Below are positions 1 through 64,000 of a stretch of DNA of 64,000 nt, piece after piece (positions within the stretch are counted from its first letter, which is position 1; each line of letters opens with the position of its first letter). This DNA is from Patescibacteria group bacterium. Lineage in GTDB: Bacteria > Patescibacteriota > Patescibacteriia > UBA9570. A model generated the notes under the pieces. The model was not told where the DNA came from. It ran no database searches and saw nothing but the letters and a program-made list of their open reading frames with translations. The DNA is taken from contig JBAYIY010000004.1 in the NCBI GenBank assembly GCA_041665365.1, positions 8,610 through 72,609 on the forward strand. Reading direction: 5' to 3'. The translations under genes and the position numbers were made by a program.

Positions 1-3000
1 AAAGTAACTGTACCGAGTGATGGTAGCGTGGTAGATGGTTCATATGCCTTTTCTGAAGATAAAACTGCAGCGGTGTTTTATCCAGCCAGTGATTATCAGG
101 CTGATACTACTTATAAGGTAGAATTAACCAGTGCCATCGAAGGGATTAACCCAGATACCGGCGCGGTCTATAATTTATCCTCCAGTGATTCAAAACGGAT
201 TTTTACTTTCAGCACCGGTACCACCACCGATGATATTCCACCAACTGTTAATGTGGCCGAACTGGCACCATTTCCAGCTGACGGTGATGTGGATATTTGT
301 TTGAACCCAACACTGCAGGTATCATTTTCGGAAAGCCTTGATCCGGCATCGCCATCTGATAATAATTTTTGGTTATTCAAAGCCGCTGACGTTGTAGCCG
401 ATACATTAGATATTGGTAACATTCGGTTAACCAGTATTGGTGGGGAATCGGATGATACTATTGTTACCTCTCCGCAAGACCAATTAGATAGTAACACTGA
501 GTATGGCATTAGTTTGTATAGTGGTGACCCAGCGACCGATCAGTTTACTGGCGCCATTTATGATACATGCGGCAACCCGTTGAGTGGTAATTTTGATGTT
601 CTGATGACAGGTAGCCCAACGGATGATTATATCGATTCGGCTGCCACCACCTATCCCTGGACATTTACGACCGGCGATCAACCATATTGTGTACCGAATA
701 TTGATAGTGTCAGCCAAGAAGATTCTTACTACAGTGAAGATCAAGCACCAATCGGTACCAGTGGAGATGAAGATACTGGTGTTACCACTTTAACCGGTGA
801 TTATCTTTATCCATTTTATGATGTTAATTTTAACGATAATATCTCGGCAGCTGGAATAAATTGTTTTGATACTGGGCACGATACTACATTAGGTTGTTTT
901 GTTAGCCATACTGGTAGTTCCAGTATTTCTTTGCGCTTACCGGTGGCCAGTCAAACCGGGGTAGTGAGTGTGGAAAATAATAATGGTGCCGATGATTCAC
1001 CGCAAGTGGCGGTAGTAGCTTCACCTTATCTGCGTAGTACTTCACCAGCCACTGGGCCAGTTGGACAGTATATTACCATTCGCGGAAAGCATTTCGGTGA
1101 TTATGATCCAGCTGTATCTGGCAGTGAGCGTGGTCAAGTGTGGTTTGGTGATGTGGCCGGTGAATTCGTTTGTGCGGATGGTTGGGACGATACCAGTATT
1201 ATTGTGCGTGTACCAGTGGGGTTAAATGTTGATGATACACCAACCATTCAAGTTATTACAGCCGCCGGTAAATATAGTAATCAATTAAGCTTTACCGTAA
1301 CCGACGGTACACCTGGCCCTGGTTTGTGTGAGTTAGTACCAAAGTGTAGTGATACTGGAGCCGATAGTGTCACGGCCTTAGGAGAAAATTTTGGAGATGA
1401 TGGTGCCGTTTATTTTCAATCATCTTCTGGTGAGGTTAATATTGGCACGGTGACTAGTTGGAATGTGTATAATGAAACCTATCTTAGTCAGACCGTTGTC
1501 ACGGATGGCACGCCGGTAACTGCTCTAGATACGTATAGTTTTTCAGTTGGGTCTACTGGTATTAGTAATAGTTTAGATTTTAAAATTTCCTGTGCCGAAC
1601 CGCCTAGTTTATTTGAGTCTTATAGTTGTGATCTCAGTGCCGGCACCTATTATCTACCAAATCCAACCAGTTCGAGTGATAATGCCTGTGTTAATAGTGT
1701 GATTGATTTTGCTTTCACCACGACTATGGATGATACTGCGGTTGAATCTGGCGTGGCGATTTATAAGTGTAATAATACAGAACCATTCGATGATACAACT
1801 TGTACGCCAATTACTGGTGAGTATATTAGCGGTTTTCTCGATTCAGCTTATGGTGCCGGCAGTACGGCTAGTGAATATTCCTTCACTCCGAGCGGTGGTT
1901 TTTCGGCTGGTTACTACTATAAAGTAACTATACCATCAAGTGTGACTGACAGCACTGGTGTGGGCTTAGATAGTGATTACGCCTGGAATTTTAAAGTGCG
2001 AGATGATACTAGTGCCTGTAAAGTAGATTCTTTATCAGTTTCACCAGCCACGGAACGTGTCACGGGTTATGACGCGGTGGATGCGTGTCTGGATAATCAT
2101 AATTATAAAGACACAAGCTATTCATTGCGCGCTCGTCCGGCCACGGCTGATTGTTTGATGCTTGATGCGGTGGGGGATTACACTTGGGATATAAGTGAAC
2201 CTGCTATATTAACTTTTGGTAGCAATAGCACCACCGGTAGCGATGTCGTTGGTAGTAGTCTGACTCATACTACAACTAATGGTTATGATACTGTTTGTTT
2301 ACAGGGAGCCGGCGAAACCAATGATGGTTTATCTACTGTCTCTGCCTCCATCGAAGGTGTGTCAGATTCAGCTGATATTGAGGTTGATTTTGGTTATTGT
2401 ACGCAAGATAGTGATTGCTATACGGCCGATTGTCGTGATACCTATTGTGATGCCACCACGTCACATTGTGCTCCAGATGTAATTGGATTTACCCCAGCTA
2501 CGGTTGGAGCCGGTGGTTGTTTAACTTTAAATGGTTGCTATTTTGGTAGTGATCAAACTCAATCGGGTTATTGTACGTGTACCAGTTTAAAAGCAGACGG
2601 TGAAACCTGCACGATTGATGAAGGTGATGTGGCCTGTTTGTTATCTGGTGGTATTTCCAGTTGTACTTTAAATGAGGAATATTGTGAGTTAGGTAGCACT
2701 TGTACCACTGAATCAGCCGAGGCTAATTATGATTTAGGTTATTTTAGGGGTTGTGACTGTATCATGACTGATGGTACTAGCCGCACTTGTCGTGTGGAAG
2801 ATGGTGCTACCCAATGTGTGGTAGCTGGTTCTGAAACTTGTTCAGCTACTTCAAGTACATTTACCGCCGGTGGTGCTGGCAGTATCAGTTTTGGTAGTAC
2901 TACCGCCTCAACTCCAGCTTCAACCTACTGTGGTGACGTTTGGAATACCGATCAAGTAGTGGTACAAGTTCCAGAAGATGGTTCAGTTACCCCGGGCACC

Positions 3001-6000
3001 TACGATGTAACATTACAGAGTTACTACGGATTGTCTGACACCATTGAGGGTTGTGCGGTGGGTAGTGACCCAACAGCTTGTTTATGTAGAATAGAGCCAG
3101 CTCGTGGCCAAGAAGGTACCATCGCCGATTTATTTGGTGACCACTTTGATCTTTTCACCACCAATCGGCGAGTCACTTTTGCTGGTTCAATCAGTCGTGT
3201 TCAGACTGATGGCACTGAAACTTGGACTAGTGCCAATGAAATTAACAACTCTATCGTACCAGAAGGGGCTGTTAGTAGTTCTGAAGGTGTGCAATTGGAG
3301 GACGATACTTCTACCAGTAACGCTTTGAATTTTAATGTGAGTTGTAGTTCCGATTTTGATTGTGCCACCGGTTGTTGTAACGCCGGGCAGTGTGCAGCGG
3401 CCGAGCAGTGCAATATTTGTACCACTGACAGTGATTGTTCTTCCAGTGCTTGTACTTCCACTTGTGTGGCCAGTACTTGTGCGCCGGTTATTACTAAGCT
3501 TAGTCCAGATCATGGTGCCGTCGGGCAACCGGTAACTATTCAGGGTTGTCATTTTGGGTCTTATTATGATCCCGCCAGTTCCACTCCGGGAAGTACCGTT
3601 ACCATGGATGGTATTCAAGCCGAGTTAGCCTGTTCAGAAACGCAAGAGTGGAGTAACCGCCAGATTATTGTCACAGCACCAGATGGTATATTTACTGATG
3701 CCACCACTGATTTAGCTAGTGTGCAAGTGCAACAGGTTAGTACAGTGAATGCGGAGTTGATCGCTCAAACCAGCAATGCCGTTGATTTTACTATGGATAA
3801 TAGCTGCTCTGAAGTTGATTTGCCAGTGTTGTGTAATGCTAATCCCGTCTACAGCCCAGTGGCTAATGATGTTACTTTAACCGGTGAGAATTTCCGCGCT
3901 GAAGCTGATGGTTATTGCGCTTGTACTACTAGTTTAGGTGACTGCAAAATCACGGCGGGTGATACCTCTTGTACTCTCACAGAAAGTAACACGTATTATG
4001 TCAATCCGACTGATACCAGTGAAGTTTGTGCTAATGGCAGTTCCGGTCCGGCCACCTCCAATGCCAATACTTTTTACGATGCCACCGTTGGTGCTTGTGT
4101 GTATACCGATACCACTGATACAACTATTACTTGTCAGATTACAACTGGGTCGGCCAGTTGTGTAGTAACAAATTCAGACACGTGTTATGCCGATCGGATT
4201 GATACCAGTTTGAAATGTTCAAAAGATGTTACCGGTTTTGTATCATTAGATGGTTCTGCTCAATACTATTCAGATCAAGCAGCAATCATAGATTGGACGA
4301 CATATTCCAGTACAAAATACGATACAACTGTGCCGAGTGATAGTGAAACTGGAGATGTCAACGTAATTTCTACCACTCAAAATAATACTCAGTGCGTCAG
4401 TAATGGTCTTGAATTTCCAATTTCTTGTGCCTCGTGTGGGGAATGTAACAGTACCGCCGATCATGCATTGAATTGTGATCTCACCTATGATGCCGCCTTT
4501 GGTAGTTGTACCACCTCAAGTACTGGGTTTTGCCGCGCTCAACCGGATTCATGCTGTAATGTCTCCAGTTGTATCTACGATGATACTGCCACTACTGCCG
4601 TCGATGGTGGTACTTGTGTTGGTCAGCCAGTAGTAGCCTTTACTGATCCGGTTATGGCTGTTCAACCAGGTGATACAAATATTTGCGCCAATGTGCAGCT
4701 ACATGTGAAATTTAGTGAAGGCATGACTACCAGTGCCGCCACTGATACGAGCGATAACTTTGATAAATATATTTTCTTACGCCCATCTTCAGCTGATGAC
4801 ACAGCTAGTGATGAAACAGTGTTGAGCACAATTACTCCAACCAAAACCGGCAGTGAGTTAACTTTAGATCTGACAAAATTATTGGATTATGACACTGACT
4901 ATGAATTGATCATTCGTAGTCAGGATACAATTGTGTCAGGCACAAAGCATCAATCGGGTGTAATTTCAGCCACGACCGGTGCCGCTATTGGCTGTGATGC
5001 GACCATGAGTGCACTCGGTGTGTGTCATGATGGTTATATCAAATACACTTTTACCACTGCATCAGCGGCTGATTATTCGACCCAGTGTGGTCCGGCCAGC
5101 GTAGTATTAGAGGCGGATAGTAGTGACTTTATTGACCATGATTATACCTTTAATGAATCAGGGCAAACGGAAGATATCACCGCTACCACCTATTCCGGTG
5201 ATAGTCAGGCGATTAGTAGAATTGATGATGGTACAGAACCTGGTTTTTCTTGGAGTTATGACTGGACACCAACCTATACCACCTTAGCCGATTTAGAAGC
5301 CGATATCTGTCCGATTGCTGGCATTATTGGTGCCAGTACGGATGTGCCTAATCAAACTCTCACCGCTGATACACCAGATGCTGAAGGTGAACATACTGAT
5401 ACAGTAAAAGTTTCCATCACTGGAGATGGTTCCGTTGAACAAGGTTGGAATAATTCTTTTACCGATAGTTTATTATACGATTTTCAATACTGTGATCCAG
5501 ATAAATTAGTCACTTATAGTAACAGTGATTACAACTTATATTGGTCATACTGTCAGGGTGATATGGCTGAGTTTGATGAGGTGTTTAGTAGAGATAGCGC
5601 TAAAATTACTGAAGAATATGGTCACACGGAAGATTTTATTTATGAAATCGGTTTTAAAGATACTGCTGCGACTACCAATGATGCCACTACTAATAATAAC
5701 TTGATTGTGTTACGGGTTTATCCAAACGATATTGACGGTTCACCAGCTTCACCTTGGGATAGTATCAATCCAGATTTATGGTATATGCTAAATACCAATA
5801 ACCCTTCGGCTACCGCTACTCCAACCACAGTGAATGGTTATGATGCTGTCACAGTCGGTAATACTGTTTATGTGGCGGCCAATAATTTGGATGATCACGA
5901 TGATTCTATAGAGGTTGAGGGGGAGGAAGAAGAAGATCTTAATTATGGTACTTTATCATCTTACATGTTTGTAGTGGCTTACAGTGCCGATGCCTCCAGT

Positions 6001-6672
6001 GCCACGACTGATGTAGTCACGGCTATTTTAGATGGTTTCAAATTTAATCGTAATGAGACATTATCAACCGATTGTGCCTTAGAAAAAGCTAAATTAGTCA
6101 TCGATACCAACCGGGTGACCGACTTAGGTACGATCGCTTATTTATTAAGTAGTTATTATTATCATGATAGTGACGGTAATGGTGTAAATGATTTTCCAGA
6201 TTTAACCAGTGGTTCATATATTACCGGTTTAACCACGTCAGTTTGGCCATCTTGGGATGCAGTGTTAGGCGATGCGCTGGGGCAGACGTTGTTTACGGAT
6301 CCGGTTAATACTTTTGCCGATGCAACCACACAGTGCCCATACGCGCCGGACGATAATAAATACTATGATGCCTCTGGCTCATGTTGGGATCCGGTAAACA
6401 AAAAATTCTTCGGGCCAACTGATTCTCATGTTTATCTTTATGAATATCAATCGGCTGATCAATTTGCTTTATATTCCAAGCTAGATTATACCGGTTTAGG
6501 TAGTTGGGGACAGAGTTACTCGTATGATCCATGCACGACATATTCTGATGGTACCACAGCTGTGTCTACTAAAATCAGTGGTTTTTCCGGAGGGTGTTCG
6601 ACCTTTAACTACCTGGTCAATAATACATTGACGACAGATAATACCCTGTATGCCAAACTCTTTGCCGATTGA
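1..6672 (+). CDS. Giant secreted/cell-surface protein (over 2214 aa). The reading frame is open from base 1, so the gene is probably 5'-truncated by the window edge. It is Thr/Ser/Asp/Gly/Cys-rich with repeated IPT/TIG-like modules and many CxxxC pairs.
   Basis: The track ORF 28..6672 is in frame with bases 1-27 with no stop. Repeated '...GQ(Y/P)(I/V)TI(R/Q)G.HFG...' segments resemble IPT/TIG domains. The composition is extreme in Cys and Thr. No TM segment is seen in the part covered. Confidence 0.6.
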   Translation, partial: KVTVPSDGSVVDGSYAFSEDKTAAVFYPASDYQADTTYKVELTSAIEGINPDTGAVYNLSSSDSKRIFTFSTGTTTDDIPPTVNVAELAPFPADGDVDICLNPTLQVSFSESLDPASPSDNNFWLFKAADVVADTLDIGNIRLTSIGGESDDTIVTSPQDQLDSNTEYGISLYSGDPATDQFTGAIYDTCGNPLSGNFDVLMTGSPTDDYIDSAATTYPWTFTTGDQPYCVPNIDSVSQEDSYYSEDQAPIGTSGDEDTGVTTLTGDYLYPFYDVNFNDNISAAGINCFDTGHDTTLGCFVSHTGSSSISLRLPVASQTGVVSVENNNGADDSPQVAVVASPYLRSTSPATGPVGQYITIRGKHFGDYDPAVSGSERGQVWFGDVAGEFVCADGWDDTSIIVRVPVGLNVDDTPTIQVITAAGKYSNQLSFTVTDGTPGPGLCELVPKCSDTGADSVTALGENFGDDGAVYFQSSSGEVNIGTVTSWNVYNETYLSQTVVTDGTPVTALDTYSFSVGSTGISNSLDFKISCAEPPSLFESYSCDLSAGTYYLPNPTSSSDNACVNSVIDFAFTTTMDDTAVESGVAIYKCNNTEPFDDTTCTPITGEYISGFLDSAYGAGSTASEYSFTPSGGFSAGYYYKVTIPSSVTDSTGVGLDSDYAWNFKVRDDTSACKVDSLSVSPATERVTGYDAVDACLDNHNYKDTSYSLRARPATADCLMLDAVGDYTWDISEPAILTFGSNSTTGSDVVGSSLTHTTTNGYDTVCLQGAGETNDGLSTVSASIEGVSDSADIEVDFGYCTQDSDCYTADCRDTYCDATTSHCAPDVIGFTPATVGAGGCLTLNGCYFGSDQTQSGYCTCTSLKADGETCTIDEGDVACLLSGGISSCTLNEEYCELGSTCTTESAEANYDLGYFRGCDCIMTDGTSRTCRVEDGATQCVVAGSETCSATSSTFTAGGAGSISFGSTTASTPASTYCGDVWNTDQVVVQVPEDGSVTPGTYDVTLQSYYGLSDTIEGCAVGSDPTACLCRIEPARGQEGTIADLFGDHFDLFTTNRRVTFAGSISRVQTDGTETWTSANEINNSIVPEGAVSSSEGVQLEDDTSTSNALNFNVSCSSDFDCATGCCNAGQCAAAEQCNICTTDSDCSSSACTSTCVASTCAPVITKLSPDHGAVGQPVTIQGCHFGSYYDPASSTPGSTVTMDGIQAELACSETQEWSNRQIIVTAPDGIFTDATTDLASVQVQQVSTVNAELIAQTSNAVDFTMDNSCSEVDLPVLCNANPVYSPVANDVTLTGENFRAEADGYCACTTSLGDCKITAGDTSCTLTESNTYYVNPTDTSEVCANGSSGPATSNANTFYDATVGACVYTDTTDTTITCQITTGSASCVVTNSDTCYADRIDTSLKCSKDVTGFVSLDGSAQYYSDQAAIIDWTTYSSTKYDTTVPSDSETGDVNVISTTQNNTQCVSNGLEFPISCASCGECNSTADHALNCDLTYDAAFGSCTTSSTGFCRAQPDSCCNVSSCIYDDTATTAVDGGTCVGQPVVAFTDPVMAVQPGDTNICANVQLHVKFSEGMTTSAATDTSDNFDKYIFLRPSSADDTASDETVLSTITPTKTGSELTLDLTKLLDYDTDYELIIRSQDTIVSGTKHQSGVISATTGAAIGCDATMSALGVCHDGYIKYTFTTASAADYSTQCGPASVVLEADSSDFIDHDYTFNESGQTEDITATTYSGDSQAISRIDDGTEPGFSWSYDWTPTYTTLADLEADICPIAGIIGASTDVPNQTLTADTPDAEGEHTDTVKVSITGDGSVEQGWNNSFTDSLLYDFQYCDPDKLVTYSNSDYNLYWSYCQGDMAEFDEVFSRDSAKITEEYGHTEDFIYEIGFKDTAATTNDATTNNNLIVLRVYPNDIDGSPASPWDSINPDLWYMLNTNNPSATATPTTVNGYDAVTVGNTVYVAANNLDDHDDSIEVEGEEEEDLNYGTLSSYMFVVAYSADASSATTDVVTAILDGFKFNRNETLSTDCALEKAKLVIDTNRVTDLGTIAYLLSSYYYHDSDGNGVNDFPDLTSGSYITGLTTSVWPSWDAVLGDALGQTLFTDPVNTFADATTQCPYAPDDNKYYDASGSCWDPVNKKFFGPTDSHVYLYEYQSADQFALYSKLDYTGLGSWGQSYSYDPCTTYSDGTTAVSTKISGFSGGCSTFNYLVNNTLTTDNTLYAKLFAD

Positions 6673-7237
6673 CCCTAATGTTGAAGATATCTTCGCTGAA
6701 TCTGTTAATGCCGCAGCGGGAGCGGAACCAGAGCCAGTTGCGCAACCATATGAACCGGTAGTTTATCCCCGATCACATCGTAAGCTATGGATTATTGCCA
6801 TAGTGCTAGTAGGTTTGCTACTATTAGGTGGTCTAGTGGTTGGTGGTTATTTATATTGGCAGACATTGCCTAAACCACAATCACCCGTTCCTACCAATAT
6901 CAATACCAACACAAACATCAATACTAATATACCAGTCACGGTTCCTATCAATACCAACACAAACATCAATACTAATACCAATATTAATGTTACTAGTGTG
7001 GATACCGATCATGATGGATTATCAGATGAGGAAGAATTGGTGTTAAATACCAATCCAAAAAAGAAGGATACCGATGAAGATGGATTATCCGACCGTGAGG
7101 AAGTACGGGTTTATGATACTGACCCGCGTAATCCTGATACGGACGGTGATGGCTACACTGACGGTGATGAAGTAACCCACTTCTATGACCCTAATAATCC
7201 TGATTCAACTAAACGTTTGTTCGATTTACCAAAATAA
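6650..7237 (+). CDS. Membrane-anchored protein with Asn/Thr (NTNTNINTN) low-complexity repeats and three thrombospondin type 3-like Ca-binding repeats (DxDxDGxxDxxE).
   Basis: Single TM 'LWIIAIVLVGLLLLGGLVVGGYLYW'. Motifs 'DTDHDGLSDEEE', 'DTDEDGLSDREE', 'DTDGDGYTDGDE'. An exact 31-bp direct repeat lies at 6899-6929 and 6947-6977 inside the CDS. Confidence 0.55.
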   Translation: MPNSLPIDPNVEDIFAESVNAAAGAEPEPVAQPYEPVVYPRSHRKLWIIAIVLVGLLLLGGLVVGGYLYWQTLPKPQSPVPTNINTNTNINTNIPVTVPINTNTNINTNTNINVTSVDTDHDGLSDEEELVLNTNPKKKDTDEDGLSDREEVRVYDTDPRNPDTDGDGYTDGDEVTHFYDPNNPDSTKRLFDLPK

Positions 7238-7254
7238 ATAACTTAAATTACATT

Positions 7255-8433
7255 ATGGATTTTCCACAACCACCCCAAGGCGCAGCTACTCCATTTCCAG
7301 CCGCGCCACAACCCACTCCTACTACACCACCGTCTTTTCCGGCCACTCCACCAACCTCACCATTGCCCGCCCCATCATTTCCACCACAACCTGTGCAAAT
7401 TCCAGTGCAAGGGGTAAGCGACGAGCAGGTTTATGCTATGCCAGAAAAATTTTTATCGACTAATCCGGCCGGTAGCAGCCCGAGTAGTGAAAAACCGCCG
7501 CGAAAAAAACTGACCATTGTGTTAATTGTGCTAATAATATTAATGGTGCTCGCTACGATTGGTGGAGTAGCCTATTATTTCTTAGTATTGGCTAAAGCTC
7601 CAGTCACAACCACTACATCAACCACTTCTTCCAAAACAACTTCTACTAGTACTACTAACACAAGTAACAATAATGTTAATGCTGTGAATGCCAGCAATGC
7701 AAACAGTAACACGAATAAAATTAATAGTAATGTCAGTAATGTTAATAATGCCAACACTAATAGTAATACAAATTCAAATACCAATGCTGTTGTTAACACA
7801 AATACCAACGTTAATACTAATGTAAATGCTCCGGTAAATACCAACACGAATATTAGTGTCCCGGCCAAAGACACTGACGGTGATGGTTTAACCAATGACG
7901 AAGAAAAAATTTGGGGAACTAAAGCCGATTTACCTGATACGGATGGTGATGGTTATAAAGACGGTGTTGAAGTAGTCGCCGGTTATGATCCAACTAATGC
8001 TACGAGTGCTGGTAAAATATCTGATAATGCAGCTTTAGTCGATACTTATACAAATAGTATGTATAGTTACACTGTGTTACATCCAAACAAGTGGATTGCC
8101 GATGCCTTAACGGAGGGTGATAATACTGAAATATTATTTACGCCAAATACCCTTGAATTAGCGGGACAGTTCGTGGCGATTAGTGTCACTAGTAATCCAT
8201 CTGGGTTAACTGCCTTAGATTGGTACGTTGAAACCAACAAAGTAGCCGAAACTAGTGTAAAACCGGTGACAACATTTTCCGGTTTAAAGGGTGTCTGGAG
8301 TGCTGACGGTAGTACCGCTTACTTTGTTGATAATGATTATGTCTATGCTGTCAGTTATCGTTATGGCACCAGTGCTGAATTGTTCTTCCCTGATACCTTT
8401 CAGTTAATGGTGAAAAGCTTTTCCTTGAATTAA
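7255..8433 (+). CDS. Paralog of the preceding gene: Pro-rich N-terminus, one TM, a long N/T/S/V low-complexity tract, two TSP3-like Ca-binding repeats, and a C-terminal globular domain.
   Basis: 'DTDGDGLTNDEE' and 'DTDGDGYKDGVE'. TM 'IVLIVLIILMVLATIGGVAYYFLVL'. NTN/NSN repeats. Confidence 0.55.
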   Translation: MDFPQPPQGAATPFPAAPQPTPTTPPSFPATPPTSPLPAPSFPPQPVQIPVQGVSDEQVYAMPEKFLSTNPAGSSPSSEKPPRKKLTIVLIVLIILMVLATIGGVAYYFLVLAKAPVTTTTSTTSSKTTSTSTTNTSNNNVNAVNASNANSNTNKINSNVSNVNNANTNSNTNSNTNAVVNTNTNVNTNVNAPVNTNTNISVPAKDTDGDGLTNDEEKIWGTKADLPDTDGDGYKDGVEVVAGYDPTNATSAGKISDNAALVDTYTNSMYSYTVLHPNKWIADALTEGDNTEILFTPNTLELAGQFVAISVTSNPSGLTALDWYVETNKVAETSVKPVTTFSGLKGVWSADGSTAYFVDNDYVYAVSYRYGTSAELFFPDTFQLMVKSFSLN

Positions 8434-8435
8434 TC

Positions 8436-8849
8436 ATGCAACTTGAGTTATCCAAGCGTGTATCTGCTCAGCTGGTGACGGAATCATTCATAAAGACTAT
8501 ATTTTCAGCTCTGCAGCGTTATGTAAAAATTCCAGACAGTTATGACTTTATCAGTGTAGATGTAGTCGGTGATACGTCAATGCAGGCTTTAAATAAGACA
8601 TACCGTCAGCAAAACTACATTCCAGATGTACTCTCGTTTCCGTATGGGCCAGAAGGTGGTGAAATTGTACTGTGTTATCCACAAGCCAAGCGGCAAGCCA
8701 AAGCCAAACAAGTCCCACTACGTTCAGAATTAGCTTGGTTATTAATACATGGATTTTTACACATCCTTGGATATGATCATGAACAAGCCACGGCTGCTAA
8801 AATTATGCGCCCACTCGAACAACGTATTTTACAGGCAATAAAATTATGA
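8436..8849 (+). CDS. ybeY: Endoribonuclease YbeY (rRNA maturation factor)
   Basis: Zn-binding motif 'HGFLHILGYDHE' (H-x3-H-x5-H) characteristic of YbeY. About 137 aa. Confidence 0.8.
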   Translation: MQLELSKRVSAQLVTESFIKTIFSALQRYVKIPDSYDFISVDVVGDTSMQALNKTYRQQNYIPDVLSFPYGPEGGEIVLCYPQAKRQAKAKQVPLRSELAWLLIHGFLHILGYDHEQATAAKIMRPLEQRILQAIKL

Positions 8850-9223
8850 TTAGTGTACGACAACTCCATAACAGTTTCTACTATGCTGTTCAAGGCCTAC
8901 AGTATGTTTGGCGCAATGAACAGAATTTTCGCTTACAGTGCGGTATAGCTGTGTTAGTGGTGCTGGCGATGGTATTCTTTCGTGTTACTTTACCAGAAGC
9001 TATTGTGCTCACTATGATGATAGTGTGTGTCTTAGTGTTAGAAGTGATTAATACCATTTTTGAGAAGCTGGTTGATATCCTAAAACCGCGCATGCACACT
9101 TATGTTGGCATTATTAAAGATATGATGGCAGCGACAGTGCTGTTAGCTTCGGTAGGGGCGGCTTTGATTGCTGCGATGGTGTTCATACCTTATTGCCTTG
9201 AATTGGTGCAATTGCTACAATAG
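8846..9223 (+). CDS. dgkA: Diacylglycerol/undecaprenol kinase (DgkA family)
   Basis: Three TM helices in about 125 aa. 'WRNEQNFRLQ' and 'EVINTIFEKLVD' resemble DgkA conserved blocks. ybeY-dgkA synteny is common. Start overlaps the ybeY stop (ATGA). Confidence 0.65.
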   Translation: MISVRQLHNSFYYAVQGLQYVWRNEQNFRLQCGIAVLVVLAMVFFRVTLPEAIVLTMMIVCVLVLEVINTIFEKLVDILKPRMHTYVGIIKDMMAATVLLASVGAALIAAMVFIPYCLELVQLLQ

Positions 9224-9227
9224 TACC

Positions 9228-10478
9228 ATGGCGCGCGCTGACATCATTACTGGATTAGATATAGGCTCAACGACTATTCGTGTTGCGGTTGGGCAGGTCA
9301 ATCAGCACGATGGTGATTTACATATTATTGGTGCTGCTGAGCATCCCGCTGAAGGTATCAACAAAGGAGTTGTGACCAGCATCGAAGATGCGGTGTCGAG
9401 TATTTCTGGTGCTCTAGATAAAGCTGAGCGCATGACCGGCATTCCCATCGAGCGAGCTTATGTGAGTGTTAATGGTAGTCATATTGTGGCGCAAGATAGT
9501 CATGGCGTAGTGGCGGTGTCTAAAGCCGATGGTGAAATTCGTGAAGATGATGTGCAACGCGCCATTGAAGCCGCGCAGACCGTAGCCACCCCACCGAACT
9601 ATGAAATTTTACATGTGATTCCACATCAGTTTCAGGTGGATAATCAATCTGGCGTAAAAGATCCAATTGGCATGACCGGCATAAAGTTAGAAGTTGATGC
9701 TCAGATTATTTTGGGTTTAACCGCGCAAATCAAAAATTTAACCAAGTGTGTTTATCGTACCGGAACAGATATTCAAGATCTCGTGCTGGGTGTATTAGCA
9801 GTCGGTGAAGCAGTTTTAACTAAAAGACAAAAAGAATTAGGTGTGGCTTTAGTGAGTATGGGTGGATTAACCACCAGCATAATGGTATTTGAAGAAGGGG
9901 ATATGATTCATACCAAAGTTATCCCAGTCGGTTCTGGTCACATCACTAATGATATTGCCATTGGCTTACGCACGTCTGTTGATGTGGCTGAAGCCATCAA
10001 GGCTCGCTTTGGCACAGCTGTTCCGGATGAAGTGGGTAAGCATGAAGAAATTGATTTACGTGAAATTGATCCAAATGAAAATAGTCGTGTCTCACGCCGC
10101 GAAGTAGCCGAAATTATTGAAGCGCGTTTAGAGGAATTATTTACCTTAGTGAATAAAGAATTAAAAGTCATTAATCGTCATGGCATGTTACCAGCTGGTA
10201 TAGTTTTAACCGGTGGTGGTGCTAAGTTGACCGGCATTACAGAGGTGGCTAAAAAACAATTCTCATTACCAGCCTCAGTTGGTACACCCCGTCAGTTCAA
10301 AACAGCTATTGATAAGATAGAAGATCCGGTCTTTGCGACTGCATTAGGCCTGGTTTTGTGGGGAGAAAATATGAATGAACAACCGCACGCTGGTGGTTTA
10401 GCCTCACTAGCTCGTTTTTCTGTAGTGGGCGATGCCACGACAAAAATGAAGAAGTGGTTTAAGAGTTTACTACCATAA
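9228..10478 (+). CDS. ftsA: Cell division protein FtsA
   Basis: The N-terminus 'MARADIITGLDIGSTTIRVAVGQV' is the actin-like FtsA phosphate-1 motif. The start was moved to the ATG at 9228 (the track ORF begins at 9168 inside dgkA). Lies directly upstream of ftsZ. Confidence 0.85.
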   Translation: MARADIITGLDIGSTTIRVAVGQVNQHDGDLHIIGAAEHPAEGINKGVVTSIEDAVSSISGALDKAERMTGIPIERAYVSVNGSHIVAQDSHGVVAVSKADGEIREDDVQRAIEAAQTVATPPNYEILHVIPHQFQVDNQSGVKDPIGMTGIKLEVDAQIILGLTAQIKNLTKCVYRTGTDIQDLVLGVLAVGEAVLTKRQKELGVALVSMGGLTTSIMVFEEGDMIHTKVIPVGSGHITNDIAIGLRTSVDVAEAIKARFGTAVPDEVGKHEEIDLREIDPNENSRVSRREVAEIIEARLEELFTLVNKELKVINRHGMLPAGIVLTGGGAKLTGITEVAKKQFSLPASVGTPRQFKTAIDKIEDPVFATALGLVLWGENMNEQPHAGGLASLARFSVVGDATTKMKKWFKSLLP

Positions 10479-10510
10479 ATTTGTGTGGACACAAAAAGTG
10501 TTCAGAACTA

Positions 10511-10539
10511 TTGACGTAATATACTATTGCTAGTATCAT
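10511..10539 (+). promoter_or_regulatory. Sigma70-like promoter upstream of ftsZ (TTGACG-17 bp-TATCAT)
   Basis: Read directly: ttgacg at 10511-16 and tatcat at 10534-39, with a 17-bp spacer. Confidence 0.4.
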
Positions 10540-10580
10540 TGGCAATTGTATAACTTAGCATTGAACAAAAAAAGTGTTAT

Positions 10581-11735
10581 ATGGCTAATGGTAAATATGT
10601 AGAAGTTAAACCTGATGTAGAAACATTCGCAAAGATTCTTGTGGTGGGCGTTGGTGGCTCCGGTGGCTCTGCCGTTTCCCGCATGATTGACAGTGGTTTA
10701 AAAGGGGTTGAATTTGTCGCTATTAACACCGATGCCCAGGCTTTACACCATAATCCAGCTAAGAACAAAATCCATATTGGTAAGAGTACAACTCGCGGTT
10801 TAGGTGCCGGTATGGATCCTGCCATTGGAGCGAAAGCCGCTGAAGAAACTAATGAAGAATTAACCGCCATGCTCAAGGGAGCGGATATGGTGTTTGTGAC
10901 CTGTGGTTTAGGTGGTGGTACTGGGTCTGGGGCTGGTCCTATTATTGCTCGTTTAGCGCGTGATGCCGGTGCGTTAACAGTAGCCGTTGTAACCAAACCA
11001 TTTCAATTTGAAGGAGCGCAACGTAACCAAATTGCCGATGCCGCTTATAATGAAATGGCCGATGCGGTGGATACAATTATCACCATTCCAAATGATCGCT
11101 TGTTACAAATTATTGATAAGAAAACATCTTTACTTGATGCCTTTAAAACTGTCGACAATGTTTTATTTCAAGGTGTGCAAGGAATCTCTGATTTGATTAC
11201 TGTACCAGGTTTAATTAACGTTGACTTTGCTGATGTAAAATCGGTTATGGCCAACGCCGGTTCGGCCTTGATGGGGATCGGTAAAGCCACGGGTGAGAAT
11301 CGAGCTGTAGAGGCAGCTAAATCAGCCGTTGATAGTCCATTATTAGAATTGAGTATTGATGGAGCTAAGGGTATCTTGTTTACCATCACTGGTGGACCAA
11401 ATTTGAGTATGTACGAAGTCAATGAAGCCGCTCGGGTGATTACTGAATCGGCTGATCCATCCGCCAAGATTATTTTTGGATCCAATGTTGATGAATCTTT
11501 AGGTGATGAAGTTAAAGTAACGGTCGTAGCGACTGGTTTTGGTCAACCAGCCAAAGCCGCCAAAAAAATTCAAGCTGTGCGCCAAACGCCATTTAGCAAA
11601 CGCGAAGATAAAGATATGCCCGTTGCAACCAGTAATACTTTCCGCAACAAAAATATCATGGACGAAGCTCCCGTAGATAATTCCTCCGATGAAGATTTAG
11701 AGGTACCGGCCTTCATTCGGAAGAAGATGATGTAA
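10581..11735 (+). CDS. ftsZ: Cell division GTPase FtsZ
   Basis: Tubulin signature 'GGGTGSGAGPIIA'. 'VVGVGGSGGSAVSRM'. Confidence 0.95.
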   Translation: MANGKYVEVKPDVETFAKILVVGVGGSGGSAVSRMIDSGLKGVEFVAINTDAQALHHNPAKNKIHIGKSTTRGLGAGMDPAIGAKAAEETNEELTAMLKGADMVFVTCGLGGGTGSGAGPIIARLARDAGALTVAVVTKPFQFEGAQRNQIADAAYNEMADAVDTIITIPNDRLLQIIDKKTSLLDAFKTVDNVLFQGVQGISDLITVPGLINVDFADVKSVMANAGSALMGIGKATGENRAVEAAKSAVDSPLLELSIDGAKGILFTITGGPNLSMYEVNEAARVITESADPSAKIIFGSNVDESLGDEVKVTVVATGFGQPAKAAKKIQAVRQTPFSKREDKDMPVATSNTFRNKNIMDEAPVDNSSDEDLEVPAFIRKKMM

Positions 11736-11752
11736 GGAACAACAATTAACAT

Positions 11753-11794
11753 AAAACTGGTAGAGACATGCCATGGCATGTCTCTACCAGTTTT
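11753..11794 (+). terminator. 42-nt perfect palindrome (aaaactggtagagacatgcc|atgg|catgtctctaccagtttt) after ftsZ. It is flanked by an A-tract and a T-tract, so it can act as a bidirectional intrinsic terminator. It belongs to the GTAGAGAC palindrome family.
   Basis: Reverse-complement identity checked base by base. T4 follows on the + strand and A4 precedes. Confidence 0.7.
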
Positions 11795-11860
11795 ATGTGT
11801 GTCAATATGTTTTTTATTATGGTTTATTTATGGCAGATGATCTATACTAACTGACGAACT

Positions 11861-12334
11861 ATGATCTGCCCAGCCTGTTTATTTACGGATACAAAAGTGG
11901 TCGATTCGCGTGACATGGATGATGGCATGGCGATTCGACGGCGACGGGAGTGTCCGAAATGTGAGTTTCGTTTTTCCACCAAAGAACAAGTCGAAATTCT
12001 TAACTTGACGGTAAAAAAGCGGGCTGGTCGAATGGAACCGTATTCTACAGAAAAAATTACCCGTGGTTTACACATTGCCTTAGAAAAACGTCTTAAAGAT
12101 GACGAACGGTTTAAGAAACTTGTAGCGGGGATTGAGCGGGATATTCAAATTGCCGCCACTAGCGAAGATGTGATTGAATCAAAGGCGATTGGGGATATCG
12201 TGATGCGTCATTTGAAAAAAATTGATAAAATAGCCTATATCCGATTTGCTTCAGTGTATCAAGATTTTGAAGATTTATTATCCTTTCAGGAAGAAGTTGA
12301 GCGCCTAATGAACAAACATAAGAAAAAAACTTAA
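11861..12334 (+). CDS. nrdR: Transcriptional repressor NrdR
   Basis: N-terminal Zn-ribbon 'CPACLFTDTKVVDSRDMDDGMAIRRRRECPKCEFRFST' followed by an ATP-cone. About 157 aa. Confidence 0.9.
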   Translation: MICPACLFTDTKVVDSRDMDDGMAIRRRRECPKCEFRFSTKEQVEILNLTVKKRAGRMEPYSTEKITRGLHIALEKRLKDDERFKKLVAGIERDIQIAATSEDVIESKAIGDIVMRHLKKIDKIAYIRFASVYQDFEDLLSFQEEVERLMNKHKKKT

Positions 12335-12342
12335 AAACCACT

Positions 12343-12915
12343 ATGCATATTCATCCTAAGCCAACCAAGTCACATCAGCCAAAGAAAAAATTAGGTTATC
12401 TTCATCTCTATACCGGCGCGGGTAAAGGTAAAACCTCAGCGGCTTTGGGTGTTTTGTTACGCGCGGCTGGGCAAGGCCATCGTGTCTTGATGATTCAATT
12501 TTTAAAGGGGCACAAAGATGCCGGTGAGTTTCTAGCCTTTCAGAAATTAGGGTCTAATATCGAAATTGTTCAATTTGGTCGAGCTGATTTATTGTCACTC
12601 GATGCACTTCAAGCCGCTGATGCTTATTTTACGAAACAAGGTTTAGATTATGCTCGCCAGGCGATGCGCAGTAAACAACGCCCGGATGTTCTAATCTTAG
12701 ATGAAATTACCTCAGCGGTGCACTATGGTCTATTGCCAATTGAAGAACTGGTTGATTTTCTTGATAATCGTCACCGTGAAACTGAAGTAGTTCTAACCGG
12801 CGCTGAAGCGCACCCGGCGCTCTTTAATCTGGCCGATTTAGTGACCGTGATGCAACCGGCTAAGCATTATTTCAATTACGTCAACTTTGCCCCTAGGCTT
12901 GGTATTGAACATTAG
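12343..12915 (+). CDS. cobA: Cob(I)yrinic acid a,c-diamide / cob(I)alamin adenosyltransferase (CobA/CobO/BtuR family)
   Basis: P-loop 'LYTGAGKGKTSAALG' and 'MIQFLKG', typical of the BtuR/CobA family. Lies directly upstream of the B12-dependent RNR. Confidence 0.75.
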   Translation: MHIHPKPTKSHQPKKKLGYLHLYTGAGKGKTSAALGVLLRAAGQGHRVLMIQFLKGHKDAGEFLAFQKLGSNIEIVQFGRADLLSLDALQAADAYFTKQGLDYARQAMRSKQRPDVLILDEITSAVHYGLLPIEELVDFLDNRHRETEVVLTGAEAHPALFNLADLVTVMQPAKHYFNYVNFAPRLGIEH

Positions 12916-12943
12916 AGCGCTACTAGGTTATCCACAGTGACAA

Positions 12944-12990
12944 CACAATATATTGTGGTATACTTTGTTTCTAACCACTATATATAGATA
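12944..12990 (+). promoter_or_regulatory. Tandem NrdR boxes upstream of nrdJ
   Basis: Box 1 'acacaatatattgtgg' at 12944-12959 contains the perfect palindrome CACAATATATTGTG. Box 2 'ccactatatatagata' at 12975-12990 contains the palindrome CTATATATAG. Centre-to-centre distance is 31 bp, matching the published NrdR-box arrangement (consensus acaCwAtATaTwGtgt, two boxes about 31-32 bp apart). Confidence 0.7.
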
Positions 12991-13005
12991 AATCAACATA
13001 ATCTT

Positions 13006-15300
13006 ATGTACAATCTGCAGGGCTTAGCCAAAGACGTCTTTTTCGATCGCTATACTTTAAAGGACGACCAAGGCAAGCGCATCGAAGACACTCCCGAACA
13101 AATGTGGCAGCGGGTAGCTAAAGCCATTGCGACTGTTGAAAAAACTGATAGCAAAAAACAAGAGTGGGAAGAAAAATTCTATAGTATATTAAATGGTTTC
13201 GATTTTGTTCCAGGTGGCCGAATATTATCCGGCGCGGGCTCTGGCGTACCTTTAACGTTATATAACTGCTTTGTTATCCCATCACCCGATGATAGTCGAG
13301 GTGGCATTTTGGATAGTGTTAAACTGATGGTGGAAATTATGAGCCGAGGCGGTGGTGTGGGAGTGAATCTTTCCAGTGTGCGTCCGCGCGGGGCTTATGT
13401 GAAAGGGGTCAATGGCACCGCTTCCGGGGCGGTCTCGTTTGGGGCATTGTATTCCTTTGCCACCGGCTTGATTATTCAAGGTGGGTCAAGACGAGGCGCA
13501 TTAATGCTCATGTTGGATATTGATCATCCTGATGTAATGGAATTCATCACGGTTAAACGTACCATGGGTCAAATTACTAACGCCAATTTGTCGGTGTGTG
13601 TGTCGGATAGTTTCATGCAAGCAGTCAAAGCCAATGCCGATTGGAATCTACAATGGCGCGGTAAAGTTTACAAAACAGTCAAAGCTAGAGATTTATGGAA
13701 TCTTGTCTGTGAATCCGCTTGGGCATCTGGTGAGCCAGGTTTAATGTTCAAAGAACGTTACAATAAAGAATCCAATGCTTGGTACTTTGAAGAAATTATC
13801 GCCACTAATCCATGTGGTGAGCAAGGTTTACCGGCTTGGGGTGTATGTAATTTAGGATCAATCAACGTAGCTAACTGTGTGCGCGCCGATAATACTTTTG
13901 ATTATGATCGTTTGGGAAAGGTAGCCCGGATTGCTATTCGGTTCTTAGATAATGTAGTCGATACCACTGAGTATTTCTTCCCAGAAAATGAAGCGGCCCA
14001 ACGGCGCATTAGACGCACTGGTTTAGGCACTATGGGGTTAGCCGATGCTTTGATAAAAATGAACGTGCGTTATGGTAGCCCAGAATCACTAGAGATTGTT
14101 GAAAAGATGCATCAGACCATTCGCGATGAAGCCTATGCCGCTAGCAGTGAATTAGCGGTAGAAAAAGGTCCGTTTCCGGCTTTTGACAAGGATAAATTCA
14201 TGCAAGGAGTTTTCATTAAACGTTTACCTCAGGCTTTGCAAGATACCATCGCGCGGCAAGGTTTACGCAATGGTGTGTTATTAACTCAAGCTCCCACTGG
14301 CACCACCAGTATTCTGGCTGGCGTTAGTTCTGGTATTGAACCAGTCTATGATTTTGCTTTCCAACGCAAAGATCGTTTAGGTGTACATACGGTGTATCAC
14401 CCCTTATATAAAGCCTGGAAGGATGCACACCCTGATGTTAATGACATGCCTGATTATTTTGTTAGTGCCAAAGTGTTAACACCAGAAGAACACGTGCGCA
14501 TGCAAGCTTCGATTCAGCGCTATGTTGATTCTAGTATCAGTAAAACGGTTAATGCTCCACATACACACACGCAAGAACAAGTACAAGAGCTTTATATCAA
14601 GGCGTATGATTTAGGTTGTAAAGGAGTAACATATTTCCGAGATGGTTCACGCAGTGAAGCCGTGTTGACCAGTTTAACCGACACTAAAAAAGACTCAGCC
14701 GCTAAACCTGACAAAACCGAGACCAAAGATGCGATTATTTCACCTCGTTTGCGTCCAGAAAAAGTGGCTGGCATCACGTATAAGATTAAAACTGGTTACG
14801 GTACCATGTTTGTAACAGTTAATCATGATGAAGACGGTAAACCATTTGAAGTGTTCGCCACGATTGGTAAAGCCGGTGGAGTGTTTGCGGAAGAATCTGA
14901 GGCGATCTGTCGGTTGGTGTCGCTCGCCTTACGCGCTCGTATCCCATTGCCAACTGTGGTTGAGCAAATTAAAGGGATTCGTGGACCAATGCCGATCTTT
15001 GGTAAGAACGGTATGATTTTATCTATTCCCGATGCTATCGCGCAGGTGCTCAGCCAACACATGCAAGACCTTGAATTAAAACCAGCCCCGGCGCAACAAC
15101 AAGCTGAAGTTGAACAAATGGTGGAAGACACTATGACAACCACGGTGAAAAAAGCCGAAGGCAAATATAAACTAATTTCCGCCAGTTCGTCGGTAGCCAA
15201 CACCGGTTTCTCCCCAGAGTGTCCGGAATGTAGTAGTATCATGGCCATGGCCGAAGGCTGCCTAACTTGCTTTAACTGTGGGTATTCTAAGTGTAGTTAA
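13006..15300 (+). CDS. nrdJ: Class II (adenosylcobalamin-dependent) ribonucleotide reductase
   Basis: 'NPCGEQGLPAWGVCNLGSIN' active-site block, 'TQAPTGTTSI', C-terminal CxxC..CxxC Zn-ribbon. 764 aa. Confidence 0.9.
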   Translation: MYNLQGLAKDVFFDRYTLKDDQGKRIEDTPEQMWQRVAKAIATVEKTDSKKQEWEEKFYSILNGFDFVPGGRILSGAGSGVPLTLYNCFVIPSPDDSRGGILDSVKLMVEIMSRGGGVGVNLSSVRPRGAYVKGVNGTASGAVSFGALYSFATGLIIQGGSRRGALMLMLDIDHPDVMEFITVKRTMGQITNANLSVCVSDSFMQAVKANADWNLQWRGKVYKTVKARDLWNLVCESAWASGEPGLMFKERYNKESNAWYFEEIIATNPCGEQGLPAWGVCNLGSINVANCVRADNTFDYDRLGKVARIAIRFLDNVVDTTEYFFPENEAAQRRIRRTGLGTMGLADALIKMNVRYGSPESLEIVEKMHQTIRDEAYAASSELAVEKGPFPAFDKDKFMQGVFIKRLPQALQDTIARQGLRNGVLLTQAPTGTTSILAGVSSGIEPVYDFAFQRKDRLGVHTVYHPLYKAWKDAHPDVNDMPDYFVSAKVLTPEEHVRMQASIQRYVDSSISKTVNAPHTHTQEQVQELYIKAYDLGCKGVTYFRDGSRSEAVLTSLTDTKKDSAAKPDKTETKDAIISPRLRPEKVAGITYKIKTGYGTMFVTVNHDEDGKPFEVFATIGKAGGVFAEESEAICRLVSLALRARIPLPTVVEQIKGIRGPMPIFGKNGMILSIPDAIAQVLSQHMQDLELKPAPAQQQAEVEQMVEDTMTTTVKKAEGKYKLISASSSVANTGFSPECPECSSIMAMAEGCLTCFNCGYSKCS

Positions 15301-15308
15301 CCAACAAC

Positions 15309-15394
15309 ACACCTCCCCAACCCTCCTATCGTAGGAGGGGGTAAGAAAAATTATCTTGCTCCCTTCCTAGAATAGGAAGGGCGGGGGGATGGTG
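15309..15394. repeat. GC-rich double-hairpin element (CCTCCCCAACCCTCCT + hairpin + GTAAGAAA + hairpin + GGGGGG). Second copy of the MITE-like element found at 22395-22516.
   Basis: Hairpin 1 is 15321-15339 (ccctccta/tcg/taggaggg). Hairpin 2 is 15361-15381 (cccttccta/gaa/taggaaggg). The shared block 'acctcccc(t)ccccaaccctcct' and the 'gtaagaaa' linker match the copy at 22402. Confidence 0.6.
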
Positions 15395-15408
15395 CAGTAC
15401 GATTCAAA

Positions 15409-15999
15409 ATGAAACATTTTACAAAAAAGAATTTAATAATCGCAATAAGTTTAATTGTCTTGGGTGGATTAGGTAGATTGTTATTACTTGAGTATCCAAA
15501 TGTTGAAACTTTAACTAGTGTATCGATTATAGCGGGGGCGTTACTGGGGCCGTATCTGGGATTACTAGTTAGTTTGTGTAGTGTCGTTGGTACGGATATG
15601 GTAATAGGTAATACCAATATTATGCTCTACACCTGGAGTGCCTGGGCGATAATTGGTTTAGCTAGTTCTTTGTTAAAAAGACGACAGCGTAAAACTATTC
15701 AAGTTTGGCAGGATAGTTTAAAGTTCACCGGGTTTGGTATGATAACAACACTATTCTTTTATTTGTGGACGAATTTTGGTGTCTGGCAGCTTAGTGGTAT
15801 GTACGCCCACACGTCGGCCGGTTTAATGCTATCATATATTAATGGGTTGCCGTTTTTACGCAATCAACTATTAGGGAATTTATTTCTAGTACCAGTGTTA
15901 TCGGTTATTTCCTTAACCGTCGTTAAATATCTAGTTTACTCTCATGCCTACAATCACCAAAGAATCTCTCATCGGCGAAGTATTGTTAGAGCATCCTGA
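15409..15999 (+). CDS. Small polytopic membrane protein, possibly an ECF-type S component-like substrate-capture subunit (inference).
   Basis: Five to six predicted TM helices in 196 aa. 'AGALLGPYLGLLVSLCSVVGTDMVIG' resembles ECF S-component helices. Lies in the RNR/B12 operon. Its 3' end overlaps the next gene by 56 nt. Confidence 0.35.
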   Translation: MKHFTKKNLIIAISLIVLGGLGRLLLLEYPNVETLTSVSIIAGALLGPYLGLLVSLCSVVGTDMVIGNTNIMLYTWSAWAIIGLASSLLKRRQRKTIQVWQDSLKFTGFGMITTLFFYLWTNFGVWQLSGMYAHTSAGLMLSYINGLPFLRNQLLGNLFLVPVLSVISLTVVKYLVYSHAYNHQRISHRRSIVRAS

Positions 16000-16162
16000 A
16001 GCCCAGGAGATTATGCTCAAGTATTTTGGCGAGCAGGTGGCCTGTGTGTTTTGTCCTGGGCAAGCTTTTGATACTTTTGCCATGATCGCTGAGCTGCATG
16101 GCGTGGAGGATAGTGTGGTTGAAGAAATGCTGGCGGAGATAAATCAAAGCATTGGCAAATAA
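15944..16162 (+). CDS. DUF1858-type small redox/disulfide domain protein
   Basis: 72 aa. 'ITKESLIGEVLLEHPEAQEIMLKYFG...CVFCPG' matches the DUF1858 architecture (about 70 aa, conserved Cys pair). Confidence 0.55.
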   Translation: MPTITKESLIGEVLLEHPEAQEIMLKYFGEQVACVFCPGQAFDTFAMIAELHGVEDSVVEEMLAEINQSIGK

Positions 16163-17460
16163 GTTTCGATTTCGTAGTGGTGCACTTGACGGCGGTAATT
16201 ATTCCATTCCATTTCTTTATTCATGATTAGTTTAGCGTGCACATCCTCACCTAAAGTGTCTTTCAGTAAAACACTGTTTTTGGCTAAATTAATCGCTTCT
16301 TTTAAGCTACCGGGCAGAGCGGTGATATTGGCTTTAGCCATCGCTTCATCAGACATTTCGAAAATATCATTTTCCGTGGCTGGGCTTAATTGATAATTTT
16401 CCATAATACCTTTTAGACCGGCGCGTAACATTACGGCAAAAGTTAAGTAAGGGTTAGCGGCTGGGTCTGGGCAACGTAATTCAATGCGGGTAGCATTAGC
16501 TTCACCACGGGTTAGAGGGATACGCACCAACGTAGAGCGGTTACGGCGACCCCAGGCTAGGTAAGCGGGTGCTTCGTAACCTGGCACGAGTCTTTTATAT
16601 GAGTTTACATACTGATTAGTTACTAAGACTATTTCCGGCATGTGTTTTAAAATTCCAGCCACATAGGATTTAGCTAAACTGGATAAACCATATTCATCGC
16701 GACTATCATGAAACATATTTTCCCCATTTTTCCATAAACTTTGGTGCACATGCATGCCGCTGCCATTTTGGCCAAAAATCGGTTTGGGCATGAATGTAGC
16801 ATAGGCGCCATGTTCACGAGCAATTTCTTTCACCACATATTTATATGTCATGACAATATCTCCCATCGATAGAGAATCACTGTATTTCATGTTGATCTCC
16901 TGTTGTGATGGAGCCACTTCATGATGGCCACGTTCAACGCTATAACCGAGTCGTTCTAGAGCCTCCACCGTGCGTTCACGCAAAATGGTACCTTGTTCCA
17001 GAGTAATCTGATCAAAATAACCGGCTTTGTCTAAACCAACTGTGGCGGTATTATCTTTAAAATAAAAGTATTCTAGTTCAGGTCCAACAAAATAATCATA
17101 ACCCTGTTGTTTAGCAAAAGCGACGTTGCGGGCTAAAACATTACGTGGGTCTGAGCCATACGGTAAACCATGAGCATCATATACCGAGCACATGAAGCGA
17201 GCGATTTTATGGACATCCGCCTCAATTGGTAAAATGGCGAACGAATCTAAAATTGGTTTGAGCACTAAATCGCTTTCTTCGATGCGGGAGAAACCATCAA
17301 TCGATGAACCATCAAAAAAGGTGCCCTCTTCTAAATAGCGCTCGAGTCTTTCTACCGGAAAAGTAATTCCCTTTAGTTGGCCGAGTACATCGGTAAACCA
17401 AAATCCTACCATGGTCACGTGTTCGGCTTTCACTTTGGCTAATATTTCCGCTGTCGTCAT
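16144..17460 (-). CDS. glnA: Glutamine synthetase
   Basis: 'FFDGSSIDGF' GS signature. 'GMHVHQSLW' and 'NRSTLVRIP' regions. 438 aa. Confidence 0.85.
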   Translation of the reverse strand: MTTAEILAKVKAEHVTMVGFWFTDVLGQLKGITFPVERLERYLEEGTFFDGSSIDGFSRIEESDLVLKPILDSFAILPIEADVHKIARFMCSVYDAHGLPYGSDPRNVLARNVAFAKQQGYDYFVGPELEYFYFKDNTATVGLDKAGYFDQITLEQGTILRERTVEALERLGYSVERGHHEVAPSQQEINMKYSDSLSMGDIVMTYKYVVKEIAREHGAYATFMPKPIFGQNGSGMHVHQSLWKNGENMFHDSRDEYGLSSLAKSYVAGILKHMPEIVLVTNQYVNSYKRLVPGYEAPAYLAWGRRNRSTLVRIPLTRGEANATRIELRCPDPAANPYLTFAVMLRAGLKGIMENYQLSPATENDIFEMSDEAMAKANITALPGSLKEAINLAKNSVLLKDTLGEDVHAKLIMNKEMEWNNYRRQVHHYEIETYLPML

Positions 17461-17597
17461 AAGATATTAAATTATTACTAATAAAGAAAAAATCTTCGCC
17501 CCCTTATATACATTGTATACAAGTGAGGTGAAGACAGCATTGTCTTAATTGGTGTACGACATTGTACTAGCAAAGTATAGCGTCTTGGAAAAAACTG

Positions 17598-18620
17598 TCA
17601 ACTGCGGAGTTTTTGTTCTATCGCAGCTGGTGCCAAGGCTTTGAGCAAAAGAGTCCGATCATGTATATAAGACAGACCAATGCCGGCAAATATTCGGTAT
17701 GGTTCAAAATTAATACGATCTGCCGGTGTAGTTTCTAAATAATGTTTTGTAGTTATCAAGGCCTCGTAGGCGGCTTGCTGCACGGCTGGGTCGTCTATCA
17801 AAGATTGCGGGCAATTACAAAACAAAAGTGTATAAGCTAAATCCAATTGGCGAAAAATATCATAGCGGGTAAAGCGTCTTTGTAAGACTTCATGATTTTG
17901 GCGATCATTTAACTTTTTTCTCAGTCTATCACGATCAATAATCTCAACTTCTATAAATGTACCATGACTAGCCTGACCAGGAATAAAATTAAATTGGGGT
18001 CGCACTGGAGCGATACCATGTTCCAGCATTTGTACTACAACACTATCAGGATTGATCTCGCGCGCTAACTTTAATGCCCGATCAATGGTGGCTGCTGGTG
18101 ATTGATCGGTGGCTCTGGCACTAGTTTCTCTTACCGTGTCACGCAAATCACTCCCAAAATGTTTTACTACGGCTCGATCAGCTTTTTGAGTGGCTCGTTT
18201 TTTTTGCTCAATTGTTTGAGTTTGATCCAATAATGTTTCATAGGCTTTATCAATTATGGCATCATACTCAGCTTGTTGTGTAGGATCACCGCTCACTCGT
18301 TTCATCACAGTAACGGGGTAGCCAGCACCATCAGCGGCACTATCCAAACGGGGATCGGCGGCACCAGTAACACCGATAGTGTGTTCCGGAAAAAGTTCGT
18401 AGATTAAAGACATTTCATAATATTTGGTTTTATGATGAAAGGGTGATATGGGAATTTTTTTACCGGTGGTTCGTTCAATTTGTCCATGCCAATGAGTTTG
18501 ATACCATTCTTTTAAAACCTGGGGATCGTCTGGTGTTCCAAAAAAATAGACACGTCCTTCCTCACCAGTTTTATCGGGTAAATGTTTTTTAAGTTCAAGT
18601 AATCCTTCACGATTAAGCAT
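17598..18620 (-). CDS. Hypothetical protein (340 aa) conserved next to glnA and the GAF-ANTAR regulator. No family recognised.
   Basis: Long ORF with normal composition. 'RVYFFGTPDDPQVLKEWYQTHWHG'. No motif I can assign. Confidence 0.5.
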   Translation of the reverse strand: MLNREGLLELKKHLPDKTGEEGRVYFFGTPDDPQVLKEWYQTHWHGQIERTTGKKIPISPFHHKTKYYEMSLIYELFPEHTIGVTGAADPRLDSAADGAGYPVTVMKRVSGDPTQQAEYDAIIDKAYETLLDQTQTIEQKKRATQKADRAVVKHFGSDLRDTVRETSARATDQSPAATIDRALKLAREINPDSVVVQMLEHGIAPVRPQFNFIPGQASHGTFIEVEIIDRDRLRKKLNDRQNHEVLQRRFTRYDIFRQLDLAYTLLFCNCPQSLIDDPAVQQAAYEALITTKHYLETTPADRINFEPYRIFAGIGLSYIHDRTLLLKALAPAAIEQKLRS

Positions 18621-18623
18621 AGT

Positions 18624-19301
18624 TTACAGCGATAAAGCAATAATAATCGCTTCGGCGATTTCTTTCATAGTCTTTTTTGTATCCATCGATTTTTTTTGAA
18701 TCAAACCATAAGCTTGCTCTTCGGTGAGTTGTTGTTTCTTCATTAAAATACCCTTAGCTTTTTCCACCACTTTACGCGTTTCTAGCGCCGCTTTGAGAGT
18801 TTGCGTTTCAGAAATCAGTTTAGCGTTATAAATGGCTCCACCAACTTGAGTGGCAATTAACCGTAATAATCTTAACTCGGTTTCTGGATGTTGTTTTTTG
18901 CGGCGGTGTTGCACATTAATTACTCCCACAATTTCATCCTGATAAATAATTGGTACTGATACAAAGGCTTCCCAGCGATCCTCATCTAAATAGGGTACTA
19001 CTTTAAAACGTTTATCGGCATAAGATTGCTCCGTAAGAGCTACTAACTGGCGATGTTCAGCTACCCAACCGGTGATACCTTCACCAAATTTCATGGCCAC
19101 TTGGTTAATCATTTTTGGGTGTGGTATCTTGGACGCTTTCAAAATTAAGTGATCATCCTGCACTAGATAGATCAAACAAGAGTCGGCTTTCATGGTATCT
19201 GAGACTAATTCAACCACTTCCTTCAATACTTCATCCAAATCAAGCTTATAGCTAATTGTATCCATGATGCGCTCTAATAAGGCTAATTGTCGTTTTAACA
19301 T
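18624..19301 (-). CDS. GAF-ANTAR RNA-binding antitermination regulator
   Basis: The N-terminal half is GAF-like ('DSCLIYLV...GEGITGWVAEH'). The C-terminus 'ETRKVVEKAKGILMKKQQLTEEQAYGLIQKKSMDTKKTMKEIAEAII' is a typical ANTAR helix bundle. Confidence 0.7.
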   Translation of the reverse strand: MLKRQLALLERIMDTISYKLDLDEVLKEVVELVSDTMKADSCLIYLVQDDHLILKASKIPHPKMINQVAMKFGEGITGWVAEHRQLVALTEQSYADKRFKVVPYLDEDRWEAFVSVPIIYQDEIVGVINVQHRRKKQHPETELRLLRLIATQVGGAIYNAKLISETQTLKAALETRKVVEKAKGILMKKQQLTEEQAYGLIQKKSMDTKKTMKEIAEAIIIALSL

Positions 19302-19318
19302 GGCAGTATCGTATAGTA

Positions 19319-19924
19319 TTAGAAGTGAGCGTGCAATAGGCTAGTATTATCAGTCATTTTACCCTGATCGAGTATAATTAAGTGCTGGCTCATGAACTGT
19401 GCCTCTTTAATATCGTGAGTAACGTATATGACAGTAATGTTTTTTTGCGTTATTAGTTGTTTAAACCAGCGCGCCAGCTCTACCCGAGTAATAGCATCAA
19501 GCGCGGCGAAAGGTTCGTCACACAATAATACCGTTGGTTCATAAACTAAACTTCTGGCTAACATTACACGCCTAATTTCACCACCACTAATTTCATGGGG
19601 GTAACGGGTAGTTAATTGTGCGACACCACAATCATTCATAATCTCAGTACTTGATTTTTTTAGGTGTCGAACATGTAAGGGATAATTTATATTTTCTTCG
19701 ACAGTAAGATGTGGAAAGAGGGTATTGTGTTGTTCAATATATCCAAGTCGTTTTGGATGGAAACCTGTTATATTACCAGTATAATCTTGTAAGCCGGCGA
19801 TACAGCGTAATAATGTAGTTTTACCCGAACCGGATTTTCCCAGCACAGTTAAAATATCACCAGTGGGTACAGTAATGTGAATATCTCTAAGGATTAACGC
19901 CTGAGTAATCTGGAGGTTGAGCAT
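19319..19924 (-). CDS. ABC transporter ATP-binding protein (thiamin/Fe3+/polyamine importer type)
   Basis: Walker A 'GKSGSGKTTLLRCIAGL', signature 'ISGGE', Walker B 'LLCDEPFAALD'. The start was chosen at the internal Met (the track ORF starts at 19954). Confidence 0.8.
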   Translation of the reverse strand: MLNLQITQALILRDIHITVPTGDILTVLGKSGSGKTTLLRCIAGLQDYTGNITGFHPKRLGYIEQHNTLFPHLTVEENINYPLHVRHLKKSSTEIMNDCGVAQLTTRYPHEISGGEIRRVMLARSLVYEPTVLLCDEPFAALDAITRVELARWFKQLITQKNITVIYVTHDIKEAQFMSQHLIILDQGKMTDNTSLLHAHF

Positions 19925-21219
19925 ATGGTTATAAAAATTATCCCTAATATACACACAAGCGCTAAACTACCAACTTGAAAATGATAACTAGATAACAAGC
20001 CAAAGGCTACTTGCATGCTAGTTGGAGCATTGTTGGGGGCAAGTAAACTAGCCAAGGCAATATCGCCAAACACAAAGGCGATGCCTAAACTTATCACCTG
20101 GCTAATAGTCGGTTTTAACCAGTTAATTTCTAACAGATATTGTTGTAAGTAATTAGCACCTAATATTTTGGCTGTGTTATGAAAATATTCCGGTAGTTGC
20201 CGATAACTTTGGGCGATGAAATAATTTGTGATCGGTACTAATCCGATTACCAGAGCTAACCAGAGGCTTAATTTACTTTGGCCTAATATCAGTAACCAGA
20301 TAAAACCCAGTGTTACTGGTGATAAGGTTAATAATAAAACACTGATTTTAAAGGAAGATTTTAATAATAGACTGATAAATAAAGTTGTTATAATAACAGA
20401 ACTGGCTAACATTGTTGTCCAAAGAATACTTAGAAAAAAATGGCTGTGAGTTAATAAGGTCAGTGTTTTAAGATTGGTTTGACTAATTGTTTTAAAAACA
20501 AAGAATGCAAGAGGAGTTAGTACTATTATTGCTAAACAGGCATGAATAAAATGAATGAAGAATGAAGAATGATGAATGATGGTGGGGGGCGTAAAAGATA
20601 GTTGGGGTTTAAGATTGGGACGAATTATTAATAAAATAACCAGACTGAAAATCACAGTCTGCAAGCCGGTGATCCAACCAACTAGGTTATAATCATGATA
20701 GAGGATAATGCGTTGATACAGCCACACTTCGAGAGTTTGGGCATGGATACCACCTAGTTGTAAGGGTAGTGCAAAACTAGTGATACAGTACAAAAAGATG
20801 ATACCGGCTACACCTAGGATAGTTGGTTTGAGTTGTGGCCACCACAGGGTAAGAAACAGTTGTTTATTGTTCGCTCCTAACACCCGAGCCGACTCTTCGG
20901 TATGAAATGAGATAGCCTGCAAAGCAGAATGAATCGCAAGATAAGCCAGAGGGATATTGTAGTAGAGGTGGGCCAGTACCACCATGGTTGGTGTATAGAG
21001 CAGTGACGAGCCCGAAAAGAGCTGAATAAAACTGGTACTCACTAGGATAGGGGGAAGAAAAACAGGTAGATAGAAAATAGGAAATAGGAAAGTTGGGGGA
21101 TGGGCACGAGTAGCACGCTCAAACAGGGCTAGACTACCACCTAGAAAAATTGCCAATAGGGTAGTTAAACTAGCTTGCCAGAGAGTAAACCAAATTACAG
21201 ACCAAAGCTGGTATGCCAT
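19894..21219 (-). CDS. ABC transporter permease (polytopic)
   Basis: At least ten hydrophobic helices. Sits in an operon with the ATPase and the binding protein. Confidence 0.7.
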   Translation of the reverse strand: MAYQLWSVIWFTLWQASLTTLLAIFLGGSLALFERATRAHPPTFLFPIFYLPVFLPPILVSTSFIQLFSGSSLLYTPTMVVLAHLYYNIPLAYLAIHSALQAISFHTEESARVLGANNKQLFLTLWWPQLKPTILGVAGIIFLYCITSFALPLQLGGIHAQTLEVWLYQRIILYHDYNLVGWITGLQTVIFSLVILLIIRPNLKPQLSFTPPTIIHHSSFFIHFIHACLAIIVLTPLAFFVFKTISQTNLKTLTLLTHSHFFLSILWTTMLASSVIITTLFISLLLKSSFKISVLLLTLSPVTLGFIWLLILGQSKLSLWLALVIGLVPITNYFIAQSYRQLPEYFHNTAKILGANYLQQYLLEINWLKPTISQVISLGIAFVFGDIALASLLAPNNAPTSMQVAFGLLSSYHFQVGSLALVCILGIIFITICSTSRLLRR

Positions 21220-22232
21220 TGTTCTAGGTAAGGTGTGTAATTATTTTGTATAGTAATTTCATCAAGTGGTAAGCTGGTTTTTAAATTCGGTGTGATAATT
21301 TGTGAATAGGCATCAGGCAGTGTTACCTCATTTTTCAAAACAGGGAACATCCATTGGGTAGTAGGGATAGCTTGTTGGACAGGTTGACTCAACATGTAAT
21401 CAATAAACTGTTGTCCTAGAGTTGTGGCTGCACTACCATGCACCAAGCCGACACCTTCAACTTGTGGTAAATAACCATCTGTTATGGGAATTGTTTTGTA
21501 ACGGTCGGTTTGTTCTTGATCAATGTGGTACGCCGGACTGGTAACATAACTTAATACAATCGGAGCTTGATCATTTAAAAACATTGAGTAGTAAGCCGTG
21601 TTCCAATCTGGCGCTACTGTTAGAACTTGATTGGATAGTTTATCAAAAAATTCTTTGGCTTGGTCATCGCCTAAAGCCTGATGTGCCCAAAACAATAATT
21701 GTGTACCGGGGGAGGACAAACCGGGTTGTTCGATAATAATTTTTTTATTGTAAGCTGAATTATTTACTAATTCCATCAAGCTAATCGGTTCAGAAAAGGT
21801 TAGTGCCTGACTATCATAGACGAAACTAACATAACCATAATCAAACGGGGTCATAGTAAAATCATTATCAAACCGGAGTCGTTTTGGAATAGCACTAGCT
21901 CTGGTTGGTTTATATGGATCTAGTAGATTATTAGTTTTTAAATCAGGTAGGTTAATGTTATCTAACCCTAACACTACGTCGGCCTTAGGATTATTTTTCT
22001 CCGCGATTAATTGATTTAACATCGCCCCAGTATCAGTAAAACTAACAATATTTAAAGTGATTTGATGATCCTGTTCAAATTGATCTTTAATGGCTGGGAG
22101 TAATCCATAGTCGGCCGATAAGCTGTCGTATGTGTAAACTGTTAATGTAGTCGGTTCGGTGGCCACTGGTGTTGATTTTACACAACCAGTACCAAAAAGA
22201 AATACGGTGAGTAGTATATATATTTTTTTCAC
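21195..22232 (-). CDS. ABC transporter substrate-binding lipoprotein (thiamin/iron/spermidine SBP fold)
   Basis: Lipobox 'LFGTGC'. Size and periplasmic-binding-protein-like composition. The operon order SBP-permease-ATPase fits. Confidence 0.65.
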   Translation of the reverse strand: MKKIYILLTVFLFGTGCVKSTPVATEPTTLTVYTYDSLSADYGLLPAIKDQFEQDHQITLNIVSFTDTGAMLNQLIAEKNNPKADVVLGLDNINLPDLKTNNLLDPYKPTRASAIPKRLRFDNDFTMTPFDYGYVSFVYDSQALTFSEPISLMELVNNSAYNKKIIIEQPGLSSPGTQLLFWAHQALGDDQAKEFFDKLSNQVLTVAPDWNTAYYSMFLNDQAPIVLSYVTSPAYHIDQEQTDRYKTIPITDGYLPQVEGVGLVHGSAATTLGQQFIDYMLSQPVQQAIPTTQWMFPVLKNEVTLPDAYSQIITPNLKTSLPLDEITIQNNYTPYLEQWHTSFGL

Positions 22233-22380
22233 AAAATATGTTTATTAAAAATAAAATTCCCAATTTATAGGGAATACAGCCTGTATTCCCTACGCTGGCA
22301 TAACCCAGATCAGGTAATGTAAGGATACTTCTCAGTCCATAAGGACGCTCCTATACAGTGCTATCATATTACCAGTTGAG

Positions 22381-22394
22381 TTATTTTTGGCAAC
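22381..22394. repeat. Direct repeat / target-site duplication copy 1 (ttatttttggcaac). It duplicates the last 14 nt of fpg.
   Basis: Identical 14-mer at 22517-22530, which encodes the fpg C-terminus ...CQK plus stop on the minus strand. Confidence 0.7.
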
Positions 22395-22516
22395 TCGAGA
22401 GACCTCCCCTCCCCAACCCTCCTCTCCTTCCTCAGGAGAGGAGGGAGTAAGAAAGAAAAGATTTATAAAAAGCTCCCCTCTCCTTCTGAAGGAGAGGGGC
22501 AGGGGGAGAGGTCTGT
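22395..22516. mobile_element. MITE-like 122-bp GC-rich element. It has imperfect terminal inverted repeats (agacctcccctcccc / ggggagaggtct) and two internal 11-bp-stem hairpins. It is inserted exactly at the fpg stop codon and flanked by 14-bp direct repeats.
   Basis: Hairpin 1 is 22417-22445. Hairpin 2 is 22475-22499. Left TIR about 22398-22414. Right TIR about 22500-22515. The 14-bp direct repeats are at 22381-94 and 22517-30. A related copy lies at 15309-15394. Confidence 0.65.
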
Positions 22517-23347
22517 TTATTTTTGGCAACCCGAACAATAACACGTGCCTCGGCCAGCACATCTGGTTTTTTTGATAATCGAACCGCATCTCAAACATGG
22601 TTCGCCCACCCGTTGATAAACTTTACGGTGATTCCAGTAAGAACCTTGTTTACCAGTGACCGAATAAAAATGGCTAAAAGATGTACCGCCAAGTTTGATC
22701 GCTTCTTGCAAAATGGTTCGAGCCGCTACGTGAATGGCTTTACGCTCAGACAGTGTCAAGGTTTTTACGCGCCGCATTGGTTTTACTTTAGCTTGCCAGC
22801 AAATATCATCACTATAAATATTACCAATGCCGCCAATTAATTGTTGGTTTAATAAAACTGCCTTAAGTGATGTGTTACCGTGACTTTTTAATTGTTGATT
22901 AAAGTACGCAAAAGTAAAAGTCGGTTGAATGGGTTCTATTCCTGGACGTTTTTTTATAAAATACTCGGCTAAACCAGTTGGGCTATAAAGCTCTACATAA
23001 CCAAACTTACGCATATCTTGAAAAAATAATTGGGTTTTATCGCTGAACATGAATTGTACTCGGGTATGGTTGTTCGGTAACGGCAGGGGTTCTTTTTTTT
23101 GATAAAGTAACTGCCCGGTCATTTTGAGATGAATGACAAAACTATAACCTGAAGACAGCTTTAAAACCAACCATTTGGCTTTTCTGTCTACAGCAGAGAC
23201 GGTTCTTTTCAGAACATATTTACGTAATTCTACTGGTGTGCCCTTAAACTTTTTGGCTTCATGAACAATAACCTTGGTGATAGTTTTACCAACAATATGT
23301 GTTCGTAAGCCTCGCGCTAATGTTTCAACTTCAGGTAATTCCGGCAT
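22517..23347 (-). CDS. mutM: Formamidopyrimidine-DNA glycosylase (Fpg/MutM; the Nei alternative is not excluded)
   Basis: N-terminal 'MPELPEVE' (catalytic Pro2/Glu3). C-terminal Zn finger 'CLRCGSIIKKTRCAGRGTCYCSGCQK'. Start set at the MPELPEV Met. Confidence 0.85.
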   Translation of the reverse strand: MPELPEVETLARGLRTHIVGKTITKVIVHEAKKFKGTPVELRKYVLKRTVSAVDRKAKWLVLKLSSGYSFVIHLKMTGQLLYQKKEPLPLPNNHTRVQFMFSDKTQLFFQDMRKFGYVELYSPTGLAEYFIKKRPGIEPIQPTFTFAYFNQQLKSHGNTSLKAVLLNQQLIGGIGNIYSDDICWQAKVKPMRRVKTLTLSERKAIHVAARTILQEAIKLGGTSFSHFYSVTGKQGSYWNHRKVYQRVGEPCLRCGSIIKKTRCAGRGTCYCSGCQK

Positions 23348-23395
23348 ATTGGTATTATACAACATTTTACACTTGTGCTACTATAATCTCTGACT

Positions 23396-23737
23396 ATGCC
23401 ACAACCCAAGACAGATAAAATCACCCGCAAAGAGGGTGCACAAAAACCCAGCCGGTCAATTAGTACGGTGCAGTTTATTAATGTTAAAAAGGTCGAAGAA
23501 AAAACCGACTTAATGCGTTTATTAACAAATATTGTTCAGCGCTACACTAAAGATAAAACAGTATTAGTACAAGCTAAAACTACCGTCAACACTATTGAGT
23601 ATAAAGTGTTAAACAGAAAAGTGGCTCTGGCTTTAGCCACCAAAGCGCAAGCGGCTTTTAAACAACATCATCCCACTGTTACAATCCATTCGCCCAACGA
23701 TGATGCCTACTGCCAAATTGTCGTCCAATTTAATTGA
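23396..23737 (+). CDS. Hypothetical small basic protein (113 aa)
   Basis: ORF only. No recognisable motif. Confidence 0.35.
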   Translation: MPQPKTDKITRKEGAQKPSRSISTVQFINVKKVEEKTDLMRLLTNIVQRYTKDKTVLVQAKTTVNTIEYKVLNRKVALALATKAQAAFKQHHPTVTIHSPNDDAYCQIVVQFN

Positions 23738-26504
23738 CGTTCAGTATCAGTTATTAAACCCGGAACAGGTTCGGGCGGTTGATCATGTCGATGGCCCGAT
23801 GTTGGTTTTGGCTGGAGCCGGTACGGGTAAAACTCAGATTATCGCTCTCAGGATAGCCCGTTTGTTGCAAACCCAGGATCTTAAACCCAGTAATATACTG
23901 TGCTTAACCTTCACTGAAAGTGGAGTCCAGGCTATGCGGCAACGTTTAGTTAGCCTACTGGGTTCAATTGGCTATCAAGTGCGAGTGCATACCTTTCATA
24001 GTTTTTGTAACGAAGTGATTATTGATCATCCGGAGTTATTTGTCGCCCAAGCGGCTTTACAACAAATCACCGATTTGGATCATATTACTTTAATTCAGGA
24101 GATCATCGAAACGCTTCCAGCTGATAGTTTATTAAAACCATTCGGCGCACCGGATTTTTATATTTCTGAAATTGTCCACGCCATTCAAACCCTAAAACGT
24201 GAACATGTCTCACCGGATGATTTAGCCAAATTTGAACTAACCGAAAAGCAGCAAGCTTTAGTAGAAGTGTATCGCGCCTATCAGGTAAAATTGCAAGATC
24301 AACAACTCTATGATTATGAAGATATGTTGTTGCACGTTATCGCTGTTTTTAAAAAAGACCCAGATTTGTTAGCTGAGTATAGAGAACAGTATTTGCATTT
24401 ATTAGTGGATGAATATCAAGATACCAATAATGCGCAAAATGAAATTATTAACTTATTGGCAGGGAATGATCCGGCGCCTAATGTATTTGTGGTGGGGGAT
24501 GATAAACAATCGATTTACCGATTTCAAGGCGCGGCCTTAGAAAATATTTTATCGTTCCAACACCGCTATGGCAAAGCCGCTAAATTAATCAGTTTACAGC
24601 AAAATTATCGCAGCCAACAATGGATACTGGATGCCGCCAGTGCCGTGATTGATCACAATGAACAAAGTTTAGCCAAATATATTCCAGAATTAAAATCTCA
24701 CTTAAAGTCGGCGCGTGATTTACCAACTGTTCCACTAGAAATAGCTACGTTAAGCTCGCCCAGTACAGAACTATTTTGGGTTGGGAAACGCATTCAGGCG
24801 CTATTAGCTAACGGTGTGGCTCCGGAAGAAATCGCTGTGTTGTATCGAACTAATAGTGACGGTGAAGCCATCTTAGAAACGCTCAGACAATTAAATATAC
24901 CAGTGCATAGTGTGTCGGGACGAAATATTTTATCCGATCCATTAATTCAACAATTATTGCGGTTATTTCAATATATTTCTTACGGTGATAGCGACGCGAA
25001 TTTATTTAGCTTAGTGCATGCTCGTTGGCTGGGATTACACAATGATAAACTTCTCCAATTAACCGATCCGGTAATTACAGAATTTAAGCAGCGTGTGGTT
25101 CATTGGCGCAGTGCAATGCATAATGATTTGTGTACGGAGTGGTTTACTCAGATAGTGAACGAATCTAGTTGGTTACGCTATGTGCTGCAACACGATCATG
25201 CGATTGAGCATCTAAACCGATTAAGTAGTTTGTATCATGCCGTCGTCAATTTAACACGCCGTGAACCAACTATTACTATTAAGAATGTGTTAGATTATTT
25301 TCAGTTATTACAACACCATGATCTAACTTTAGAAGAAGAACCGTTATCCACTCAGGCCAATGCTGTACAACTTATGACCGCGCATCGAGCCAAAGGGTTA
25401 GAGTTTAAACATGTGTTTATGATTCATTGTCGCGATAAACACTGGGGTAACGTACCGGATCGCAGCAAATTAAAACTACCCGAAGGCATTATTCAATTAA
25501 GCGCTGAGTTGGCCAAGCATGAACGCAATGAAGATGAGCGGCGCTTATTTTATGTGGCCATGACGCGCGCTAAAGAACATTTATATTTAAGTGTGGCTAA
25601 ACAATCCGCTACCGGCCGTGCCCTGATGCCAAGCCAGTTTTTAAATGAATTACCGAGTGATATTGTAAAACCGGCTGATGGTGTAGCCGAGGTTGAAGCT
25701 GAACCGATCGAGCGTTTGCAACTGACTCTTAGCCAGCCTAAAGTTGTTATAGAAACCAATCAAGTTTATCTTAAGAGTTTGCTAGAGAATTATCGAATGA
25801 GTGCCACGCACTTGAATGATTATTTGGAGTGTCCGATCAAGTTTTTGTATCAAGATTTATTACGTGTACCGCAAACCATGTCACGCGCCGTTGGGTTTGG
25901 AGTAGCCATGCATAACACTTTAAAGGAGCTGCCGAGCCAAGCGGATGTGTTTTTAATATTTAAAAGAGAACTTGAAAAACAATTAATGAGTAAAAAAGAT
26001 TTTAAAGATAGTTTAGATTTTGGTGAAAAGTTGCTAGACAAATATTACCCGGTGCATTATGAGTTTTTGCAAAAAAACAAGTTTATGGAGAAAGACTTTA
26101 AACCGTATAATTGTCTGGTCGGGGAAGTGCCCATTGTCGGAAAAATTGATGCGATTCAAGTGGTTGATGAAGCCAGTAAACAAATACATGTGATCGATTA
26201 TAAAACCGGCAATCCGGATAATAAAAGTGCCAATTTGGCCGTGGGTGGATCTTATTACCGTCAATTAGTGTTTTATAAATTACTCTGTGACGCCGCTGGT
26301 GATTTTGGTTATACCCCTGTGTCAGGCGAAATTCACTTTATTCAGCCGAGTAAAAAGAAACAACAATTTGTGCATCGGCGGTATGAGTTTAGTGACGACG
26401 ATGTGAAACAGGTGACCACTGAATTAGTGGAGACTTATCAACACATTCAAAATCTAGAATTCTCAACTGGTTGTAATGACTGCGAATGGTGCAAGTTATT
26501 ATAG
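23700..26504 (+). CDS. UvrD/PcrA-family SF1 helicase fused to a C-terminal PD-(D/E)xK (RecB/Cas4-like) nuclease with a Cys cluster
   Basis: Walker A 'LAGAGTGKTQ'. 'VDEYQDTN' (helicase motif II). C-terminal 'IDAIQV...HVIDYKTG' nuclease motif and a terminal 'CNDCEWC' four-Cys cluster. Confidence 0.8.
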   Translation: MMPTAKLSSNLIDVQYQLLNPEQVRAVDHVDGPMLVLAGAGTGKTQIIALRIARLLQTQDLKPSNILCLTFTESGVQAMRQRLVSLLGSIGYQVRVHTFHSFCNEVIIDHPELFVAQAALQQITDLDHITLIQEIIETLPADSLLKPFGAPDFYISEIVHAIQTLKREHVSPDDLAKFELTEKQQALVEVYRAYQVKLQDQQLYDYEDMLLHVIAVFKKDPDLLAEYREQYLHLLVDEYQDTNNAQNEIINLLAGNDPAPNVFVVGDDKQSIYRFQGAALENILSFQHRYGKAAKLISLQQNYRSQQWILDAASAVIDHNEQSLAKYIPELKSHLKSARDLPTVPLEIATLSSPSTELFWVGKRIQALLANGVAPEEIAVLYRTNSDGEAILETLRQLNIPVHSVSGRNILSDPLIQQLLRLFQYISYGDSDANLFSLVHARWLGLHNDKLLQLTDPVITEFKQRVVHWRSAMHNDLCTEWFTQIVNESSWLRYVLQHDHAIEHLNRLSSLYHAVVNLTRREPTITIKNVLDYFQLLQHHDLTLEEEPLSTQANAVQLMTAHRAKGLEFKHVFMIHCRDKHWGNVPDRSKLKLPEGIIQLSAELAKHERNEDERRLFYVAMTRAKEHLYLSVAKQSATGRALMPSQFLNELPSDIVKPADGVAEVEAEPIERLQLTLSQPKVVIETNQVYLKSLLENYRMSATHLNDYLECPIKFLYQDLLRVPQTMSRAVGFGVAMHNTLKELPSQADVFLIFKRELEKQLMSKKDFKDSLDFGEKLLDKYYPVHYEFLQKNKFMEKDFKPYNCLVGEVPIVGKIDAIQVVDEASKQIHVIDYKTGNPDNKSANLAVGGSYYRQLVFYKLLCDAAGDFGYTPVSGEIHFIQPSKKKQQFVHRRYEFSDDDVKQVTTELVETYQHIQNLEFSTGCNDCEWCKLL

Positions 26505-26557
26505 TGTGCTAATATAAATTTATTAATTAAGTTAATTTTTAATTGGGGAGGACAATT

Positions 26558-27010
26558 ATGAAAAAAATTACAAAAATGCTATTCGTTGTTAGTTCGTTGT
26601 TCGCTGTTACTAGTTGGTTTATGCCAATGTCAGCCTATGCTTTTGTACCGTCTAATTTGGAGGGTCGATACAATGGTGATTGGGAATTGCTTGATGGCGG
26701 GTTGTGCTATACAGCCGGTGCCACGGGCAATATTGTCATTAGAATTGTGGACATGGACGCTAATGGAACAATTAATGATGCGCGAGTAAAATTTTCCGAT
26801 GAAGCGCAAACTCCAGCGGAACTTGGTACGGGTCGTATTTTTATGCGTAACGGAGTACGGCGCATTCGTTTAAATTATGATATTGCCGGTTATGACCGAT
26901 ATATTAAAGGTAGATTAACCAGAACCAGAAAGATTAAAGGTAATTATTATCATGCCGCCTCAGATGATAGTTGCATTTGGTCAGGATCAGTTAGCGCCAG
27001 TCATATCTAA
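26558..27010 (+). CDS. Small secreted hypothetical protein (signal peptide)
   Basis: 'MKKITKMLFVVSSLFAVTSWFMPMSAYA' signal peptide. The rest is unassigned. Confidence 0.45.
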   Translation: MKKITKMLFVVSSLFAVTSWFMPMSAYAFVPSNLEGRYNGDWELLDGGLCYTAGATGNIVIRIVDMDANGTINDARVKFSDEAQTPAELGTGRIFMRNGVRRIRLNYDIAGYDRYIKGRLTRTRKIKGNYYHAASDDSCIWSGSVSASHI

Positions 27011-27778
27011 AAATTGTTTATGAGCAGCCACATCGTGCACCCGTAACCAGGCGGCACCATGTTGGACGGCTATAAAATGGGCTGCCAGCGTACCTGGTAG
27101 CCTGTTTTGTATATCAGCGCCGGTTAATTTACCGATAAATGATTTGCGTGATGCCCCCACCATGACGGGTTTTTTTCCGAACACAGCAATGTTTTTAATC
27201 AATGCCAAATTATGTGAGACAGTTTTTCCAAACCCAATGCCAGGGTCTAAAATAATCTTATCTGGTTTAATACCAGATGCAAGACACAGTTTGATTTGTT
27301 GTTTAAAAAAATTATTTACCTCAAAAACGACATTTTTATAACGTGGGTGTTTTTGCATGGTTTGTGGTTCACCTAGCATGTGCATTATTATCACGGTACA
27401 GTGGTGTTGAGCGGCTAACTGGCGCATGGCCGGATCACGCAGGCCGGTAATATCATTTATCCAGGTAGCACCAGCTTGAATGGCCTGTTTGGCTACCTCT
27501 ACTTTGTAAGTATCAATCGAAATGGGTGTGTTGGTTTTTTTATGTAAAGCCTTAATTGCTGGAATAACCCGGTGTAGTTCTTCTTGCAGTGAGACAGGTT
27601 TAGCACCCGGCCGGCTAGATTCACCGCCAATATCAATCACCGCAGCGCCTTCACGCACGAGTTGCAGAGCATGCTGGACAGCTGCGCGAGTGGTTTTTAA
27701 TTGACCACCATCCGAGAATGAATCCGGTGTGACGTTAACGATACCCATTAAATTAACTCTACTTTTTTTCATACTCAA
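26987..27778 (-). CDS. folP: Dihydropteroate synthase
   Basis: 'MGIVNVTPDSFSDGG' pterin-binding motif and a DHPS TIM-barrel-like sequence. Confidence 0.9.
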   Translation of the reverse strand: MSMKKSRVNLMGIVNVTPDSFSDGGQLKTTRAAVQHALQLVREGAAVIDIGGESSRPGAKPVSLQEELHRVIPAIKALHKKTNTPISIDTYKVEVAKQAIQAGATWINDITGLRDPAMRQLAAQHHCTVIIMHMLGEPQTMQKHPRYKNVVFEVNNFFKQQIKLCLASGIKPDKIILDPGIGFGKTVSHNLALIKNIAVFGKKPVMVGASRKSFIGKLTGADIQNRLPGTLAAHFIAVQHGAAWLRVHDVAAHKQFLDMTGAN

Positions 27779-28484
27779 ACAACTTTATTAATTCTTTAGT
27801 AATCTGACCTGGTTTACCAACCGGTACAATCCCCGTAGATGTTTGGGTGATGAAACATTCCGCACTATGTTGGATATCCTGCCAGGTGATTTTCTTAAAC
27901 ACAACGCGATAACGGTTTTTGCACAAATTCAAAACAACTTGTCTAGTGACACCATACAGAATATCTCGATTGGGAGTAATGATAGTATTATTTTTTATGA
28001 TAAATATATTTGCACAGGCACATTCATTACCCAGATAGGCATCAAAACAGCCTTGTTTTAGAGCTAATTCATGTGCTTGATATTCAAATATTCTGGCTAA
28101 AGATTTTATTTTTGGCACAGCTGGTTGATAGGGATAGTTTAATAATTTCACCCCAGTTTTATATATTTTAGAATCTATTTTTAATTCCTCAGACAACACA
28201 TAAATTCTATTTGGTGCCCCAATTACTTTTATTCTTAATTCTTTATTCTTTATTCTTTCATCAGTATGTTTTGAAATATATTGAGTAATCGTTTTCTGAG
28301 AAGCCATTTTTAACCCAATCACCTTAGCTGATTCTTGTAATCTTTTTAAATGAGCCGATAACTGAAACGGTTTACCACCATAGGTTCTAATCGTTTCAAA
28401 CACACCATAAGCACACATAAACTCAGGTTCTTTCCCAGATAAAGAGATTTTTTTTACAAACTGACCGTTTATGGAAATTTTCAT
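27759..28484 (-). CDS. pabC: Class IV aminotransferase fold, probable aminodeoxychorismate lyase
   Basis: Fold-type IV PLP enzyme size and motifs. Embedded between pabB and folP. Confidence 0.6.
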   Translation of the reverse strand: MKISINGQFVKKISLSGKEPEFMCAYGVFETIRTYGGKPFQLSAHLKRLQESAKVIGLKMASQKTITQYISKHTDERIKNKELRIKVIGAPNRIYVLSEELKIDSKIYKTGVKLLNYPYQPAVPKIKSLARIFEYQAHELALKQGCFDAYLGNECACANIFIIKNNTIITPNRDILYGVTRQVVLNLCKNRYRVVFKKITWQDIQHSAECFITQTSTGIVPVGKPGQITKELIKLFEYEKK

Positions 28485-29575
28485 GGTAATAATAATCTGG
28501 CTTTAGTTAGGGTTTCTTGATACTCTTTGGCTGGAGTAGATGCCAACGTAATACCACCCCCAACGTAATAATGCAATTGATTGTCTCGCAGAGTAGCCGT
28601 GCGAATCGCGATATTAAATTCAGCTTGATTACGCCCGGCGATATAACCCATCGCGCCACAATACACATCGCGGGGTTGAGTTTCTAAATCTTGTAATATT
28701 TCTACCGCCCGTTGTTTAGGCGCCCCCGTCACTGAACCAAATGGTAACATCACTTTTAATACATCGAGTATATTGTAGTGTTTGTCTTTCATACCTTGAA
28801 TCACCGCTTGAGCTTGATAAACCGTTTTGTATTTAATAATTTCCCGTCGTTTTTTTACCACCACACTTCCCGGCAGACACACTCGATTCAAATCATTGCG
28901 GTGCACATCAATAATCATATCCAACTCGGCTTTTTCTTTGGCACTGGAAAGTAGCTGTGATCTTGGTGAAGACACCGACGCAGTTCCTTTCATTGGTTTT
29001 GTCTCCAATAAATTATTATTTAGTCTTATCCCTAATTCCGGAGAGTTACAAACTATTTGGTGATCGGGAGTAGTAATGATAGCCGCATAAGGGGTTGGTT
29101 GATTGTGTAATAAACGGTAAGCAATTTGCTCAAGACTAGCCCGTGTTTTACCAGATAATCTATAGCAGTAATTAGCTTGATAAATATCCCCAATACTTAA
29201 ATGGTGAATAATTTTATTAATGGCTTTTTTATATTGAGAATAATTTGGGTAAGATAGTTTTATCTTAAATGGTGTTGGATTCAACAGGGTCTGTAAAGAT
29301 ACTGGTTTGAAACGATCAAATATTCCAAAATACACTTGATCCTGTTCATAGTTGATAAAGCCAATAACTAGTTGATGTCTAGCCGCACCAGAACAATACC
29401 ATTTTTTTAATTGTAGCCACGAGGTGATTAGACCATGATAACCATCACCTTGATATGCACGTGTCTTATCGATCAAGACAAAGCGATAAGAATTCATGTC
29501 TCGTATTTTGGTTGATTTTAAATAAGCCGCGAAATGATGATGTCGTAACAATGGTGTTTTGTTTTTCCACGCCAC
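28481..29575 (-). CDS. pabB: Aminodeoxychorismate synthase component I (chorismate-binding enzyme; short form)
   Basis: C-terminal chorismate-binding blocks 'GSVTGAPK', 'GAMGYI', 'GGGIT'. The start is uncertain: the track ORF overlaps folE by 110 nt, and the internal Met at 29497 is an alternative. Confidence 0.65.
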   Translation of the reverse strand: MAWKNKTPLLRHHHFAAYLKSTKIRDMNSYRFVLIDKTRAYQGDGYHGLITSWLQLKKWYCSGAARHQLVIGFINYEQDQVYFGIFDRFKPVSLQTLLNPTPFKIKLSYPNYSQYKKAINKIIHHLSIGDIYQANYCYRLSGKTRASLEQIAYRLLHNQPTPYAAIITTPDHQIVCNSPELGIRLNNNLLETKPMKGTASVSSPRSQLLSSAKEKAELDMIIDVHRNDLNRVCLPGSVVVKKRREIIKYKTVYQAQAVIQGMKDKHYNILDVLKVMLPFGSVTGAPKQRAVEILQDLETQPRDVYCGAMGYIAGRNQAEFNIAIRTATLRDNQLHYYVGGGITLASTPAKEYQETLTKARLLLP

Positions 29576-30023
29576 GCGCTTGCATGCATAAATGAGTGGC
29601 TTCTAGCACCACACCAATCCCTTTGGCTTGTAAGGCGTGATCTAAAAACTCAGTTATTTGTGAGGTTAAACGTTCTTGATTTTGTAATCGGCGCGCAAAT
29701 ACTTCCACTATTCTGGGCAATTTTGATAAACCAATAATCTTAGATTGTGGGATATAACCAATGTGTGCCTTGCCGTAAAACGGTAATAAATGATGTTCAC
29801 AAGTTGAATAGAAATCAATCGCTTTGCACGTCACCATTTCATCGTAGTGTTCACTATCAAAAAAAGTTAACAACGAGGCCGGATCAATATCGTATCCAGC
29901 AAATAATTTGTGATAACTTTTAGCTACTCGGGCTGGAGTGTCTTTTAACCCTTCCCGCGCTGGTGCTGGATCTATCTCTTTTAGAAGTTGGGCAATCAGA
30001 GTTTCAATTTTAGTTTGGTTCAT
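29466..30023 (-). CDS. folE: GTP cyclohydrolase I
   Basis: 'CEHHLLPF' Zn-binding motif of GCH-I (FolE type I). Confidence 0.9.
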   Translation of the reverse strand: MNQTKIETLIAQLLKEIDPAPAREGLKDTPARVAKSYHKLFAGYDIDPASLLTFFDSEHYDEMVTCKAIDFYSTCEHHLLPFYGKAHIGYIPQSKIIGLSKLPRIVEVFARRLQNQERLTSQITEFLDHALQAKGIGVVLEATHLCMQARGVEKQNTIVTTSSFRGLFKINQNTRHEFLSLCLDR

Positions 30024-30531
30024 ATAGTTTTACTTGGAGTGTATCCGGACAGTTATCTAATAATTGTTTAATAGTTTTACCAGACCGGGGTTCTATTATT
30101 AATTGTGCGACATCTGATAGTGGTTGAAGAAAAAAATTTCTATCAGCCAAAGCCCGATGAGGGATAATTAACTCATCCGACGCTAGTACTGTATCGTTAT
30201 ATAGTAAGATGTCAATATCAATTTCACGATCAGTGTAGCCGGGGTATGGTTTGCGGCCTAAAGCCTGTTCGATTTGTTTACAGCTCGCTAACAAAATATC
30301 TGGTTCCAGTGAAGTATCTAACACCACCACTTGGTTTAAGTGCCAACCGTGGGCACTAGCCCCAAGTGGCTCGGTTTCATAAATGGGTGATAATTCTATA
30401 ACTCGGCCACACTGTTCTAAGGCGGTGATAGCGCGATCCAAATAATCAAGGCGCGGTTCGATGTTACTGCCGATGCCCAGGTAAGCCCGCATTAGCCGGT
30501 GTAGGTTACTGATGATGTGTCTGTTTCCCAA
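30010..30531 (-). CDS. folK: 6-hydroxymethyl-7,8-dihydropterin pyrophosphokinase
   Basis: 'YLGIGSNIEPR...ETEPLG' HPPK motifs. 173 aa. Confidence 0.85.
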   Translation of the reverse strand: MGNRHIISNLHRLMRAYLGIGSNIEPRLDYLDRAITALEQCGRVIELSPIYETEPLGASAHGWHLNQVVVLDTSLEPDILLASCKQIEQALGRKPYPGYTDREIDIDILLYNDTVLASDELIIPHRALADRNFFLQPLSDVAQLIIEPRSGKTIKQLLDNCPDTLQVKLYEPN

Positions 30532-30839
30532 AGCTGAATGGTTGTTACTGGTATATATTTCTTTAATTCAGTAAATATCCATTCAGCCACTAGCTCACAA
30601 GTTGGATTAGAAAATCTGTCATTTAAATTTGTATGATCCAAAATATCTAGTATGTGTTTTTTTACCAGATTTTTTAATTCCGTAAAATCTATCACTAGAT
30701 CATCATTGTTTAATGGCCCAGTGACAGTAACAGCCAGACGATAATTGTGACCATGTAAATTTTCACATTTACCATGATATTTTGTCAAGAAATGTGCAGC
30801 CGAAAAAGTAAACTCTTTAGTAACACTAATTGTTGTCAT
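30492..30839 (-). CDS. 6-pyruvoyl-tetrahydropterin synthase family protein (QueD/PTPS). In this folate cluster with no folB visible, it is a candidate PTPS-III acting as a dihydroneopterin-aldolase replacement.
   Basis: 'FSAAHFL...CENLHGHNY' carries Cys and Glu just upstream of the HGH Zn motif. 115 aa. Confidence 0.6.
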   Translation of the reverse strand: MTTISVTKEFTFSAAHFLTKYHGKCENLHGHNYRLAVTVTGPLNNDDLVIDFTELKNLVKKHILDILDHTNLNDRFSNPTCELVAEWIFTELKKYIPVTTIQLWETDTSSVTYTG

Positions 30840-32520
30840 AAAAACTCAGGCTGTCGGCCATAGATTGTAAATCGGTTTTATCGGTTTCTTTCAAACCAGC
30901 ATCGCGTTGCACAGTAAATAAATAAACCGTGTTGTTATGTAAAAGAGCCGCTTCAGCGTTGATAGAATTAGTAATCATACCATCGGGGCGATTTACACTT
31001 AACCATTGGTTGAGTGTTATACCGGGTGCGCTGTACGGTTTAAGCGTGATACTGTAGCCAGTCCAGGCGGTACTGGAGAGAAAGGTAGTTTCGGTAGAAT
31101 AAAATACTATAGTGCCGTCCGGTAAAATTTTACCAGTGAGATTACTTGGGTGTAAAACCGTAAATAGATCGGTGCTAAAAAATTTCCGCGTGGGTTGAAT
31201 AGCACCCAGTTTGGCCAGTTGTATATAATTATTACCTTGATCGGTGAGATTAGTCTTAATGGCATTATCAACGCGCCAAATTACATTACCGGTATCATCT
31301 TTTATTACCAGTGTTACCGTTGGCACATCAGGAAATGTAGCAAAGATGGTTTTTAGGGTATCCAAGAATGTGGTTTCAACCGGTGGTTTATAAACGAATT
31401 CAACATACAAACCTTGATCAGTGGTCGTGAAACGATATGTCTTAAGATCGATCTTTAACTTAGCCACGATGTTTCTTATTGTATTATTGTAGTTATCCCA
31501 TTCATCAGCGGTGGTAGTAAATGTACCGGTTGTGGTTGGAGTGCTTGGAATATCTGGTTCAATTGTAACTGGTAGTGAGCTATAACTGGGTTGATAGGCA
31601 AAGGCCGTTAACTTACCAGCGGTTTTGGCTGGGACTTCCTGAGTAATTTGATTGAAGCGATTATAAGCTAACCAAGTATTGCGCCAGGGGTGAAAAAATA
31701 ACCATTGACTACCATCCGTTGACCAAACCACTACTGGTACACCAACCCGATCTAATATTTTATGTTCTTCGGCTTTTGTCCCATCGCGTTGTAACACCAA
31801 AACATAGGGTGAAAACGGTTCAGGATTTTGCGTTGCACTAGTTACTACTAATCCAAACTCATTAGCTGTAATCCAACTTAATGAATGAAACTCATAAAAC
31901 GGTAAACTAATCGAGTTATATAACTCCGCGCCAGCTAAATCAACCGAAATAATTTTTTGACTATTTTCCACAAAAGCCATTTCACTACCGTCAGGTGCAA
32001 ACACTAGTTGATCATACAGTGCTCCAGTTGTGCCGGTATAAATAATTTTATCTTCGGCTGTAGCAATAGTATATAAATGTAATTGTTCGTTACTAAACCA
32101 AGCTACATACAATTCTGCTGAATCAACCGCTATAGCTTGAGGTTGAATGGACAGTTGACCAATTGTTCTTGTACCGGATGATTCGTGTAGAGACATTACA
32201 CCATTGGTCACACCATACCAATGATTAGTCGCGAGCAGATAATTGCTCAGTAATTCTTGGCTTTGATCAGATAAAGCCAGACTGGCCGTACTGGCAGTAT
32301 CGGTCGCGTAAACCGTTTTACCGGTCTCACTGGTACTAAGAAAAACCACTAGGCCGGCACTAATATCCAAAAAAGTTTTTTGGTCGATCGGCTCTACTGC
32401 TGCGTTTACCGCGGGGGGTGGTGTGGTAGTGGAATGTGGCCATAACCACCAAATAATCCCGGCAATTACAAGCAAACCAGAGGCAAGCACGATAAATATT
32501 AACACCCGTTGGCGATCCAT
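30826..32520 (-). CDS. Membrane-anchored hypothetical protein (564 aa), with a probable extracytoplasmic beta-rich domain
   Basis: N-terminal TM 'VLIFIVLASGLLVIAGIIWWLW'. No family assigned. Confidence 0.4.
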   Translation of the reverse strand: MDRQRVLIFIVLASGLLVIAGIIWWLWPHSTTTPPPAVNAAVEPIDQKTFLDISAGLVVFLSTSETGKTVYATDTASTASLALSDQSQELLSNYLLATNHWYGVTNGVMSLHESSGTRTIGQLSIQPQAIAVDSAELYVAWFSNEQLHLYTIATAEDKIIYTGTTGALYDQLVFAPDGSEMAFVENSQKIISVDLAGAELYNSISLPFYEFHSLSWITANEFGLVVTSATQNPEPFSPYVLVLQRDGTKAEEHKILDRVGVPVVVWSTDGSQWLFFHPWRNTWLAYNRFNQITQEVPAKTAGKLTAFAYQPSYSSLPVTIEPDIPSTPTTTGTFTTTADEWDNYNNTIRNIVAKLKIDLKTYRFTTTDQGLYVEFVYKPPVETTFLDTLKTIFATFPDVPTVTLVIKDDTGNVIWRVDNAIKTNLTDQGNNYIQLAKLGAIQPTRKFFSTDLFTVLHPSNLTGKILPDGTIVFYSTETTFLSSTAWTGYSITLKPYSAPGITLNQWLSVNRPDGMITNSINAEAALLHNNTVYLFTVQRDAGLKETDKTDLQSMADSLSFYDNN

Positions 32521-32554
32521 GGCAGCAATTATATCATTATGCTAATGTACTGTC

Positions 32555-33649
32555 ATGCAAAATATGTTAGAGCGCATTAGTACGATTGGTGAGCAATTAA
32601 ACATTGCCGGCATGCGGGCTAAAGTAGCCACCCTTGAAGCGGAAATGGCGCAGCCCGAGTTTTGGCAAAATCAATCTCATGCCCAAACGGTTAGCCGAAC
32701 CGTGAATGATTTGCGTAAAGAAATTCAAACCTGGGATGACTTGAAAGTGAGTTTGAAAAATCTCCAAGAGATGGCTGATTTAAATCAAACCGAGCCGGAT
32801 CCTGAAATTACCGCCGAACTAGAACTCCAACGCACCGCACTCACCAAACAGTTTACCGAATTAGAGTTTCATTTACTCTTCGGTAAAAAATATGATGATG
32901 CTTCGGCCGTGGTGGCCATTCACGCTGGCGCTGGTGGAGTAGATGCACAAGATTGGGCCGAAATGTTGATGCGTATGATGTTGCGTTATTGTGAACAAAA
33001 AGGTTTTGCCGTGTCTGTGCTTGAAGTGGCACGTGGTAATGAAGCTGGCATAAAATCGGCGACACTGGAAGTAACCGGGCGCTATGCTTATGGTTATTTA
33101 AAAAGTGAACACGGTGTGCATCGCCTCGTGCGGCAATCACCGTTTAACGCTGATGCTTTGCGCCAAACCTCTTTTGCTTTGATTGAAGTGTTACCTGAAC
33201 TGGGGGAATCATCGCCCGTGGAGATTAAAGATGAAGATTTGCGCATCGATGTGTATCGAGCTGGTGGCAAAGGCGGCCAAGGTGTTAATACCACCGATTC
33301 TGCCGTACGCATTACCCATTTAGCCACCAACATCGTGGTCACTTGCCAAAATGAACGCTCGCAACATCAGAACAAAGCCACCGCCATGAAAATCCTGCGC
33401 GCGAAATTACACCAGTTACAACTCCAAGCTGAACAAGCCGAAAAATTAAAACTCAGAGGCGAATACACGTCCGCCGAATGGGGGAATCAAATTCGCTCGT
33501 ATGTGTTACATCCTTATAAGATGGTAAAAGATCATCGTACCGATTATGAAGAATCCGACCCCGACGCAGTGTTAAATGGAAAACTGGAAGGGTTTGTTGA
33601 GGCGTATTTACGTAAGACGGTAGATGCGCGGGTGACGAATGAGGTTTAG
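32555..33649 (+). CDS. prfB: Peptide chain release factor 2, encoded without the programmed +1 frameshift
   Basis: 'SPF' tripeptide motif, 'GGQ' motif ('GGQGVNTTDSAVRITH'), full-length 364-aa single ORF. Confidence 0.85.
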   Translation: MQNMLERISTIGEQLNIAGMRAKVATLEAEMAQPEFWQNQSHAQTVSRTVNDLRKEIQTWDDLKVSLKNLQEMADLNQTEPDPEITAELELQRTALTKQFTELEFHLLFGKKYDDASAVVAIHAGAGGVDAQDWAEMLMRMMLRYCEQKGFAVSVLEVARGNEAGIKSATLEVTGRYAYGYLKSEHGVHRLVRQSPFNADALRQTSFALIEVLPELGESSPVEIKDEDLRIDVYRAGGKGGQGVNTTDSAVRITHLATNIVVTCQNERSQHQNKATAMKILRAKLHQLQLQAEQAEKLKLRGEYTSAEWGNQIRSYVLHPYKMVKDHRTDYEESDPDAVLNGKLEGFVEAYLRKTVDARVTNEV

Positions 33650-33748
33650 AGACTTGGTCGAATTGATCGCTGAGGCACTGAAAAAAACTGAAGACCCGCC
33701 TACGCTCAGAGCTTCGGCGGGCAGGCACTGAAAAAGATTGTAATATGA

Positions 33749-33783
33749 ATCTAGAAGAGATGTGTCACCGGCACGTCTCTTCT
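33749..33783. repeat. Palindromic hairpin (ctagaagaga[t/c]gtg-tcaccgg-cacgtctcttctag). A variant of the GAGACGTG...CACGTCTC family.
   Basis: 14-bp arms with one mismatch. Shares AGAGACGTGCC/GGCACGTCTCT with the element at 41366. Confidence 0.55.
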
Positions 33784-33847
33784 AGGCTAAACCACACGTT
33801 TACTGACTATGATTACAAATGTAATTCTTGAAAATTAATTCCTTGTT

Positions 33848-34750
33848 TTAAATTGTTATTTCCCGGTTTGTAAAATTCAAAACTTTAAAATTATTTTTTT
33901 GCAGATATTCTTCTGTCACGTCATAAAGTACGGGTACGAAATTTGTGGTAATATTATTTATTTTTATCACCTTATCATTGATTTTTGTTTCTATGCAAAT
34001 TTCATTATATCTAAAATATTTTTTACCTCTTTTGATAAAACAATGATTTTTTTCTAAGACATGAAATTTTTCTTGTATCTGGTGAGGGGATACTATTTGT
34101 CCTTTCAAATGATTATCGGTAAGCCATATTCTTAATTGTAATGGAGATGTAGATATGTTTTTTACTTTCAGATCTATGAAGTTGTATAAAATAGTTGCTC
34201 CACTGCCAAACGGCAAAGTTCTGCCTGAATCAGGAAAAACATCCATAGAATGATGATACCTTTCTACTGTTTCAATTGGTGCATGTAAGAAAATCCAGTA
34301 AAGAAAATTTGATAGTTGGCAGAGTCCGCCACCAATTCCCTCAATAACTTTACCGTTTGATAAAAGCATCCCATCAACATATCCATTTTCATATTTTAGT
34401 TCACCTATAATCTTCCAAATCGAAAAAATATGATTAGGTTCTATTATTATTCCGTTTAATTGCTGAATCGCTTGTTTTAGATTTACAATTTTTTGTTCTT
34501 GCAGTTTTGGATTACTATCTCCGAGTCTTCGTCTTAAAACTGATTGATGTCTTGCTACCACACAATCAAAAAAAACATCGTTTTTTTTGTACTTGATCCT
34601 AAAATCGAAGAAATTTTGAACATCTCTCAACTTATGGCGCAAGAAAATAATTGGTTTTATTAGAAAAGGATATTTTTTTGAAAGGGGAATCCTTTTGGGG
34701 TTTTCGTAATTATAGATATATTCCTCGATCTCTTTCTCTATATTTATCAT
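33848..34750 (-). CDS. VanW-like domain protein, in an AT-rich (about 30% GC) segment
   Basis: 'GGGLCQLSNFLYWIFLHAP' resembles the VanW core 'GGGVCQ(V/L)S..L(Y/F)'. The region 33850-34900 is visibly more AT-rich than its flanks. Confidence 0.5.
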   Translation of the reverse strand: MINIEKEIEEYIYNYENPKRIPLSKKYPFLIKPIIFLRHKLRDVQNFFDFRIKYKKNDVFFDCVVARHQSVLRRRLGDSNPKLQEQKIVNLKQAIQQLNGIIIEPNHIFSIWKIIGELKYENGYVDGMLLSNGKVIEGIGGGLCQLSNFLYWIFLHAPIETVERYHHSMDVFPDSGRTLPFGSGATILYNFIDLKVKNISTSPLQLRIWLTDNHLKGQIVSPHQIQEKFHVLEKNHCFIKRGKKYFRYNEICIETKINDKVIKINNITTNFVPVLYDVTEEYLQKNNFKVLNFTNREITI

Positions 34751-35049
34751 AGCTATTCAATACTCATAAGTTAATCATGACTAAAGGAAAAAAATGCTAA
34801 TATAATATTCGCAGATAAACTGATAAAAGTTTCGCTCATATATAGTTAGTGCATTTATGTGTCCAAGAAGGAGGACTTAATACGTACATTAGTACGTTCA
34901 AATCGCCAACGCGGATGAGTGTTTCACATTATAGTAGGTTTGTCAATCCGTACGATATTTTCCAGGGATACGCAATCAACCGGTAGGCTCATGGTGAGGA
35001 GCCTGGAGAGGTTGACTAACCCCACCAAATCCTTCATCCTTACGGCATT

Positions 35050-36882
35050 ATGTGTGGCATCATTGGATATATCGGTAAACAACCAGCTAGCCCAATCATT
35101 ATTGATGGACTAAAACGCATGGAGTATCGTGGTTACGATTCTTCGGGTTTGGCGGTGATAGAAAATGCTGGAGTGGCTTGCCATAAGAAGGTAGGCAAGC
35201 TGGGTAATTTACAAAGAGAGTTAACTAAATATAAATTAGCTGGCACAGTTGGTATTGGGCACACACGCTGGGCGACCCATGGTAAACCAAGTGACAATAA
35301 TGCTCATCCCCACCGCGATTGTCGGGAAGAAATTTATTTGATTCATAATGGCATTATCGAAAATTATCACGATATCAAATCAGCTCTGCAAGCTAAAGGG
35401 CATGCTTTCTATTCCGATACCGACACCGAAGCCCTGGTACATTTAATTGAGGAGTACCATAAAACTTTATCGTTTGAAGAGGCTTTTATAGCGGCGTTGA
35501 ACGATGTGGTGGGTACCTATGGGGTAGTAGCGTTATCGAACAAAGAACCGCGCAAGATTATGGCAGCGCGATTAGGCAGCCCGATGATTTTAGGCATTAT
35601 TGGCGAAGGTGAATACATGGTGGCGTCTGATGTGGCGGCGATTATGAAACACACGCGCGAAGTAATTTATTTAAACGACGGGGAAGTGTGTGTGTTAACT
35701 GATACTGGTTACACCATGAAGGATCTGAAGGCACAAACCATTGATGCCAAAATTCAACGAGTCGATTGGGATATTAACCAGGCGCAAAAGCAAGGCTACA
35801 AACATTTCATGTTAAAAGAAATTCATGAACAACCGGATGTAATCATGAATGCCTTACGTGGCCGTTTAAAACTGGAAGAGGGTTTAGCGCACATGAGTGG
35901 GTTTATTGAACAGGCCGATCGTTTACAAAATACTAATCGCATTATTATTGTCGCGATGGGTACGGCTTTGTATGCTGGGCTAGTGGGCGAGTATATGATC
36001 GAAGAGTATGCCGGTATTCCGGTCGAGGTCGAATCGGCCGCGGAGTTTCGCTATCGTAAACCGATTATCGATGAGCACACTACTGTAATTGCCGTTACCC
36101 AAAGTGGTGAAACGGCTGACTTAATTGCCGCTGTTAAAGAAGCTAAATTAAAAGGGGCTTTAGTACTTGGTTTAGTTAACGTAGTTGGTAGCACTATTGC
36201 CCGCGAGGTGCATGCTGGAGCGTATTGTCATGCTGGCCCGGAAATTGGTGTGGCTTCAACCAAAGCGTTTATGGCGCAACTAACTATGCTTGCCTTAGTG
36301 GCTTTATTTGTTGGTCGCCAACGTGGGTTAAGCGTAGTGATGGGTAATCGCATTGCCAAAGAATTATTAACCCTACCAGAAAAAGTAGAGATTATTTTTG
36401 CTCAAGAAAAAACCATTGCCAAATTGGCGAAAAAATACAGCAAGTATCATGATCTATTTTTCTTAGGGCGAAAATATAATTATCCCATTGCTTATGAGGG
36501 GGCGCTGAAACTAAAAGAGATTTCGTATTTACATGCCGAAGGTTATGGGGCGGGGGATTTAAAACATGGTCCAATTGCTTTGATTGATAAAAACTTTCCA
36601 TCGATTGTATTGGCACCGCAAGATAGTGTCTATGAAAAAGTATTGAGTAACATTCAAGAAGTTAAAGCGCGTAGTGGGCGAGTATTGGCCATTGCCACAG
36701 TTGGAGATAAACATATTGCTGAAGTCGCTGATGATGTGATTTATATTCCCAAAACCTTAGAAATGCTCACACCATTATTAGCCATCGTGCCATTACAATT
36801 ATTGGCTTATTATATCGCCGATACATTAAAGCGAGATATTGATCAGCCGCGCAACCTTGCTAAATCAGTCACAGTGGAGTAA
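35050..36882 (+). CDS. glmS: Glutamine--fructose-6-phosphate aminotransferase
   Basis: N-terminal 'MCGIIGYIG' (Ntn Cys). Two SIS domains. C-terminal '...SVTVE'. Confidence 0.95.
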   Translation: MCGIIGYIGKQPASPIIIDGLKRMEYRGYDSSGLAVIENAGVACHKKVGKLGNLQRELTKYKLAGTVGIGHTRWATHGKPSDNNAHPHRDCREEIYLIHNGIIENYHDIKSALQAKGHAFYSDTDTEALVHLIEEYHKTLSFEEAFIAALNDVVGTYGVVALSNKEPRKIMAARLGSPMILGIIGEGEYMVASDVAAIMKHTREVIYLNDGEVCVLTDTGYTMKDLKAQTIDAKIQRVDWDINQAQKQGYKHFMLKEIHEQPDVIMNALRGRLKLEEGLAHMSGFIEQADRLQNTNRIIIVAMGTALYAGLVGEYMIEEYAGIPVEVESAAEFRYRKPIIDEHTTVIAVTQSGETADLIAAVKEAKLKGALVLGLVNVVGSTIAREVHAGAYCHAGPEIGVASTKAFMAQLTMLALVALFVGRQRGLSVVMGNRIAKELLTLPEKVEIIFAQEKTIAKLAKKYSKYHDLFFLGRKYNYPIAYEGALKLKEISYLHAEGYGAGDLKHGPIALIDKNFPSIVLAPQDSVYEKVLSNIQEVKARSGRVLAIATVGDKHIAEVADDVIYIPKTLEMLTPLLAIVPLQLLAYYIADTLKRDIDQPRNLAKSVTVE

Positions 36883-36924
36883 TATACTTTTAAAGAGCGC
36901 TGCCGAAGTATTGGGGCGCTTTTT

Positions 36925-38238
36925 GTGCATAGATCAACGCTTGTTTGGTTGTCATGGTTAATCTTTATGGCCGGGGTGTGGCATATACCCCAACTAATTA
37001 TCTTTTTAGTAGGTTGTGGTTTTGTCACCAGCTTAATTGGCTGGAAACGTTATGTGTTGTTGGGTTGGTTAATGGGATGTGCCGCCATCGGGGTGGCTTA
37101 TTATGATCAGTTTTTTGTTGACCCAATATATTTAGACGGAGCGAAATTTAATGACACAGTGTTAGTGGATCGTTTACCGGTTTTGCATGAAGGTAGTCAG
37201 CGTTTGGTAGTTGTTACCAAAGAACAACAACATCTGCAACTCGATGCTGACTTGTATCCGGAATATCGTTATGGTGATGTGATAAATCTTAGATGCACCA
37301 TTCGGTTACCTAAACAAATCGAGGGATTTGCTTATGATAAATATTTAGCTCGGTTTCATATTCAAGCTTTATGTGATTATCCAACCACCGCGTTCGTTGC
37401 TACCAACCAAGGTAACAAAATAATTACTAGCATTTATGAGTTTAGAAATAATTTAAGGAAACGGGTTGAGAGTTTATGGCACGAACCGGCCGCGTCATTA
37501 TTATTAGGTGTGTTGATTGGCGAACAAGATACGATTCCTATTTCTATTTATACTAGTTTTCAGCGGGCTGGGGTGGTGCACATTTTAGTTGTGTCCGGCA
37601 TGCACGTGTTGTTGTTGGTGCAATTATTAACCAGTTTTACTAAATGGTTGCCAAAATTTTATCAAACATTAGTGATAGTTTTAGCCTTAACGGCTTTTTG
37701 TGTGCTAACCGGTTTTTCCGCCACCGTCATTCGCGCCACGGTGATGGGATCAATTCCGTTATTAGGTAGATTTATTGGTCGACCACATCGCATTCATCTG
37801 ACGTTAACCTGGGCGGCTGGAGTAATTACTCTGGTGAATCCATATATCTTAGTACACGATGTTGGTTTTCAATTATCGTTTTTAGCCACTTTAGGTTTGG
37901 TGTATATGACGCCGTTTGTTAAACCATTTACCAAATGGTTACCGGAAAAATTTGAATTACGCGATACCGTCACCACTACCTTAGCCGCCACTACCACCAC
38001 AGCACCGTGGATTGGTTATACTTTTGGTACTTGGTCTAATGTGGCCATGCTATCAAACATCGTGGTGCTGCCAACGTCGAATCTCATGTTATTTGCCGGC
38101 GGTGTCATCACAGCCCTGTCTGTATTATTTCCAAATCTAGCGCAAATGTTAGCGACATTATTGGAAGTGATTATAAATTTACTTGTGCAATATGTTGATT
38201 GGTGTGCCGCATTGCCTTATGCCTATATTAAGTGGTAA
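36925..38238 (+). CDS. comEC: ComEC/Rec2 DNA-uptake channel, membrane part (DUF4131 plus competence domain)
   Basis: Polytopic membrane protein. 'GVVHILVVSGMHV' is the typical ComEC competence-domain motif. Confidence 0.75.
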   Translation: MHRSTLVWLSWLIFMAGVWHIPQLIIFLVGCGFVTSLIGWKRYVLLGWLMGCAAIGVAYYDQFFVDPIYLDGAKFNDTVLVDRLPVLHEGSQRLVVVTKEQQHLQLDADLYPEYRYGDVINLRCTIRLPKQIEGFAYDKYLARFHIQALCDYPTTAFVATNQGNKIITSIYEFRNNLRKRVESLWHEPAASLLLGVLIGEQDTIPISIYTSFQRAGVVHILVVSGMHVLLLVQLLTSFTKWLPKFYQTLVIVLALTAFCVLTGFSATVIRATVMGSIPLLGRFIGRPHRIHLTLTWAAGVITLVNPYILVHDVGFQLSFLATLGLVYMTPFVKPFTKWLPEKFELRDTVTTTLAATTTTAPWIGYTFGTWSNVAMLSNIVVLPTSNLMLFAGGVITALSVLFPNLAQMLATLLEVIINLLVQYVDWCAALPYAYIKW

Positions 38239-39080
38239 AAAATATGTTTACAAAAATAAATAAATTGGTCATTTTAATCTGTGTTGGAGTGGCGCTGTAT
38301 TATTTTTATCAGCAATCTTTACCGGGTAATCTGACTGGTTCGTTTGTAGCATTTTTAGATGTTGGACAAGGCGATGCCATTTATATTCGTACCAGTAATG
38401 GGAGCGATGTGTTGATTGACGGTGGACCGGATCGTAAAATTCTCGAGCAGTTACCCAAAGTGTTAGCGCCACAAGACAATACCATTGAACTGATGTTACT
38501 CACTCATCCGGATGCCGATCATATCGATGGTCTGATTGAAGTGGTGAAGCGGTATAGTGTGAAACAAATTATCACCACAGCCTTGCCAGCCGAAAAATCA
38601 GACTATAAAGAATTATTAAACTTAATCGAAACAAAAAATATTCAACACACCGTAGTACAACAGGGGAATAAAATTGTGTTGGGTGAGCAAGATGATATCG
38701 ATATTTTATACCCTGAAGCGGATACACCTTTGACCACTTTAAGTACCAATAATACTTCATTGGTCGCTGAATATCATTATAAAAATCAAACTACGGAAAA
38801 AACGATCTTATTGGTGGGTGATGCCGAAACTCCAGTGGAGGATGAATTACTCAAACAAAATTTATTGCATGACGTCGATATTTTAAAAGTTGGTCATCAT
38901 GGTAGCAAAACGTCATCCTCAGAAGCATTCTTACAAAAAATTACACCGGAGTTGTGTATCATCGAAGTGGGAAAAGATAATTCGTATGGTCATCCGCACG
39001 CTGAGGTGGTACATAGGTTACAACAGTATTGTGAGATTAAAAGAACTGATGACTGGGGGAATATCGTGATTAACAATTGA
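38232..39080 (+). CDS. comEC: ComEC C-terminal metallo-beta-lactamase domain, encoded as a separate ORF overlapping the previous one by 7 nt
   Basis: 'LLTHPDADHIDGL' (HxHxDH), 'LKVGHHGSKTSSS'. N-terminal TM anchor. Confidence 0.75.
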   Translation: MVKNMFTKINKLVILICVGVALYYFYQQSLPGNLTGSFVAFLDVGQGDAIYIRTSNGSDVLIDGGPDRKILEQLPKVLAPQDNTIELMLLTHPDADHIDGLIEVVKRYSVKQIITTALPAEKSDYKELLNLIETKNIQHTVVQQGNKIVLGEQDDIDILYPEADTPLTTLSTNNTSLVAEYHYKNQTTEKTILLVGDAETPVEDELLKQNLLHDVDILKVGHHGSKTSSSEAFLQKITPELCIIEVGKDNSYGHPHAEVVHRLQQYCEIKRTDDWGNIVINN

Positions 39081-39215
39081 CCCCCACAATAATATTATAT
39101 ATACTGTCTTGAAGTGCTTGTTAGTTTTTGAGATTAACGGTTATTATCCTGTTATATAAAGGATTACTATTAGCCTCAAAAACTAAGCACCAACTTAGTA
39201 ATTAATTACAAAAAT

Positions 39216-40394
39216 ATGCGTAAAGTCTTCACATCTGAGTCAGTCACCGAGGGTCATCCCGATAAAATGGCTGATCAAATTTCCGATGCGGTGCTCGATG
39301 CCATTTTAGCCCTTGATCCAAAGGGGCGAGTGGCTTGCGAAACTTATTTAACCAATGGTGTGTGTTTGGTGGGTGGAGAGGTAACTACCTCTGCCAAGAT
39401 TGATGTCCCAAACTTAGTGCGCGCCGTCATTAAAGATATTGGTTATGCCAAATCCGATTATGGGTTTCATTGGGAAACGTCTGGTTTGATGGTAACAATA
39501 AAAGAGCAATCGCCTGACATTGCCATGGGTGTGGATAGTATTAAAGACCAACAAGAAGATCTGGCTAATTTAGGGGCAGGTGACCAAGGCCTGATGTTTG
39601 GTTATGCCTGTAATGAAACGAAAGAATTAATGCCATTACCAATTGTTTTGGCGCATAAATTAGCCAAACGCTTAGCAGAAGTGCGCAAAAAAAATATTAT
39701 TAAAGGTTTGCGCCCAGATGGTAAAAGTCAGGTTACGGTAGAATATGACGAAAATGATCAACCGGTGCGGGTTCGGTCAGTGTTAATTTCAGCACAGCAT
39801 AATCCAGAATTATCGGTTAAAAAACTCAAGCCGCAGATTATTAAACAGGTAATCAAAGCAGTTATTCCAAAAAACTTGTTAGATAAAGATACGCTATATT
39901 ATGTTAATCCAACTGGTCGATTTGTGATTGGTGGGCCACAAGGCGATACTGGTTTAACCGGCCGCAAGATTATTGTGGATACCTATGGTGGTTATGCCCG
40001 CCATGGTGGCGGTGCTTTTTCTGGCAAAGATCCCAGTAAAGTTGATCGCACCGGCAGTTACGCCGCGCGCTGGATTGCAAAAAATATTGTGGCGGCTAAA
40101 TTAGCCTCACGCGCTGAAGTGCAAGTAGCCTATGCCATCGGTATGGCCGAACCGTTATCGGTGCGCGTTGATACGTTTGGTACCGGCGTAGTTGGAGACG
40201 ATATTCTAGCTGACGCTGTACAACAAGTGTTTGATTTACGTCCCGGCATGATTATTAAAGCACTAAATTTACGTCAGCCAATTTATAAACAAACCGCGGC
40301 CTATGGTCATTTTGGTCGAAACGATTTAAAACTACCTTGGGAACAAACCAATCGTATTATCCAACTTAAACAAGCCGTGAAGAAATTACAATAA
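39216..40394 (+). CDS. metK: S-adenosylmethionine synthetase
   Basis: '[25 protein letters not shown]', '[23 protein letters not shown]'. Confidence 0.95.
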
Positions 40395-41359
40395 TGTCGG
40401 TTATCGTGTCAGGCTCAATTGCGTTCGATCGCATCATGGATTTTCCTGGAAAATTTTCTGACCATATTCTGCCTAATAAAATTCATAATCTCAATGTCAG
40501 TTTTGGTCTAGATAAATTATCCATCGAGTTTGGTGGTACCGCCGGTAATATCGCTTATACACTATCATTATTTGGAGAAAAACCCAGTATTGTTGGTAGT
40601 GTCGGTCATGATTTTGCTCCCTACAAAAAGCATCTTATCAAACACCATATCAATCTTCGGGACATTCGTGTAATTCCAAAAGAAACCTGTGCCACCGCTC
40701 ACATTATTACCGACCAAGGTGATAATCAAATAGCTGGTTTTCATTTCGGTGCCATTAGTTATCCGGCCGTGTCAGCACAGATCGTAACAAAACAAACCAA
40801 ATTAGGTATTATAGCGGCTGGTAATCTTGCTGATATGATGAAACTATCCGAGCAATATCGCCATAATCATGTTCCGTTTATTGTCGATCCAGGACAACAA
40901 CTTACCTGGCTAACCGGAGCACAATTAACCTATTTATTAAATGGTGCTCACACCTTGGTGGTAAATGATTATGAACTGGCTGTGGTTCAAAAAAAATTAA
41001 TGTCTGTAGAGACACGCCATGGCGTGTCTCTACAGAATAAATCGTCTCTACAAAATTTGACCCAATTGGTTGTCACCAAAGGTGAAAAAGGCGCCGATTG
41101 GTTTGTGGGTGGAAAACGCTATGTTTTGCCGGTGGCTAAACCCACCCGGGTATTAGATCCAACCGGGGCAGGTGATGCCTACCGCAGTGGCATAATTCTT
41201 GGTATACTCCGCCAGTGGTCACCCGAGCAAGCTGGTCGTGTGGCCGCTTTATGTGCGACGTATGCCATCGAACAATACGGCACACAAAACCACACGTTTA
41301 CAAAAACACAATTTAAAAAACGCTATTATAAAAATTTTAAACATAATATAATTATTTAA
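40394..41359 (+). CDS. PfkB-family carbohydrate/nucleoside kinase, likely adenosine kinase given the metK/ahcY context
   Basis: 'NDYE' (NxxE motif). 'DPTGAGDAYRSG' anion-hole motif. Confidence 0.7.
   Translation: MSVIVSGSIAFDRIMDFPGKFSDHILPNKIHNLNVSFGLDKLSIEFGGTAGNIAYTLSLFGEKPSIVGSVGHDFAPYKKHLIKHHINLRDIRVIPKETCATAHIITDQGDNQIAGFHFGAISYPAVSAQIVTKQTKLGIIAAGNLADMMKLSEQYRHNHVPFIVDPGQQLTWLTGAQLTYLLNGAHTLVVNDYELAVVQKKLMSVETRHGVSLQNKSSLQNLTQLVVTKGEKGADWFVGGKRYVLPVAKPTRVLDPTGAGDAYRSGIILGILRQWSPEQAGRVAALCATYAIEQYGTQNHTFTKTQFKKRYYKNFKHNIII
41003..41036. repeat. 34-nt perfect palindrome (tctgtagagacacgcc|atgg|cgtgtctctacaga) inside the adoK coding sequence, in frame (encodes SVETRHGVSLQ). A duplicated half-arm 'cgtctctaca' follows at 41044-41053.
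   Basis: Exact reverse-complement symmetry verified. Same arm family as 11753-11794. Confidence 0.75.
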
Positions 41360-41365
41360 TCGATA

Positions 41366-41396
41366 GGTAGAGACGTGCCGCCGGCACGTTTCTACC
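41366..41396. repeat. Imperfect palindrome ggtagagacgtgcc-gccggc-ggcacgtttctacc between adoK and ahcY
   Basis: One mismatch in the 14-bp arms. Family core GTAGAGACG. Confidence 0.6.
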
Positions 41397-41418
41397 GAGT
41401 GTATCAATTAACCATCAT

Positions 41419-42678
41419 ATGAAAAATTACGACGTCAAGGATCTCAAATTAGCCGATGGTGGTAAACAACGCATTGAATGGGCCGACCATGATATGCCCG
41501 TCTTACGCGCCATTCGTGACCGATTTTCTAAACAACAACCACTCAAAGGCATGACGATGTCGTGTTGTCTACACGTCACAGCCGAAACTGCGAATTTAAT
41601 GCGCACCCTGCAAGCCAGTGGCGCCGATGTGGTGCTCTGTGCTTCAAATCCTTTATCCACTCAAGATGATGTGGCAGCTGCGTTAGTGAAACACTACAAC
41701 ATTCCAGTGTTTGCTATTACTGGTGAAAATAACGCCTCATATTATAAGCACTTACAAGCAGCCGTCGCGCATAAACCCAATGTCACTATGGATGATGGCG
41801 CCGATTTAGTGAGTGCGATCCTAAAAGATCACCCTGAGTTGCATAATAAAATCGTCGCTTCCATGGAAGAAACCACCACTGGTGTTATTCGCTTACGCGC
41901 CATGGAAAAAGATGGTGTCTTGAAATTTCCTGTTGTGGCCGTAAATGATGCCGCCTGCAAACATTTTTTTGATAATAGATATGGTACTGGTCAATCAACC
42001 ATTGATGGTATCGTGCGTGCCACCGATGTGTTGTTAGCCGGTTCAACTTTTGTGGTAGCCGGTTATGGCTGGTGTGGCCGCGGTTTAGCCGATCGTGCCC
42101 GTGGTATGGGAGCTAACGTGATTGTGACAGAAGTGGATCCAATTAAAGCGTTAGAAGCGGTGATGGATGGTTTCCGCGTCATGCCGATGTTAGAAGCTGT
42201 GAAACAAGCCGATATTATTTGTACCGTGACTGGTAATATTAATGTATTAGACACTAAACATTTTCAAGCCATGAAGGATGGTGTGTTAGTAGCCAATTCA
42301 GGGCACTTCAATGTTGAGATCAATCTTGATAATCTAAAAAAACTTAGTAAATCGGTAGAACGGGTGCGTGAGTTTGTAGAAGCCTACACTTTAAAAACCG
42401 GTAAAATTGTTCATGTGCTGGGTGAAGGCCGCTTAGTAAATTTGGCCGCCGCCGAAGGTCATCCCGCTTCTGTGATGGATATGAGTTTTGCCGTGCAAGC
42501 TCTCACTACCGAATGGGCGATTAAGAATCATAAAACCCTCACGGCTCAAGTCTATAACGTACCGGAACAAATCGATGATAGTGTCTCCCGCTTAAAACTT
42601 AAAACCATGGGCGTTAAATTAGAACAACTTACTCCAGAACAAAAAAAGTATCTGTCTTCCTGGGAAATGGGGACATAG
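41419..42678 (+). CDS. ahcY: Adenosylhomocysteinase
   Basis: '[17 protein letters not shown]', NAD-binding '[10 protein letters not shown]'. 419 aa. Confidence 0.95.
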
Positions 42679-42736
42679 GGTGAGGAAGTGACATGCATAA
42701 TCACCTTATTTCATAAGGGTATTATAGTCATACTTG

Positions 42737-42766
42737 CAAATTGCTCTTTCATGAGCAATTTGTTTG
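42737..42766 (+). terminator. Intrinsic terminator after ahcY (caaattgctc-tttcat-gagcaatttg-tttg)
   Basis: 10-bp perfect stem, 6-nt loop, then a T-run. Confidence 0.6.
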
Positions 42767-42800
42767 AAGGTAGTCATAGTCTGTCCGAATCGTTCGCCTC

Positions 42801-42829
42801 TTGACATCAATTTCATGTACTAGTACACT
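42801..42829 (+). promoter_or_regulatory. Sigma70-like promoter (TTGACA-17-TACACT) for the trpR-like gene, overlapped by the 12-nt palindrome tgtactagtaca (42816-42827) and bracketed by ctgtcc/ggacag inverted repeats
   Basis: Read directly from the sequence. Confidence 0.4.
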
Positions 42830-42838
42830 AGGACAGAT

Positions 42839-43093
42839 ATGAACGATACGCAGCGGTACAAGAAAAATTTAATTCACTTTCTCACCAAGATTGATCGGCC
42901 TGAATTTATGGCCGCCGTGCTTAATGATCTGTTGACTCCTGGTGAGTTAGCCGAAATTGCTAAACGCTTAGAAATTATTACATTATTAAAACGCGGCGTC
43001 AGTCAACGAGCCATCAGCCAACAACTGGGTGTTGGTATTGCCACCGTCACGCGCGGTGCACGTCTTTTGGCCACATCAAAACACTGGCAGTGA
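42839..43093 (+). CDS. TrpR-like DNA-binding protein, YerC/YecD family
   Basis: 'LLTPGELAEIAKRLEIITLLKRGVSQRAISQQLGVGIATVTRGARLL' is a TrpR/YerC-type HTH. Confidence 0.65.
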   Translation: MNDTQRYKKNLIHFLTKIDRPEFMAAVLNDLLTPGELAEIAKRLEIITLLKRGVSQRAISQQLGVGIATVTRGARLLATSKHWQ

Positions 43094-43121
43094 TTTGTTT
43101 GTTGGCCAGAGGGAGACACAC

Positions 43122-43295
43122 ATGTCACATGTGCATCAATTCATCCTCGTCGTCGATCAGAACACCTCCACCGCTGTTATGCGTTGTGATGACTGTGGTG
43201 AGGAACGTCCGGTTGATGTCGTGGTGCCGGAGGAGACTGATTCTCAGGAAACTGATAGCGCTGAAGATGATGATTTCGGTGTGCTCTGCTGGTAG
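43122..43295 (+). CDS. Small acidic protein (57 aa) with a CxxC pair
   Basis: An ATG with a purine-rich stretch (gggagacacac) upstream. 'RCDDCGEERP'. Acidic tail. Confidence 0.35.
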   Translation: MSHVHQFILVVDQNTSTAVMRCDDCGEERPVDVVVPEETDSQETDSAEDDDFGVLCW

Positions 43296-43313
43296 TGGCT
43301 CCTTCATTCAAGT

Positions 43314-43346
43314 CCTGGAGTAGGTGATGCATTCATCTACTCCAGG
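43314..43346. repeat. Hairpin (cctggagtag...ctactccagg, 10-bp stem). Not a GTAGAGAC-family member.
   Basis: Inverted repeat read directly. No T-tract follows. Confidence 0.4.
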
Positions 43347-43403
43347 CACTATACCCCTCTGATAATAATTGACTAAATCAAAAAAAACTGATATTTTTTC
43401 ATT

Positions 43404-43568
43404 ATGAATGTACAGCTAAACGATCCAACTTTTGATGAATTGTGCGAAAAAATTGCTCAGGGCAAAGCCACACCTAGTGACATGGAAGCGGCGTTTAAAT
43501 CTTTGAATAGTGACATTGATGCCTTTTCAGCAGATGTCCAAGATCAGCTTTATAAGAATAAAAAATGA
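43404..43568 (+). CDS. Small protein (54 aa), translationally coupled (ATGA overlap) to the following 421-aa gene
   Basis: ORF 'MNVQLNDPTFDELCEKIAQGKATPSDMEAAFKSLNSDIDAFSADVQDQLYKNKK'. Its stop overlaps the start at 43565. Confidence 0.4.
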   Translation: MNVQLNDPTFDELCEKIAQGKATPSDMEAAFKSLNSDIDAFSADVQDQLYKNKK

Positions 43569-44830
43569 GCCACGAAAAAACTCGTCCACCGTTACCACGA
43601 CGAAGTGAGCCAAGGCAAGATACACCAAGGACAGGTGAGGCTACACCTGAAACGTTGCGGGCTTATCTTGATCATCTGGCTGAATCCAGCCGCCGTTTTG
43701 ACAGTGCTTTGACGCATTATCACACTTTATTGCAAGAACAAGATCAAGCCGAAGGAAATTTAATAACGCTGGAGCAACAATATCAAAATGAACAACGATT
43801 TGCGTTACTTAAAGCTAAGGCAACAAAGCTAGCCTGGGCGACAATACGTTATGTCACCTCTAGTACCATTGTAGGAGCAGGCAGTGGTGCAGCAGCCCAT
43901 ATGTTAAGTGGCGATCCGTCTTTCACTATTTTAGCTAGTGCTGGTGGAGCCATGGTTGGATCAGCGCTAGAGTTTGGTTTATCACATCTGGAAGAAACTA
44001 ATGATTACTCAGATAAATTTTTTGAGTTATATGAGCCGACGCAAGCATATATGCAAGATAAAAAACGGCGTGAACAAAATAAAGACGATAACCCTACCAA
44101 CCGTGAGGCCGAAATTAAATTGTTAGTAGAACAACTATCTGCTTTACAAACAGACATCGCTAACCTTGAAAAAGAAATTGATGATATCGGCAGTAGCGGC
44201 CAGGCCTTATTCAAAGACCCACGAGCACCGCTTCCCACTGCAGATCCAGCACGGTCAGAAGCTGAGGCGGCGGTGCGAGCTTTGGCGGAACATTTACGCA
44301 CAGCTGGCCAACGTTTAAATGAACTCTTAGCACAGTATTTTGAAATGACCGTGGTGGCCGAGAGTGCTGAACATTATTTGGCGGCACGTCAACAAATTTA
44401 TGATCGTAGTAAGGCAGCCGTGCAAATACGAGTGACTGCGCGCCAAGCTTGGGAGATGTTGAAAACAGCTCATATGACTCTCAGTGCAGCTGGTATTTTA
44501 GGGATGGCTGGCTATATCTATAATGCAGGTCAACCAGGTTCTAATGTACCTATGGCGGTATTAGGTGGAGCGGTCGGATCAGCCATAGGTTGGTTTCAAA
44601 TTTCTCGTTTGGAGAAAAAAGTTTGGCATAAAAATATACCCCATGGTCAATACGAGATTAGTGATCAATTAGCGGTGCGAGAAGATTATCAGTTGGCCAC
44701 TGATCCAGCCTTACAAGAGGCCGAAGCACTGTTAACTGAGGCACAATTACACCGGCAGCAAATGCAAGCTGAACAAGCTAAATTATCTGCCGAGCTTGAG
44801 GCCTTCATGGCTAAGTATCCAATGAAGTGA
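43565..44830 (+). CDS. Hypothetical 421-aa protein with long coiled-coil segments and four glycine-zipper-like (GxxxG/SxxxG) hydrophobic stretches, possibly membrane-inserting. Its GC content is higher than its neighbours.
   Basis: 'VGAGSGAAAHMLSG', 'ASAGGAMVGSALEFG', 'AAGILGMAGYIYNAG', 'AVLGGAVGSAIGWF'. Heptad-like Q/E/L-rich stretches. Confidence 0.45.
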   Translation: MSHEKTRPPLPRRSEPRQDTPRTGEATPETLRAYLDHLAESSRRFDSALTHYHTLLQEQDQAEGNLITLEQQYQNEQRFALLKAKATKLAWATIRYVTSSTIVGAGSGAAAHMLSGDPSFTILASAGGAMVGSALEFGLSHLEETNDYSDKFFELYEPTQAYMQDKKRREQNKDDNPTNREAEIKLLVEQLSALQTDIANLEKEIDDIGSSGQALFKDPRAPLPTADPARSEAEAAVRALAEHLRTAGQRLNELLAQYFEMTVVAESAEHYLAARQQIYDRSKAAVQIRVTARQAWEMLKTAHMTLSAAGILGMAGYIYNAGQPGSNVPMAVLGGAVGSAIGWFQISRLEKKVWHKNIPHGQYEISDQLAVREDYQLATDPALQEAEALLTEAQLHRQQMQAEQAKLSAELEAFMAKYPMK

Positions 44831-44846
44831 CATATTTAAATTTCAT

Positions 44847-44875
44847 TTGACAGCACTAATTTTTTGTAGTATCAT
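44847..44875 (+). promoter_or_regulatory. Sigma70-like promoter (TTGACA-17-TATCAT) upstream of the Bro-N gene
   Basis: Read directly. Confidence 0.4.
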
Positions 44876-44923
44876 CATCAATGATAGCGCCAACCAGAGC
44901 GCTTTTTATTTATAAACAATCCT

Positions 44924-45736
44924 ATGTCACCATCTAAAATTGCCTTATTTAAAGGTAAACAAATCAGAAAAACGTTCTATCACAAGGAATGGTGGTTTGT
45001 TATTAATGATGTAATCGAGTCTCTGACAGACTCCAGTGATCCGGCTCAGTACTTTAAACGTTTAAAATCTAGAGATGAGGAGCTAGCGGATCTGATCAAC
45101 AAAGGAGGGGTACAATTTGTACCACCCCTTATGCTGGCCATAGATACTACAGGAGGTAAACAAAAAATGTATTGTTGGCATACAGAAGGCCTCTTTCGTC
45201 TGGTTCAATCTATATCGTCACCAAAAGCTGAACCCTTTAAACGATGGTTAGCTAGAGTAGGTTATGAGCGCATTCAAGAAGTAGAAAATCCAGAATTGGC
45301 GACTAAACGAACTCGGATGTTGTACAAACTTAAGGGCTATAGTTCAGCCTGGATCGAAAAACGCCTTCGTGGTATGGCCATCCGTGAAGAATTAACCGAT
45401 GAATGGAAAAATCGCGGTGCTTCCGAGCAGCAAGATTATGAAATCTTAACAGCAGAAATTTCTAAGTCTACCTTTGGAGTAACACCACATGAGTACAAAA
45501 AACTCAAAGGTTTGAAACGTCAAAATCTACGTGATCATATGAATGACTTTGAACTGATTTTTAATATGCTTGGTGAACGCACAACCACAGAAATTCATCG
45601 TCTAGAAAATTCACAAGGTGTTCCAAAACTACGTAAAGACGCGAGAGCTGGTGGAGACGTTGCTGGTAATGCTCGACAACACTTAGAAAAACGCTTGGGT
45701 CGATCGATTGTGTCAAAAAATAACTTTTTAAAATAA
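44924..45736 (+). CDS. Bro-N domain protein (phage antirepressor-like) with an unassigned C-terminal half
   Basis: N-terminal 'FKGKQIRKTFYHKEWWFVINDVIESL...WHTEGLFRLVQSISSPKAEPFKRWL' matches the BRO-N pattern. Confidence 0.6.
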   Translation: MSPSKIALFKGKQIRKTFYHKEWWFVINDVIESLTDSSDPAQYFKRLKSRDEELADLINKGGVQFVPPLMLAIDTTGGKQKMYCWHTEGLFRLVQSISSPKAEPFKRWLARVGYERIQEVENPELATKRTRMLYKLKGYSSAWIEKRLRGMAIREELTDEWKNRGASEQQDYEILTAEISKSTFGVTPHEYKKLKGLKRQNLRDHMNDFELIFNMLGERTTTEIHRLENSQGVPKLRKDARAGGDVAGNARQHLEKRLGRSIVSKNNFLK

Positions 45737-45760
45737 TGTGATTCGTGATACATTCCTTCT

Positions 45761-45922
45761 ATGAATACTCTTACAACAACAAAAATTTGTCTGGCCTGTC
45801 GGCATGTATCCACCAATACTACCGACACCGCCTGCATGCAATGTGGTATGATGCTGGAAGAACAGTGTCCAAATTGTAAATTACCTAAATCGGAATGTGT
45901 ATGCCCAGAGAACCAGAACTAA
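45761..45922 (+). CDS. Small Cys-rich Zn-ribbon-like protein (53 aa), not in the supplied ORF track
   Basis: 'MNTLTTTKICLACRHVSTNTTDTACMQCGMMLEEQCPNCKLPKSECVCPENQN' carries four CxxC-type pairs. Codons counted directly. Confidence 0.4.
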   Translation: MNTLTTTKICLACRHVSTNTTDTACMQCGMMLEEQCPNCKLPKSECVCPENQN

Positions 45923-47013
45923 AACGGTTGCCACCTACTCATACTGAAAGAACTCCCCGTGAAGAATCAGGACAAATACAACCACGTGAGGTTGAAGCGC
46001 GGTCTTGGTGGAAAAAATTAATTGAACGTCATGTTAGCGAAGCATCAATTCCGGGTGTGGCCAATGGTATTGAACGTAGTACTTATGTGGCACCTAATAA
46101 ACCGGAAGATGAAGCTGTAATTATTCGTGAACGCATACTGTCAGGTAAATTAGTCGGTGTCACTCAAGTTCAGTTTAATCCAAAATCTGGTAGCGTTAGT
46201 GAGTATCGTCGCGAAACACCACAGGGGCAACCTTTGCGTGTGGTAGAAACCAATGACGCTGGTTGGTTGGATCAAGTCTATTCATATCAGGCACCCGGCA
46301 GAATTGCTCTGCAACAATATGATCATGAGCATAATGTGGTCTGGGATGGCACAATTACTCAAAGAGATGGGAGAGAAGTTGAAACCAGGCAAGCTACAGC
46401 CAACACTTTTGGTCAGATAGCAAGTGGTGTATTAGCAGATTGTAAAAGTATGGTGATTCAACGTGTGGGCACACGAGTTGATGGTGAAATCATAGAAGAT
46501 ATTATGGGTTTTAAACCGAACCAAGTTAAATTTACTGATGCCAGTAAGGGGCATGTCAATGTACACCGTGAAACTGTTATTATAGGAGGCAAACTTAGAA
46601 AAGAAAAAGTCACTGAATCAGTTGGTTCGGAAAGAAAAAGATATGTTACTTATACGAAACGACATGAGAGTGAATTAGATAGGCAAGTTGATGAAACCAG
46701 TGGTAATGTTATGAGATCTTATGAAATTAAAAAGCGCTACGATGATAGAGGCTCCATGGTCGAAACCAGAGAAACTACTGAGACGTTTACCGCCTCTGGT
46801 AAATTAGATCATAAAGAACTAAAGTTTAGTATAGGCGGCCGTGACTCTGTAGCACAGACCAACTATCAATATGACCAAAACTATCAATTGGTACTCATTG
46901 AAGAAATCGGTTTTGATGGTGTCACTAAACGCTATCATCGTGCCCCAAGAGGTACAAAAATACCAGAAGAAAAAGAACATTCTAGTGAATCTGGTTTTAT
47001 ATTGGTTGAATAA
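45895..47013 (+). CDS. Hypothetical charged protein (372 aa). The start is uncertain; it may begin at the TTG at 45927 after the Zn-ribbon ORF.
   Basis: Long ORF. No recognisable motif. Lys/Glu/Arg-rich. Confidence 0.45.
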   Translation: MCMPREPELKRLPPTHTERTPREESGQIQPREVEARSWWKKLIERHVSEASIPGVANGIERSTYVAPNKPEDEAVIIRERILSGKLVGVTQVQFNPKSGSVSEYRRETPQGQPLRVVETNDAGWLDQVYSYQAPGRIALQQYDHEHNVVWDGTITQRDGREVETRQATANTFGQIASGVLADCKSMVIQRVGTRVDGEIIEDIMGFKPNQVKFTDASKGHVNVHRETVIIGGKLRKEKVTESVGSERKRYVTYTKRHESELDRQVDETSGNVMRSYEIKKRYDDRGSMVETRETTETFTASGKLDHKELKFSIGGRDSVAQTNYQYDQNYQLVLIEEIGFDGVTKRYHRAPRGTKIPEEKEHSSESGFILVE

Positions 47014-47040
47014 TAATCAATCTGTGTTATACTGTTTTTC

Positions 47041-48033
47041 ATGTTAACACCAGGTAAAATCATTTTAGATCACGCTTTGCAAAACCATTATGCGGTTGGC
47101 GCGTTTAACGCCAATAATATGGAGCAAGTGCAAGCCATTATCGATGCGGCAGCGGAAACGCAATCGCCCGTGTTTATTCAAGTGTCGCGCGGGGCATTAA
47201 AATATTCCCGCTTAACTTATTTACGCAATATCATTTTAGCCGCCGCCGAAGAACATCCGGAAATACCTTTGGCTATGCACTTAGATCATGGCAACGGTTT
47301 GGAAGTAGTTAAAACCGCTATTGGTTTGGGTTTTACCTCTGTGATGATCGATGGTTCTTTAGATGAATCCGGGAAAAAGGCCTTGAGTTTTGAAGAAAAT
47401 TTAGCAGTCACTAAAGCGGTGGTTGAATATGCTCATCCGTTTGGGGTGAGTGTAGAAGCAGAATTAGGTACAATTGGTGGAGTCGAAGATGGCGCTGGTG
47501 TGAAAAGAATTTTAGTAACCGATCCAGCTCAAGCGGAAGATTTTGTCAAACAAACCTCGGTTGATTCTCTAGCCATCGCCATTGGTACTTCGCACGGGGC
47601 TTACAAATTTAAAGAGGCTTGTGTGTTGCAACATGAAGTAGTGGAAGAAATTCATCGACGCTTACCAAACTTACCTTTAGTGATGCACGGGTCATCGAGT
47701 GTGCCAGCAGAATTAGTGGCGATTGTGAATAAATACGGTGGCAATATGCCTAATAGTAAAGGTGTGGATATACCGCAGCTACAACAAACTATTAAGTTTG
47801 GTGTGAGTAAAGTAAATGTTGATACCGATGGTCGCATCGTGGTAACTGGCGCCATTCGTAAACAGTTCGCTGAACATCCCGAACAGTTTGACCCACGGGA
47901 ATATTTAGCTCCAGCGCGTGATGCCTTGCGGGACATGGTCAAAGGGCGCATGATCGCTTTTGGTTGTGCTAATCAAGCTCCAAAAATTAACCAAATTACT
48001 TTAGAACAAGCTAAACAATTTTATGCGCGTTAA
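47041..48033 (+). CDS. fba: Class II fructose-bisphosphate aldolase
   Basis: 'HLDHG' Zn site, 'AIGTSHGAYKF'. 330 aa. Confidence 0.9.
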   Translation: MLTPGKIILDHALQNHYAVGAFNANNMEQVQAIIDAAAETQSPVFIQVSRGALKYSRLTYLRNIILAAAEEHPEIPLAMHLDHGNGLEVVKTAIGLGFTSVMIDGSLDESGKKALSFEENLAVTKAVVEYAHPFGVSVEAELGTIGGVEDGAGVKRILVTDPAQAEDFVKQTSVDSLAIAIGTSHGAYKFKEACVLQHEVVEEIHRRLPNLPLVMHGSSSVPAELVAIVNKYGGNMPNSKGVDIPQLQQTIKFGVSKVNVDTDGRIVVTGAIRKQFAEHPEQFDPREYLAPARDALRDMVKGRMIAFGCANQAPKINQITLEQAKQFYAR

Positions 48034-48640
48034 AATTATTACCGTTATTTGTGTGCTGGCCATCATGGTTGGGTTAATTGCTTTAATTCAATGGAAAGCG
48101 TCAACTTCATCACCGGTACAAGGATCAACCGCTGATCCGGTGCGCGGCGACGACACCGCTAAAGTTTCCATTCAGGAATACAGTGATTTTCAATGCCCGG
48201 CGTGTAAGGCCTTAGAGCCAAACTTAAAAAAAGTCTTACAGGAATATCCCGGTCAGGTAAAGTTATCTTATAATGATTTTCCGTTACGTCAGGTACACCC
48301 GTCTGGTGCTTTAGCCGCCGAAGCTGGCCAATGTGCATATGCGCAAAATCGATTCTGGGATTACCATGATTTATTATTCCAACGCCAAAGTGAGTGGCCG
48401 ATAGCGGATAATGTTGAAACCACTTTAGCTGATTATGCGGCTGAGTTGGGGCTTGATCGAGATAAATTTCAACAGTGTTTAAATGACGATTCGACTCTGG
48501 CTAGTATTTCTGAAGATGAAACTGAAGGTAATAATGCCAAAATTACTTCCACACCAACCGTCTTTGTAAACGGAACTCGTTTAGTTGGACCAACCTATGA
48601 TCAACTCCATGCGGAAGTGGCAAAACAACTCGGTCAATAA
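48023..48640 (+). CDS. Membrane-anchored DsbA-like thiol:disulfide oxidoreductase (paralog 1)
   Basis: N-terminal TM. 'CPAC' thioredoxin active site. DsbA-fold length. Confidence 0.75.
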   Translation: MRVKIITVICVLAIMVGLIALIQWKASTSSPVQGSTADPVRGDDTAKVSIQEYSDFQCPACKALEPNLKKVLQEYPGQVKLSYNDFPLRQVHPSGALAAEAGQCAYAQNRFWDYHDLLFQRQSEWPIADNVETTLADYAAELGLDRDKFQQCLNDDSTLASISEDETEGNNAKITSTPTVFVNGTRLVGPTYDQLHAEVAKQLGQ

Positions 48641-49082
48641 GTATCTAGTATTTGGCCTACGGGTTGTCATTGGTTTGATTTTTGTGATCGCCGGTTTAAG
48701 TAAAACAACCGCGCCAATTGCAGAGTTTATTGGTTTAGCCAGACAGTGGAATATTTTACCAGAACCGTATGTCACCATTTACGCATTTTTATTGCCCTGG
48801 GTAGAACTAGTGTTTGGTTTAACTTTATTATTCGGTGCTTGGTCTCGATTAAGTGCCTTTATTGTGTTGTTAATGTTGCTGTCTTTTTTAATCGCTATTG
48901 GCATCAACATTTCTCGAGGAACGTTATTGCAAGACTGTGGTTGTTTTGGCGGTTGGTTTGAATTAGGTGCAACCTTCCAAGAATTATTCTGGCGAGATGC
49001 AGCTATGTTTGTTGGTACCCTATGGATAATGTTTATGCCAAAGCCATTGTGGTTATCGGTGGATCAATGGTTGACATCATAA
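48609..49082 (+). CDS. DoxX-family membrane protein
   Basis: 'VFGLRVVIGLIFVIAGLSK' and three or four TM helices. DoxX partners with DsbA-like proteins in known thiol-oxidoreductase complexes. The start is uncertain (48585 or 48609). Confidence 0.55.
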   Translation: MRKWQNNSVNKYLVFGLRVVIGLIFVIAGLSKTTAPIAEFIGLARQWNILPEPYVTIYAFLLPWVELVFGLTLLFGAWSRLSAFIVLLMLLSFLIAIGINISRGTLLQDCGCFGGWFELGATFQELFWRDAAMFVGTLWIMFMPKPLWLSVDQWLTS

Positions 49083-49132
49083 AATAATCATTTATACTAC
49101 ATACAGTAGTAATTAACTAACGCACGCGTTTT

Positions 49133-49192
49133 ATGAAAAAAATTATGGTCGGTGAAGGCTGTGACTGCGGCGGAAAATGCGGTTCTTGCTAA
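49133..49192 (+). CDS. Tiny Cys-rich peptide (19 aa: MKKIMVGEGCDCGGKCGSC), not in the ORF track. Possible metal-binding peptide or RiPP precursor.
   Basis: The ATG and stop were counted directly. Six Cys in 10 residues. Lies immediately upstream of a BlaI/CopY-family repressor. Confidence 0.3.
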   Translation: MKKIMVGEGCDCGGKCGSC

Positions 49193-49200
49193 AAGCCTAT

Positions 49201-49226
49201 AACAGGGGTGATTAATCACCCCTGTT
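49201..49226. promoter_or_regulatory. 26-nt perfect palindrome aacaggggtgattaatcacccctgtt between the Cys-peptide ORF and blaI. Candidate operator or terminator.
   Basis: Self-complementary. It shares the TGATTAATCA centre with the 59.6-62.9 kb palindromes. Confidence 0.5.
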
Positions 49227-49231
49227 CTATT

Positions 49232-49609
49232 ATGTTACATACCTTAAAACCATTAGGTGAACTAGAACAACATATCATGGATGTGATGTGGGGTAATGAT
49301 TTTAATACCGTGCGGGCTGTTTATGAATCTATGCAAAACCACCGGGATATTGCTTACACTACAGTGATGACAACGATGGATCGGCTCACCAAAAAAGGTG
49401 TCTTACAACGCGTTAAAGTGGGTAAGGCTTATCAATACAAAACAGCGCAAACCGAAACTGAATTGTGTTTACATACCACTAAAGTTATGATTGACATGTT
49501 GGTCAGTAGATATGGTGATTTAGCCATTGCGCAATTTGTTGATACAGTTGATCAAATTGATCCGAAAAAATTCGCCGCTTTAAAAAAAATCGTCAATGAA
49601 CATCGCTAA
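49232..49609 (+). CDS. BlaI/MecI/CopY-family winged-helix repressor
   Basis: 'LGELEQHIMDVMW...AYTTVMTTMDRLTKKGVL' matches the Penicillinase_R family pattern. Start moved to the ATG at 49232. Confidence 0.75.
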   Translation: MLHTLKPLGELEQHIMDVMWGNDFNTVRAVYESMQNHRDIAYTTVMTTMDRLTKKGVLQRVKVGKAYQYKTAQTETELCLHTTKVMIDMLVSRYGDLAIAQFVDTVDQIDPKKFAALKKIVNEHR

Positions 49610-50477
49610 GGCCATACACCGTTTTCTCATCTCAAATTGCATTTTAGTGCTGACTACTATTTGGTTAACACTTAGTTTGGGTAATGTACTTAAACCATTT
49701 TTGCAAAACATGGTGGATCGATGGTTGGGCTATAAACAAATGTGTGGTTGTGCTAATTACGCTTTGTTTCCAACCGATACCGCCGGACGGTTTGTTCTAG
49801 GAGTATTTATCATCGCCGTCATTGGTTTAATTATTTTTAGTCTTAATGCGATCATTGCTTTTATTCGCACAAAACTTTATCAAACAAAACTATCATCTAA
49901 TCATAAACGTCATACTTTTTATCAAGGTATACAGATAAATTATATTGATAGTAATGAAACGCTAGCCGTTTGTGTTGGTTACATCCGGCCACAGGTTTAT
50001 ATTAGTCGCGGATTAATTGCGCGTTTAGATGGTTTTGAATTGTTAGCCGTCATTCAACATGAAGTGGCGCATGCTAAATCGTTTGATCCTTTAAAACGAT
50101 TATTTATTGGAGCGGTACCAATTTGGTATAAACAATATCAACGTTATGTGACCGCCCAAGAAGTGTTGGCGGATAATGCCGTGGTTAATACTACATCGAT
50201 TCGGTCGGCGTTTGTTAAAGTAGTCGAAGAACTGTGTGTCACACCAGGTGTGTCGGCGTCATTTTTTTCCACCAGTCAGGCACGCATCAATGTTTGGTTG
50301 GGCGAACGGCTTACTTTGCCGAGTAGTCGCAGCGTTGTCATTGGGTTAAGTATCATCATTACCATGTTGTTGTTTAGTTATCGCACGTTTGCGGCCGAGC
50401 CGGAGATGCAGGCTTTTGGGCAATGTTTAACGGAACAAAATATGTGTCGAACCATCATGACCTATGTGGTATCATAG
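49596..50477 (+). CDS. BlaR1/MecR1-like M56 peptidase membrane protein (signal-transducing antirepressor type)
   Basis: Polytopic N-terminus. 'HEVAHAKSFD' HExxH motif. Overlaps the blaI stop. Confidence 0.7.
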   Translation: MNIAKAIHRFLISNCILVLTTIWLTLSLGNVLKPFLQNMVDRWLGYKQMCGCANYALFPTDTAGRFVLGVFIIAVIGLIIFSLNAIIAFIRTKLYQTKLSSNHKRHTFYQGIQINYIDSNETLAVCVGYIRPQVYISRGLIARLDGFELLAVIQHEVAHAKSFDPLKRLFIGAVPIWYKQYQRYVTAQEVLADNAVVNTTSIRSAFVKVVEELCVTPGVSASFFSTSQARINVWLGERLTLPSSRSVVIGLSIIITMLLFSYRTFAAEPEMQAFGQCLTEQNMCRTIMTYVVS

Positions 50478-51147
50478 TTTTGGAAAAGTATTAGCCTTAG
50501 TTATACTGGTGTTTATTTTACTGACTGGTTTATTATTTGGTTTATTGGTGTTTGCGCAATATCGAAATTTACAAAAACCAGTGACTCAAAATACCAACAC
50601 TATTACCAATAATAATTTATATGTCGCTCCCGATGCCGATGATGATCCGTCGCTCGGTAGTCCAGCGGCTAAAGTAACCATCATTGCTTTTGAGGATTTT
50701 CAATGTCCCTTTTGTAAAGAAGCTGAAGCCGCTCTCACAACTACCTTAAACAAATATTCTAACGATATCTATTTTGTCTATCGTGACTTTCCACTTTATA
50801 CCATTCATTTACAAGGTCGAGCTGCGGCGCAGGCGGGGGAATGTGCCGATGAGCAAGGTCAGTTTTGGGTTTGGCACGACATAGCCTATGCTAATCAATC
50901 GGCTCTGACGCAAGCGCCATTAATATTTTCCACATGGGCACAGCAAGCTGGATTAGACGTTACCAAATTTAATACCTGTATCACTAACGATACATATAAA
51001 AATGAGGTGCAGAAGGATATTGATGAAGGTTTTCTGGCTGGCGTTAGCGCTACTCCCACTTGGTTTGTGAATGGTAAAAAATATGAAGGCGTGTTAACCG
51101 AGCAGCAGTGGTCGGATATTATTGAGGCTGCTATAATCCAACCATGA
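50464..51147 (+). CDS. Membrane-anchored DsbA-like thiol:disulfide oxidoreductase (paralog 2)
   Basis: TM anchor. 'CPFC' active site. Confidence 0.75.
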   Translation: MWYHSFGKVLALVILVFILLTGLLFGLLVFAQYRNLQKPVTQNTNTITNNNLYVAPDADDDPSLGSPAAKVTIIAFEDFQCPFCKEAEAALTTTLNKYSNDIYFVYRDFPLYTIHLQGRAAAQAGECADEQGQFWVWHDIAYANQSALTQAPLIFSTWAQQAGLDVTKFNTCITNDTYKNEVQKDIDEGFLAGVSATPTWFVNGKKYEGVLTEQQWSDIIEAAIIQP

Positions 51148-51593
51148 TATATTTAGGTGCCGATCACGGCGGTTTTGCTCTTAAAGAACACCTCAAAACT
51201 GTTCTGAAAAAAAACAATTTAGAGTATGTTGATTTAGGTGCTACAGTGTTTGATCCGGAAGATGATTATCCGGATTATGCTTTTTTAGTAGCCAAAGCCG
51301 TCGCACAAGCACCGGGTGAGCGTAGAGGTGTGTTATGTTGTCGGTCAGCGGCTGGGGTAGTGATTGCGGCTAACAAAGTAATCGGTATCAGGGCAGTAGC
51401 ACCACTTAGTGTTGAAGCAGCTCAACATGCGCGCGAGCATAACGATGCTAATGTGATCGGTTTATCCGGTGACTGGTTGAACGAATCACAAGCATCGGCT
51501 ATTATGGATAAGTTCCTCGCCACACCATTTTCGAATGAGGCACGGCACATTAGACGTTTACAAAAAATTACTCAATTTGAACAACAAGTATGA
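51144..51593 (+). CDS. rpiB: Ribose-5-phosphate isomerase B
   Basis: 'MIYLGADHGGFALKEHL' RpiB/LacAB N-terminus. 149 aa. Confidence 0.85.
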   Translation: MIYLGADHGGFALKEHLKTVLKKNNLEYVDLGATVFDPEDDYPDYAFLVAKAVAQAPGERRGVLCCRSAAGVVIAANKVIGIRAVAPLSVEAAQHAREHNDANVIGLSGDWLNESQASAIMDKFLATPFSNEARHIRRLQKITQFEQQV

Positions 51594-52216
51594 TTACAGT
51601 TTTACCAGCCATTTTAGAAAAAGATGTCGCCACGATTCAACAACGGGTTAATGCCGTGGTGGGCTTAGCTCCAGAAATTCATTTAGATATTATGGATGGT
51701 GAATTTGTTCCTAATGTGACTGTTAATGATCCGGCTATACTGGAACAAATAGATTGGAAAGGTTTACGTGTCTCGTTACATTTAATGATCCGTCATCCGG
51801 AATTGTCGATTCGGCGATGGGCGCAATCGATGGTATCTAGCATTGTGGTGCACCGTGAAGCAGTTAATAATATGGATAATATTATTGAGTTGATTCATGG
51901 TTTAGATAAACAATGTGGAGTAGCTCTTAACCCCCATACTCCTAGTTATGATGTAATTGATTATCTTGAGAAGCTTGATTTAGTGATGATTATGGGTGTA
52001 GAACCGGGTTTTGCCGCCCAAGGTTTTAACAGTGATGTTTTAGAAAAAATCAAATATCTACACACCCAAAAACCGAATTTACCAATTGCCGTGGATGGTG
52101 GTGTGAATGATCAATCGAAACCCAGTATAGTCAAAGCCGGAGCTAATATTTTATGTGCTAATAGTTATTTATTTAAAGCTAACGATATCGCAACCGCCTA
52201 TGCATCCCTTAGATAA
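51590..52216 (+). CDS. rpe: Ribulose-phosphate 3-epimerase
   Basis: 'HLDIMDGEFVPN', 'MIMGVEPGFAAQ'. Confidence 0.85.
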   Translation: MITVLPAILEKDVATIQQRVNAVVGLAPEIHLDIMDGEFVPNVTVNDPAILEQIDWKGLRVSLHLMIRHPELSIRRWAQSMVSSIVVHREAVNNMDNIIELIHGLDKQCGVALNPHTPSYDVIDYLEKLDLVMIMGVEPGFAAQGFNSDVLEKIKYLHTQKPNLPIAVDGGVNDQSKPSIVKAGANILCANSYLFKANDIATAYASLR

Positions 52217-53003
52217 AACCGCCAAACTCATTCGTCAAGACATTTTAAAATCTTTAAATGCCGCCGGTTCTGGCCATTCAGCTGGGCCGCTCGGCATGGC
52301 TGATGTTTTTACAGCTTTGTTTTTTAAAGTCGCTAATATTCGTCCAACTGAAACAGACTGGCCGGAGCGTGATCGTATCTTGTTATCCAACGGCCATATT
52401 TGCCCCGTACTATATGCCACCATGGCACACGCCGGATATTTTCCGGTGGAAGAATTGATGACGCTGCGTAAATTGGGTAGTAGATTACAAGGGCATCCCC
52501 ATCGCACAGATTTACCGGGTTTGGATTCCACTAGTGGTCCATTAGGTTCAGGCACATCGCAAGCCGCCGGTATGGCGTTAGGTTTTAAAATGAATAAAAC
52601 CCCGCAACATGTGTGGTGTTTAACCAGTGATGGCGAGCAACAAGAAGGCAACACCTGGGAGGGAGTGATGTTTGCCGCGGCCAAAAAACTTGATAATCTC
52701 ACTGTCATCATGGATCGAAATTATATTCAGATTGATGGTAATACCGAAGATGTTATGCCGCTTGATCCATTGGCCGATAAGTATCGCGCGTTTAATTGGA
52801 ATGTATTGGAAGTTGATGGCCACGATATTGAGGCGGTAATTTCCATCATGGAGCAAAGTAAACACCTAAATCAAGCCCCGACTTTAATAATTGCTAATGT
52901 CATACCAGGTAAAGGAGTTAGCTTTATTGAAAATGATTATATTTGGCATGGTAAAGCCCCATCCAATGATGAATTAACTCGCGCTCTAAAAGAATTAGCC
53001 TAA
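52200..53003 (+). CDS. tkt: Transketolase, N-terminal (TPP-binding) subunit
   Basis: 'GSGHSAGPLGMADV' and the TPP-binding 'GDG' region ('LTSDGEQQEGNTWE'). Split-transketolase arrangement. Confidence 0.85.
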   Translation: MHPLDKTAKLIRQDILKSLNAAGSGHSAGPLGMADVFTALFFKVANIRPTETDWPERDRILLSNGHICPVLYATMAHAGYFPVEELMTLRKLGSRLQGHPHRTDLPGLDSTSGPLGSGTSQAAGMALGFKMNKTPQHVWCLTSDGEQQEGNTWEGVMFAAAKKLDNLTVIMDRNYIQIDGNTEDVMPLDPLADKYRAFNWNVLEVDGHDIEAVISIMEQSKHLNQAPTLIIANVIPGKGVSFIENDYIWHGKAPSNDELTRALKELA

Positions 53004-53007
53004 ATTT

Positions 53008-53997
53008 ATGCCAATTGTATCTTCAGCTCATTTAGTAGAAAACATTTTTGATCCTAAAGCTATTAAATATACCGGGACGCGGGATGGTTACGGTTCGGCG
53101 TTAGTAGAGTTAGGTAAACAAGATGATCGGGTAGTGGTATTGTGTGCTGATTTAAGTGAATCCACTCGCTCACATTTATTTCAACAAGCTTACCCAGAGC
53201 GTTATGTGCAAATCGGTGTGGCTGAACAGAATTTGATAACAGTGGGCGCGGGTTTAGCGGCTGTTGGTAAAGTGCCGTACATGGCGTCTTATGCCGCGTT
53301 TTCACCGGGCCGCTGTTGGGAACAAATTCGTACCACCTTTGGTTATAATAATTTACATGGCATTGTAGCTGGAGCACATGCTGGTGTGTCTGTTGGGCCA
53401 GATGGGGCTACTCATCAAGCGGTTGAGGATATTGCCACGATGCGTACCATTGCGCGCGCCACTGTGTTAGTACCCAGCGATAGTATTAGAGCTCATCAAG
53501 CGACCATGGCTACTATTACTGAACCGCATTTATGGTATATCCGTTTCGGACGTGATAAATACCCAATTTTTACTACTAATCAAACCCCTTTTACGGTGGG
53601 TAAAGCCGAAGTGTTTTATACCGGTGATGATGTGACCGTGATAGCCTGTGGACCGTTAGTATATGAAGCGTTGTTAGCAGCTAAAGAATTAGAAGCTCAA
53701 GGGATTGGCGTAGAAGTGATCGATGCTACTACAGTGAAACCACTGGATGTTGAAACAATTGTAAAATCTGTTAGAAAAACTCGGGCTGTTGTCACCGCCG
53801 AAGAGGCTAGTGTGATTGGTGGGCTAGGCGGCGCTGTGGCGGAAACATTAGCCAAACATTATCCCGCGCCGATTGAGTTTATTGGTATGCAAGATCGTTA
53901 CGGTGAATCCGGTACGGCCGACGAATTAATGACCATCTGTCACATGAAACAAGCCGATATCGTGGCCGCTATTCACACTGTGCTGAAACGTAAATGA
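53008..53997 (+). CDS. tkt: Transketolase, C-terminal (pyrimidine-binding) subunit
   Basis: Transketolase pyrimidine-binding and C-terminal domains. Directly follows the N-terminal subunit. Confidence 0.85.
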   Translation: MPIVSSAHLVENIFDPKAIKYTGTRDGYGSALVELGKQDDRVVVLCADLSESTRSHLFQQAYPERYVQIGVAEQNLITVGAGLAAVGKVPYMASYAAFSPGRCWEQIRTTFGYNNLHGIVAGAHAGVSVGPDGATHQAVEDIATMRTIARATVLVPSDSIRAHQATMATITEPHLWYIRFGRDKYPIFTTNQTPFTVGKAEVFYTGDDVTVIACGPLVYEALLAAKELEAQGIGVEVIDATTVKPLDVETIVKSVRKTRAVVTAEEASVIGGLGGAVAETLAKHYPAPIEFIGMQDRYGESGTADELMTICHMKQADIVAAIHTVLKRK

Positions 53998-54764
53998 CGC
54001 AGCTTGATCGTTTTATAAAACAAATAATATTTCAAGCCGGTAAAAGTGTTCGGAAAAATTATGGTGTCATCACAACCGGCACGGCCAAAACTTCACAACA
54101 TGACATTGTCACTGAGGCGGATTATGCATCAGAAAGAATTTTGATTTCAGCGATTCGAAAAAAATTTCCCTATCATAATATTCTCAGTGAAGAGAGTGGT
54201 GAGTTACGGGGTAAAAGTCAGTACACTTGGATTATTGATCCAATTGATGGCACCAGTAATTTTGCACGCCAAATACCTTTGTTTGGTATTATTGTGGCTT
54301 TAGTAAAAAATAATACCGTGACACACGGCGCGATTTACGACCCAATTCACGATGAGTACTATTATGCTAAACGAAAACACGGAAGTTACTGTAATGGTCG
54401 AAAAATTCATGTCAGCCAAGTAACCAGATTAGAAGATATGGTAGTAACCATTAGTAATGTGCGCCTGCGGAGTTCGTTGGAACAATTTGCCCATTGGCGT
54501 TCGTTGCTCGCTTTACATACCACCTATTACAAATCATTTGGCTCGGCGGCACAAACTTTCATGGCTTTAGCGTCAGGTAAAATTGACGCTTATATGATCG
54601 GTGGAGCTTACCCATGGGATATAGCCGCCGGTGGGTTGTTGGTGCAAGAAGCTGGTGGTATTATTACTCAACTAGATGGACGCACCTGGGATTGGCGTGA
54701 CAATAATCAACATATTTTAGCTACCAATAAATCATTACATAAACAACTAGTCAATATTTTATGA
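53994..54764 (+). CDS. Inositol monophosphatase family protein (IMPase/FBPase superfamily)
   Basis: 'WIIDPIDGTSNF' metal-binding motif. 'WDIAAG'. Confidence 0.8.
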   Translation: MTQLDRFIKQIIFQAGKSVRKNYGVITTGTAKTSQHDIVTEADYASERILISAIRKKFPYHNILSEESGELRGKSQYTWIIDPIDGTSNFARQIPLFGIIVALVKNNTVTHGAIYDPIHDEYYYAKRKHGSYCNGRKIHVSQVTRLEDMVVTISNVRLRSSLEQFAHWRSLLALHTTYYKSFGSAAQTFMALASGKIDAYMIGGAYPWDIAAGGLLVQEAGGIITQLDGRTWDWRDNNQHILATNKSLHKQLVNIL

Positions 54765-55714
54765 AAATATTTATCACCCGCCCGATTCCCGGTAGTGCTC
54801 TCAACATCATCAATACATTGGGGACAGTAAAATTAAGAAACAAAGATAGTGTGATTTCACGTCGTGAGCTTGAAGCCGGCGTGAAAGATTGTGATATTCT
54901 CGTACCTATCCTCACCGATAAAATTGATGATGCCTTATTATCTCAAGCACCCCGTTTAAAATTGATCGCCAATTATGGCGCTGGGTATAATAATATTGAT
55001 ATCGTGGCAGCTAAGAAACATGGTGTGGCTGTGACTAATACACCCGGTGTCCTCACAGAAACAACCGCCGAACTGACAGTGGCCTTAATGTTGGCAGTGT
55101 CTCGCCGCTTGGTAGAAACTGATGGCATTATGCGGGCAGGTAAGTATCCGGGTTGGGGACCAATGATGTATTTAGGACACGGCATTTCTGGTAAGACATT
55201 AGGTGTGATTGGCATGGGTCGAGTTGGTACCCGTGTGGCTGAAATTGCGCATCACGGTTTTGGTATGCATGTGTTGTATTACACCAAACGAAAAGAGCGG
55301 GAAGTAGAATTATCATTGGGGGCAAAAAAAGTTAGTTTAAATACACTCTTAAAAAAATCCGACGTGGTGTCTTTACATGTCCCGTTATTGCCCAATACGC
55401 AACATTTGATCGGTAAAAAACAGTTAGCCCTAATGAAATCATCAGCGTATTTAATAAACACGTCACGTGGTCCCGTAGTAGATGAAGTGGCTTTAGTACA
55501 AGCCTTAAAATCGAAACAGATCGCTGGTGCTGGTTTGGATGTTTATGAAAAAGAACCAGCTATGGTACCCGGTTTAGCCAAATTATCTAACGCTGTTTTA
55601 TTACCGCATATCGGTTCGGCCACCATTGATACCCGCACTGCTATGGCCATGGTAGTAGCAAAAAATATTAAGGCGTTTGTCCGTGGAAAAAAATTACCCA
55701 ATCAAGTTGCTTAA
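54761..55714 (+). CDS. D-isomer-specific 2-hydroxyacid dehydrogenase (hydroxypyruvate/glyoxylate reductase or PGDH-like)
   Basis: 'GVIGMGRVG' NAD Rossmann motif. Catalytic 'R...E...H' arrangement typical of 2-Hacid_dh. Confidence 0.8.
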   Translation: MKIFITRPIPGSALNIINTLGTVKLRNKDSVISRRELEAGVKDCDILVPILTDKIDDALLSQAPRLKLIANYGAGYNNIDIVAAKKHGVAVTNTPGVLTETTAELTVALMLAVSRRLVETDGIMRAGKYPGWGPMMYLGHGISGKTLGVIGMGRVGTRVAEIAHHGFGMHVLYYTKRKEREVELSLGAKKVSLNTLLKKSDVVSLHVPLLPNTQHLIGKKQLALMKSSAYLINTSRGPVVDEVALVQALKSKQIAGAGLDVYEKEPAMVPGLAKLSNAVLLPHIGSATIDTRTAMAMVVAKNIKAFVRGKKLPNQVA

Positions 55715-56939
55715 ACAGTTAGCTCAAGCAACTTTACGAGCTTTGCAGCCTGAGCAAATGGTTAAGGTTAATTTACCAAAATTAGGTGTTTATAAACATA
55801 TTTATGTCATTGGTGCCGGTAAGGCCACTTTTGGCATGGCGGTACAAATTAATAAAATGCTCGGCAAAAAGATTACCGCCGGTTATATAAATGTACCAGG
55901 CAATAGCCAACAGGCAATAGGGAAAATTATTGTACAGACGGGGTCACATCCGTTTCCAGATCAAAATACAGTACAAGCTAGTAACAATATATTGAAATTA
56001 GTACGATCTGCTGGAAAAAATGATTTAGTAATTGGCTTGTGGAGTGGGGGAGGGTCGAGTTTGTTTACTATTCCGCGGGCAGGTATCACTTTGCCACAAC
56101 AAGTTGAACTCACTAAAAAATTAATGAGAGCCGGGGCGGATATTATTGAGTTGAACACTGTGCGTAAACATATTTCACAGGTTAAAGGTGGGCAATTAGC
56201 CGCAGTGTGTTCTGCAGCGATGTTGAATTTGATTATTTCTGACGTGATTGGTGACCCGCTAGATGTTATCGCCTCAGGCCCTACCGTGGCGGATGCATCT
56301 ACCACTAAACAAGCCAGGCAAATTCTAAAAAAATATCATATCTATAATAAACCGTTAGAAAAAATTATCTTATTAGAAACTCCTAAAAAGATAAATTCAA
56401 AAAAAGTAAAGAATATCCTAATCGGTTCAAATAAAATTGCTTTAAATTATTTAGTTAAACTAGCCAAACAGAAACAGATCACACCGGTTATTATAACCGA
56501 TCGTTTATCTGGAGAAGCTAGAATTGTAGCTAAGAGATTGTGTCGTTATGCTAAAAAGATTCAAGCTATTAAACAGTTACCGGTTTTATTATTAGCCGGT
56601 GGTGAAACTACAGTGACGGTAAAAGGCAACGGTTATGGTGGGCGTAATCAAGAATTAGTATTGGCGGCTTTACCGCATTTGGCACCCGGTATCAGCCTAT
56701 TATCATTGGCCACCGACGGGGTTGATGGTTTTACACCTAAACCGGTCGCTGCCGCCTTTGGGACGTTTATTGGTGGTAAAGACGCGATTAATCGCGTCTT
56801 TACCACCAATAAATTTTTGGATAATCACGATTCCTATACAATCTTAAACAAATTGCACCAATTATTGTTTACCGGACCAACTGGTACCAATGTGGGGGAT
56901 ATCGTGCTGTTGTTGGTTGAAAAACCCCCAGTCCTGTGA
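55677..56939 (+). CDS. Glycerate 2-kinase (MOFRL family)
   Basis: 'LVIGLWSGGGSSLF' and 'LLAGGETTVTVKGNGYGGRNQE' are MOFRL/GckA hallmarks. Confidence 0.7.
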   Translation: MSVEKNYPIKLLKQLAQATLRALQPEQMVKVNLPKLGVYKHIYVIGAGKATFGMAVQINKMLGKKITAGYINVPGNSQQAIGKIIVQTGSHPFPDQNTVQASNNILKLVRSAGKNDLVIGLWSGGGSSLFTIPRAGITLPQQVELTKKLMRAGADIIELNTVRKHISQVKGGQLAAVCSAAMLNLIISDVIGDPLDVIASGPTVADASTTKQARQILKKYHIYNKPLEKIILLETPKKINSKKVKNILIGSNKIALNYLVKLAKQKQITPVIITDRLSGEARIVAKRLCRYAKKIQAIKQLPVLLLAGGETTVTVKGNGYGGRNQELVLAALPHLAPGISLLSLATDGVDGFTPKPVAAAFGTFIGGKDAINRVFTTNKFLDNHDSYTILNKLHQLLFTGPTGTNVGDIVLLLVEKPPVL

Positions 56940-56971
56940 TACCATAGACACATAATAAATTATTTACATAT

Positions 56972-58153
56972 ATGAATTTTGCCAATCGAATTTCACGTTT
57001 AGGTACAGAACAGGCGTTTCACGTTTTAGCTCGCGCTAAAGACGCTGAGCGTCAAGGCAGGGATATGATCCACATGGAAATTGGTGATACCGATTTTCCC
57101 ACACCCCAACCAATTGTTGAGGCAGCCATTCAGGCGTTGCGCGATAATAAAACGAAATATCTACCGTCAGCTGGTTTAATGGAGTTGCGGGAGGTGCTGG
57201 CCGAACAAATGTCAGCCTCGCGTAATATTTCCGCCAAACCGGAAGAGATGGTGGTTACACCTGGTGGTAAACCGATGATTTTTTATACCCTGTTAGCCAT
57301 GGTAAATGAAGGCGACGAAGTAATTTATCCCAACCCAGGTTTTCCCACCTATGAGTCAGTGATCAATTTTATTGGAGCTAAACCAGTGGCGTTAGAAATG
57401 AAAGGGGAGAACGGTTTCAATTTTGATGTGGAAGAATTACGCAGAGTTGCCAATAAAAATACTAAATTGATTATTGTTAACTCACCGCAAAACCCCACTG
57501 GTGGCATTTTAACGCATGAATCACTCCAAGCCATTGTCGATGTAGCCAAACAATATGATGCCATGATTTTTGCCGATGAAGTTTATTCAGAATTAGTCTT
57601 TGAAGGTAAATTTGAAAGTATTCTCAGTATTCCCGGTGCCCGTGAGCGTACCATTGTGTTGGATGCTTACACTAAAACTTTTTCCATGAGTGGCTGGCGC
57701 TGCGGTTATGGTTTATGCCCAAATAAGGCCACCGCTGATGTGATTGCTAATTTGATAAACAATACCGTATCTTGTTCAGCCAACTTTGTGCAATGGGCCG
57801 GTATTGCTGCCTGGAAAGATCCTAGTATGCCAGAAGCGGTAGCCAAAATGCGCGAGGAATTAAAGAAACGCCGTGATGTGCTCTACGCTGGTTTAGAAAA
57901 CCTTGATGGTGTGTCGTGCCATTTACCACAAGGCGCCATTTATTTATTCCCGGATATTACCGGTACCGGGCGTAGTAGCCAAGATGTGTATAACTTTATG
58001 TTTGATGAAGCCAATATTGCTGTGTTACCCGGCACATCCTTTGGCCGGTTTGGTGAGGGATACATTAGATTATCGTTTGCCAACAATGCCGTACCCAGAA
58101 TTGAACAAGCCATTGCTCGCTTAGAAAAGGTCTGGCCAAAACTCATCGGCTAA
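56972..58153 (+). CDS. Class I/II PLP-dependent aminotransferase (aspartate/aromatic family)
   Basis: 'YTKTFSMSGWRCGY' Lys-containing PLP motif. 393 aa. Confidence 0.8.
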   Translation: MNFANRISRLGTEQAFHVLARAKDAERQGRDMIHMEIGDTDFPTPQPIVEAAIQALRDNKTKYLPSAGLMELREVLAEQMSASRNISAKPEEMVVTPGGKPMIFYTLLAMVNEGDEVIYPNPGFPTYESVINFIGAKPVALEMKGENGFNFDVEELRRVANKNTKLIIVNSPQNPTGGILTHESLQAIVDVAKQYDAMIFADEVYSELVFEGKFESILSIPGARERTIVLDAYTKTFSMSGWRCGYGLCPNKATADVIANLINNTVSCSANFVQWAGIAAWKDPSMPEAVAKMREELKKRRDVLYAGLENLDGVSCHLPQGAIYLFPDITGTGRSSQDVYNFMFDEANIAVLPGTSFGRFGEGYIRLSFANNAVPRIEQAIARLEKVWPKLIG

Positions 58154-58157
58154 ATAT

Positions 58158-58895
58158 ATGCCCGAAGAGCATTTTTTTACCGCCCACACTAGTGCCCGTT
58201 TAACCTTTATTGTTGGCATTGTGATTGGTATGGTGATAATGACGGCTACCGGGTTTGGTTTTTTTGCCTATGTGTTTTCGGGTGGTGAAATAACAAGTTA
58301 TGCTATTGCGCCGTTAGATACGGAGAGTCAAATTCTCACCGAACCAATCACTCAAGTAATTGAACAAACCTCGACAGACATTTCTGGTGCTGACAACCAA
58401 ATTTTTGGTGCCAAAGAAAATTACACTATCACGCTGGTACAATATGTTGATTATGAATGTCGCTTCTGTAAAAAGTTTTTTCCGGATGTCGTGGCTTTAA
58501 CCAATGACCATAGTGATTCAGTCCGGTTAATAATAAAACAGTATCCACTGGTACAAATTCATCCTCGAGCCAAAGCGGCTAGTAGTGCAGCCACCTGTGC
58601 CGCTGCCCAAAATAAACTACTTGAGTACAGTACCGCCCTGTATGAACACCAAGCTGATTTATCCAGTGATGTTTTATTATCTTTAGCTAAAGACCAACAG
58701 TTAGATGAAAGTCAATTTAAAACTTGTCTCACTAGTAGTGCTACACTAAAACAATTAGAATCCGATGCTCAGGAGGCAAAAATTTTGGGTATTAAAACCC
58801 AACCGAATTTATTGATTATTAATAATAATGGCGATAAACAATTAATTGATGGTTACGTCAATAAAGATTATTTAGTGGGTGTGTTAGGCTTGTAA
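58158..58895 (+). CDS. Membrane-anchored DsbA-like thiol:disulfide oxidoreductase (paralog 3)
   Basis: TM anchor. 'CRFC' active site. Confidence 0.7.
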   Translation: MPEEHFFTAHTSARLTFIVGIVIGMVIMTATGFGFFAYVFSGGEITSYAIAPLDTESQILTEPITQVIEQTSTDISGADNQIFGAKENYTITLVQYVDYECRFCKKFFPDVVALTNDHSDSVRLIIKQYPLVQIHPRAKAASSAATCAAAQNKLLEYSTALYEHQADLSSDVLLSLAKDQQLDESQFKTCLTSSATLKQLESDAQEAKILGIKTQPNLLIINNNGDKQLIDGYVNKDYLVGVLGL

Positions 58896-58897
58896 AT

Positions 58898-59665
58898 ATG
58901 TTACCGAATTTACATTGGGCAACGATTACGCTTGGACCAATCGTGATTCAAGTGTGGGGTTTGTTTGTGGCACTTGGTATTATCGTAGCGGTATTGGTCG
59001 TTAAACAGTTTGCTAAACAGCGGCAATTAAATGACACCGCCGTAGTGGACGCCAGTTTTTGGATAATGGTGGCGGCCATGTTGATGGGTCGAGTGTGGTT
59101 TGTGTTTGATGAATGGTCTTTATTTAGCGGACATGTGTTAGATGCTTTAAAAATTTGGGAAGGAGGGATGTCAATCAGCGGTGGTTTCTTTGGGGCTTTA
59201 GTAGCCGGAGTGATTTATTTTAAATATAAAAAATTACCGTTTCTACCTTATGCGGAAGTAATGGTGTACGCTTTACCGTTAGGTATTGCCATCGGCCGGT
59301 TGGGTTGTTTCTTTATTTTTGACCATCCCGGAACGGTGACAAATTTCTTCTTAGGTGAGGTTTATTTTGTGGATGGCCTCGTGCGCCATAATCATGGGTT
59401 ATATCTAGTGATAGATGGAGCAGTGTTATTTAGTTTATTTACTTATCTACGGTACAAAACCAAAGCCTTACCACCATATTTTGTGACGATATTTTTACTG
59501 TGGGAAGGTTTGGTGCGAATTATTTTAGACAATTGGCGCATCGCCGATAACCACTGGTACGGCTTTACCGCCGCCCAATGGTGGGGAGTTGTGATGGTAT
59601 TAGGTGGTTTAACTGTGTTTGGCACGAGGCAGATTATAAGGAAGAAATACACACACGTCCTGTAG
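58898..59665 (+). CDS. lgt: Probable prolipoprotein diacylglyceryl transferase (Lgt-like polytopic membrane protein)
   Basis: Seven TM segments. 'GIAIGRLGCFFIFDHPG' resembles the Lgt GR.GNF region. The stop codon TAG lies inside the following palindrome. Confidence 0.45.
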   Translation: MLPNLHWATITLGPIVIQVWGLFVALGIIVAVLVVKQFAKQRQLNDTAVVDASFWIMVAAMLMGRVWFVFDEWSLFSGHVLDALKIWEGGMSISGGFFGALVAGVIYFKYKKLPFLPYAEVMVYALPLGIAIGRLGCFFIFDHPGTVTNFFLGEVYFVDGLVRHNHGLYLVIDGAVLFSLFTYLRYKTKALPPYFVTIFLLWEGLVRIILDNWRIADNHWYGFTAAQWWGVVMVLGGLTVFGTRQIIRKKYTHVL

Positions 59666-59694
59666 AGACGCGATTAATCGCGTCTCTACAGGAC
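59657..59694. repeat. 38-nt perfect palindrome gtcctgtagagacgcgattaatcgcgtctctacaggac
   Basis: Verified self-complementary. Overlaps the lgt stop codon. Confidence 0.8.
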
Positions 59695-59727
59695 AGGGCA
59701 TTGTAATTCCGCCGGTTTTTGTTGGGT

Positions 59728-59756
59728 TTGACAAAACTCAAAAAATGTGATAATGT
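59728..59756 (+). promoter_or_regulatory. Sigma70-like promoter (TTGACA-17-TAATGT with an upstream TGTG) in the AT-rich spacer between the two palindromes. No obvious ORF lies downstream.
   Basis: Read directly. Confidence 0.3.
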
Positions 59757-59922
59757 GTTCTGTTTTTGAGGCGCTTTTTTGTGCCTTAAAAACAAGCTAT
59801 TTGTCACGGTTTTTCGAGTCCTTTGACAATTTATCAATGTAAAGAATTAAAAAAACCATATATTTCTGTTTGGTTTGAAATATACGGTGCAGGTAGATCG
59901 AAATGAATAACCGAACCATCCC

Positions 59923-59976
59923 ACCCCCTGTCCTGGTAGAGACGCGATTAATCGCGTCTCTACCAGGACAGGGGGT
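59923..59976. repeat. 54-nt perfect palindrome (acccccctgtcctggtagagacgcgattaatcgcgtctctaccaggacagggggt), a longer copy of the 59657 element
   Basis: Verified base by base. Confidence 0.8.
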
Positions 59977-60095
59977 ACCGGGACGTCGGTTATTAATCTC
60001 GGTCTATCTGTGAGCCTTATCCAGGGGACGGTTGGGGCAATGATGCTCTGATCACACTGGGTGGGGTTTGGTCACAAAAACCGAAAGGAGAGGCC

Positions 60096-61835
60096 ATGAC
60101 CGGCTTCTTTTCTGATCTGAATGACGTCATGGAAAACCTCCTGTCCGGGCTGTCGGCCCGGCTGGTGGCTATCCTCGGGTTTTTGCTCGCCGTGCTCGGG
60201 GGTGGGGGCGCGTTCGCGTTCCTCGGTCCCGAAAACGAGTGGGTGACCCCCCTGTTCGGGGCGGGGGCGACGTTGGTCGTCCTCTCCCTGTTTGTGCGGG
60301 GGAGGCACGGGAATATCGGGGTGGAAGCCCCGGTTCCTGTGCAGGTTGTTCTCTGGGGACTGGCGATGTTTTTGTTGTGCCACGTCCCTATTGATAGGTC
60401 GGTCTGGATCTACCCCTGGATGCAGGGGGCGACCGTCCTGATCGTGGCACTCGGACTCGCCACGATCTTCATCCTCTCACCCGGGAGGGCGTTCCCGTCA
60501 GGGTCGTTCTTCTGGGGAGTGCTCTGTGCCTGGGGCGCAAGCCTCTTGCACTGGGGGCTCGTGGGGATGAAATGGGCGGCGACCGAGATCGCCCCGCAGG
60601 GTCCCATCGCCCAGGCCTCAGTGGCCGTGGCGTGGGTACTCGGCACCGTCTGCCTGATTGTGGCAACGGTGGCGTGGGCGATCATCCAGACCCACCGGTG
60701 GTCCAAGCGGGACCAGGTGTTCTTCCGCTTGGACAGGCCGGGAAAGTTCAAGGCCGTGCGCACGGGGCCCACGGTCTACACCTTCGTCGGGGATCTCACG
60801 GGTGTCCCCCCGGCGAAGGAGTCGGTACCAAGCGACGTTCTCTCCCAAGGGCCACAGGCGGTCTGGGAGTGGATGTGTGCGTGGCGGCCGACCCCCGCAT
60901 TGGTGGCACACGGAGCCCACCATGCGGATCCAACCATCCTGGACAATCCCAGGATGGATCCACGCCCGTTCCTCAACGACGCCCAGTGGATTCTCCCTGG
61001 TGCGTTCTTTGGGGGAGTTCCGGGGTTCGCCATCCCGGAACTGATGGTGGCAGAGATCTTCAATCGGAACCATGGCAACGGCGGCAACGGACACGCTGCC
61101 GGCGGTCATGGTGATCACAAGCAGCCCGACGCCCCGCGCCCCGGGGAGTACGGGACCTTGCAGGTCATTCCGGATGTGGACATGATCGTTGGGTTCGTGC
61201 CCACGAGCATGGCCGGTCCGGAAATCCGGCTGAAGATCGGCGTGTCCCTGCGGGCCGTCGGTCTGCCTTATCTTTTCCACGTGGACTCGCTGGATCACCA
61301 GCTTGAACACGCGGCGGAGATTCTCGGGCAGGCCCTCGCCGGTTCGGTGGGGACGTGGCTGTATGGCTTGACGGGGCACCTCTACGAGTTCGCTCGTCGT
61401 GGTGCTCCGCGTCGTCCTCGTACCCCGCTCGCCCCGGGGGATGAGCCCATCTCGGACATCCCGGCCGAGGTGGGGAATCACTTGGACCACTTCGTGCACC
61501 ACATGCACGAAGTTGGTATCCACGTTATTGAGTTGCGGCTCAAGGACGTGGATCTGCCGGACAACATCCGGCAGGTGAGTGATGAGAGGCTCACGGTCTT
61601 CATCCAGCAGACCGTGGCCAAGGCTAAGGCCGACATTCTCCGCCAGACTCGAATGGCGGAAATGGAAGCCTTCCTTGACACCGCCAAACTCTCTGACGAA
61701 AAGGTCAGAGGTGACGTGGTCAAGGAGCTGGCGAAGTTTTACTTCATTCAGGGGACGGATATGGCCGCCCTGCTTGGAGTAGCTTCCGCTGTCGGGTTCG
61801 CGCCCGGTATCGGTGGTGGCAAGAAGTCCACCTAG
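60096..61835 (+). CDS. High-GC (about 65%) foreign gene: polytopic N-terminal membrane domain, a His/Gly-rich linker, and a C-terminal SPFH/band-7 (flotillin/stomatin-like) domain
   Basis: GC3-rich codons throughout. SD 'aaaggagagg' upstream. 'IHVIELRLKDVDLPDNIRQV...AKAKADILRQTRMAEMEAFLDTAK' resembles the SPFH core. Linker 'NRNHGNGGNGHAAGGHGDH'. Confidence 0.6.
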   Translation: MTGFFSDLNDVMENLLSGLSARLVAILGFLLAVLGGGGAFAFLGPENEWVTPLFGAGATLVVLSLFVRGRHGNIGVEAPVPVQVVLWGLAMFLLCHVPIDRSVWIYPWMQGATVLIVALGLATIFILSPGRAFPSGSFFWGVLCAWGASLLHWGLVGMKWAATEIAPQGPIAQASVAVAWVLGTVCLIVATVAWAIIQTHRWSKRDQVFFRLDRPGKFKAVRTGPTVYTFVGDLTGVPPAKESVPSDVLSQGPQAVWEWMCAWRPTPALVAHGAHHADPTILDNPRMDPRPFLNDAQWILPGAFFGGVPGFAIPELMVAEIFNRNHGNGGNGHAAGGHGDHKQPDAPRPGEYGTLQVIPDVDMIVGFVPTSMAGPEIRLKIGVSLRAVGLPYLFHVDSLDHQLEHAAEILGQALAGSVGTWLYGLTGHLYEFARRGAPRRPRTPLAPGDEPISDIPAEVGNHLDHFVHHMHEVGIHVIELRLKDVDLPDNIRQVSDERLTVFIQQTVAKAKADILRQTRMAEMEAFLDTAKLSDEKVRGDVVKELAKFYFIQGTDMAALLGVASAVGFAPGIGGGKKST

Positions 61836-61962
61836 CCAGCCCGAGCCATTAGCGTGTGGCTCGTAAAAGATATCACGCCAGTTTCTCGTCGGTTTGAGCC
61901 ATAGTCATTACTGTGGTTCGCCGACATTCGTGTTTCAACAAACAACAATTCAAACAACAAAT

Positions 61963-61993
61963 TGTAGAGACGTCCCGCCGGGACGTCTCTACA
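61963..61993. repeat. Palindrome tgtagagacgtcccg-c-cgggacgtctctaca between the two high-GC genes
   Basis: 15-bp arms, verified. Confidence 0.75.
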
Positions 61994-62003
61994 GGGAGAT
62001 TTC

Positions 62004-62792
62004 ATGAGTCTCACTACGGCTCTTGCGATTCTGGTTCCGTTCTTGATGACTATTATCGGGGTCGCGATCGTGCGCTCAATTATGTACAGTGGAACTGACG
62101 ACCCCGCCGCCCACGCCGGTGGGAAGGAGGAGGCTCATCACGAGCCCTTCCTCCCCAACTGGCTCACCCTGGGGTACCACCCCAAGGTGTGGGTCGCGGC
62201 CGCCGCGCTCGTGGCGGTCGTCTGGCTCGGGCCGTGGGTGTGGGAGTGGGGATACGGGACCCCACTCGCCGACCCAGAGGTGGTCGAGCGACTCCAGTGG
62301 CCAGGCACCGTCCTGGCAATCCTGGTGGTGTTGATCATCAACGCCGCCAGGAAAAAGTACCCGGATGCCCACTCCCACGGGCCGGAGGACGCGGATGTCC
62401 TCTTCATGCTCGTGGTCACCGCCGTCATGGTGCTGATGGCGACCGGGGGCATCGGGTTCCTCCACCTGTTGGGGAACAACTGGGTGAAGGTCGGGGATAC
62501 CTGTTGGCGGCTGTATCACTGCCCCGCCAGCTGGATCCTGATCTTCCTCTTTCCCCACATGGGTGAGAGGTCGTTTGGGAAGGGAACCGGGCCGGCCACC
62601 GTGTCGACGGTGATCGTGGTCGGCCTGTGGGCGTTCTTCGTCGGACCGTACGTGTCCGACGGATGGAACGCAGTGTGGTTCGACCACATGGTGCTGCACG
62701 CCATGGGGTTGAATCACGCGTGGGAAATGCCAGACTGGTTCCTCTGGCTTTTCCCGGTTGACGATCACCTGCCACCGGAGTGGCGCTGGTGA
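62004..62792 (+). CDS. High-GC foreign gene: hypothetical polytopic membrane protein (262 aa), Trp/His-rich
   Basis: Six or more hydrophobic helices. GC3-rich. SD 'agggag'. The alternative-frame ORFs in this stretch are treated as GC artefacts. Confidence 0.55.
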   Translation: MSLTTALAILVPFLMTIIGVAIVRSIMYSGTDDPAAHAGGKEEAHHEPFLPNWLTLGYHPKVWVAAAALVAVVWLGPWVWEWGYGTPLADPEVVERLQWPGTVLAILVVLIINAARKKYPDAHSHGPEDADVLFMLVVTAVMVLMATGGIGFLHLLGNNWVKVGDTCWRLYHCPASWILIFLFPHMGERSFGKGTGPATVSTVIVVGLWAFFVGPYVSDGWNAVWFDHMVLHAMGLNHAWEMPDWFLWLFPVDDHLPPEWRW

Positions 62793-62895
62793 TCAAAGAG
62801 TAGTAAGGCTCGATTTGGATAGGTGTGGTAGGCTTGACGCGTTGTCGTCGCCGCCACCCATACATCCATCTCGAGCCTTTTTTCGTATACAAAAT

Positions 62896-62955
62896 AACTG
62901 TACCAACACAGGTAGAGACGCGATTAATCGCGTCTCTACCTGTGTTGGTACAGTT
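62896..62955. repeat. 60-nt perfect palindrome aactgtaccaacacaggtagagacgcgattaatcgcgtctctacctgtgttggtacagtt
   Basis: 27-bp arms, verified. Core identical to 59923-59976. Confidence 0.8.
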
Positions 62956-63040
62956 CAATTTGACAACAACAAAAAAATACCTTATTATCACCAGCATAAA
63001 GCGTTGCCAAAGTGATTGGGGACGCTTTTATTATCAGATT

Positions 63041-63718
63041 ATGAAAAACAACAAGCAGATTATTAAACAAAACACCTTTTCGAAGTTTTTATTATACACT
63101 ACGCCAAATGGCAAAGTTAAGGTGGAGATATTTTTGCATGATGAGAATATCTGGCTGACACAAATGAAGATAGCCAAGTTATTCGGAGTAGAAAGAAGTG
63201 TTATTACTAAGCATCTACAAAATATATTTAAGGAGGGTGAGCTTAATAAAGTAGCAACCTGTGCAAAAATTGCACAGGTTCAAAATGAAGGCAAAAGACA
63301 AGTAACAAGGGATGTTGAGTTTTATAATTTAGATGCGATTATATCTGTTGGATACAGAGTAAACAGTGTCATGGCCACTAATTTTAGAATTTGGGCGACT
63401 GAACGTCTCAAAGAATATATCATCAAGGGTTTTACCATGGACGATGAACGATTAAAAAACCCAAATACTATTTTTGGTCAAGATTATTTTGAAGAACAAC
63501 TGGCTCGCATCAGAGATATTAGAAGTAGTGAAAGACGATTTAATGAAAGGAATATTTTAGAAGACAATGGAAAAATTAGTCATGAAGTAGCAGTAGTTTC
63601 TGCAGAAAGCGAATACGAAAAATATCGTAAAAAACAAGACAAAAATTATATATCTGATTTTGATCGAGCAGCGAAGAAACTTATGAACAATAAATTTAAT
63701 AACAAAAATAACAGGTAA
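63041..63718 (+). CDS. rhuM: RhuM-family protein (virulence/phage-associated DNA-binding family), low GC
   Basis: 'GKVKVEIFLHDENIWLTQMKIAKLFGVERSVITKHLQNIFKEGEL' and 'ATNFRIWATERLKEYIIKGF' match RhuM conserved blocks. Start set at the ATG at 63041 downstream of the palindrome. Confidence 0.65.
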   Translation: MKNNKQIIKQNTFSKFLLYTTPNGKVKVEIFLHDENIWLTQMKIAKLFGVERSVITKHLQNIFKEGELNKVATCAKIAQVQNEGKRQVTRDVEFYNLDAIISVGYRVNSVMATNFRIWATERLKEYIIKGFTMDDERLKNPNTIFGQDYFEEQLARIRDIRSSERRFNERNILEDNGKISHEVAVVSAESEYEKYRKKQDKNYISDFDRAAKKLMNNKFNNKNNR

Positions 63719-63727
63719 GAACACCCG

Positions 63728-63755
63728 GTAGAGACGTTGTATGCAACGTCTCTAC
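63728..63755. repeat. Palindrome gtagagacgttg-tatg-caacgtctctac after rhuM
   Basis: 12-bp arms, verified. Confidence 0.7.
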
Positions 63756-63852
63756 TTGATTTCAGGGTTTAATTTCAGCGTTTTCATCTCCTTCATCTTT
63801 TCAGCGATCCATTTGACCTACCTGGTATTATAAAATATGTTATACTCCCTGC

Positions 63853-64000
63853 ATGTTTAAATTCTTCATTCTTACTTCATTATTCTTAATTCTTTATTCT
63901 TTTCCTCTCCCCACCCAGGCGGCTTTCGGTGATACCACCACTTATGCTGGTAAACTAATCTCCGGTGATGGCAGTTTCCGTACGGACGCTTATTTTGATT
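63853..64000 (+). CDS. 5' part of a secreted-protein gene (signal peptide MFKFFILTSLFLILYSFPLPTQAAFG...), running off the window end
   Basis: Preceded by a TTGACC...TATAAAAT promoter-like sequence. Open frame to the last base. Confidence 0.4.
   Translation, partial: MFKFFILTSLFLILYSFPLPTQAAFGDTTTYAGKLISGDGSFRTDAYFD

What the first reader, a model, noticed from the sequence alone, without database searches (positions are those of the whole stretch)
22381..22530. MITE-like insertion at the fpg stop codon with a 14-bp target-site duplication, and a second family member after nrdJ
The 122-bp GC-rich element 22395-22516 has imperfect terminal inverted repeats and two 11-bp-stem hairpins. It is flanked by identical 14-mers, ttatttttggcaac. 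The right copy is the genuine 3' end of fpg (CQK-stop on the minus strand). The left copy is a duplicate of it. This is the classic signature of a transposition event. A related element sits right after the nrdJ stop (15309-15394), with the same CCTCCCCAACCCTCCT block, the GTAAGAAA linker and two short-loop hairpins. This points to a small non-autonomous mobile element family, or a mobile small-RNA module, in a streamlined genome.
Basis: seen in the sequence. Interest (0 to 1): 0.65.

Follow-up and report, generated by a model that had tools for sequence, protein, structure and literature searches.

The report
BoxC-type triplex repeat pair after fpg
The GC-rich insert after the fpg gene is an inverted pair of a long-known, widespread bacterial repeat (BoxC / intrastrand-triplex motif), and the 14-base duplication around it keeps a neighbouring promoter intact but is not shown to be a transposon footprint.

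Summary
An exact 14-mer sits at 22381-22394 and 22517-22530, bracketing a 122-nt GC-rich segment, and a related element follows nrdJ (15310-15394). The MITE/TSD interpretation is only partly right.

Each element is an inverted doublet of a three-block unit: pyrimidine arm, loop, purine arm, 3-4-nt loop, mirror-repeat tail. This matches the BoxC / PIT / TMECO intrastrand-triplex repeat described in E. coli and cyanobacteria. The host is a Patescibacteria MAG.

Insertion is real at family level: L128 (filled) versus L129 (empty), and E. coli K-12 versus H105. None of these cases shows a target duplication.

A relative, L124, carries the same 14-nt duplicate of the fpg end in tandem with nothing between the copies. 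The distal copy holds the -35 box (TTGCCA-16-TAATAT) of the promoter for the TPP riboswitch and thiB operon, which otherwise would lie inside fpg's last codons. The duplication therefore rescues that promoter. Whether the element made it is unresolved.

On the fpg strand the element supplies a terminator-like hairpin plus T-run.

One unexpected result: in other phyla these units flank DUF559 endonuclease genes (13 of 14 loci by eye). ORF-less doublets like this one may therefore derive from DUF559 cassettes.

The parts
22517..22530 (-). Proximal copy of the 14-mer: last codons (..GT TGC CAA AAA) and TAA stop of fpg
22503..22512 (+). Unit 2 mirror-repeat purine tail GGGGAGAGGT (third block), after loop CAG
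   Evidence: (10/10 mirror positions)
22475..22499 (.). Unit 2 hairpin CCCCTCTCCTT-ctg-AAGGAGAGGGG. On the minus strand it is followed by AGCTTTTTAT, which is terminator-like for fpg.
22446..22474 (.). AT-rich spacer, beginning with the conserved tail AGTAAGAAA of unit 1
22417..22445 (.). Unit 1 hairpin CCCTCCTCTCCT-tcctc-AGGAGAGGAGGG
22402..22413 (+). Unit 1 pyrimidine tail ACCTCCCCTCCC (complement of the mirror-repeat third block), followed by loop CAA
   Evidence: (11/12)
22381..22394 (-). Distal copy of the 14-mer. It contains the -35 hexamer TTGCCA (22393-22388) of the thi promoter.
   Evidence: same arrangement in L124
22366..22371 (-). -10 hexamer TAATAT with TG extension, 16 nt from the -35 box and 3 nt before the riboswitch hit
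   Evidence: position conserved in L124, L126, L139, L140
22270..22362 (-). TPP riboswitch aptamer (RF00059, 62 bits), followed by its terminator at 22275-22256 and the thiB-like gene at 21195-22232
15310..15394 (+). Second doublet, 9 nt after the nrdJ stop. Unit 1: tail 15310-15317, hairpin 15321-15339, GGTAAGAAAAA. Unit 2 (inverted): hairpin 15361-15381, tail 15386-15394.

Best explanation
The 122-nt segment, and the 85-nt one after nrdJ, are each an inverted pair of BoxC/PIT-type intrastrand-triplex motifs. Each half consists of a pyrimidine arm, a loop, a purine arm, a 3-4-nt loop and a purine tail that mirrors the purine arm. Because the two halves are inverted, their tails look like terminal inverted repeats.

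The pair arrived as an insertion just past the fpg stop codon (inferred from relatives). In this lineage the -35 box of the promoter for the TPP-riboswitch/thiB operon lies in the last codons of fpg (TGC CAA read as TTGCCA). The only place where an insert harms neither gene is therefore between a complete fpg end and a second copy of that end. The 14-nt duplication provides exactly that slot. The proximal copy finishes Fpg. The distal copy supplies the -35 box at the conserved 16-nt spacing from the -10 box.

I think it somewhat more likely that the duplication is a feature of this locus than a fixed-length target-site duplication produced by the element.

On the fpg strand the insert adds a hairpin plus T-run that should terminate fpg transcripts ahead of the thi promoter (predicted, not shown).

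How the family spreads is inferred. In other phyla the same units form the inverted ends of small cassettes that encode a DUF559 (Vsr-like) endonuclease, so ORF-less doublets would be their non-autonomous derivatives.

The confidence of 0.5 is for the whole statement. Identity as a BoxC/PIT-type doublet alone is about 0.85. The promoter role of the distal copy is about 0.7.
For: Three-block architecture:
- Mirror positions are 11/12, 10/10, 7/8 and 8/9 in the four units, against 9/9 for an E. coli TMECO.
- 36 of 39 mirror positions match overall. None of 20000 tail permutations reach this, and tails fit their own stems better than other units' stems.
- A strict detector finds exactly these 4 motifs in 64 kb, against 0.05 in shuffles.
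- The published consensus CCCTCNCCC-N3-6-GGGNGAGGG-N3-GGGNGAGGG, its occurrence as inverted pairs and its strictly intergenic location are in PMC4666352.

Hairpin structure: compensatory changes in 5 of 9 stem pairs across 18 units from many phyla.

Insertion:
- L128 filled versus L129 empty, with flanks aligned and Fpg 87% identical.
- E. coli hrpB-mrcB filled, empty and collapsed alleles.

Promoter:
- TTGCCA-16-TAATAT with TG in the window, and TTGCCA-16-TATAGT in L124.
- The -10 box lies 7 nt before CTGTATAGGAG in five genomes.

Other points:
- Tandem relic without an element in L124.
- Terminator-like site at 22499-22475 on the minus strand.
- DUF559 link.
Against: - The two 14-mers are 14/14 identical. 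The L124 relic matches the window relic at 13/14, while the adjacent spacer is only about 45-50% identical. That fits a recent duplication tied to the insertion better than an old neutral relic.
- Only two doublets lie in 64 kb, and relatives carry 0-2 units per 20 kb. This is not a proliferating family here.
- No DUF559 gene was found in the window or in relatives' loci.
- Earlier work on E. coli PIT elements reported no promoter or terminator activity (as cited in PMC4666352). The terminator role here rests on the adjacent T-run alone.
- In-vivo triplex formation was not supported by footprinting in that paper.
- No empty allele of this exact site was found.
Confidence: 0.5

Rival explanations
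1. Canonical MITE. A DDE-type transposase made cuts staggered by 14 bp at the fpg end, inserted the element and duplicated the target. Only insertions in the register that duplicates both the -35 box and the stop codon survive selection. L124 shows the footprint left after clean loss of such an element.
For: - The exact 14/14 repeat brackets the insert.
- The L124 duplicate has identical boundaries and period.
- Each genome's two copies agree at position 8 (CAA/CAA against CAG/CAG). This suggests separate, relatively recent duplications of each genome's own fpg end.
- No microhomology is visible that would explain a slippage duplication.
Against: - There is no duplication at copy B, at L128 versus L129 or at the E. 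coli filled/empty pair.
- 5 nt and 2-4 nt lie between the repeats and the inverted termini.
- 14 bp is unusually long for a target duplication (own knowledge).
- No transposase was found among the 10 window ORFs scanned, and the BoxC literature reports no transposase near these motifs (PMC4666352).
- Loss of the element that leaves both repeat copies intact is an unusual event in bacteria (own knowledge).
Confidence: 0.27
2. REPIN-like element moved by a single-strand (HUH/Y1, RAYT-type) transposase. It would be an inverted doublet forming a long hairpin, inserted without target duplication and excised precisely. The 14-mer repeat existed beforehand.
For: - Singlets, inverted doublets and tandem arrays all occur. 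This is the same repertoire described for REPINs (PMC3116915).
- There is no TSD at other copies.
- Precise excision would explain L124.
- Copy B's minimum-energy fold is one long hairpin.
Against: - There is no GTAG or CGTC tag on these units.
- No RAYT was seen in the window.
- The gene found next to these units elsewhere is a PD-(D/E)XK DUF559 endonuclease, not a Y1 transposase.
- A separate GTAG-tagged palindrome family in the window is the better candidate for a RAYT partner.
Confidence: 0.12
3. Not mobile here. These would be locally evolved regulatory hairpins (terminator, mRNA stabiliser or intercistronic processing signal), conserved by selection. Their resemblance to each other and to BoxC would come from shared structural constraints.
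For: - The nrdJ-DUF6580 spacer holds such a hairpin in three diverged genomes, with different stems and compensated pairs.
- All single units in this lineage point the same way as transcription.
- Hairpin 2 plus the T-run is terminator-like.
Against: - The termini and hairpin 2 (including its loop) of window copy B are nearly identical to the element that sits after fpg in L128, which is a different locus in a different genome.
- There is a filled/empty pair with aligned flanks.
- The 16-mer CCTCCCCAACCCTCCT and the tail GTAAGAAA are shared by the two window copies and by units in other phyla, with A preceding GTAAGAAA in 13 of 16 non-Microcoleus units.
Confidence: 0.08

Closest known systems
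BoxC repeats, also called PIT (potential intrastrand triplex) elements or TMECO triplex motifs, of E. coli and cyanobacteria (Holder et al. 2015, PMC4666352, which cites Bergler 1992, Bachellier 1999 and Hoyne/Maher 2000)
   Same: - Three consecutive blocks: C-rich arm, G-rich arm and a mirror G-rich tail, with 3-6-nt and 3-nt loops.
- Strictly intergenic.
- Often found as inverted pairs.
- Very similar sequences in distant phyla.
- Presence/absence and collapse polymorphisms between strains.
   Different: - Stems here are 8-12 bp with more A/T. They are not the fixed 9-nt CCCTCNCCC, so the units do not match the TMECO regular expression itself.
- The host is a Patescibacteria MAG, which is not named in the parts of the paper I read.
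- This copy is bracketed by a 14-nt direct repeat.
- It has a T-run that makes one hairpin terminator-like.
REPINs / REP doublets with RAYT transposases (Bertels and Rainey 2011, PMC3116915)
   Same: - An inverted doublet of a short palindromic unit with a spacer, which can fold as one long hairpin.
- Singlets look like decayed doublets.
- Tandem clusters occur.
- No target duplication.
- Extragenic, often just after stop codons.
   Different: - No GTAG or CGTC tag.
- No RAYT nearby.
- Low copy number in the sequence available.
- The associated gene elsewhere is DUF559.
Bacterial MITEs such as Correia/NEMIS, ERIC, RUP and Nezha
   Same: - Small and non-coding, with inverted ends.
- Inserted next to genes.
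- Can carry promoter or terminator signals.
   Different: - Those have TIRs abutting short fixed TSDs (often TA) and a recognisable parent IS. Here the repeat is 14 nt, is not contiguous with the termini, is absent at other copies, and no parent IS is known.
- In Microcoleus the unit rides inside a separate TATAG-ended MITE-like element.

Membership tests
BoxC / PIT / intrastrand triplex motif (TM) | Three consecutive triplex-forming blocks: pyrimidine arm, complementary purine arm, and a third block that mirrors the purine arm (G.G-C, A/T.A-T) | tested here: met
   Mirror positions are 11/12, 10/10, 7/8 and 8/9. The strict detector finds 4 motifs against 0.05 in shuffles. No tail permutation of 20000 reaches the observed match.
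BoxC / PIT / intrastrand triplex motif (TM) | Match to the E. coli TMECO consensus CCCTCNCCC-N3-6-GGGNGAGGG-N3-GGGNGAGGG | tested here: not met
   The window stems are CCCTCCTCTCCT, CCCCTCTCCTT, CCCTCCTA and CCCTTCCTA. They share the layout and the CCCCAACCCTC core with units from other phyla, but they do not match the exact 9-nt blocks.
BoxC / PIT / intrastrand triplex motif (TM) | Intergenic location and frequent inverted-pair arrangement | tested here: met
   Both elements are intergenic inverted pairs. Five of 18 K-12 loci are such pairs (PMC4666352).
BoxC / PIT / intrastrand triplex motif (TM) | Formation of a triplex by the isolated strand | not testable with these tools
   This needs CD/NMR or footprinting, as done for TMECO in PMC4666352.
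MITE | Terminal inverted repeats directly flanked by a target-site duplication of fixed length in all or most copies | tested here: not met
   A 14-nt repeat occurs only at this copy and is separated from the termini by 5 and 2-4 nt. None is seen at copy B, at L128 versus L129 or in E. coli.
MITE | A related autonomous element with the same ends that encodes a transposase | tested here: inconclusive
   No transposase was found among the 10 window ORFs scanned. In other phyla, cassettes with the same units at both ends encode DUF559 endonucleases rather than a known transposase.
MITE | Multiple copies per genome | tested here: inconclusive
   Two copies lie in 64 kb. The rest of the 365-kb contig and genome could not be read.
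REPIN / REP | Inverted doublet of a palindromic unit that forms a hairpin | tested here: met
   unit 2 of copy B aligns full length to the unit model in inverted orientation.
REPIN / REP | Conserved GTAG or CGTC tag and a flanked RAYT gene | tested here: not met
   The units carry no tag. No Y1 transposase was seen among the scanned ORFs. The whole genome was not available.

The most novel reading that the evidence does not exclude
BoxC/PIT intrastrand-triplex repeats have had no known origin since the 1990s, and PMC4666352 states that no mobility gene was ever found near them. On this reading they are the terminal repeats, and the ORF-less derivatives, of a pan-bacterial family of tiny selfish cassettes that encode a DUF559 (Vsr-like PD-(D/E)XK) endonuclease. 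The Patescibacteria doublets in this window would then be such non-autonomous derivatives. The 14-nt duplication would be the repair scar of an endonuclease-initiated insertion.
Probability: 0.4. Interest if true: 0.8.

Novelty: new member of a known kind. Interest (0 to 1): 0.5.

Why it matters
Taken alone, the element is an ordinary member of a repeat family that has been described before, though its function remains unexplained. Three things make it more useful than that.

- It extends BoxC-type triplex repeats to a reduced Patescibacteria (candidate phyla radiation) genome. There, each intergenic base is under pressure, and one hairpin position (nrdJ-DUF6580) has been kept in three diverged genomes.
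- It is a clean example of a flanking direct repeat that imitates a transposon footprint. Here the repeat is needed to keep both a zinc-finger C-terminus and an overlapping promoter intact. That is a caution for TSD-based calling of mobile elements in compact genomes.
- Following the family outward showed a strong and, in the library searched, unreported association with DUF559 endonuclease genes. This makes the old question of where BoxC/PIT repeats come from directly testable.

Tried and rejected
- Rfam, at gathering and at E up to 10: only the TPP riboswitch scored, and the elements gave only weak microRNA-hairpin noise. The known-RNA-family reading was rejected.
- tRNA/tmRNA scan: nothing found.
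- Metagenome scan for the empty-site junction GGGTTGCCAAAAATAACTCAAC: 0 hits.
- Metagenome scan with the copy-B termini, CACCTCCCCAAC-N60-90-GGGGATGGTG: 6 hits, all chance matches inside coding sequence.
- Viral contig scan with the unit pattern: 0 hits.
- Literature searches by sequence strings gave nothing relevant. Elhai et al. 2008 on small dispersed repeats is not held in the library.
- Pfam scan of 10 window ORFs for a transposase: none found. This is not exhaustive.
- tblastn for DUF559 in the window and in relatives' loci: none found.
- Ideas considered and dropped: attC/integron site, integrase att repeats, G-quadruplex as the main structure (the three-block mirror symmetry fits a triplex better), and SD-sequestering hairpin (spacing to start codons is 15-25 nt).
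- No relative closer than 72% Fpg, 62% ThiB or 91% FtsZ identity exists in the collections. A near-isogenic empty site could therefore not be obtained.

Full report
**1. The observation**

TTATTTTTGGCAAC occurs exactly at 22381-22394 and 22517-22530. The right copy is the end of a full-length fpg (NCBIfam equivalog, 268 bits). On the minus strand it reads ..TGT TCG GGT TGC CAA AAA TAA, that is C-S-G-C-Q-K-stop. All 48 relatives also end at the CxxCQx zinc finger, so the insert did not truncate Fpg.

Exact direct repeats of at least 14 nt within 300 nt occur at only three places in the 64 kb. Markov simulations give 0.115 per window.

The 122-nt segment between the copies folds into an outer stem and two hairpins (-64.3 kcal/mol, z = -4.2). 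The 16-mer CCTCCCCAACCCTCCT recurs once, 12 nt after the nrdJ stop, in an 85-nt element of the same plan. A scan for polypyrimidine/polypurine hairpins finds four in the window, all in these two elements. The same filled fpg site is present in three independent assemblies, and in one of them the contig breaks inside a hairpin loop.

**2. Context**

An Rfam scan shows a TPP riboswitch at 22270-22362 on the minus strand (62 bits), upstream of a thiamine ABC-transporter binding protein. On the minus strand the order is:

- fpg stop
- element
- distal 14-mer
- riboswitch
- thiB-like gene

A consensus scan flags TTGCCA-16 nt-TAATAT with a TG extension at 22393-22366. The -35 hexamer lies inside the distal 14-mer, and the -10 box ends 3 nt before the riboswitch hit. 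The same scan flags hairpin 2 followed by AGCTTTTTAT as terminator-like on the fpg strand. Copy B has no terminator-like signal.

The organism is named 'Patescibacteria group bacterium' (MAG). Its nearest named relatives are Candidatus Kerfeldbacteria.

**3. What the elements are made of**

Each element consists of two units in inverted orientation. A covariance model of the unit aligns the right half of copy B full length on the opposite strand.

A unit is a C-rich tail, 2-3 nt, a pyrimidine arm, a loop, a purine arm, and then AGTAAGAAA or similar. Read on the G-rich strand, the tail mirrors the purine arm:

| Unit | Mirror positions |
|---|---|
| Window unit (1 of 4) | 11/12 |
| Window unit (2 of 4) | 10/10 |
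| Window unit (3 of 4) | 7/8 |
| Window unit (4 of 4) | 8/9 |
| E. coli TMECO motif | 9/9 |

Further points:

- No permutation of the tails out of 20000 reaches the observed 36/39.
- Tails fit their own stems better than other units' stems.
- A strict three-block detector finds exactly these four motifs in 64 kb, against 0.05 in shuffles.

This is the definition of the BoxC / PIT / TMECO intrastrand-triplex repeats. Those are intergenic, highly conserved across distant bacteria, abundant in E. coli and cyanobacteria, often found as inverted pairs, of unknown function, and associated with local genome variability (PMC4666352).

**4. Distribution**

- Ninety-two are from Microcoleus, Tychonema and relatives. 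There the unit sits in the centre of a larger TATAG-ended element, sometimes in tandem.
- The rest come from Polaromonas, Rhodanobacter, Thiothrix, an alphaproteobacterium, Singulisphaera, Phycisphaeraceae, Emticicia, Paludibacter, Rikenellaceae, Vampirovibrionales, Gastranaerophilales, Chamaesiphon and others.

The hairpin is supported by compensatory changes in 5 of 9 pairs. The base before GTAAGAAA was left free in the pattern, yet it is A in 13 of 16 non-Microcoleus units. The tail is therefore truly conserved.

**5. Relatives of this genome**

The closest Fpg homologues are only 66-72% identical.

*Presence or absence after fpg.* L128 carries a two-hairpin element immediately after its fpg stop. 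Its termini (CACCTCCCCAAC ... GGGGATGGTG) and second hairpin, loop included, almost equal window copy B. Its sister L129 (Fpg 87% identical) has the empty site with alignable flanks. Insertion and loss therefore do occur in this lineage. No flanking duplication is visible there. The orientation relative to fpg is opposite to the window's, so these are independent events.

*The nrdJ-DUF6580 spacer.* It holds one unit in L124, one in L126 and a doublet in the window, each with different but paired stems. L124 has a further unit between the riboswitch terminator and thiB.

**6. The 14-mer**

L124 keeps the fpg-riboswitch-thiB synteny. It reads ..AAT TGT CAG AAA TAA | GTTGCCAGAAATAA | CTAACC... 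This is the same 14-nt unit with the same boundaries, duplicated in tandem, with nothing in between. Its second copy again provides TTGCCA-16-TATAGT in front of the riboswitch.

If the relic is removed from either genome, the fpg-internal TTG(C/T)CA falls at the same 16-nt spacing. The ancestral -35 box therefore lay in the Cys-Gln codons of fpg. L126 uses an fpg-internal TTGCCC-17-TATACT instead.

Where fpg is not the upstream neighbour (L139, L140), the promoter region shares only the hexamers and not the 14-mer. The distal copy is therefore a real copy of the fpg end and not a general promoter motif.

Other relatives have neither relic nor element. An E. coli BoxC doublet (hrpB-mrcB) compared across 5426 genomes shows filled, empty and collapsed alleles. 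It too has no target duplication.

**7. Reading of the 14-mer**

Two accounts remain.

(a) The duplication is a feature of this locus. Given a tandem duplicate, the junction is the only position where an insert leaves both Fpg and the thi promoter intact, so an insert found there will always look TSD-flanked. This fits the absence of duplications at every other copy examined, and it fits L124.

(b) A staggered cut of 14 bp accompanied insertion, and L124 lost its insert cleanly. In favour:
- the 14/14 identity within the window
- the agreement of both copies within each genome at position 8 (A in the window, G in L124)
- the 13/14 identity between the two relics, while the adjoining spacer is about 45-50% identical

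I give (a) about 0.5 and (b) about 0.27, with the remainder on other routes. Either way the repeat is a true duplication of the fpg end whose distal copy has a job. It is not by itself proof of transposition.

**8. An unexpected association**

In Polaromonas the unit overlaps the 3' end of a 133-aa ORF, and an inverted unit overlaps its 5' end. In a Rikenellaceae contig a 122-aa ORF lies between two doublets. Both ORFs are DUF559 (PF04480; E = 7.5e-37 and 6.1e-31). They are the only DUF559 genes in 1.17 Mb of fetched loci.

As an independent test, the Polaromonas DUF559 core, free of unit-encoded residues, was searched against PLSDB plasmids and gave 37 records.

- Twelve regions were fetched. 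By eye, eleven have such units next to the ORF, most on both sides: Deinococcus, Azospirillum, Sinorhizobium, Neisseria, Synechocystis, Pseudanabaena, Sphingomonas, Picosynechococcus, E. coli, Photobacterium and Qipengyuania. A Pseudomonas aeruginosa plasmid does not.
- The strict detector scores 12 of 14 DUF559 loci, against 5 motifs in 175 kb of Patescibacteria sequence.
- In Deinococcus and Synechocystis the layout is [C-tail, hairpin, AGTAA..] - DUF559 - [hairpin, G-tail]. This is the window doublet with a gene in the spacer. The Deinococcus cassette sits between paaD and paaZ.
- In E. coli K-12, ycjD (DUF559) lies next to fabI (envM). By my recollection, not checked here, this is the region where BoxC was first described. 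Published TMECO no. 9 lies between the two genes.

The 25 papers in the library that mention DUF559 do not link it to repeats. PMC4666352 states that no mobility function was ever found near these motifs. DUF559 belongs with Vsr and a group I intron homing endonuclease in the PD-(D/E)XK superfamily (PMC3424549).

That the endonuclease moves the units is an inference, not a result.

**9. Verdict**

- The element is a new member, in a candidate-phyla-radiation genome, of a known repeat kind: the BoxC/PIT triplex motif, in inverted-pair form.
- The 'classic TSD' reading is not established and is probably not a property of the family.
- The local effects are the likely consequences here: a terminator-like signal for fpg, and preservation of the thi promoter by the duplicated -35 box.
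- The DUF559 link is the part worth following up.

Noticed in passing
L007:5190-5610; L110:481-1135; L141-L152 (plasmid loci); L153 (E. coli K-12 1350500-1351700): DUF559 (PF04480) endonuclease genes from at least six phyla are flanked by the same C-rich triplex/hairpin units, often as inverted ends of a cassette of about 0.5 kb. This holds for 13 of 14 loci by eye and 12 of 14 by a strict detector. I found no report of this in the searchable literature.
   Followed up: partly
L124:10870-10911: Tandem 14-nt duplicate of the fpg 3' end (TTGTCAGAAATAA|GTTGCCAGAAATAA) with no insert. The second copy supplies the -35 box of the thi promoter.
   Followed up: yes
window 59657-59694, 59923-59976, 61963-61993, 62896-62955, 56766-56813, 11749-11798, 41003-41036, 41366-41396, 63728-63755: A second repeat family: perfect palindromes built on GTAGAGACG...CGTCTCTAC, up to 60 nt. 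They carry GTAG ends like the GTAG-tagged REPs described for cyanobacteria and proteobacteria (PMC3733652). No RAYT gene was looked for beyond 10 ORFs.
   Followed up: partly
window 60000-62800: An island of about 62% G+C in a 41% G+C genome. It holds two long ORFs (579 and 262 aa) without Pfam hits, is bracketed and interrupted by the GTAG palindromes, and is followed by a RhuM-family gene (62825-63718). It looks like foreign DNA.
   Followed up: partly
window 22270-22362 (-): A TPP riboswitch with a terminator-type expression platform (22275-22256 plus T-run) controls a thiamine ABC transporter operon. It is conserved in L124, L126, L139 and L140.
   Followed up: yes
L004-L123 (Microcoleus, Tychonema, Kamptonema loci): In Oscillatoriales the unit sits in the middle of a roughly 100-nt element with TATAGCAATCC...GGATTGCTATA ends. 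This element is present in many copies and sometimes in tandem arrays with a period of about 69-100 nt.
   Followed up: no
L154-L156 (E. coli hrpB-mrcB spacer): The K-12 BoxC doublet is absent in about a third of 5426 complete E. coli genomes. In some it has collapsed to a single hairpin by deletion between the two hairpins. No target duplication is seen at the filled site.
   Followed up: yes
window 28-6672 and 6650-8433 (+): A 2214-aa ORF and its neighbours contain internal direct repeats (for example at 6898-6995 and at 7133-7201/7933-8001). These are probably repeat-domain surface proteins.
   Followed up: no
L126 versus L127: The identical Fpg protein (P0006) is found on two contigs with different downstream genes: the thiB operon on one, an unrelated 466-aa gene on the other. 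This indicates rearrangement right after fpg between close strains.
   Followed up: no

Follow-up and report, generated by a model that had tools for sequence, protein, structure and literature searches.

Whether a bacterium of the Patescibacteria (CPR) can make its own dihydropteroate, and whether a PTPS-family protein can stand in for dihydroneopterin aldolase (FolB) in doing so, is the question raised by a compact gene cluster in the 64,000-nucleotide stretch of DNA analyzed here (the window). An earlier note, made from the letters of the window, had described a folate cluster in what it guessed to be a reduced-genome symbiont, and the contig indeed belongs to Patescibacteria/CPR.

Six genes of one pathway lie end to end

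The window carries six head-to-tail minus-strand genes (30839-26987) in the order PTPS, folK, folE, pabB-like, pabC-like, and folP, most of which overlap. Pfam and NCBIfam agreed with the identities and order given in the earlier note, and its outer coordinates were exact. The PTPS gene (30492..30839, minus strand; 115 aa) is followed by folK (30010..30492, minus strand; 160 aa), which encodes a hydroxymethyldihydropterin pyrophosphokinase (HPPK PF01288, 5e-32; TIGR01498, 114.3 bits against 54.1), and by folE (29466..30023, minus strand; 185 aa), which encodes a type 1 GTP cyclohydrolase I (GTP_cyclohydroI PF01227, 8e-70; TIGR00063, 226.7 bits against 181.6). The pabB-like and pabC-like genes come next, and the cluster ends with the dihydropteroate synthase gene folP (26987..27772, minus strand; Pterin_bind PF00809, 3e-87; TIGR01496, 341 bits against 162.6), the product of which is 261 or 253 aa long, two gene callers having placed its start at 27772 and 27748. 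FolK, FolE, and FolP all passed their NCBIfam equivalog cut-offs.

The junctions were set from the gene calls of the source contig and from the sequence itself. PTPS and folK overlap by 1 nt (TAATG), the folK ATG and the PTPS stop codon having one base in common; folK and folE overlap by 14 nt, folE and pabB by 32 nt (with pabB starting at ATG 29497 and not at GTG 29575), and pabB and pabC by 4 nt, and pabC and folP either overlap by 14 nt (ATG 27772) or are separated by a gap of 10 nt (ATG 27748). Six enzymes of one pathway encoded end to end, with Pfam E-values of this order, are far beyond chance. The GC content of the cluster (0.37-0.40) matches that of the contig, and other CPR contigs share the gene order on its flanks (prfB ... 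UvrD), which makes a foreign or chimeric insert unlikely. With every ORF intact and 42-81% identity to the orthologues, a pseudogenised remnant was ruled out.

The annotated part of the contig comprises approximately 71 kb (positions 284,671-355,925 of 365,132) of a genome that is probably 0.6-1.2 Mb in size. The earlier note had reported no FolB in the cluster, and we likewise obtained no FolB match (PF02152), either there or among the genes called at contig positions 284,671-355,925; FolB may be absent from the rest of the genome as well. The same positions contained no QueC, QueE, FolE2, or second PTPS, and neither FolC nor FolA is encoded in the annotated ~71 kb, in which a source of chorismate is also not evident. 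QueC and QueE seeds had no match even at E <= 10 in loci L001, L005, L006, and L090, where Pfam matches to these proteins were also absent. A search of the literature on queuosine in Patescibacteria or on PTPS in CPR found nothing relevant.

The PTPS-family protein combines two active-site signatures

The 115-aa protein belongs to the PTPS/QueD tunnel-fold family (COG0720 / PF01242), with a full-length Pfam profile match (4.3e-35, profile positions 2-119 of 121). It passed the cut-off of the NCBIfam equivalog model for QueD (TIGR03367, 100.4 bits against 89.25), and its closest solved structures were E. coli QueD, PDB 3QN0 and 4NTM (E = 6e-17). A near-identical protein is annotated as QueD by NCBI. 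The fold alone does not separate QueD from PTPS-III.

The earlier note had pointed to a Cys and a Glu next to the HGH motif, and residues 25-31 do read CENLHGH (C25-E26-N-L-H29-G-H31). The stretch E26-N-L-H-G-H has the PTPS-III signature ExxHGH, and C25-E-N-L-H-G-H has the PTPS-I/QueD signature CxxxHGH. No Cys stands six residues before HGH, as in the PTPS-II signature CxxxxxHGH, in this protein or in any of 120 homologues. The combined motif CExxHGH is present in 119 of the 120 best homologues. In an alignment of 18 sequences, H16, C25, E26, H29, H31, D68, H69, and E105 were invariant; on the basis of QueD/PTPS structures, we take H16, H29, and H31 to be the zinc-binding His triad and D68, H69, and E105 to be catalytic. 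All six line up with their counterparts in E. coli QueD. The comparison with QueD proposed in the earlier note also revealed a difference, in that Glu26 is matched by a Gly in the solved structure of E. coli QueD.

Among COG0720 proteins, ExxHGH marks PTPS-III, CxxxHGH marks QueD, and CExxHGH marks PTPS-I/III hybrids, which are reported to be active in both folate and queuosine synthesis (PMC5041015). The bypass reaction, in which DHN-P3 is converted directly to HMDHP, needs a Glu that replaces or accompanies the Cys (PMC5615194). By the CExxHGH definition of PMC5041015, the protein is therefore of the hybrid I/III type and not a pure PTPS-III. The proposal that it replaces FolB gained support from the motif and the comparative context.

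The arrangement is conserved in related loci

Four related CPR loci, L007 and L087-L089, have the same order, PTPS-folK-folE-(pabB-pabC)-folP, at protein identities of 42-81%; L088 retains the order without pabB-pabC. FolE is 74-81% identical to its orthologues in related CPR loci, and the best PTPS match in the contig collection searched for relatives showed 64% identity. In other CPR loci (L008, L009, L010, L012, and L032) and in the archaeal locus L022, PTPS adjoins folP and folK, and folE is absent within 10 kb. Because this folP-PTPS-folK linkage exists without folE, it cannot be explained by the sharing of FolE's product with the queuosine pathway.

Homologues with CExxHGH that adjoin queC/queE were found in Acidobacteriota, Elusimicrobiota, Omnitrophota, KSB1, and Nitrospirae, and they fall in a different part of a neighbor-joining tree that was built from a 115-aa protein and carries no support values. 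No que gene was present within 10 kb of PTPS in any CPR locus examined. Loci with both fol and que neighbours numbered 0 of 80, in a comparison set that was picked by the peptide pattern GKCENLHG and is uninformative on the overall frequency of Glu.

Two genes point to a p-aminobenzoate branch

The pabB-like gene (28481..29497, minus strand) encodes a short chorismate-binding enzyme of 338 aa (Chorismate_bind PF00425, 8e-71), the proposed component I of aminodeoxychorismate synthase. Its top NCBIfam models were those of PabB, all below cut-off (best TIGR00553, 250.8 bits against 328.4). The protein is short at its N-terminus (338 aa compared with approximately 450), and its alignment to PabB/TrpE structures in the PDB begins at residue ~85. 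The Lys of its PMKGT motif aligns with that of PIKGT in E. coli PabB (1k0e), and Ala occupies this position (PIAGT) in TrpE (1qdl), B. subtilis PabB (7pi1), and 4grh. We take K274 of E. coli PabB (PIKGT) to be an active-site Lys that is replaced by Ala in anthranilate synthases. Neither the annotated ~71 kb nor the loci L087-L089 contained a gene for a class I glutamine amidotransferase that could be PabA.

The pabC-like gene (27759..28484, minus strand) encodes a class IV PLP enzyme of 241 aa (Aminotran_4 PF01063, 4e-36), the proposed aminodeoxychorismate lyase. It fell below every NCBIfam equivalog cut-off, and far below those of the PabC models, and its closest solved structures were branched-chain aminotransferases. 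The Lys of its PKIKSL motif, the presumed catalytic Lys, aligns with that of PNIKSL in class IV enzymes. The tentative assignment to PabC is based on the 4-nt overlap with pabB and on the conserved pabB-pabC pairing. The claim that nearly the whole pterin/pABA branch is encoded was supported for the six genes, with the reservation that no PabA is encoded in the annotated ~71 kb, PabB is short, and both PabB and PabC lie below the equivalog cut-offs.

Proposed pathway and alternative roles

The gene content, motifs, and neighbourhood suggest that the cluster is probably a native CPR operon for the synthesis of 7,8-dihydropteroate from GTP and chorismate, with the PTPS-I/III protein bypassing FolB. 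FolE would convert GTP to 7,8-dihydroneopterin triphosphate, the side chain of which the PTPS-I/III protein would cut directly to yield 6-hydroxymethyl-7,8-dihydropterin, so that both the dephosphorylation step and FolB would be bypassed. FolK would pyrophosphorylate this product. The short PabB-like protein and the PabC-like lyase would convert chorismate to p-aminobenzoate, and the former probably uses ammonia, because no PabA is encoded nearby. FolP would condense the pterin and p-aminobenzoate halves, and the FolC and FolA steps of glutamylation and reduction would be encoded elsewhere or otherwise supplied. The FolB bypass itself is a known mechanism, here in an unusual lineage, and no new mechanism is involved.

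Because Cys25 is kept, the PTPS may also make 6-carboxytetrahydropterin if queE and queC exist elsewhere. Such a bifunctional enzyme, serving folate synthesis together with queuosine or another 7-deazaguanine, would be a compatible extension of the pathway above and is possible, though it is not what we expect; it agrees with the presence of both Cys25 and Glu26, the passed QueD cut-off, the reported action of hybrids in both pathways (PMC5041015), and the que-linked homologues in other phyla, but those homologues are placed elsewhere in the tree, and no que gene lies in the ~71 kb or near PTPS in the CPR loci. Because hybrids are reported to serve both pathways, queC/queE elsewhere in the genome would not make the PTPS just a QueD, and the refutation test of the earlier note, a canonical folB together with queCEF, is weaker than it was said to be. 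That the protein is QueD only, clustered merely through FolE's product and with FolB or another aldolase encoded elsewhere, appears quite improbable. The name given by NCBI and the TIGR03367 score favor it, and the Rickettsia case demonstrates that a protein can be misassigned to PTPS-III (PMC5615194); however, the present case differs from Rickettsia in having the active-site Glu, pabB/pabC, and intact fol genes. The overlap of the PTPS stop codon with the folK start, the several lineages with PTPS between folP and folK and no folE nearby, and the lack of a nearby que gene also argue against it. A classical 6-pyruvoyltetrahydropterin synthase (PTPS-II) of biopterin synthesis is suggested only by the Pfam family name and weak matches to mammalian PTPS structures; the Cys lies four residues before HGH and not six, no sepiapterin reductase is nearby, and the neighbours are all folate genes. 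We rejected this role on the motif, and its probability is negligible.

The p-aminobenzoate half of the proposed pathway has an alternative of its own. If, for example, the pabB-like gene encoded an enzyme of the anthranilate or isochorismate type and the pabC-like gene an aminotransferase for branched-chain or D-amino acids, p-aminobenzoate would be salvaged and only the pterin branch made. The failure of both proteins to reach any equivalog cut-off, the structures nearest to the pabC-like protein, the fol cluster of L088 without both genes, and the lack of PabA and of a chorismate pathway in the annotated ~71 kb are in line with this alternative. We nevertheless consider it unlikely, given that the top models for the pabB-like protein are PabB, that its Lys matches that of E. 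coli PabB and not the Ala of TrpE, that the two overlapping genes stand between folE and folP, and that the pair recurs inside the fol clusters of several CPR lineages.

An upstream membrane protein and a candidate promoter

Directly upstream of PTPS, and overlapping its start by 14 nt, lies a gene for a 564-aa membrane-anchored protein (30826..32520, minus strand) that is probably co-transcribed with the operon. Profiles assign no function to the protein, which had no Pfam or NCBIfam match, and a search of 5.8 billion proteins returned only the protein itself. Positional orthologues (658-672 aa, 26-38% identity over the full length) precede PTPS in L087-L089.

The best sigma-70-like match (32528..32556, minus strand; ATGACA-17-TATAAT with an upstream TG, 11/12) lies 7 nt upstream of the start codon of the gene for the 564-aa protein and is a candidate promoter of the seven-gene unit on the strength of its consensus match, although promoter-like and terminator counts in the region were no higher than in shuffled sequence. 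No convincing terminator follows folP, and no Rfam match to a riboswitch or leader RNA was obtained before the operon even at E <= 1 in 26300-33000.

Implications for folate synthesis in CPR

In metabolic reconstructions, folate biosynthesis genes were not identified in Peribacteria (PMC4736985), and CPR in general are described as poor in biosynthesis, with mainly folA, glyA, and folD (PMC11974145). Since CPR are usually described without folate synthesis, the operon is mildly notable. The conservation of a pterin and pABA operon in several CPR lineages suggests that some of them synthesize their own dihydropteroate, which would alter their demands on a host and what they could offer it, and would make them potential sulfonamide targets. 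The QueD label in public pipelines hides this probable step of folate synthesis, which is the same COG0720 paralogue problem as that in PMC5041015.

A broader proposal is that in this Patescibacteria clade, as well as in several lineages of Peregrinibacteria/Peribacteria that carry similar clusters, dihydropteroate or folate is truly made de novo, with a truncated, PabA-less PabB that is fed chorismate. We regard it as speculative and rather doubtful. If true, it would run counter to the usual view of CPR as cofactor auxotrophs that only interconvert folates. It would also need a supply of chorismate, which is not known in CPR and would imply an overlooked shikimate pathway or uptake of host chorismate; such an exchange might involve the 564-aa surface protein, which evolves fast.

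Comparison with known systems

To our knowledge, no PTPS-I/III hybrid from Patescibacteria/CPR has been characterised. The closest counterparts are the PTPS-I/III hybrids of COG0720 (Phillips et al. 2012, ACS Chem Biol 7:197, as presented in PMC5041015), which share PF01242, CExxHGH, and a single domain of approximately 115 aa, and in which the zinc-binding His residues and the Asp-His pair are likewise conserved. Some of these hybrids are folate-linked and others are queuosine-linked, whereas the gene described here, like those of the related CPR loci, is part of a fol operon and has no que genes nearby. The PTPS-III enzymes that replace FolB in Plasmodium falciparum and in diverse bacteria (Dittrich et al. 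2008; Pribat et al. 2009, J Bacteriol 191:4158; as presented in PMC5041015, PMC3223725, and PMC5615194) have the same Glu of ExxHGH and the same proposed reaction, and are similarly clustered with folK/folP with no FolB in the neighbourhood; however, pure PTPS-III enzymes have lost the Cys that is kept here. E. coli QueD has the Cys of CxxxHGH in common with our protein but Gly in place of Glu26, and the present gene has folK, folE, pabB, pabC, and folP as neighbours instead of queC/queE. FolB (PF02152) delivers the same product to FolK and is not homologous to PTPS at the family level. Because its substrate is dephosphorylated dihydroneopterin, it also needs a pyrophosphatase/phosphatase step, and the PTPS is proposed to bypass both.

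Organization of the folate gene cluster

The window matches, in reverse complement, positions 292,506-356,505 of a contig of 365,132 bp (ENA assembly ERZ27249449). Six head-to-tail ORFs span 30839 to 26987 on the minus strand, and Pfam assigned them in order to PTPS (PF01242, E = 4e-35; 30492..30839, 115 aa), folK (HPPK, E = 5e-32), folE (GTP cyclohydrolase I, E = 8e-70), a pabB-like gene (Chorismate_bind, E = 8e-71), a pabC-like gene (class IV aminotransferase, E = 4e-36), and folP (Pterin_bind, E = 3e-87). FolK, FolE, and FolP exceeded their NCBIfam equivalog cut-offs, and PTPS exceeded that of the QueD equivalog model (100.4 bits versus a cut-off of 89.25). The ORFs and both model collections thus bear out the earlier note, which had described six minus-strand genes at 26987-30839. 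The gene junctions were read from the source-contig gene calls and the DNA sequence: PTPS and folK have 1 nt in common (TAATG), folK and folE overlap by 14 nt, folE and pabB by 32 nt (pabB starting at ATG 29497), and pabB and pabC by 4 nt, and the pabC/folP junction is a 14-nt overlap or a 10-nt gap according to the start codon chosen.

The proteins of the pABA branch were analyzed further. The NCBIfam PabB models gave the best scores for the chorismate-binding protein, and the class IV protein matched PabC, branched-chain, and D-amino-acid transaminase models, with both proteins below every cut-off. The 338-aa PabB-like protein could be aligned to solved PabB and TrpE structures only from residue ~85 (their residues ~190 onward), indicating that its N-terminal domain is much reduced. 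Its 'PMKGT' aligned with 'PIKGT' of E. coli PabB; the motif is 'PIAGT' in TrpE, B. subtilis PabB, and the Stenotrophomonas enzyme. Lys K274 of 'PIKGT' is the nucleophile specific to E. coli-type aminodeoxychorismate synthase. The 241-aa PabC-like protein shows a class IV fold with the PLP lysine and is nearest by sequence to branched-chain aminotransferases; we propose its assignment as PabC because its gene overlaps pabB by 4 nt and the two recur together within fol clusters. No class I glutamine amidotransferase was found among the Pfam-labeled called genes of the annotated region (contig positions 284,671-355,925). Because no PabA lies nearby, we infer that ammonia is the nitrogen donor of the PabB-like enzyme.

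Upstream gene and predicted transcription unit

The gene directly upstream of PTPS (30826-32520, minus strand) shares 14 nt with the start of PTPS and encodes a 564-aa protein that is membrane-anchored at its N terminus and matches no family. Its positional orthologues in contigs of related Patescibacteria (CPR) are 26-38% identical over the full length, far below the conservation of the enzymes, and a search of 5.8 billion proteins with it matched only itself. The product appears to be a surface protein that is lineage-specific and evolves fast, and its gene is probably co-transcribed with the fol genes. The best promoter-like site of the region (ATGACA-17-TATAAT with TG) falls within the beginning of the divergent prfB, and 7 nt separate its end from the ATG of the 564-aa gene. 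This consensus match suggests that the likely transcription unit comprises seven genes. No riboswitch or other Rfam element was found at the fol operon.

Source lineage and conservation of the operon

The closest PTPS relatives, labeled QueD by NCBI, belong to Patescibacteria, Kerfeldbacteria, and 'uncultured bacterium ACD' genomes. The 564-aa protein also has an identical copy among the deposited MAG proteins of the Patescibacteria group. The earlier note had considered a de novo folate pathway worth attention if the organism was a reduced-genome symbiont, and that description fits in the sense that the source is a CPR bacterium.

Three relatives on long contigs (PTPS identity 69-76%) display the order PTPS-folK-folE-pabB-pabC-folP, with pabB-pabC missing from one, and share with the window the flanking prfB, a 658-672-aa protein of no known function, and a UvrD-type helicase. 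Orthologue identities of 64-76% for PTPS, 74-81% for FolE, 56-70% for FolP, and 40-54% for FolK, PabB, and PabC indicate purifying selection and genes that are not decaying. The one without pabB-pabC, the related CPR contig L088 (JGI 3300014208, Ga0172379_10003100), carries PTPS-folK-folE-folP at 10001-12397, an arrangement suggesting that in part of the clade only the pterin half is made and pABA is salvaged.

Active-site signature of the PTPS

The PTPS sequence reads HGK-C25-E26-N-L-H29-G-H31, in agreement with the earlier statement that Cys and Glu both stand beside HGH. The published signatures are CxxxHGH for QueD/PTPS-I, CxxxxxHGH for PTPS-II, and ExxHGH for PTPS-III, and CExxHGH is a hybrid signature whose bearers are said to serve both the folate and queuosine pathways (PMC5041015, citing Phillips et al. 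2012). The signature places the protein among the PTPS-I/III hybrids. It does not carry the PTPS-II signature, and that identity was rejected. Residues H16, C25, E26, H29, H31, D68, H69, and E105 were invariant in an alignment of 18 diverse homologues, and Cys and Glu occurred together in 119 of the 120 best database homologues, the remaining one (1/120) having Glu alone.

Genomic neighborhoods of hybrid PTPS genes

Scanning one genome per GTDB species with the seed peptide GKCENLHG yielded 80 loci, all of which have the hybrid motif by construction. Neighbors within 10 kb were identified by local phmmer searches that used the window proteins together with Pfam-checked seeds for QueC, QueE, and FolE2. 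Folate genes were neighbors at 15 loci, mostly from Patescibacteria, Peregrinibacteria/Peribacteria, and Gracilibacteria; queC and/or queE at nine loci, from Acidobacteriota, Elusimicrobiota, Omnitrophota, KSB1, and Nitrospirae; and FolE2 only at six loci of various lineages. Fol and que genes occurred together within 10 kb of PTPS at none of the 80 loci. At six loci (L008, L009, L010, L012, L022, and L032), PTPS adjoins folP and folK with folE absent within 10 kb, an arrangement that matters because linkage to folE alone would suit QueD equally. In a neighbor-joining tree, a rough picture without support values, the window PTPS grouped with those of the related CPR loci L087, L088, L089, and L007, all fol-linked, and the que-linked sequences were placed elsewhere.

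FolE2 (type 2 GTP cyclohydrolase I, PF02649) directly follows a CExxHGH PTPS at eight non-CPR or unclassified loci (L011, L029, L030, L035, L037, L039, L058, and L063), two of which (L011 and L030) also have folP and folK. This arrangement represents the same bypass module in a zinc-independent form.

Other features of the window

A TPP riboswitch (RF00059; 62 bits versus a gathering score of 54.3) at 22270-22362 (minus strand) precedes genes for a solute-binding protein, a permease, and an ABC ATPase (22232-18739, minus strand), which likely form a thiamine uptake system, in contrast to the apparent self-sufficiency for the folate precursor. A giant gene at 28-6672 (plus strand) continues past the window start, is 2,372 aa long in the contig gene call, contains T4SS_pilin and Big_5 domains, and probably encodes a large surface or pilus-associated protein of a kind common in CPR. 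Bro-N domain and RhuM-family genes, amid several ORFs without a family match (43565-47013, plus strand; locus L090, 12946-13623), could be what is left of a prophage or mobile element. A ~3-kb island at 59900-62900 has 55-67% GC in a genome of ~40% GC; its ORFs encode a 579-aa multi-pass membrane protein (60096-61835, plus strand) and a 262-aa protein (62004-62792, plus strand), neither with a Pfam match, and a RhuM-family gene comes after it. In a different assembly, Logan SRR6484324, the 579-aa gene occurs alone on a 2,979-bp contig (L091). A horizontally acquired or mobile insert may account for the island, as may an assembly join.

Proposed pathway and comparison with known systems

We consider it probable that the cluster is a dihydropteroate synthesis operon in which the PTPS-I/III hybrid takes the place of FolB. 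FolE would make dihydroneopterin triphosphate, the hybrid would convert it to 6-hydroxymethyldihydropterin, FolK would activate this product, PabB and PabC would make pABA, and FolP would join the two halves. If PTPS does act on the triphosphate, the dephosphorylation step (NudB/FolQ) would be dispensable. FolB, FolC, FolA, and shikimate-pathway enzymes were all absent from the Pfam labels of the annotated region.

A second, queuosine-related activity of PTPS, which is compatible with the folate role, is a possibility of lower probability; the cysteine is retained, and hybrids have been reported to be bifunctional. That the protein is a QueD only, as its NCBI label and the equivalog match would have it, is unlikely. 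No QueC, QueE, QueF, or Tgt was labeled by Pfam among the called genes of the annotated region, and the QueC, QueE, and FolE2 seeds had no match there even at E <= 10.

Mechanistically, an operon with the hybrid in place of FolB brings nothing new, as both the FolB bypass and the hybrid signature have been known since 2008-2012; the lineage is what is new. We found neither a PTPS nor a FolB bypass described for CPR in the searchable literature. The authors of a Peribacteria genome paper stated that they had identified no genes of folate biosynthesis (PMC4736985), and a 2025 survey of 4,581 CPR genomes discussed only folA, glyA, and folD (PMC11974145). The clusters seen here in Patescibacteria, Peregrinibacteria/Peribacteria, and Gracilibacteria MAGs point to a wider spread of the pterin and pABA branches among CPR lineages than these accounts imply.

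The contrasting PTPS-III assignments in Rickettsia (PMC4674097 versus PMC5615194) illustrate how such calls can fail. The assignment was rejected there (PMC5615194) because the active-site Glu and pabB/pabC were lacking, the fol genes were eroded, and the que pathway was conserved. The que pathway was compared here only locally; on the other three criteria, the present operon is the opposite of the Rickettsia case, with an active-site Glu, pabB/pabC, and intact fol genes.

Follow-up and report, generated by a model that had tools for sequence, protein, structure and literature searches.

A probable double-foot REP palindrome lies in frame within a PfkB-type kinase gene of a Patescibacteria genome

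The kinase gene and its palindrome

The window, by which we mean the whole 64,000-nucleotide stretch of DNA that was analysed, comes from a member of the Patescibacteria (Candidate Phyla Radiation, CPR) whose nearest relatives are annotated as Kerfeldbacteria. It carries a gene for a PfkB-type nucleoside/adenosine kinase that has metK on one side and ahcY on the other (Table 1). The best structural matches of the encoded protein are a Burkholderia nucleoside kinase and the adenosine kinase of M. tuberculosis, both with TM-scores of about 0.9, and because of these matches and of the neighbouring metK and ahcY genes the name adoK, which had been given to this gene in a first-pass annotation, is reasonable. 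There is no frameshift in the reading frame from 40394 to 41359. The protein is intact and keeps the GG..GN (GG.AGN), NDYE, and DPTGAGDA motifs, and it has nine extra residues.

Inside the gene, as the first-pass annotation had reported, lies a 34-nt perfect palindrome, TCTGTAGAGACACGCCA|TGGCGTGTCTCTACAGA, whose two arms of 17 nt each are 100% complementary with a spacer of 0. The chance expectation for such palindromes in 64 kb is about 3.7e-6. It is translated in frame as S204-VETRHGVSL-Q214, and this is the SVETRHGVSLQ peptide that had been read there. Its core of 28 nt, GTAGAGAC-ACGCCATGGCGT-GTCTCTAC (41006-41033), begins with GTAG (41006-41009) and ends with CTAC (41030-41033), and the same GTAG and CTAC are found in all nine of the related copies in the window that are described below. 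When folded as RNA, the palindrome is predicted to form a stem of 15 bp with a 4-nt loop at -28.2 kcal/mol (z = -7.7). A second copy of the 3' arm had also been noticed downstream. What recurs there is GTCTCTACA, whose start is 18 nt downstream of that of the first copy, but the base before it is C whereas in the palindrome arm it is T, and to this extent the second copy had been slightly misdescribed. Translation of this solitary foot gives a SLQN..SLQN peptide repeat in the PfkB protein. Since the palindrome sequence is also present in independent assemblies, namely, a 365-kb ENA contig and a Logan contig, it is not an assembly artefact.

Table 1. Positions of the kinase gene, the palindromes, and the solitary foot (window coordinates, except for the last line)
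Feature	Position	Strand	Remarks
Host gene, PfkB nucleoside/adenosine kinase	40394..41359	+	321 aa; Pfam PfkB E=1.5e-34
Palindrome in PfkB gene	41003..41036	.	Probable 28-nt double-foot REP core plus 3 paired bases per side
Solitary extra 3' foot GTCTCTACA	41044..41052	+	7 nt past palindrome end
Family copy downstream of ftsZ	11749..11798	.	25 nt after ftsZ stop; arms extended to 25 nt
Family copy, PfkB stop to ahcY start	41362..41395	.	One unpaired position, GTAGAGAC...GTTTCTAC
48-nt perfect palindrome in glycerate kinase (DUF4147/MOFRL) ORF 55677..56939	56766..56813	.	In frame, read FIGGKDAINRVFTTNK
Family copy on lgt stop	59657..59694	.	GTAG provides TAG stop codon, 59663-59665
Family copy, left edge of GC-rich island	59923..59976	.	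27-nt arms
Family copy between two island ORFs	61963..61993	.	13-nt core
Family copy, right island edge, upstream of RhuM-like gene	62896..62955	.	30-nt arms
Family copy downstream of RhuM-like gene	63728..63755	.	10 nt past RhuM-like gene stop codon
Tenth copy, RarA/MgsA gene	L121 19612-19639		In frame, just beyond the window

Insertion into a surface loop of the kinase

The first-pass annotation had left it unclear whether the palindrome was inserted into a loop of the kinase or had overwritten one, and it had proposed an alignment of homologs and a structure model as checks. In an alignment of 41 sequences (the query and 40 homologs), a 9-column gap stands opposite the query insert in every one of the 40 homologs. 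The SVETRHGVSLQ segment is thus an indel with nine residues that the homologs do not have, and on the evidence of this alignment the palindrome is resolved as a net insertion of 27 nt and not as an overwrite. The loop of similar length, which the first-pass annotation had taken from E. coli ribokinase, is wrong for the relevant relatives; 3b1r, the closest solved relative, is 9 residues shorter at this site. An AlphaFold model of the protein, built on the same alignment, has a mean pLDDT of 90.7, and residues 211-215 are its sole segment with a pLDDT below 50. In the model the insert extends helix 192-208 and then forms a coil, which contains the low-confidence stretch, before helix 217-220 and strand 224-228. 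The model therefore places the segment in a peripheral surface loop, as the proposed check had envisaged, and this fits an insertion that was tolerated. In the databases no close relative with an empty site was found, and look-ups with the proteins of metK, ahcY, and ORF 6650..7237 gave only 100%-identical copies from the same strain. Since the next-best PfkB homolog is just 61% identical, there is no empty-site proof that the transposition into PfkB was recent.

The palindrome could also have arisen in place, either by drift or when a loop that was already there underwent template-switch 'quasipalindrome correction'. It is known that imperfect palindromes can be perfected by template switching and, in keeping with such an origin, the copies in the glycerate kinase (GlxK) and RarA genes lie in segments of unchanged or nearly unchanged length. 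However, the clean gap of nine residues against all 40 homologs and the exact match of the feet to a family that is found across phyla exclude an origin in place for the PfkB palindrome. The chance expectation given above argues against it as well, and so does the RarA copy, which is identical at 28 of 28 positions to the core of the copy downstream of ftsZ. We give this explanation hardly any credence.

The palindrome family in this genome

The family has the formula GTAGAGAC-N12/13-GTCTCTAC. Nine of its copies are in the window, and a tenth lies just beyond. In the window GTAGAGAC occurs nine times and GTCTCTAC eight times, compared to an expected total of about two. Family palindromes contain 15 of these 17 feet, and 14 of the 15 make up seven exact inverted pairs that are 12-13 nt apart. 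Of the two copies besides these, one has a mismatch (41367-41395) and the other, in the glycerate kinase ORF, has a compensated change in its feet. One of the exact pairs is the copy past the ftsZ stop codon, and the earlier claim that the adoK palindrome and the ftsZ-side copy belong to the same family holds. The remaining two feet, at 32187 and 41044, lie outside family palindromes, and on this count DNA-uptake-sequence pairs, a candidate with a ComEC-like gene nearby, were rejected.

The ten copies are spread over about 77 kb. Six of them lie between genes, and one overlaps a stop codon. The other three are intragenic and are all in frame in housekeeping genes, namely, those for PfkB, glycerate kinase, and RarA. 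Two reading frames of the module are open, VET....SL and (R/K)D....V(S/F)T, while the third starts with TAG. All three intragenic copies are read in open frames, and at lgt it is the TAG frame that provides the stop.

Several properties of the family would be expected if the hairpin were primarily a functional RNA or DNA signal that is selected in this lineage, such as a terminator, an element that stabilises the mRNA or blocks its decay, or a binding site for a protein, with the intragenic copies providing a structure that is useful within the transcript, for example, in attenuation or in segmenting the metK-adoK-ahcY operon. With folding energies of -25 to -38 kcal/mol (z-scores of -6 to -12), the family hairpins are very stable, and six of the ten copies lie between co-directional genes or no more than about 25 nt past a stop codon. 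In five of the ten, at least five and up to 16 further bases are paired beyond the feet, compared to four of 129 elsewhere among the matches listed (p = 7e-5). Palindromy is also kept via compensated changes in coding sequence, both in the GlxK feet and in the RarA cores of two species. On the other hand, no T-run is found downstream of the family hairpins on the sense strand. The PfkB hairpin on the + strand is followed by ATAAATCG, and a terminator-like call was obtained there on the antisense strand only, so that the PfkB copy does not have the arrangement of an intrinsic (Rho-independent) terminator, which is a GC-rich hairpin with a T/U-run on the transcribed strand. The label 'ftsZ terminator', which had been attached to the copy after ftsZ, was therefore an assumption. 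Moreover, selection for structure only does not explain why 9-nt feet are identical across more than 10 phyla, the association with transposase genes points to mobility, and the RarA copy has decayed in a third species. A selected signal is therefore an unlikely primary explanation. Rfam and tRNA scans of the window found only a TPP riboswitch, and rRNA does not account for the GC-rich end of the window.

Family copies also flank a GC-rich island (about 59.98-62.8 kb) and lie between its genes. The copies at 59.9-63.8 kb separate genes of very different GC in a cassette-like manner, and the 28-bp length and the symmetric arms resemble Xer sites. These observations suit another mobile system with a 28-bp inverted-repeat site, be it the site of a tyrosine recombinase (dif/attC-like) or paired BsmBI-type (CGTCTC) sites, and GAGACG/CGTCTC is indeed a type IIS recognition sequence. 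However, the ORFs examined next to the copies include no integrase or recombinase, the centre of the site is palindromic and not asymmetric, and copies are also located after or inside core genes (ftsZ, lgt, and PfkB). An integron/attC-like or dif-like site was rejected on these grounds, and for paired type IIS restriction sites the supporting linkage was not found. Both forms of this explanation are further weakened because a Y1 transposase is the sole gene family that recurs beside the palindromes in 120 listed loci and because GTAG...CTAC hairpins have already been tied to RAYTs in the literature. We consider such a system very improbable.

The copies in the glycerate kinase and RarA genes

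The glycerate kinase palindrome spans 16 codons, and the length of this segment is unchanged compared to 19 homologs. Its module (56776-56803) has a compensated change in both feet, GTAAAGAC/GTCTTTAC, and these paired G>A and C>T changes give Lys and Phe where the family consensus gives Lys and Leu. In a second CPR species (L127), whose RarA protein is 72% identical, a perfect GTAGAGACACGCCGCGGCGTGTCTCTAC is present at the same RarA codons, and the RarA cores of the two species differ by compensated changes (ATGCCATGGCAT vs ACGCCGCGGCGT). The length of the REP segment in the RarA protein of this second species (P0245, in L127) equals that of the native loop of distant homologs, and in the genome studied here it is two residues longer than that loop. 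A third species (L128) has a decayed relic, GTAGAAACCCGTGATAAGGTAGCATTAC, at the RarA site, and the sequence R(T/S/A)xV..(L/M)S in short-form RarA relatives looks like a REP peptide that was truncated or deleted.

Judged by comparison with homologs, the glycerate kinase and RarA copies appear to replace sequence with little or no change in length, and the PfkB copy alone appears as a clean insertion. Since peel-and-paste transposition does not predict that length is roughly preserved, the glycerate kinase and RarA copies are unlike simple insertions. At the RarA site, either there was repeated re-targeting or an old copy was kept perfect by conversion or hairpin-templated correction, and the identity with the ftsZ-side copy favours conversion. 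The perfect RarA copies together with the relic and the short forms, the overwrites in GlxK and RarA, and the extra paired flanks lead us to suggest, tentatively and with considerable doubt, that double-foot REPs in the Kerfeldbacteria-like CPR lineage are long-lived residents of coding sequences that are actively kept as perfect hairpins. If this is the case, then conversion, homing, or hairpin-templated repair would be rewriting protein loops, possibly without a resident RAYT, or else there would be selection for a structural signal inside the mRNAs of minimal genomes. In any event, the same-site RarA copies provide a test case for the persistence of perfect palindromes in coding DNA.

The family in other phyla and its linkage to RAYT genes

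A scan for GTAGAGACG-N10/11-CGTCTCTAC in one genome per prokaryotic species gave at least 120 loci, compared to about 17 expected by chance. Among the matches listed, the hosts are mostly Cyanobacteria and Bacteroidota, and there are also Chloroflexota and more than 10 other phyla. Two of the listed matches are in CPR genomes, one from the Patescibacteria and one from the Gracilibacteria. The cores vary, yet they are self-complementary in 91 of the 129 listed copies and have one mismatch in a further 29. Beyond the feet, the sequence preference of these 129 copies is limited to a weak T(-1)/A(+1) bias. Eight of the 129 listed copies, in other phyla, have an extra foot no more than 40 nt from the palindrome, compared to 1.9% of control positions (p = 0.003).

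When the ORFs of the 120 listed loci were compared all against all, one gene family was found directly beside the palindromes, that of a Y1 transposase, and no other gene family recurred there. The Y1 transposase gene is present in six of these loci (L020, L021, L049, L076, L099, and L107), all from Bacteroidota or the related class Balneolia, and in these six the palindromes flank it, overlap it, or sit within it. In L021 there are palindrome doublets on both sides of the gene, and L099 has a tandem array of seven copies to one side of it and one copy to the other. L020, L076, and L107 each have a copy in frame within the gene, between the HuH and Tyr motifs. The encoded proteins are 175-260 aa long and have the motifs NH[LF]H, WQ, and YIxNNP; the HUH motif, NHLH/NHFH, is near but not identical to the published NH[IFV]H. 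Their best NCBIfam match is 'REP-associated tyrosine transposase' (REP_Tyr_transpos) with E = 1e-15 to 1e-18, at 57-67 bits, which is under the equivalog cut-off of 80, and their homologs have been named RayT by JGI.

A profile search found no RAYT-like ORF in the window and about 13 kb of adjoining contig (L121/L122), and a RAYT beside the palindromes is absent from the listed cyanobacterial and CPR loci. The motif is abundant in IMG/VR viral contigs (at least 120 loci), with no RAYT in the 120 listed viral-contig loci. A search with the RAYT protein gave only Bacteroidales-like relatives among the best 120 matches, and because of this the search is uninformative on CPR. A literature search for the literal GTAGAGACG/CGTCTCTAC turned up primers and plasmid sequences only.

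Many of the listed cyanobacterial matches are inside larger repeats or between heptamer arrays. In this they resemble the SDR4-6 repeats of Nostoc, attributed to Elhai and co-workers, which are said to be very small (21-27 nt), apparently mobile elements of heterocystous cyanobacteria that nest within other repeats and palindromes, and reportedly no transposase link was proposed for them.

Identity of the palindrome and its proposed origin

Quentin et al. (2018, PMC6006769) have described double-foot REPs, with 5' GT[AG]G and 3' C[TC]AC, for subclass 2.4 of TnpA-REP. This subclass is distributed in 'Cyanobacteria, Bacteroidetes and various phyla', its proteins have the motifs NH[IFV]H / WQ / YIxNNP, and in-frame REPs inside the tnpA-REP gene were reported as unique to it (PMC6006769). 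It corresponds to RAYT group 4 of Bertels et al. 2017 (PMC5581495). The palindromes described here are like the subclass 2.4 REPs in having 5' GTAG and its 3' CTAC complement, in their long, fully paired stem, and in their host range of Cyanobacteria, Bacteroidetes, and scattered other phyla. Double-foot REPs have a fully paired basal stem of 7-20 nt and a short loop, with which the 15-bp stem and 4-nt loop of the PfkB palindrome agree. They occur as multiple dispersed copies that are mostly extragenic and near gene ends, as do the ten copies found here, and the repeat family adjoins subclass 2.4-type RAYTs in other genomes, namely, in the six loci above. The subclass 2.4 habit of REPs flanking the transposase gene or sitting in frame within it, between the HuH and Tyr motifs, was re-observed in L020, L021, L076, L099, and L107. 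There are also differences. The host here is a member of the Patescibacteria, a group that is outside the subclass 2.4 and group 4 surveys; no RAYT is found in the window and the adjoining contig; half of the copies have long extra paired flanks; and three of the ten copies are within housekeeping genes and not within a transposase gene.

Based on the match to the published subclass 2.4 and on reports of intragenic REPs, we propose that the PfkB palindrome is a double-foot REP and that its in-frame placement is known REP behaviour. The family is therefore a known type, the GTAG/CTAC 'double-foot' REP that is linked to RAYT transposases, which had gone unrecognised in the first-pass annotation. 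Both the element class and its in-frame habit have already been described, and what is new is the CPR host lineage. The most likely explanation, and one that we hold with good though not full confidence, is that the PfkB palindrome is a copy of such a REP that owes its origin to a RAYT, present or past, and that was subject to later conversion or correction. The module is about 28 nt long, with a 5' GTAG foot, a 3' CTAC complement, stem bases that are conserved close to the feet (GTAGAGAC[G]/[C]GTCTCTAC), and a core that is free except for being self-complementary. According to this proposal, such modules would be the DNA partners of HUH/Y1 tyrosine transposases of the REP-associated type (RAYT / TnpA-REP subclass 2.4, group 4), which would bind the hairpin in single-stranded DNA and cut beside the GTAG guide. 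One copy would have landed in the PfkB gene in one of the two stop-free frames of the module, where it would have lengthened a surface loop by 27 nt (9 residues), leaving the enzyme intact so that the insertion was tolerated. Most of the other copies lie just downstream of genes. A RAYT, present or past, may thus have moved the copies in this CPR genome, and their perfection may have been maintained later by copy-to-copy conversion or hairpin-templated correction. Several findings count against this explanation: no RAYT-like ORF is in the window and about 13 kb of adjoining contig, the RAYT association was seen only in Bacteroidota/Balneolia loci, the RAYT matches are below the NCBIfam equivalog cut-off, no relative with an empty PfkB site is in the databases, and the glycerate kinase and RarA copies roughly preserve length. 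REPs without a RAYT have been reported in the literature.

REPs within coding genes have a precedent in the catalogue of GTAG- and CGTC-tagged REPs of Di Nocera et al. 2013 (PMC3733652), where repair genes are among the hosts and where the Rickettsia elements RPE-4 and RPE-6 are equated with such REPs. Like these REPs and RPEs, the palindromes described here are small palindromic repeats that are in frame in genes that stay functional, with a bias to loops, and replication and repair genes are among the hosts, RarA being the example here. The families of Di Nocera et al., however, have an unpaired GTAG tag at one end only, whereas the present family has GTAG/CTAC at both ends. The sequence families of those REPs and RPEs are unrelated to the GTAGAGAC family, and GTAGAGAC was not found in the supplements of PMC3733652. 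A parallel with Rickettsia palindromic elements had been drawn in the first-pass annotation, and it is supported as an analogy by a genome-wide family member that is in frame in an intact kinase gene. The likeness is functional only, that is, an in-frame insertion into a loop. According to what PMC3733652 cites from Ogata et al. 2000, RPE-1 elements are 100-150 bp long and restricted to Rickettsia. The element described here is 28-34 nt long, has a sequence unrelated to the RPE families, and is in a CPR host, and it does not belong to the RPEs, which are about 100-150 bp long and are found in Rickettsia.

If the PfkB palindrome is a double-foot REP, then RAYT-type REPs, together with their in-frame slipping into proteins, would now be known from the Candidate Phyla Radiation, whose genomes are ultra-small. 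Such genomes have little non-coding DNA, and a third of the copies here are within conserved housekeeping genes. The 9-nt feet, nearly invariant across more than 10 phyla, together with the free cores make up a natural data set on recognition by subclass 2.4 RAYTs. In practical terms, the peptides VETRHGVSL, RDAINRVST, and VETHGRASLQ in predicted proteins would mark REP insertions. Assemblies also tend to break at REP sites, and the Logan contig, which is from another run, starts within the PfkB palindrome.

REP copies within and beside coding sequences

The same codons of RarA were found in three states across three genomes (the three RarA rows of the table), and short-form RarA homologs look like truncated REP peptides. 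In the window, the glycerate kinase ORF contains a perfect palindrome of 48 nt that adds or removes no length when set against homologs. The feet of this palindrome carry a compensated G>A/C>T pair that gives Lys and Phe, where the homologs have Lys and Leu, and thus the change in the feet fits the hairpin and the protein alike. In lgt, the stop codon is the TAG within the GTAG foot of a REP. Since the Pfam LGT match in this ORF is complete, the REP sets the C-terminus of the protein and does not truncate the domain.

Features in the window and RarA sites in three species (window coordinates unless a locus is named)
Feature	Position	Strand	Remark
TPP riboswitch	22270-22362	-	62 bits, exceeds Rfam gathering threshold
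Degenerate family relative	33751-33785		between convergent genes
ComEC-like Competence and Lactamase_B genes	~36925-39080 (L124 1752-3865)		directly upstream of metK
Solitary 3' foot in PfkB kinase gene	41044-41052		one-arm partial duplication
Glycerate kinase ORF	55677..56939
Palindrome in glycerate kinase ORF	56766-56813
lgt ORF	58898..59665
REP foot at lgt stop codon	59662-59669
Imperfect palindrome	59890-60010		84% identity
GC-rich island	59977-62800		~2.8 kb
Membrane-like ORF	60096..61835		in GC-rich island, no Pfam match
Membrane-like ORF	62004..62792		in GC-rich island, no Pfam match
RarA, this genome	L121 19612-19639		~8.6 kb past window end; perfect REP, identical to copy downstream of ftsZ
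RarA, second CPR species	L127 1071-1098		perfect REP, different compensated core
RarA, third species	L128 10529-10556		decayed REP relic

Partial copies and nested repeats

Partial duplications of one arm, consisting of a foot and half of the core, adjoin complete palindromes in the PfkB kinase gene of the window and at six scanned loci from various phyla (L023, L027, L029, L059, L083, and L105), and at L059 three half-units of 16 nt stand in tandem. The position of these duplications beside palindromes suggests that slippage or abortive copying occurs at the hairpin. Cyanobacteria and Bacteroidota often have the module between short tandem repeat arrays or within a larger conserved repeat (...aaccctt-REP-aagggtt...), as at L041, L076, L099, and several Nostocales loci (L010, L018, L024, L035, L083, L097, and L111). 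This nested setting is reminiscent of the 'small dispersed repeats' of Nostoc, for which nesting has been reported.

The motif in viral contigs

Matches to GTAGAGACG-N10/11-CGTCTCTAC were found at 120 or more loci in IMG/VR viral contigs (L129-L248). Among the matches listed, two copies of the motif spaced exactly 1857 nt apart are common to several contigs, and these viral loci yielded no RAYT-like ORF. The viral copies could reflect carriage by phages or host DNA inside provirus calls.

Other features of the window

An island with a GC content far above that of its surroundings lies near the end of the window, and the mean GC content of the 60-64 kb block is 54% compared to ~41% in the rest of the window. 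Its two membrane-like ORFs are bracketed, and set apart from each other, by double-foot REPs, and the imperfect palindrome of ~120 nt is centred on the left REP of the island. The ComEC-like Competence and Lactamase_B genes bear on DNA uptake in a CPR organism; no link between these genes and the palindromes was found. The degenerate relative, CTAGAAGAGATGTG...CACGTCTCTTCTAG, has the AGAGA/TCTCT core in common with the family and lacks the GTAG foot.
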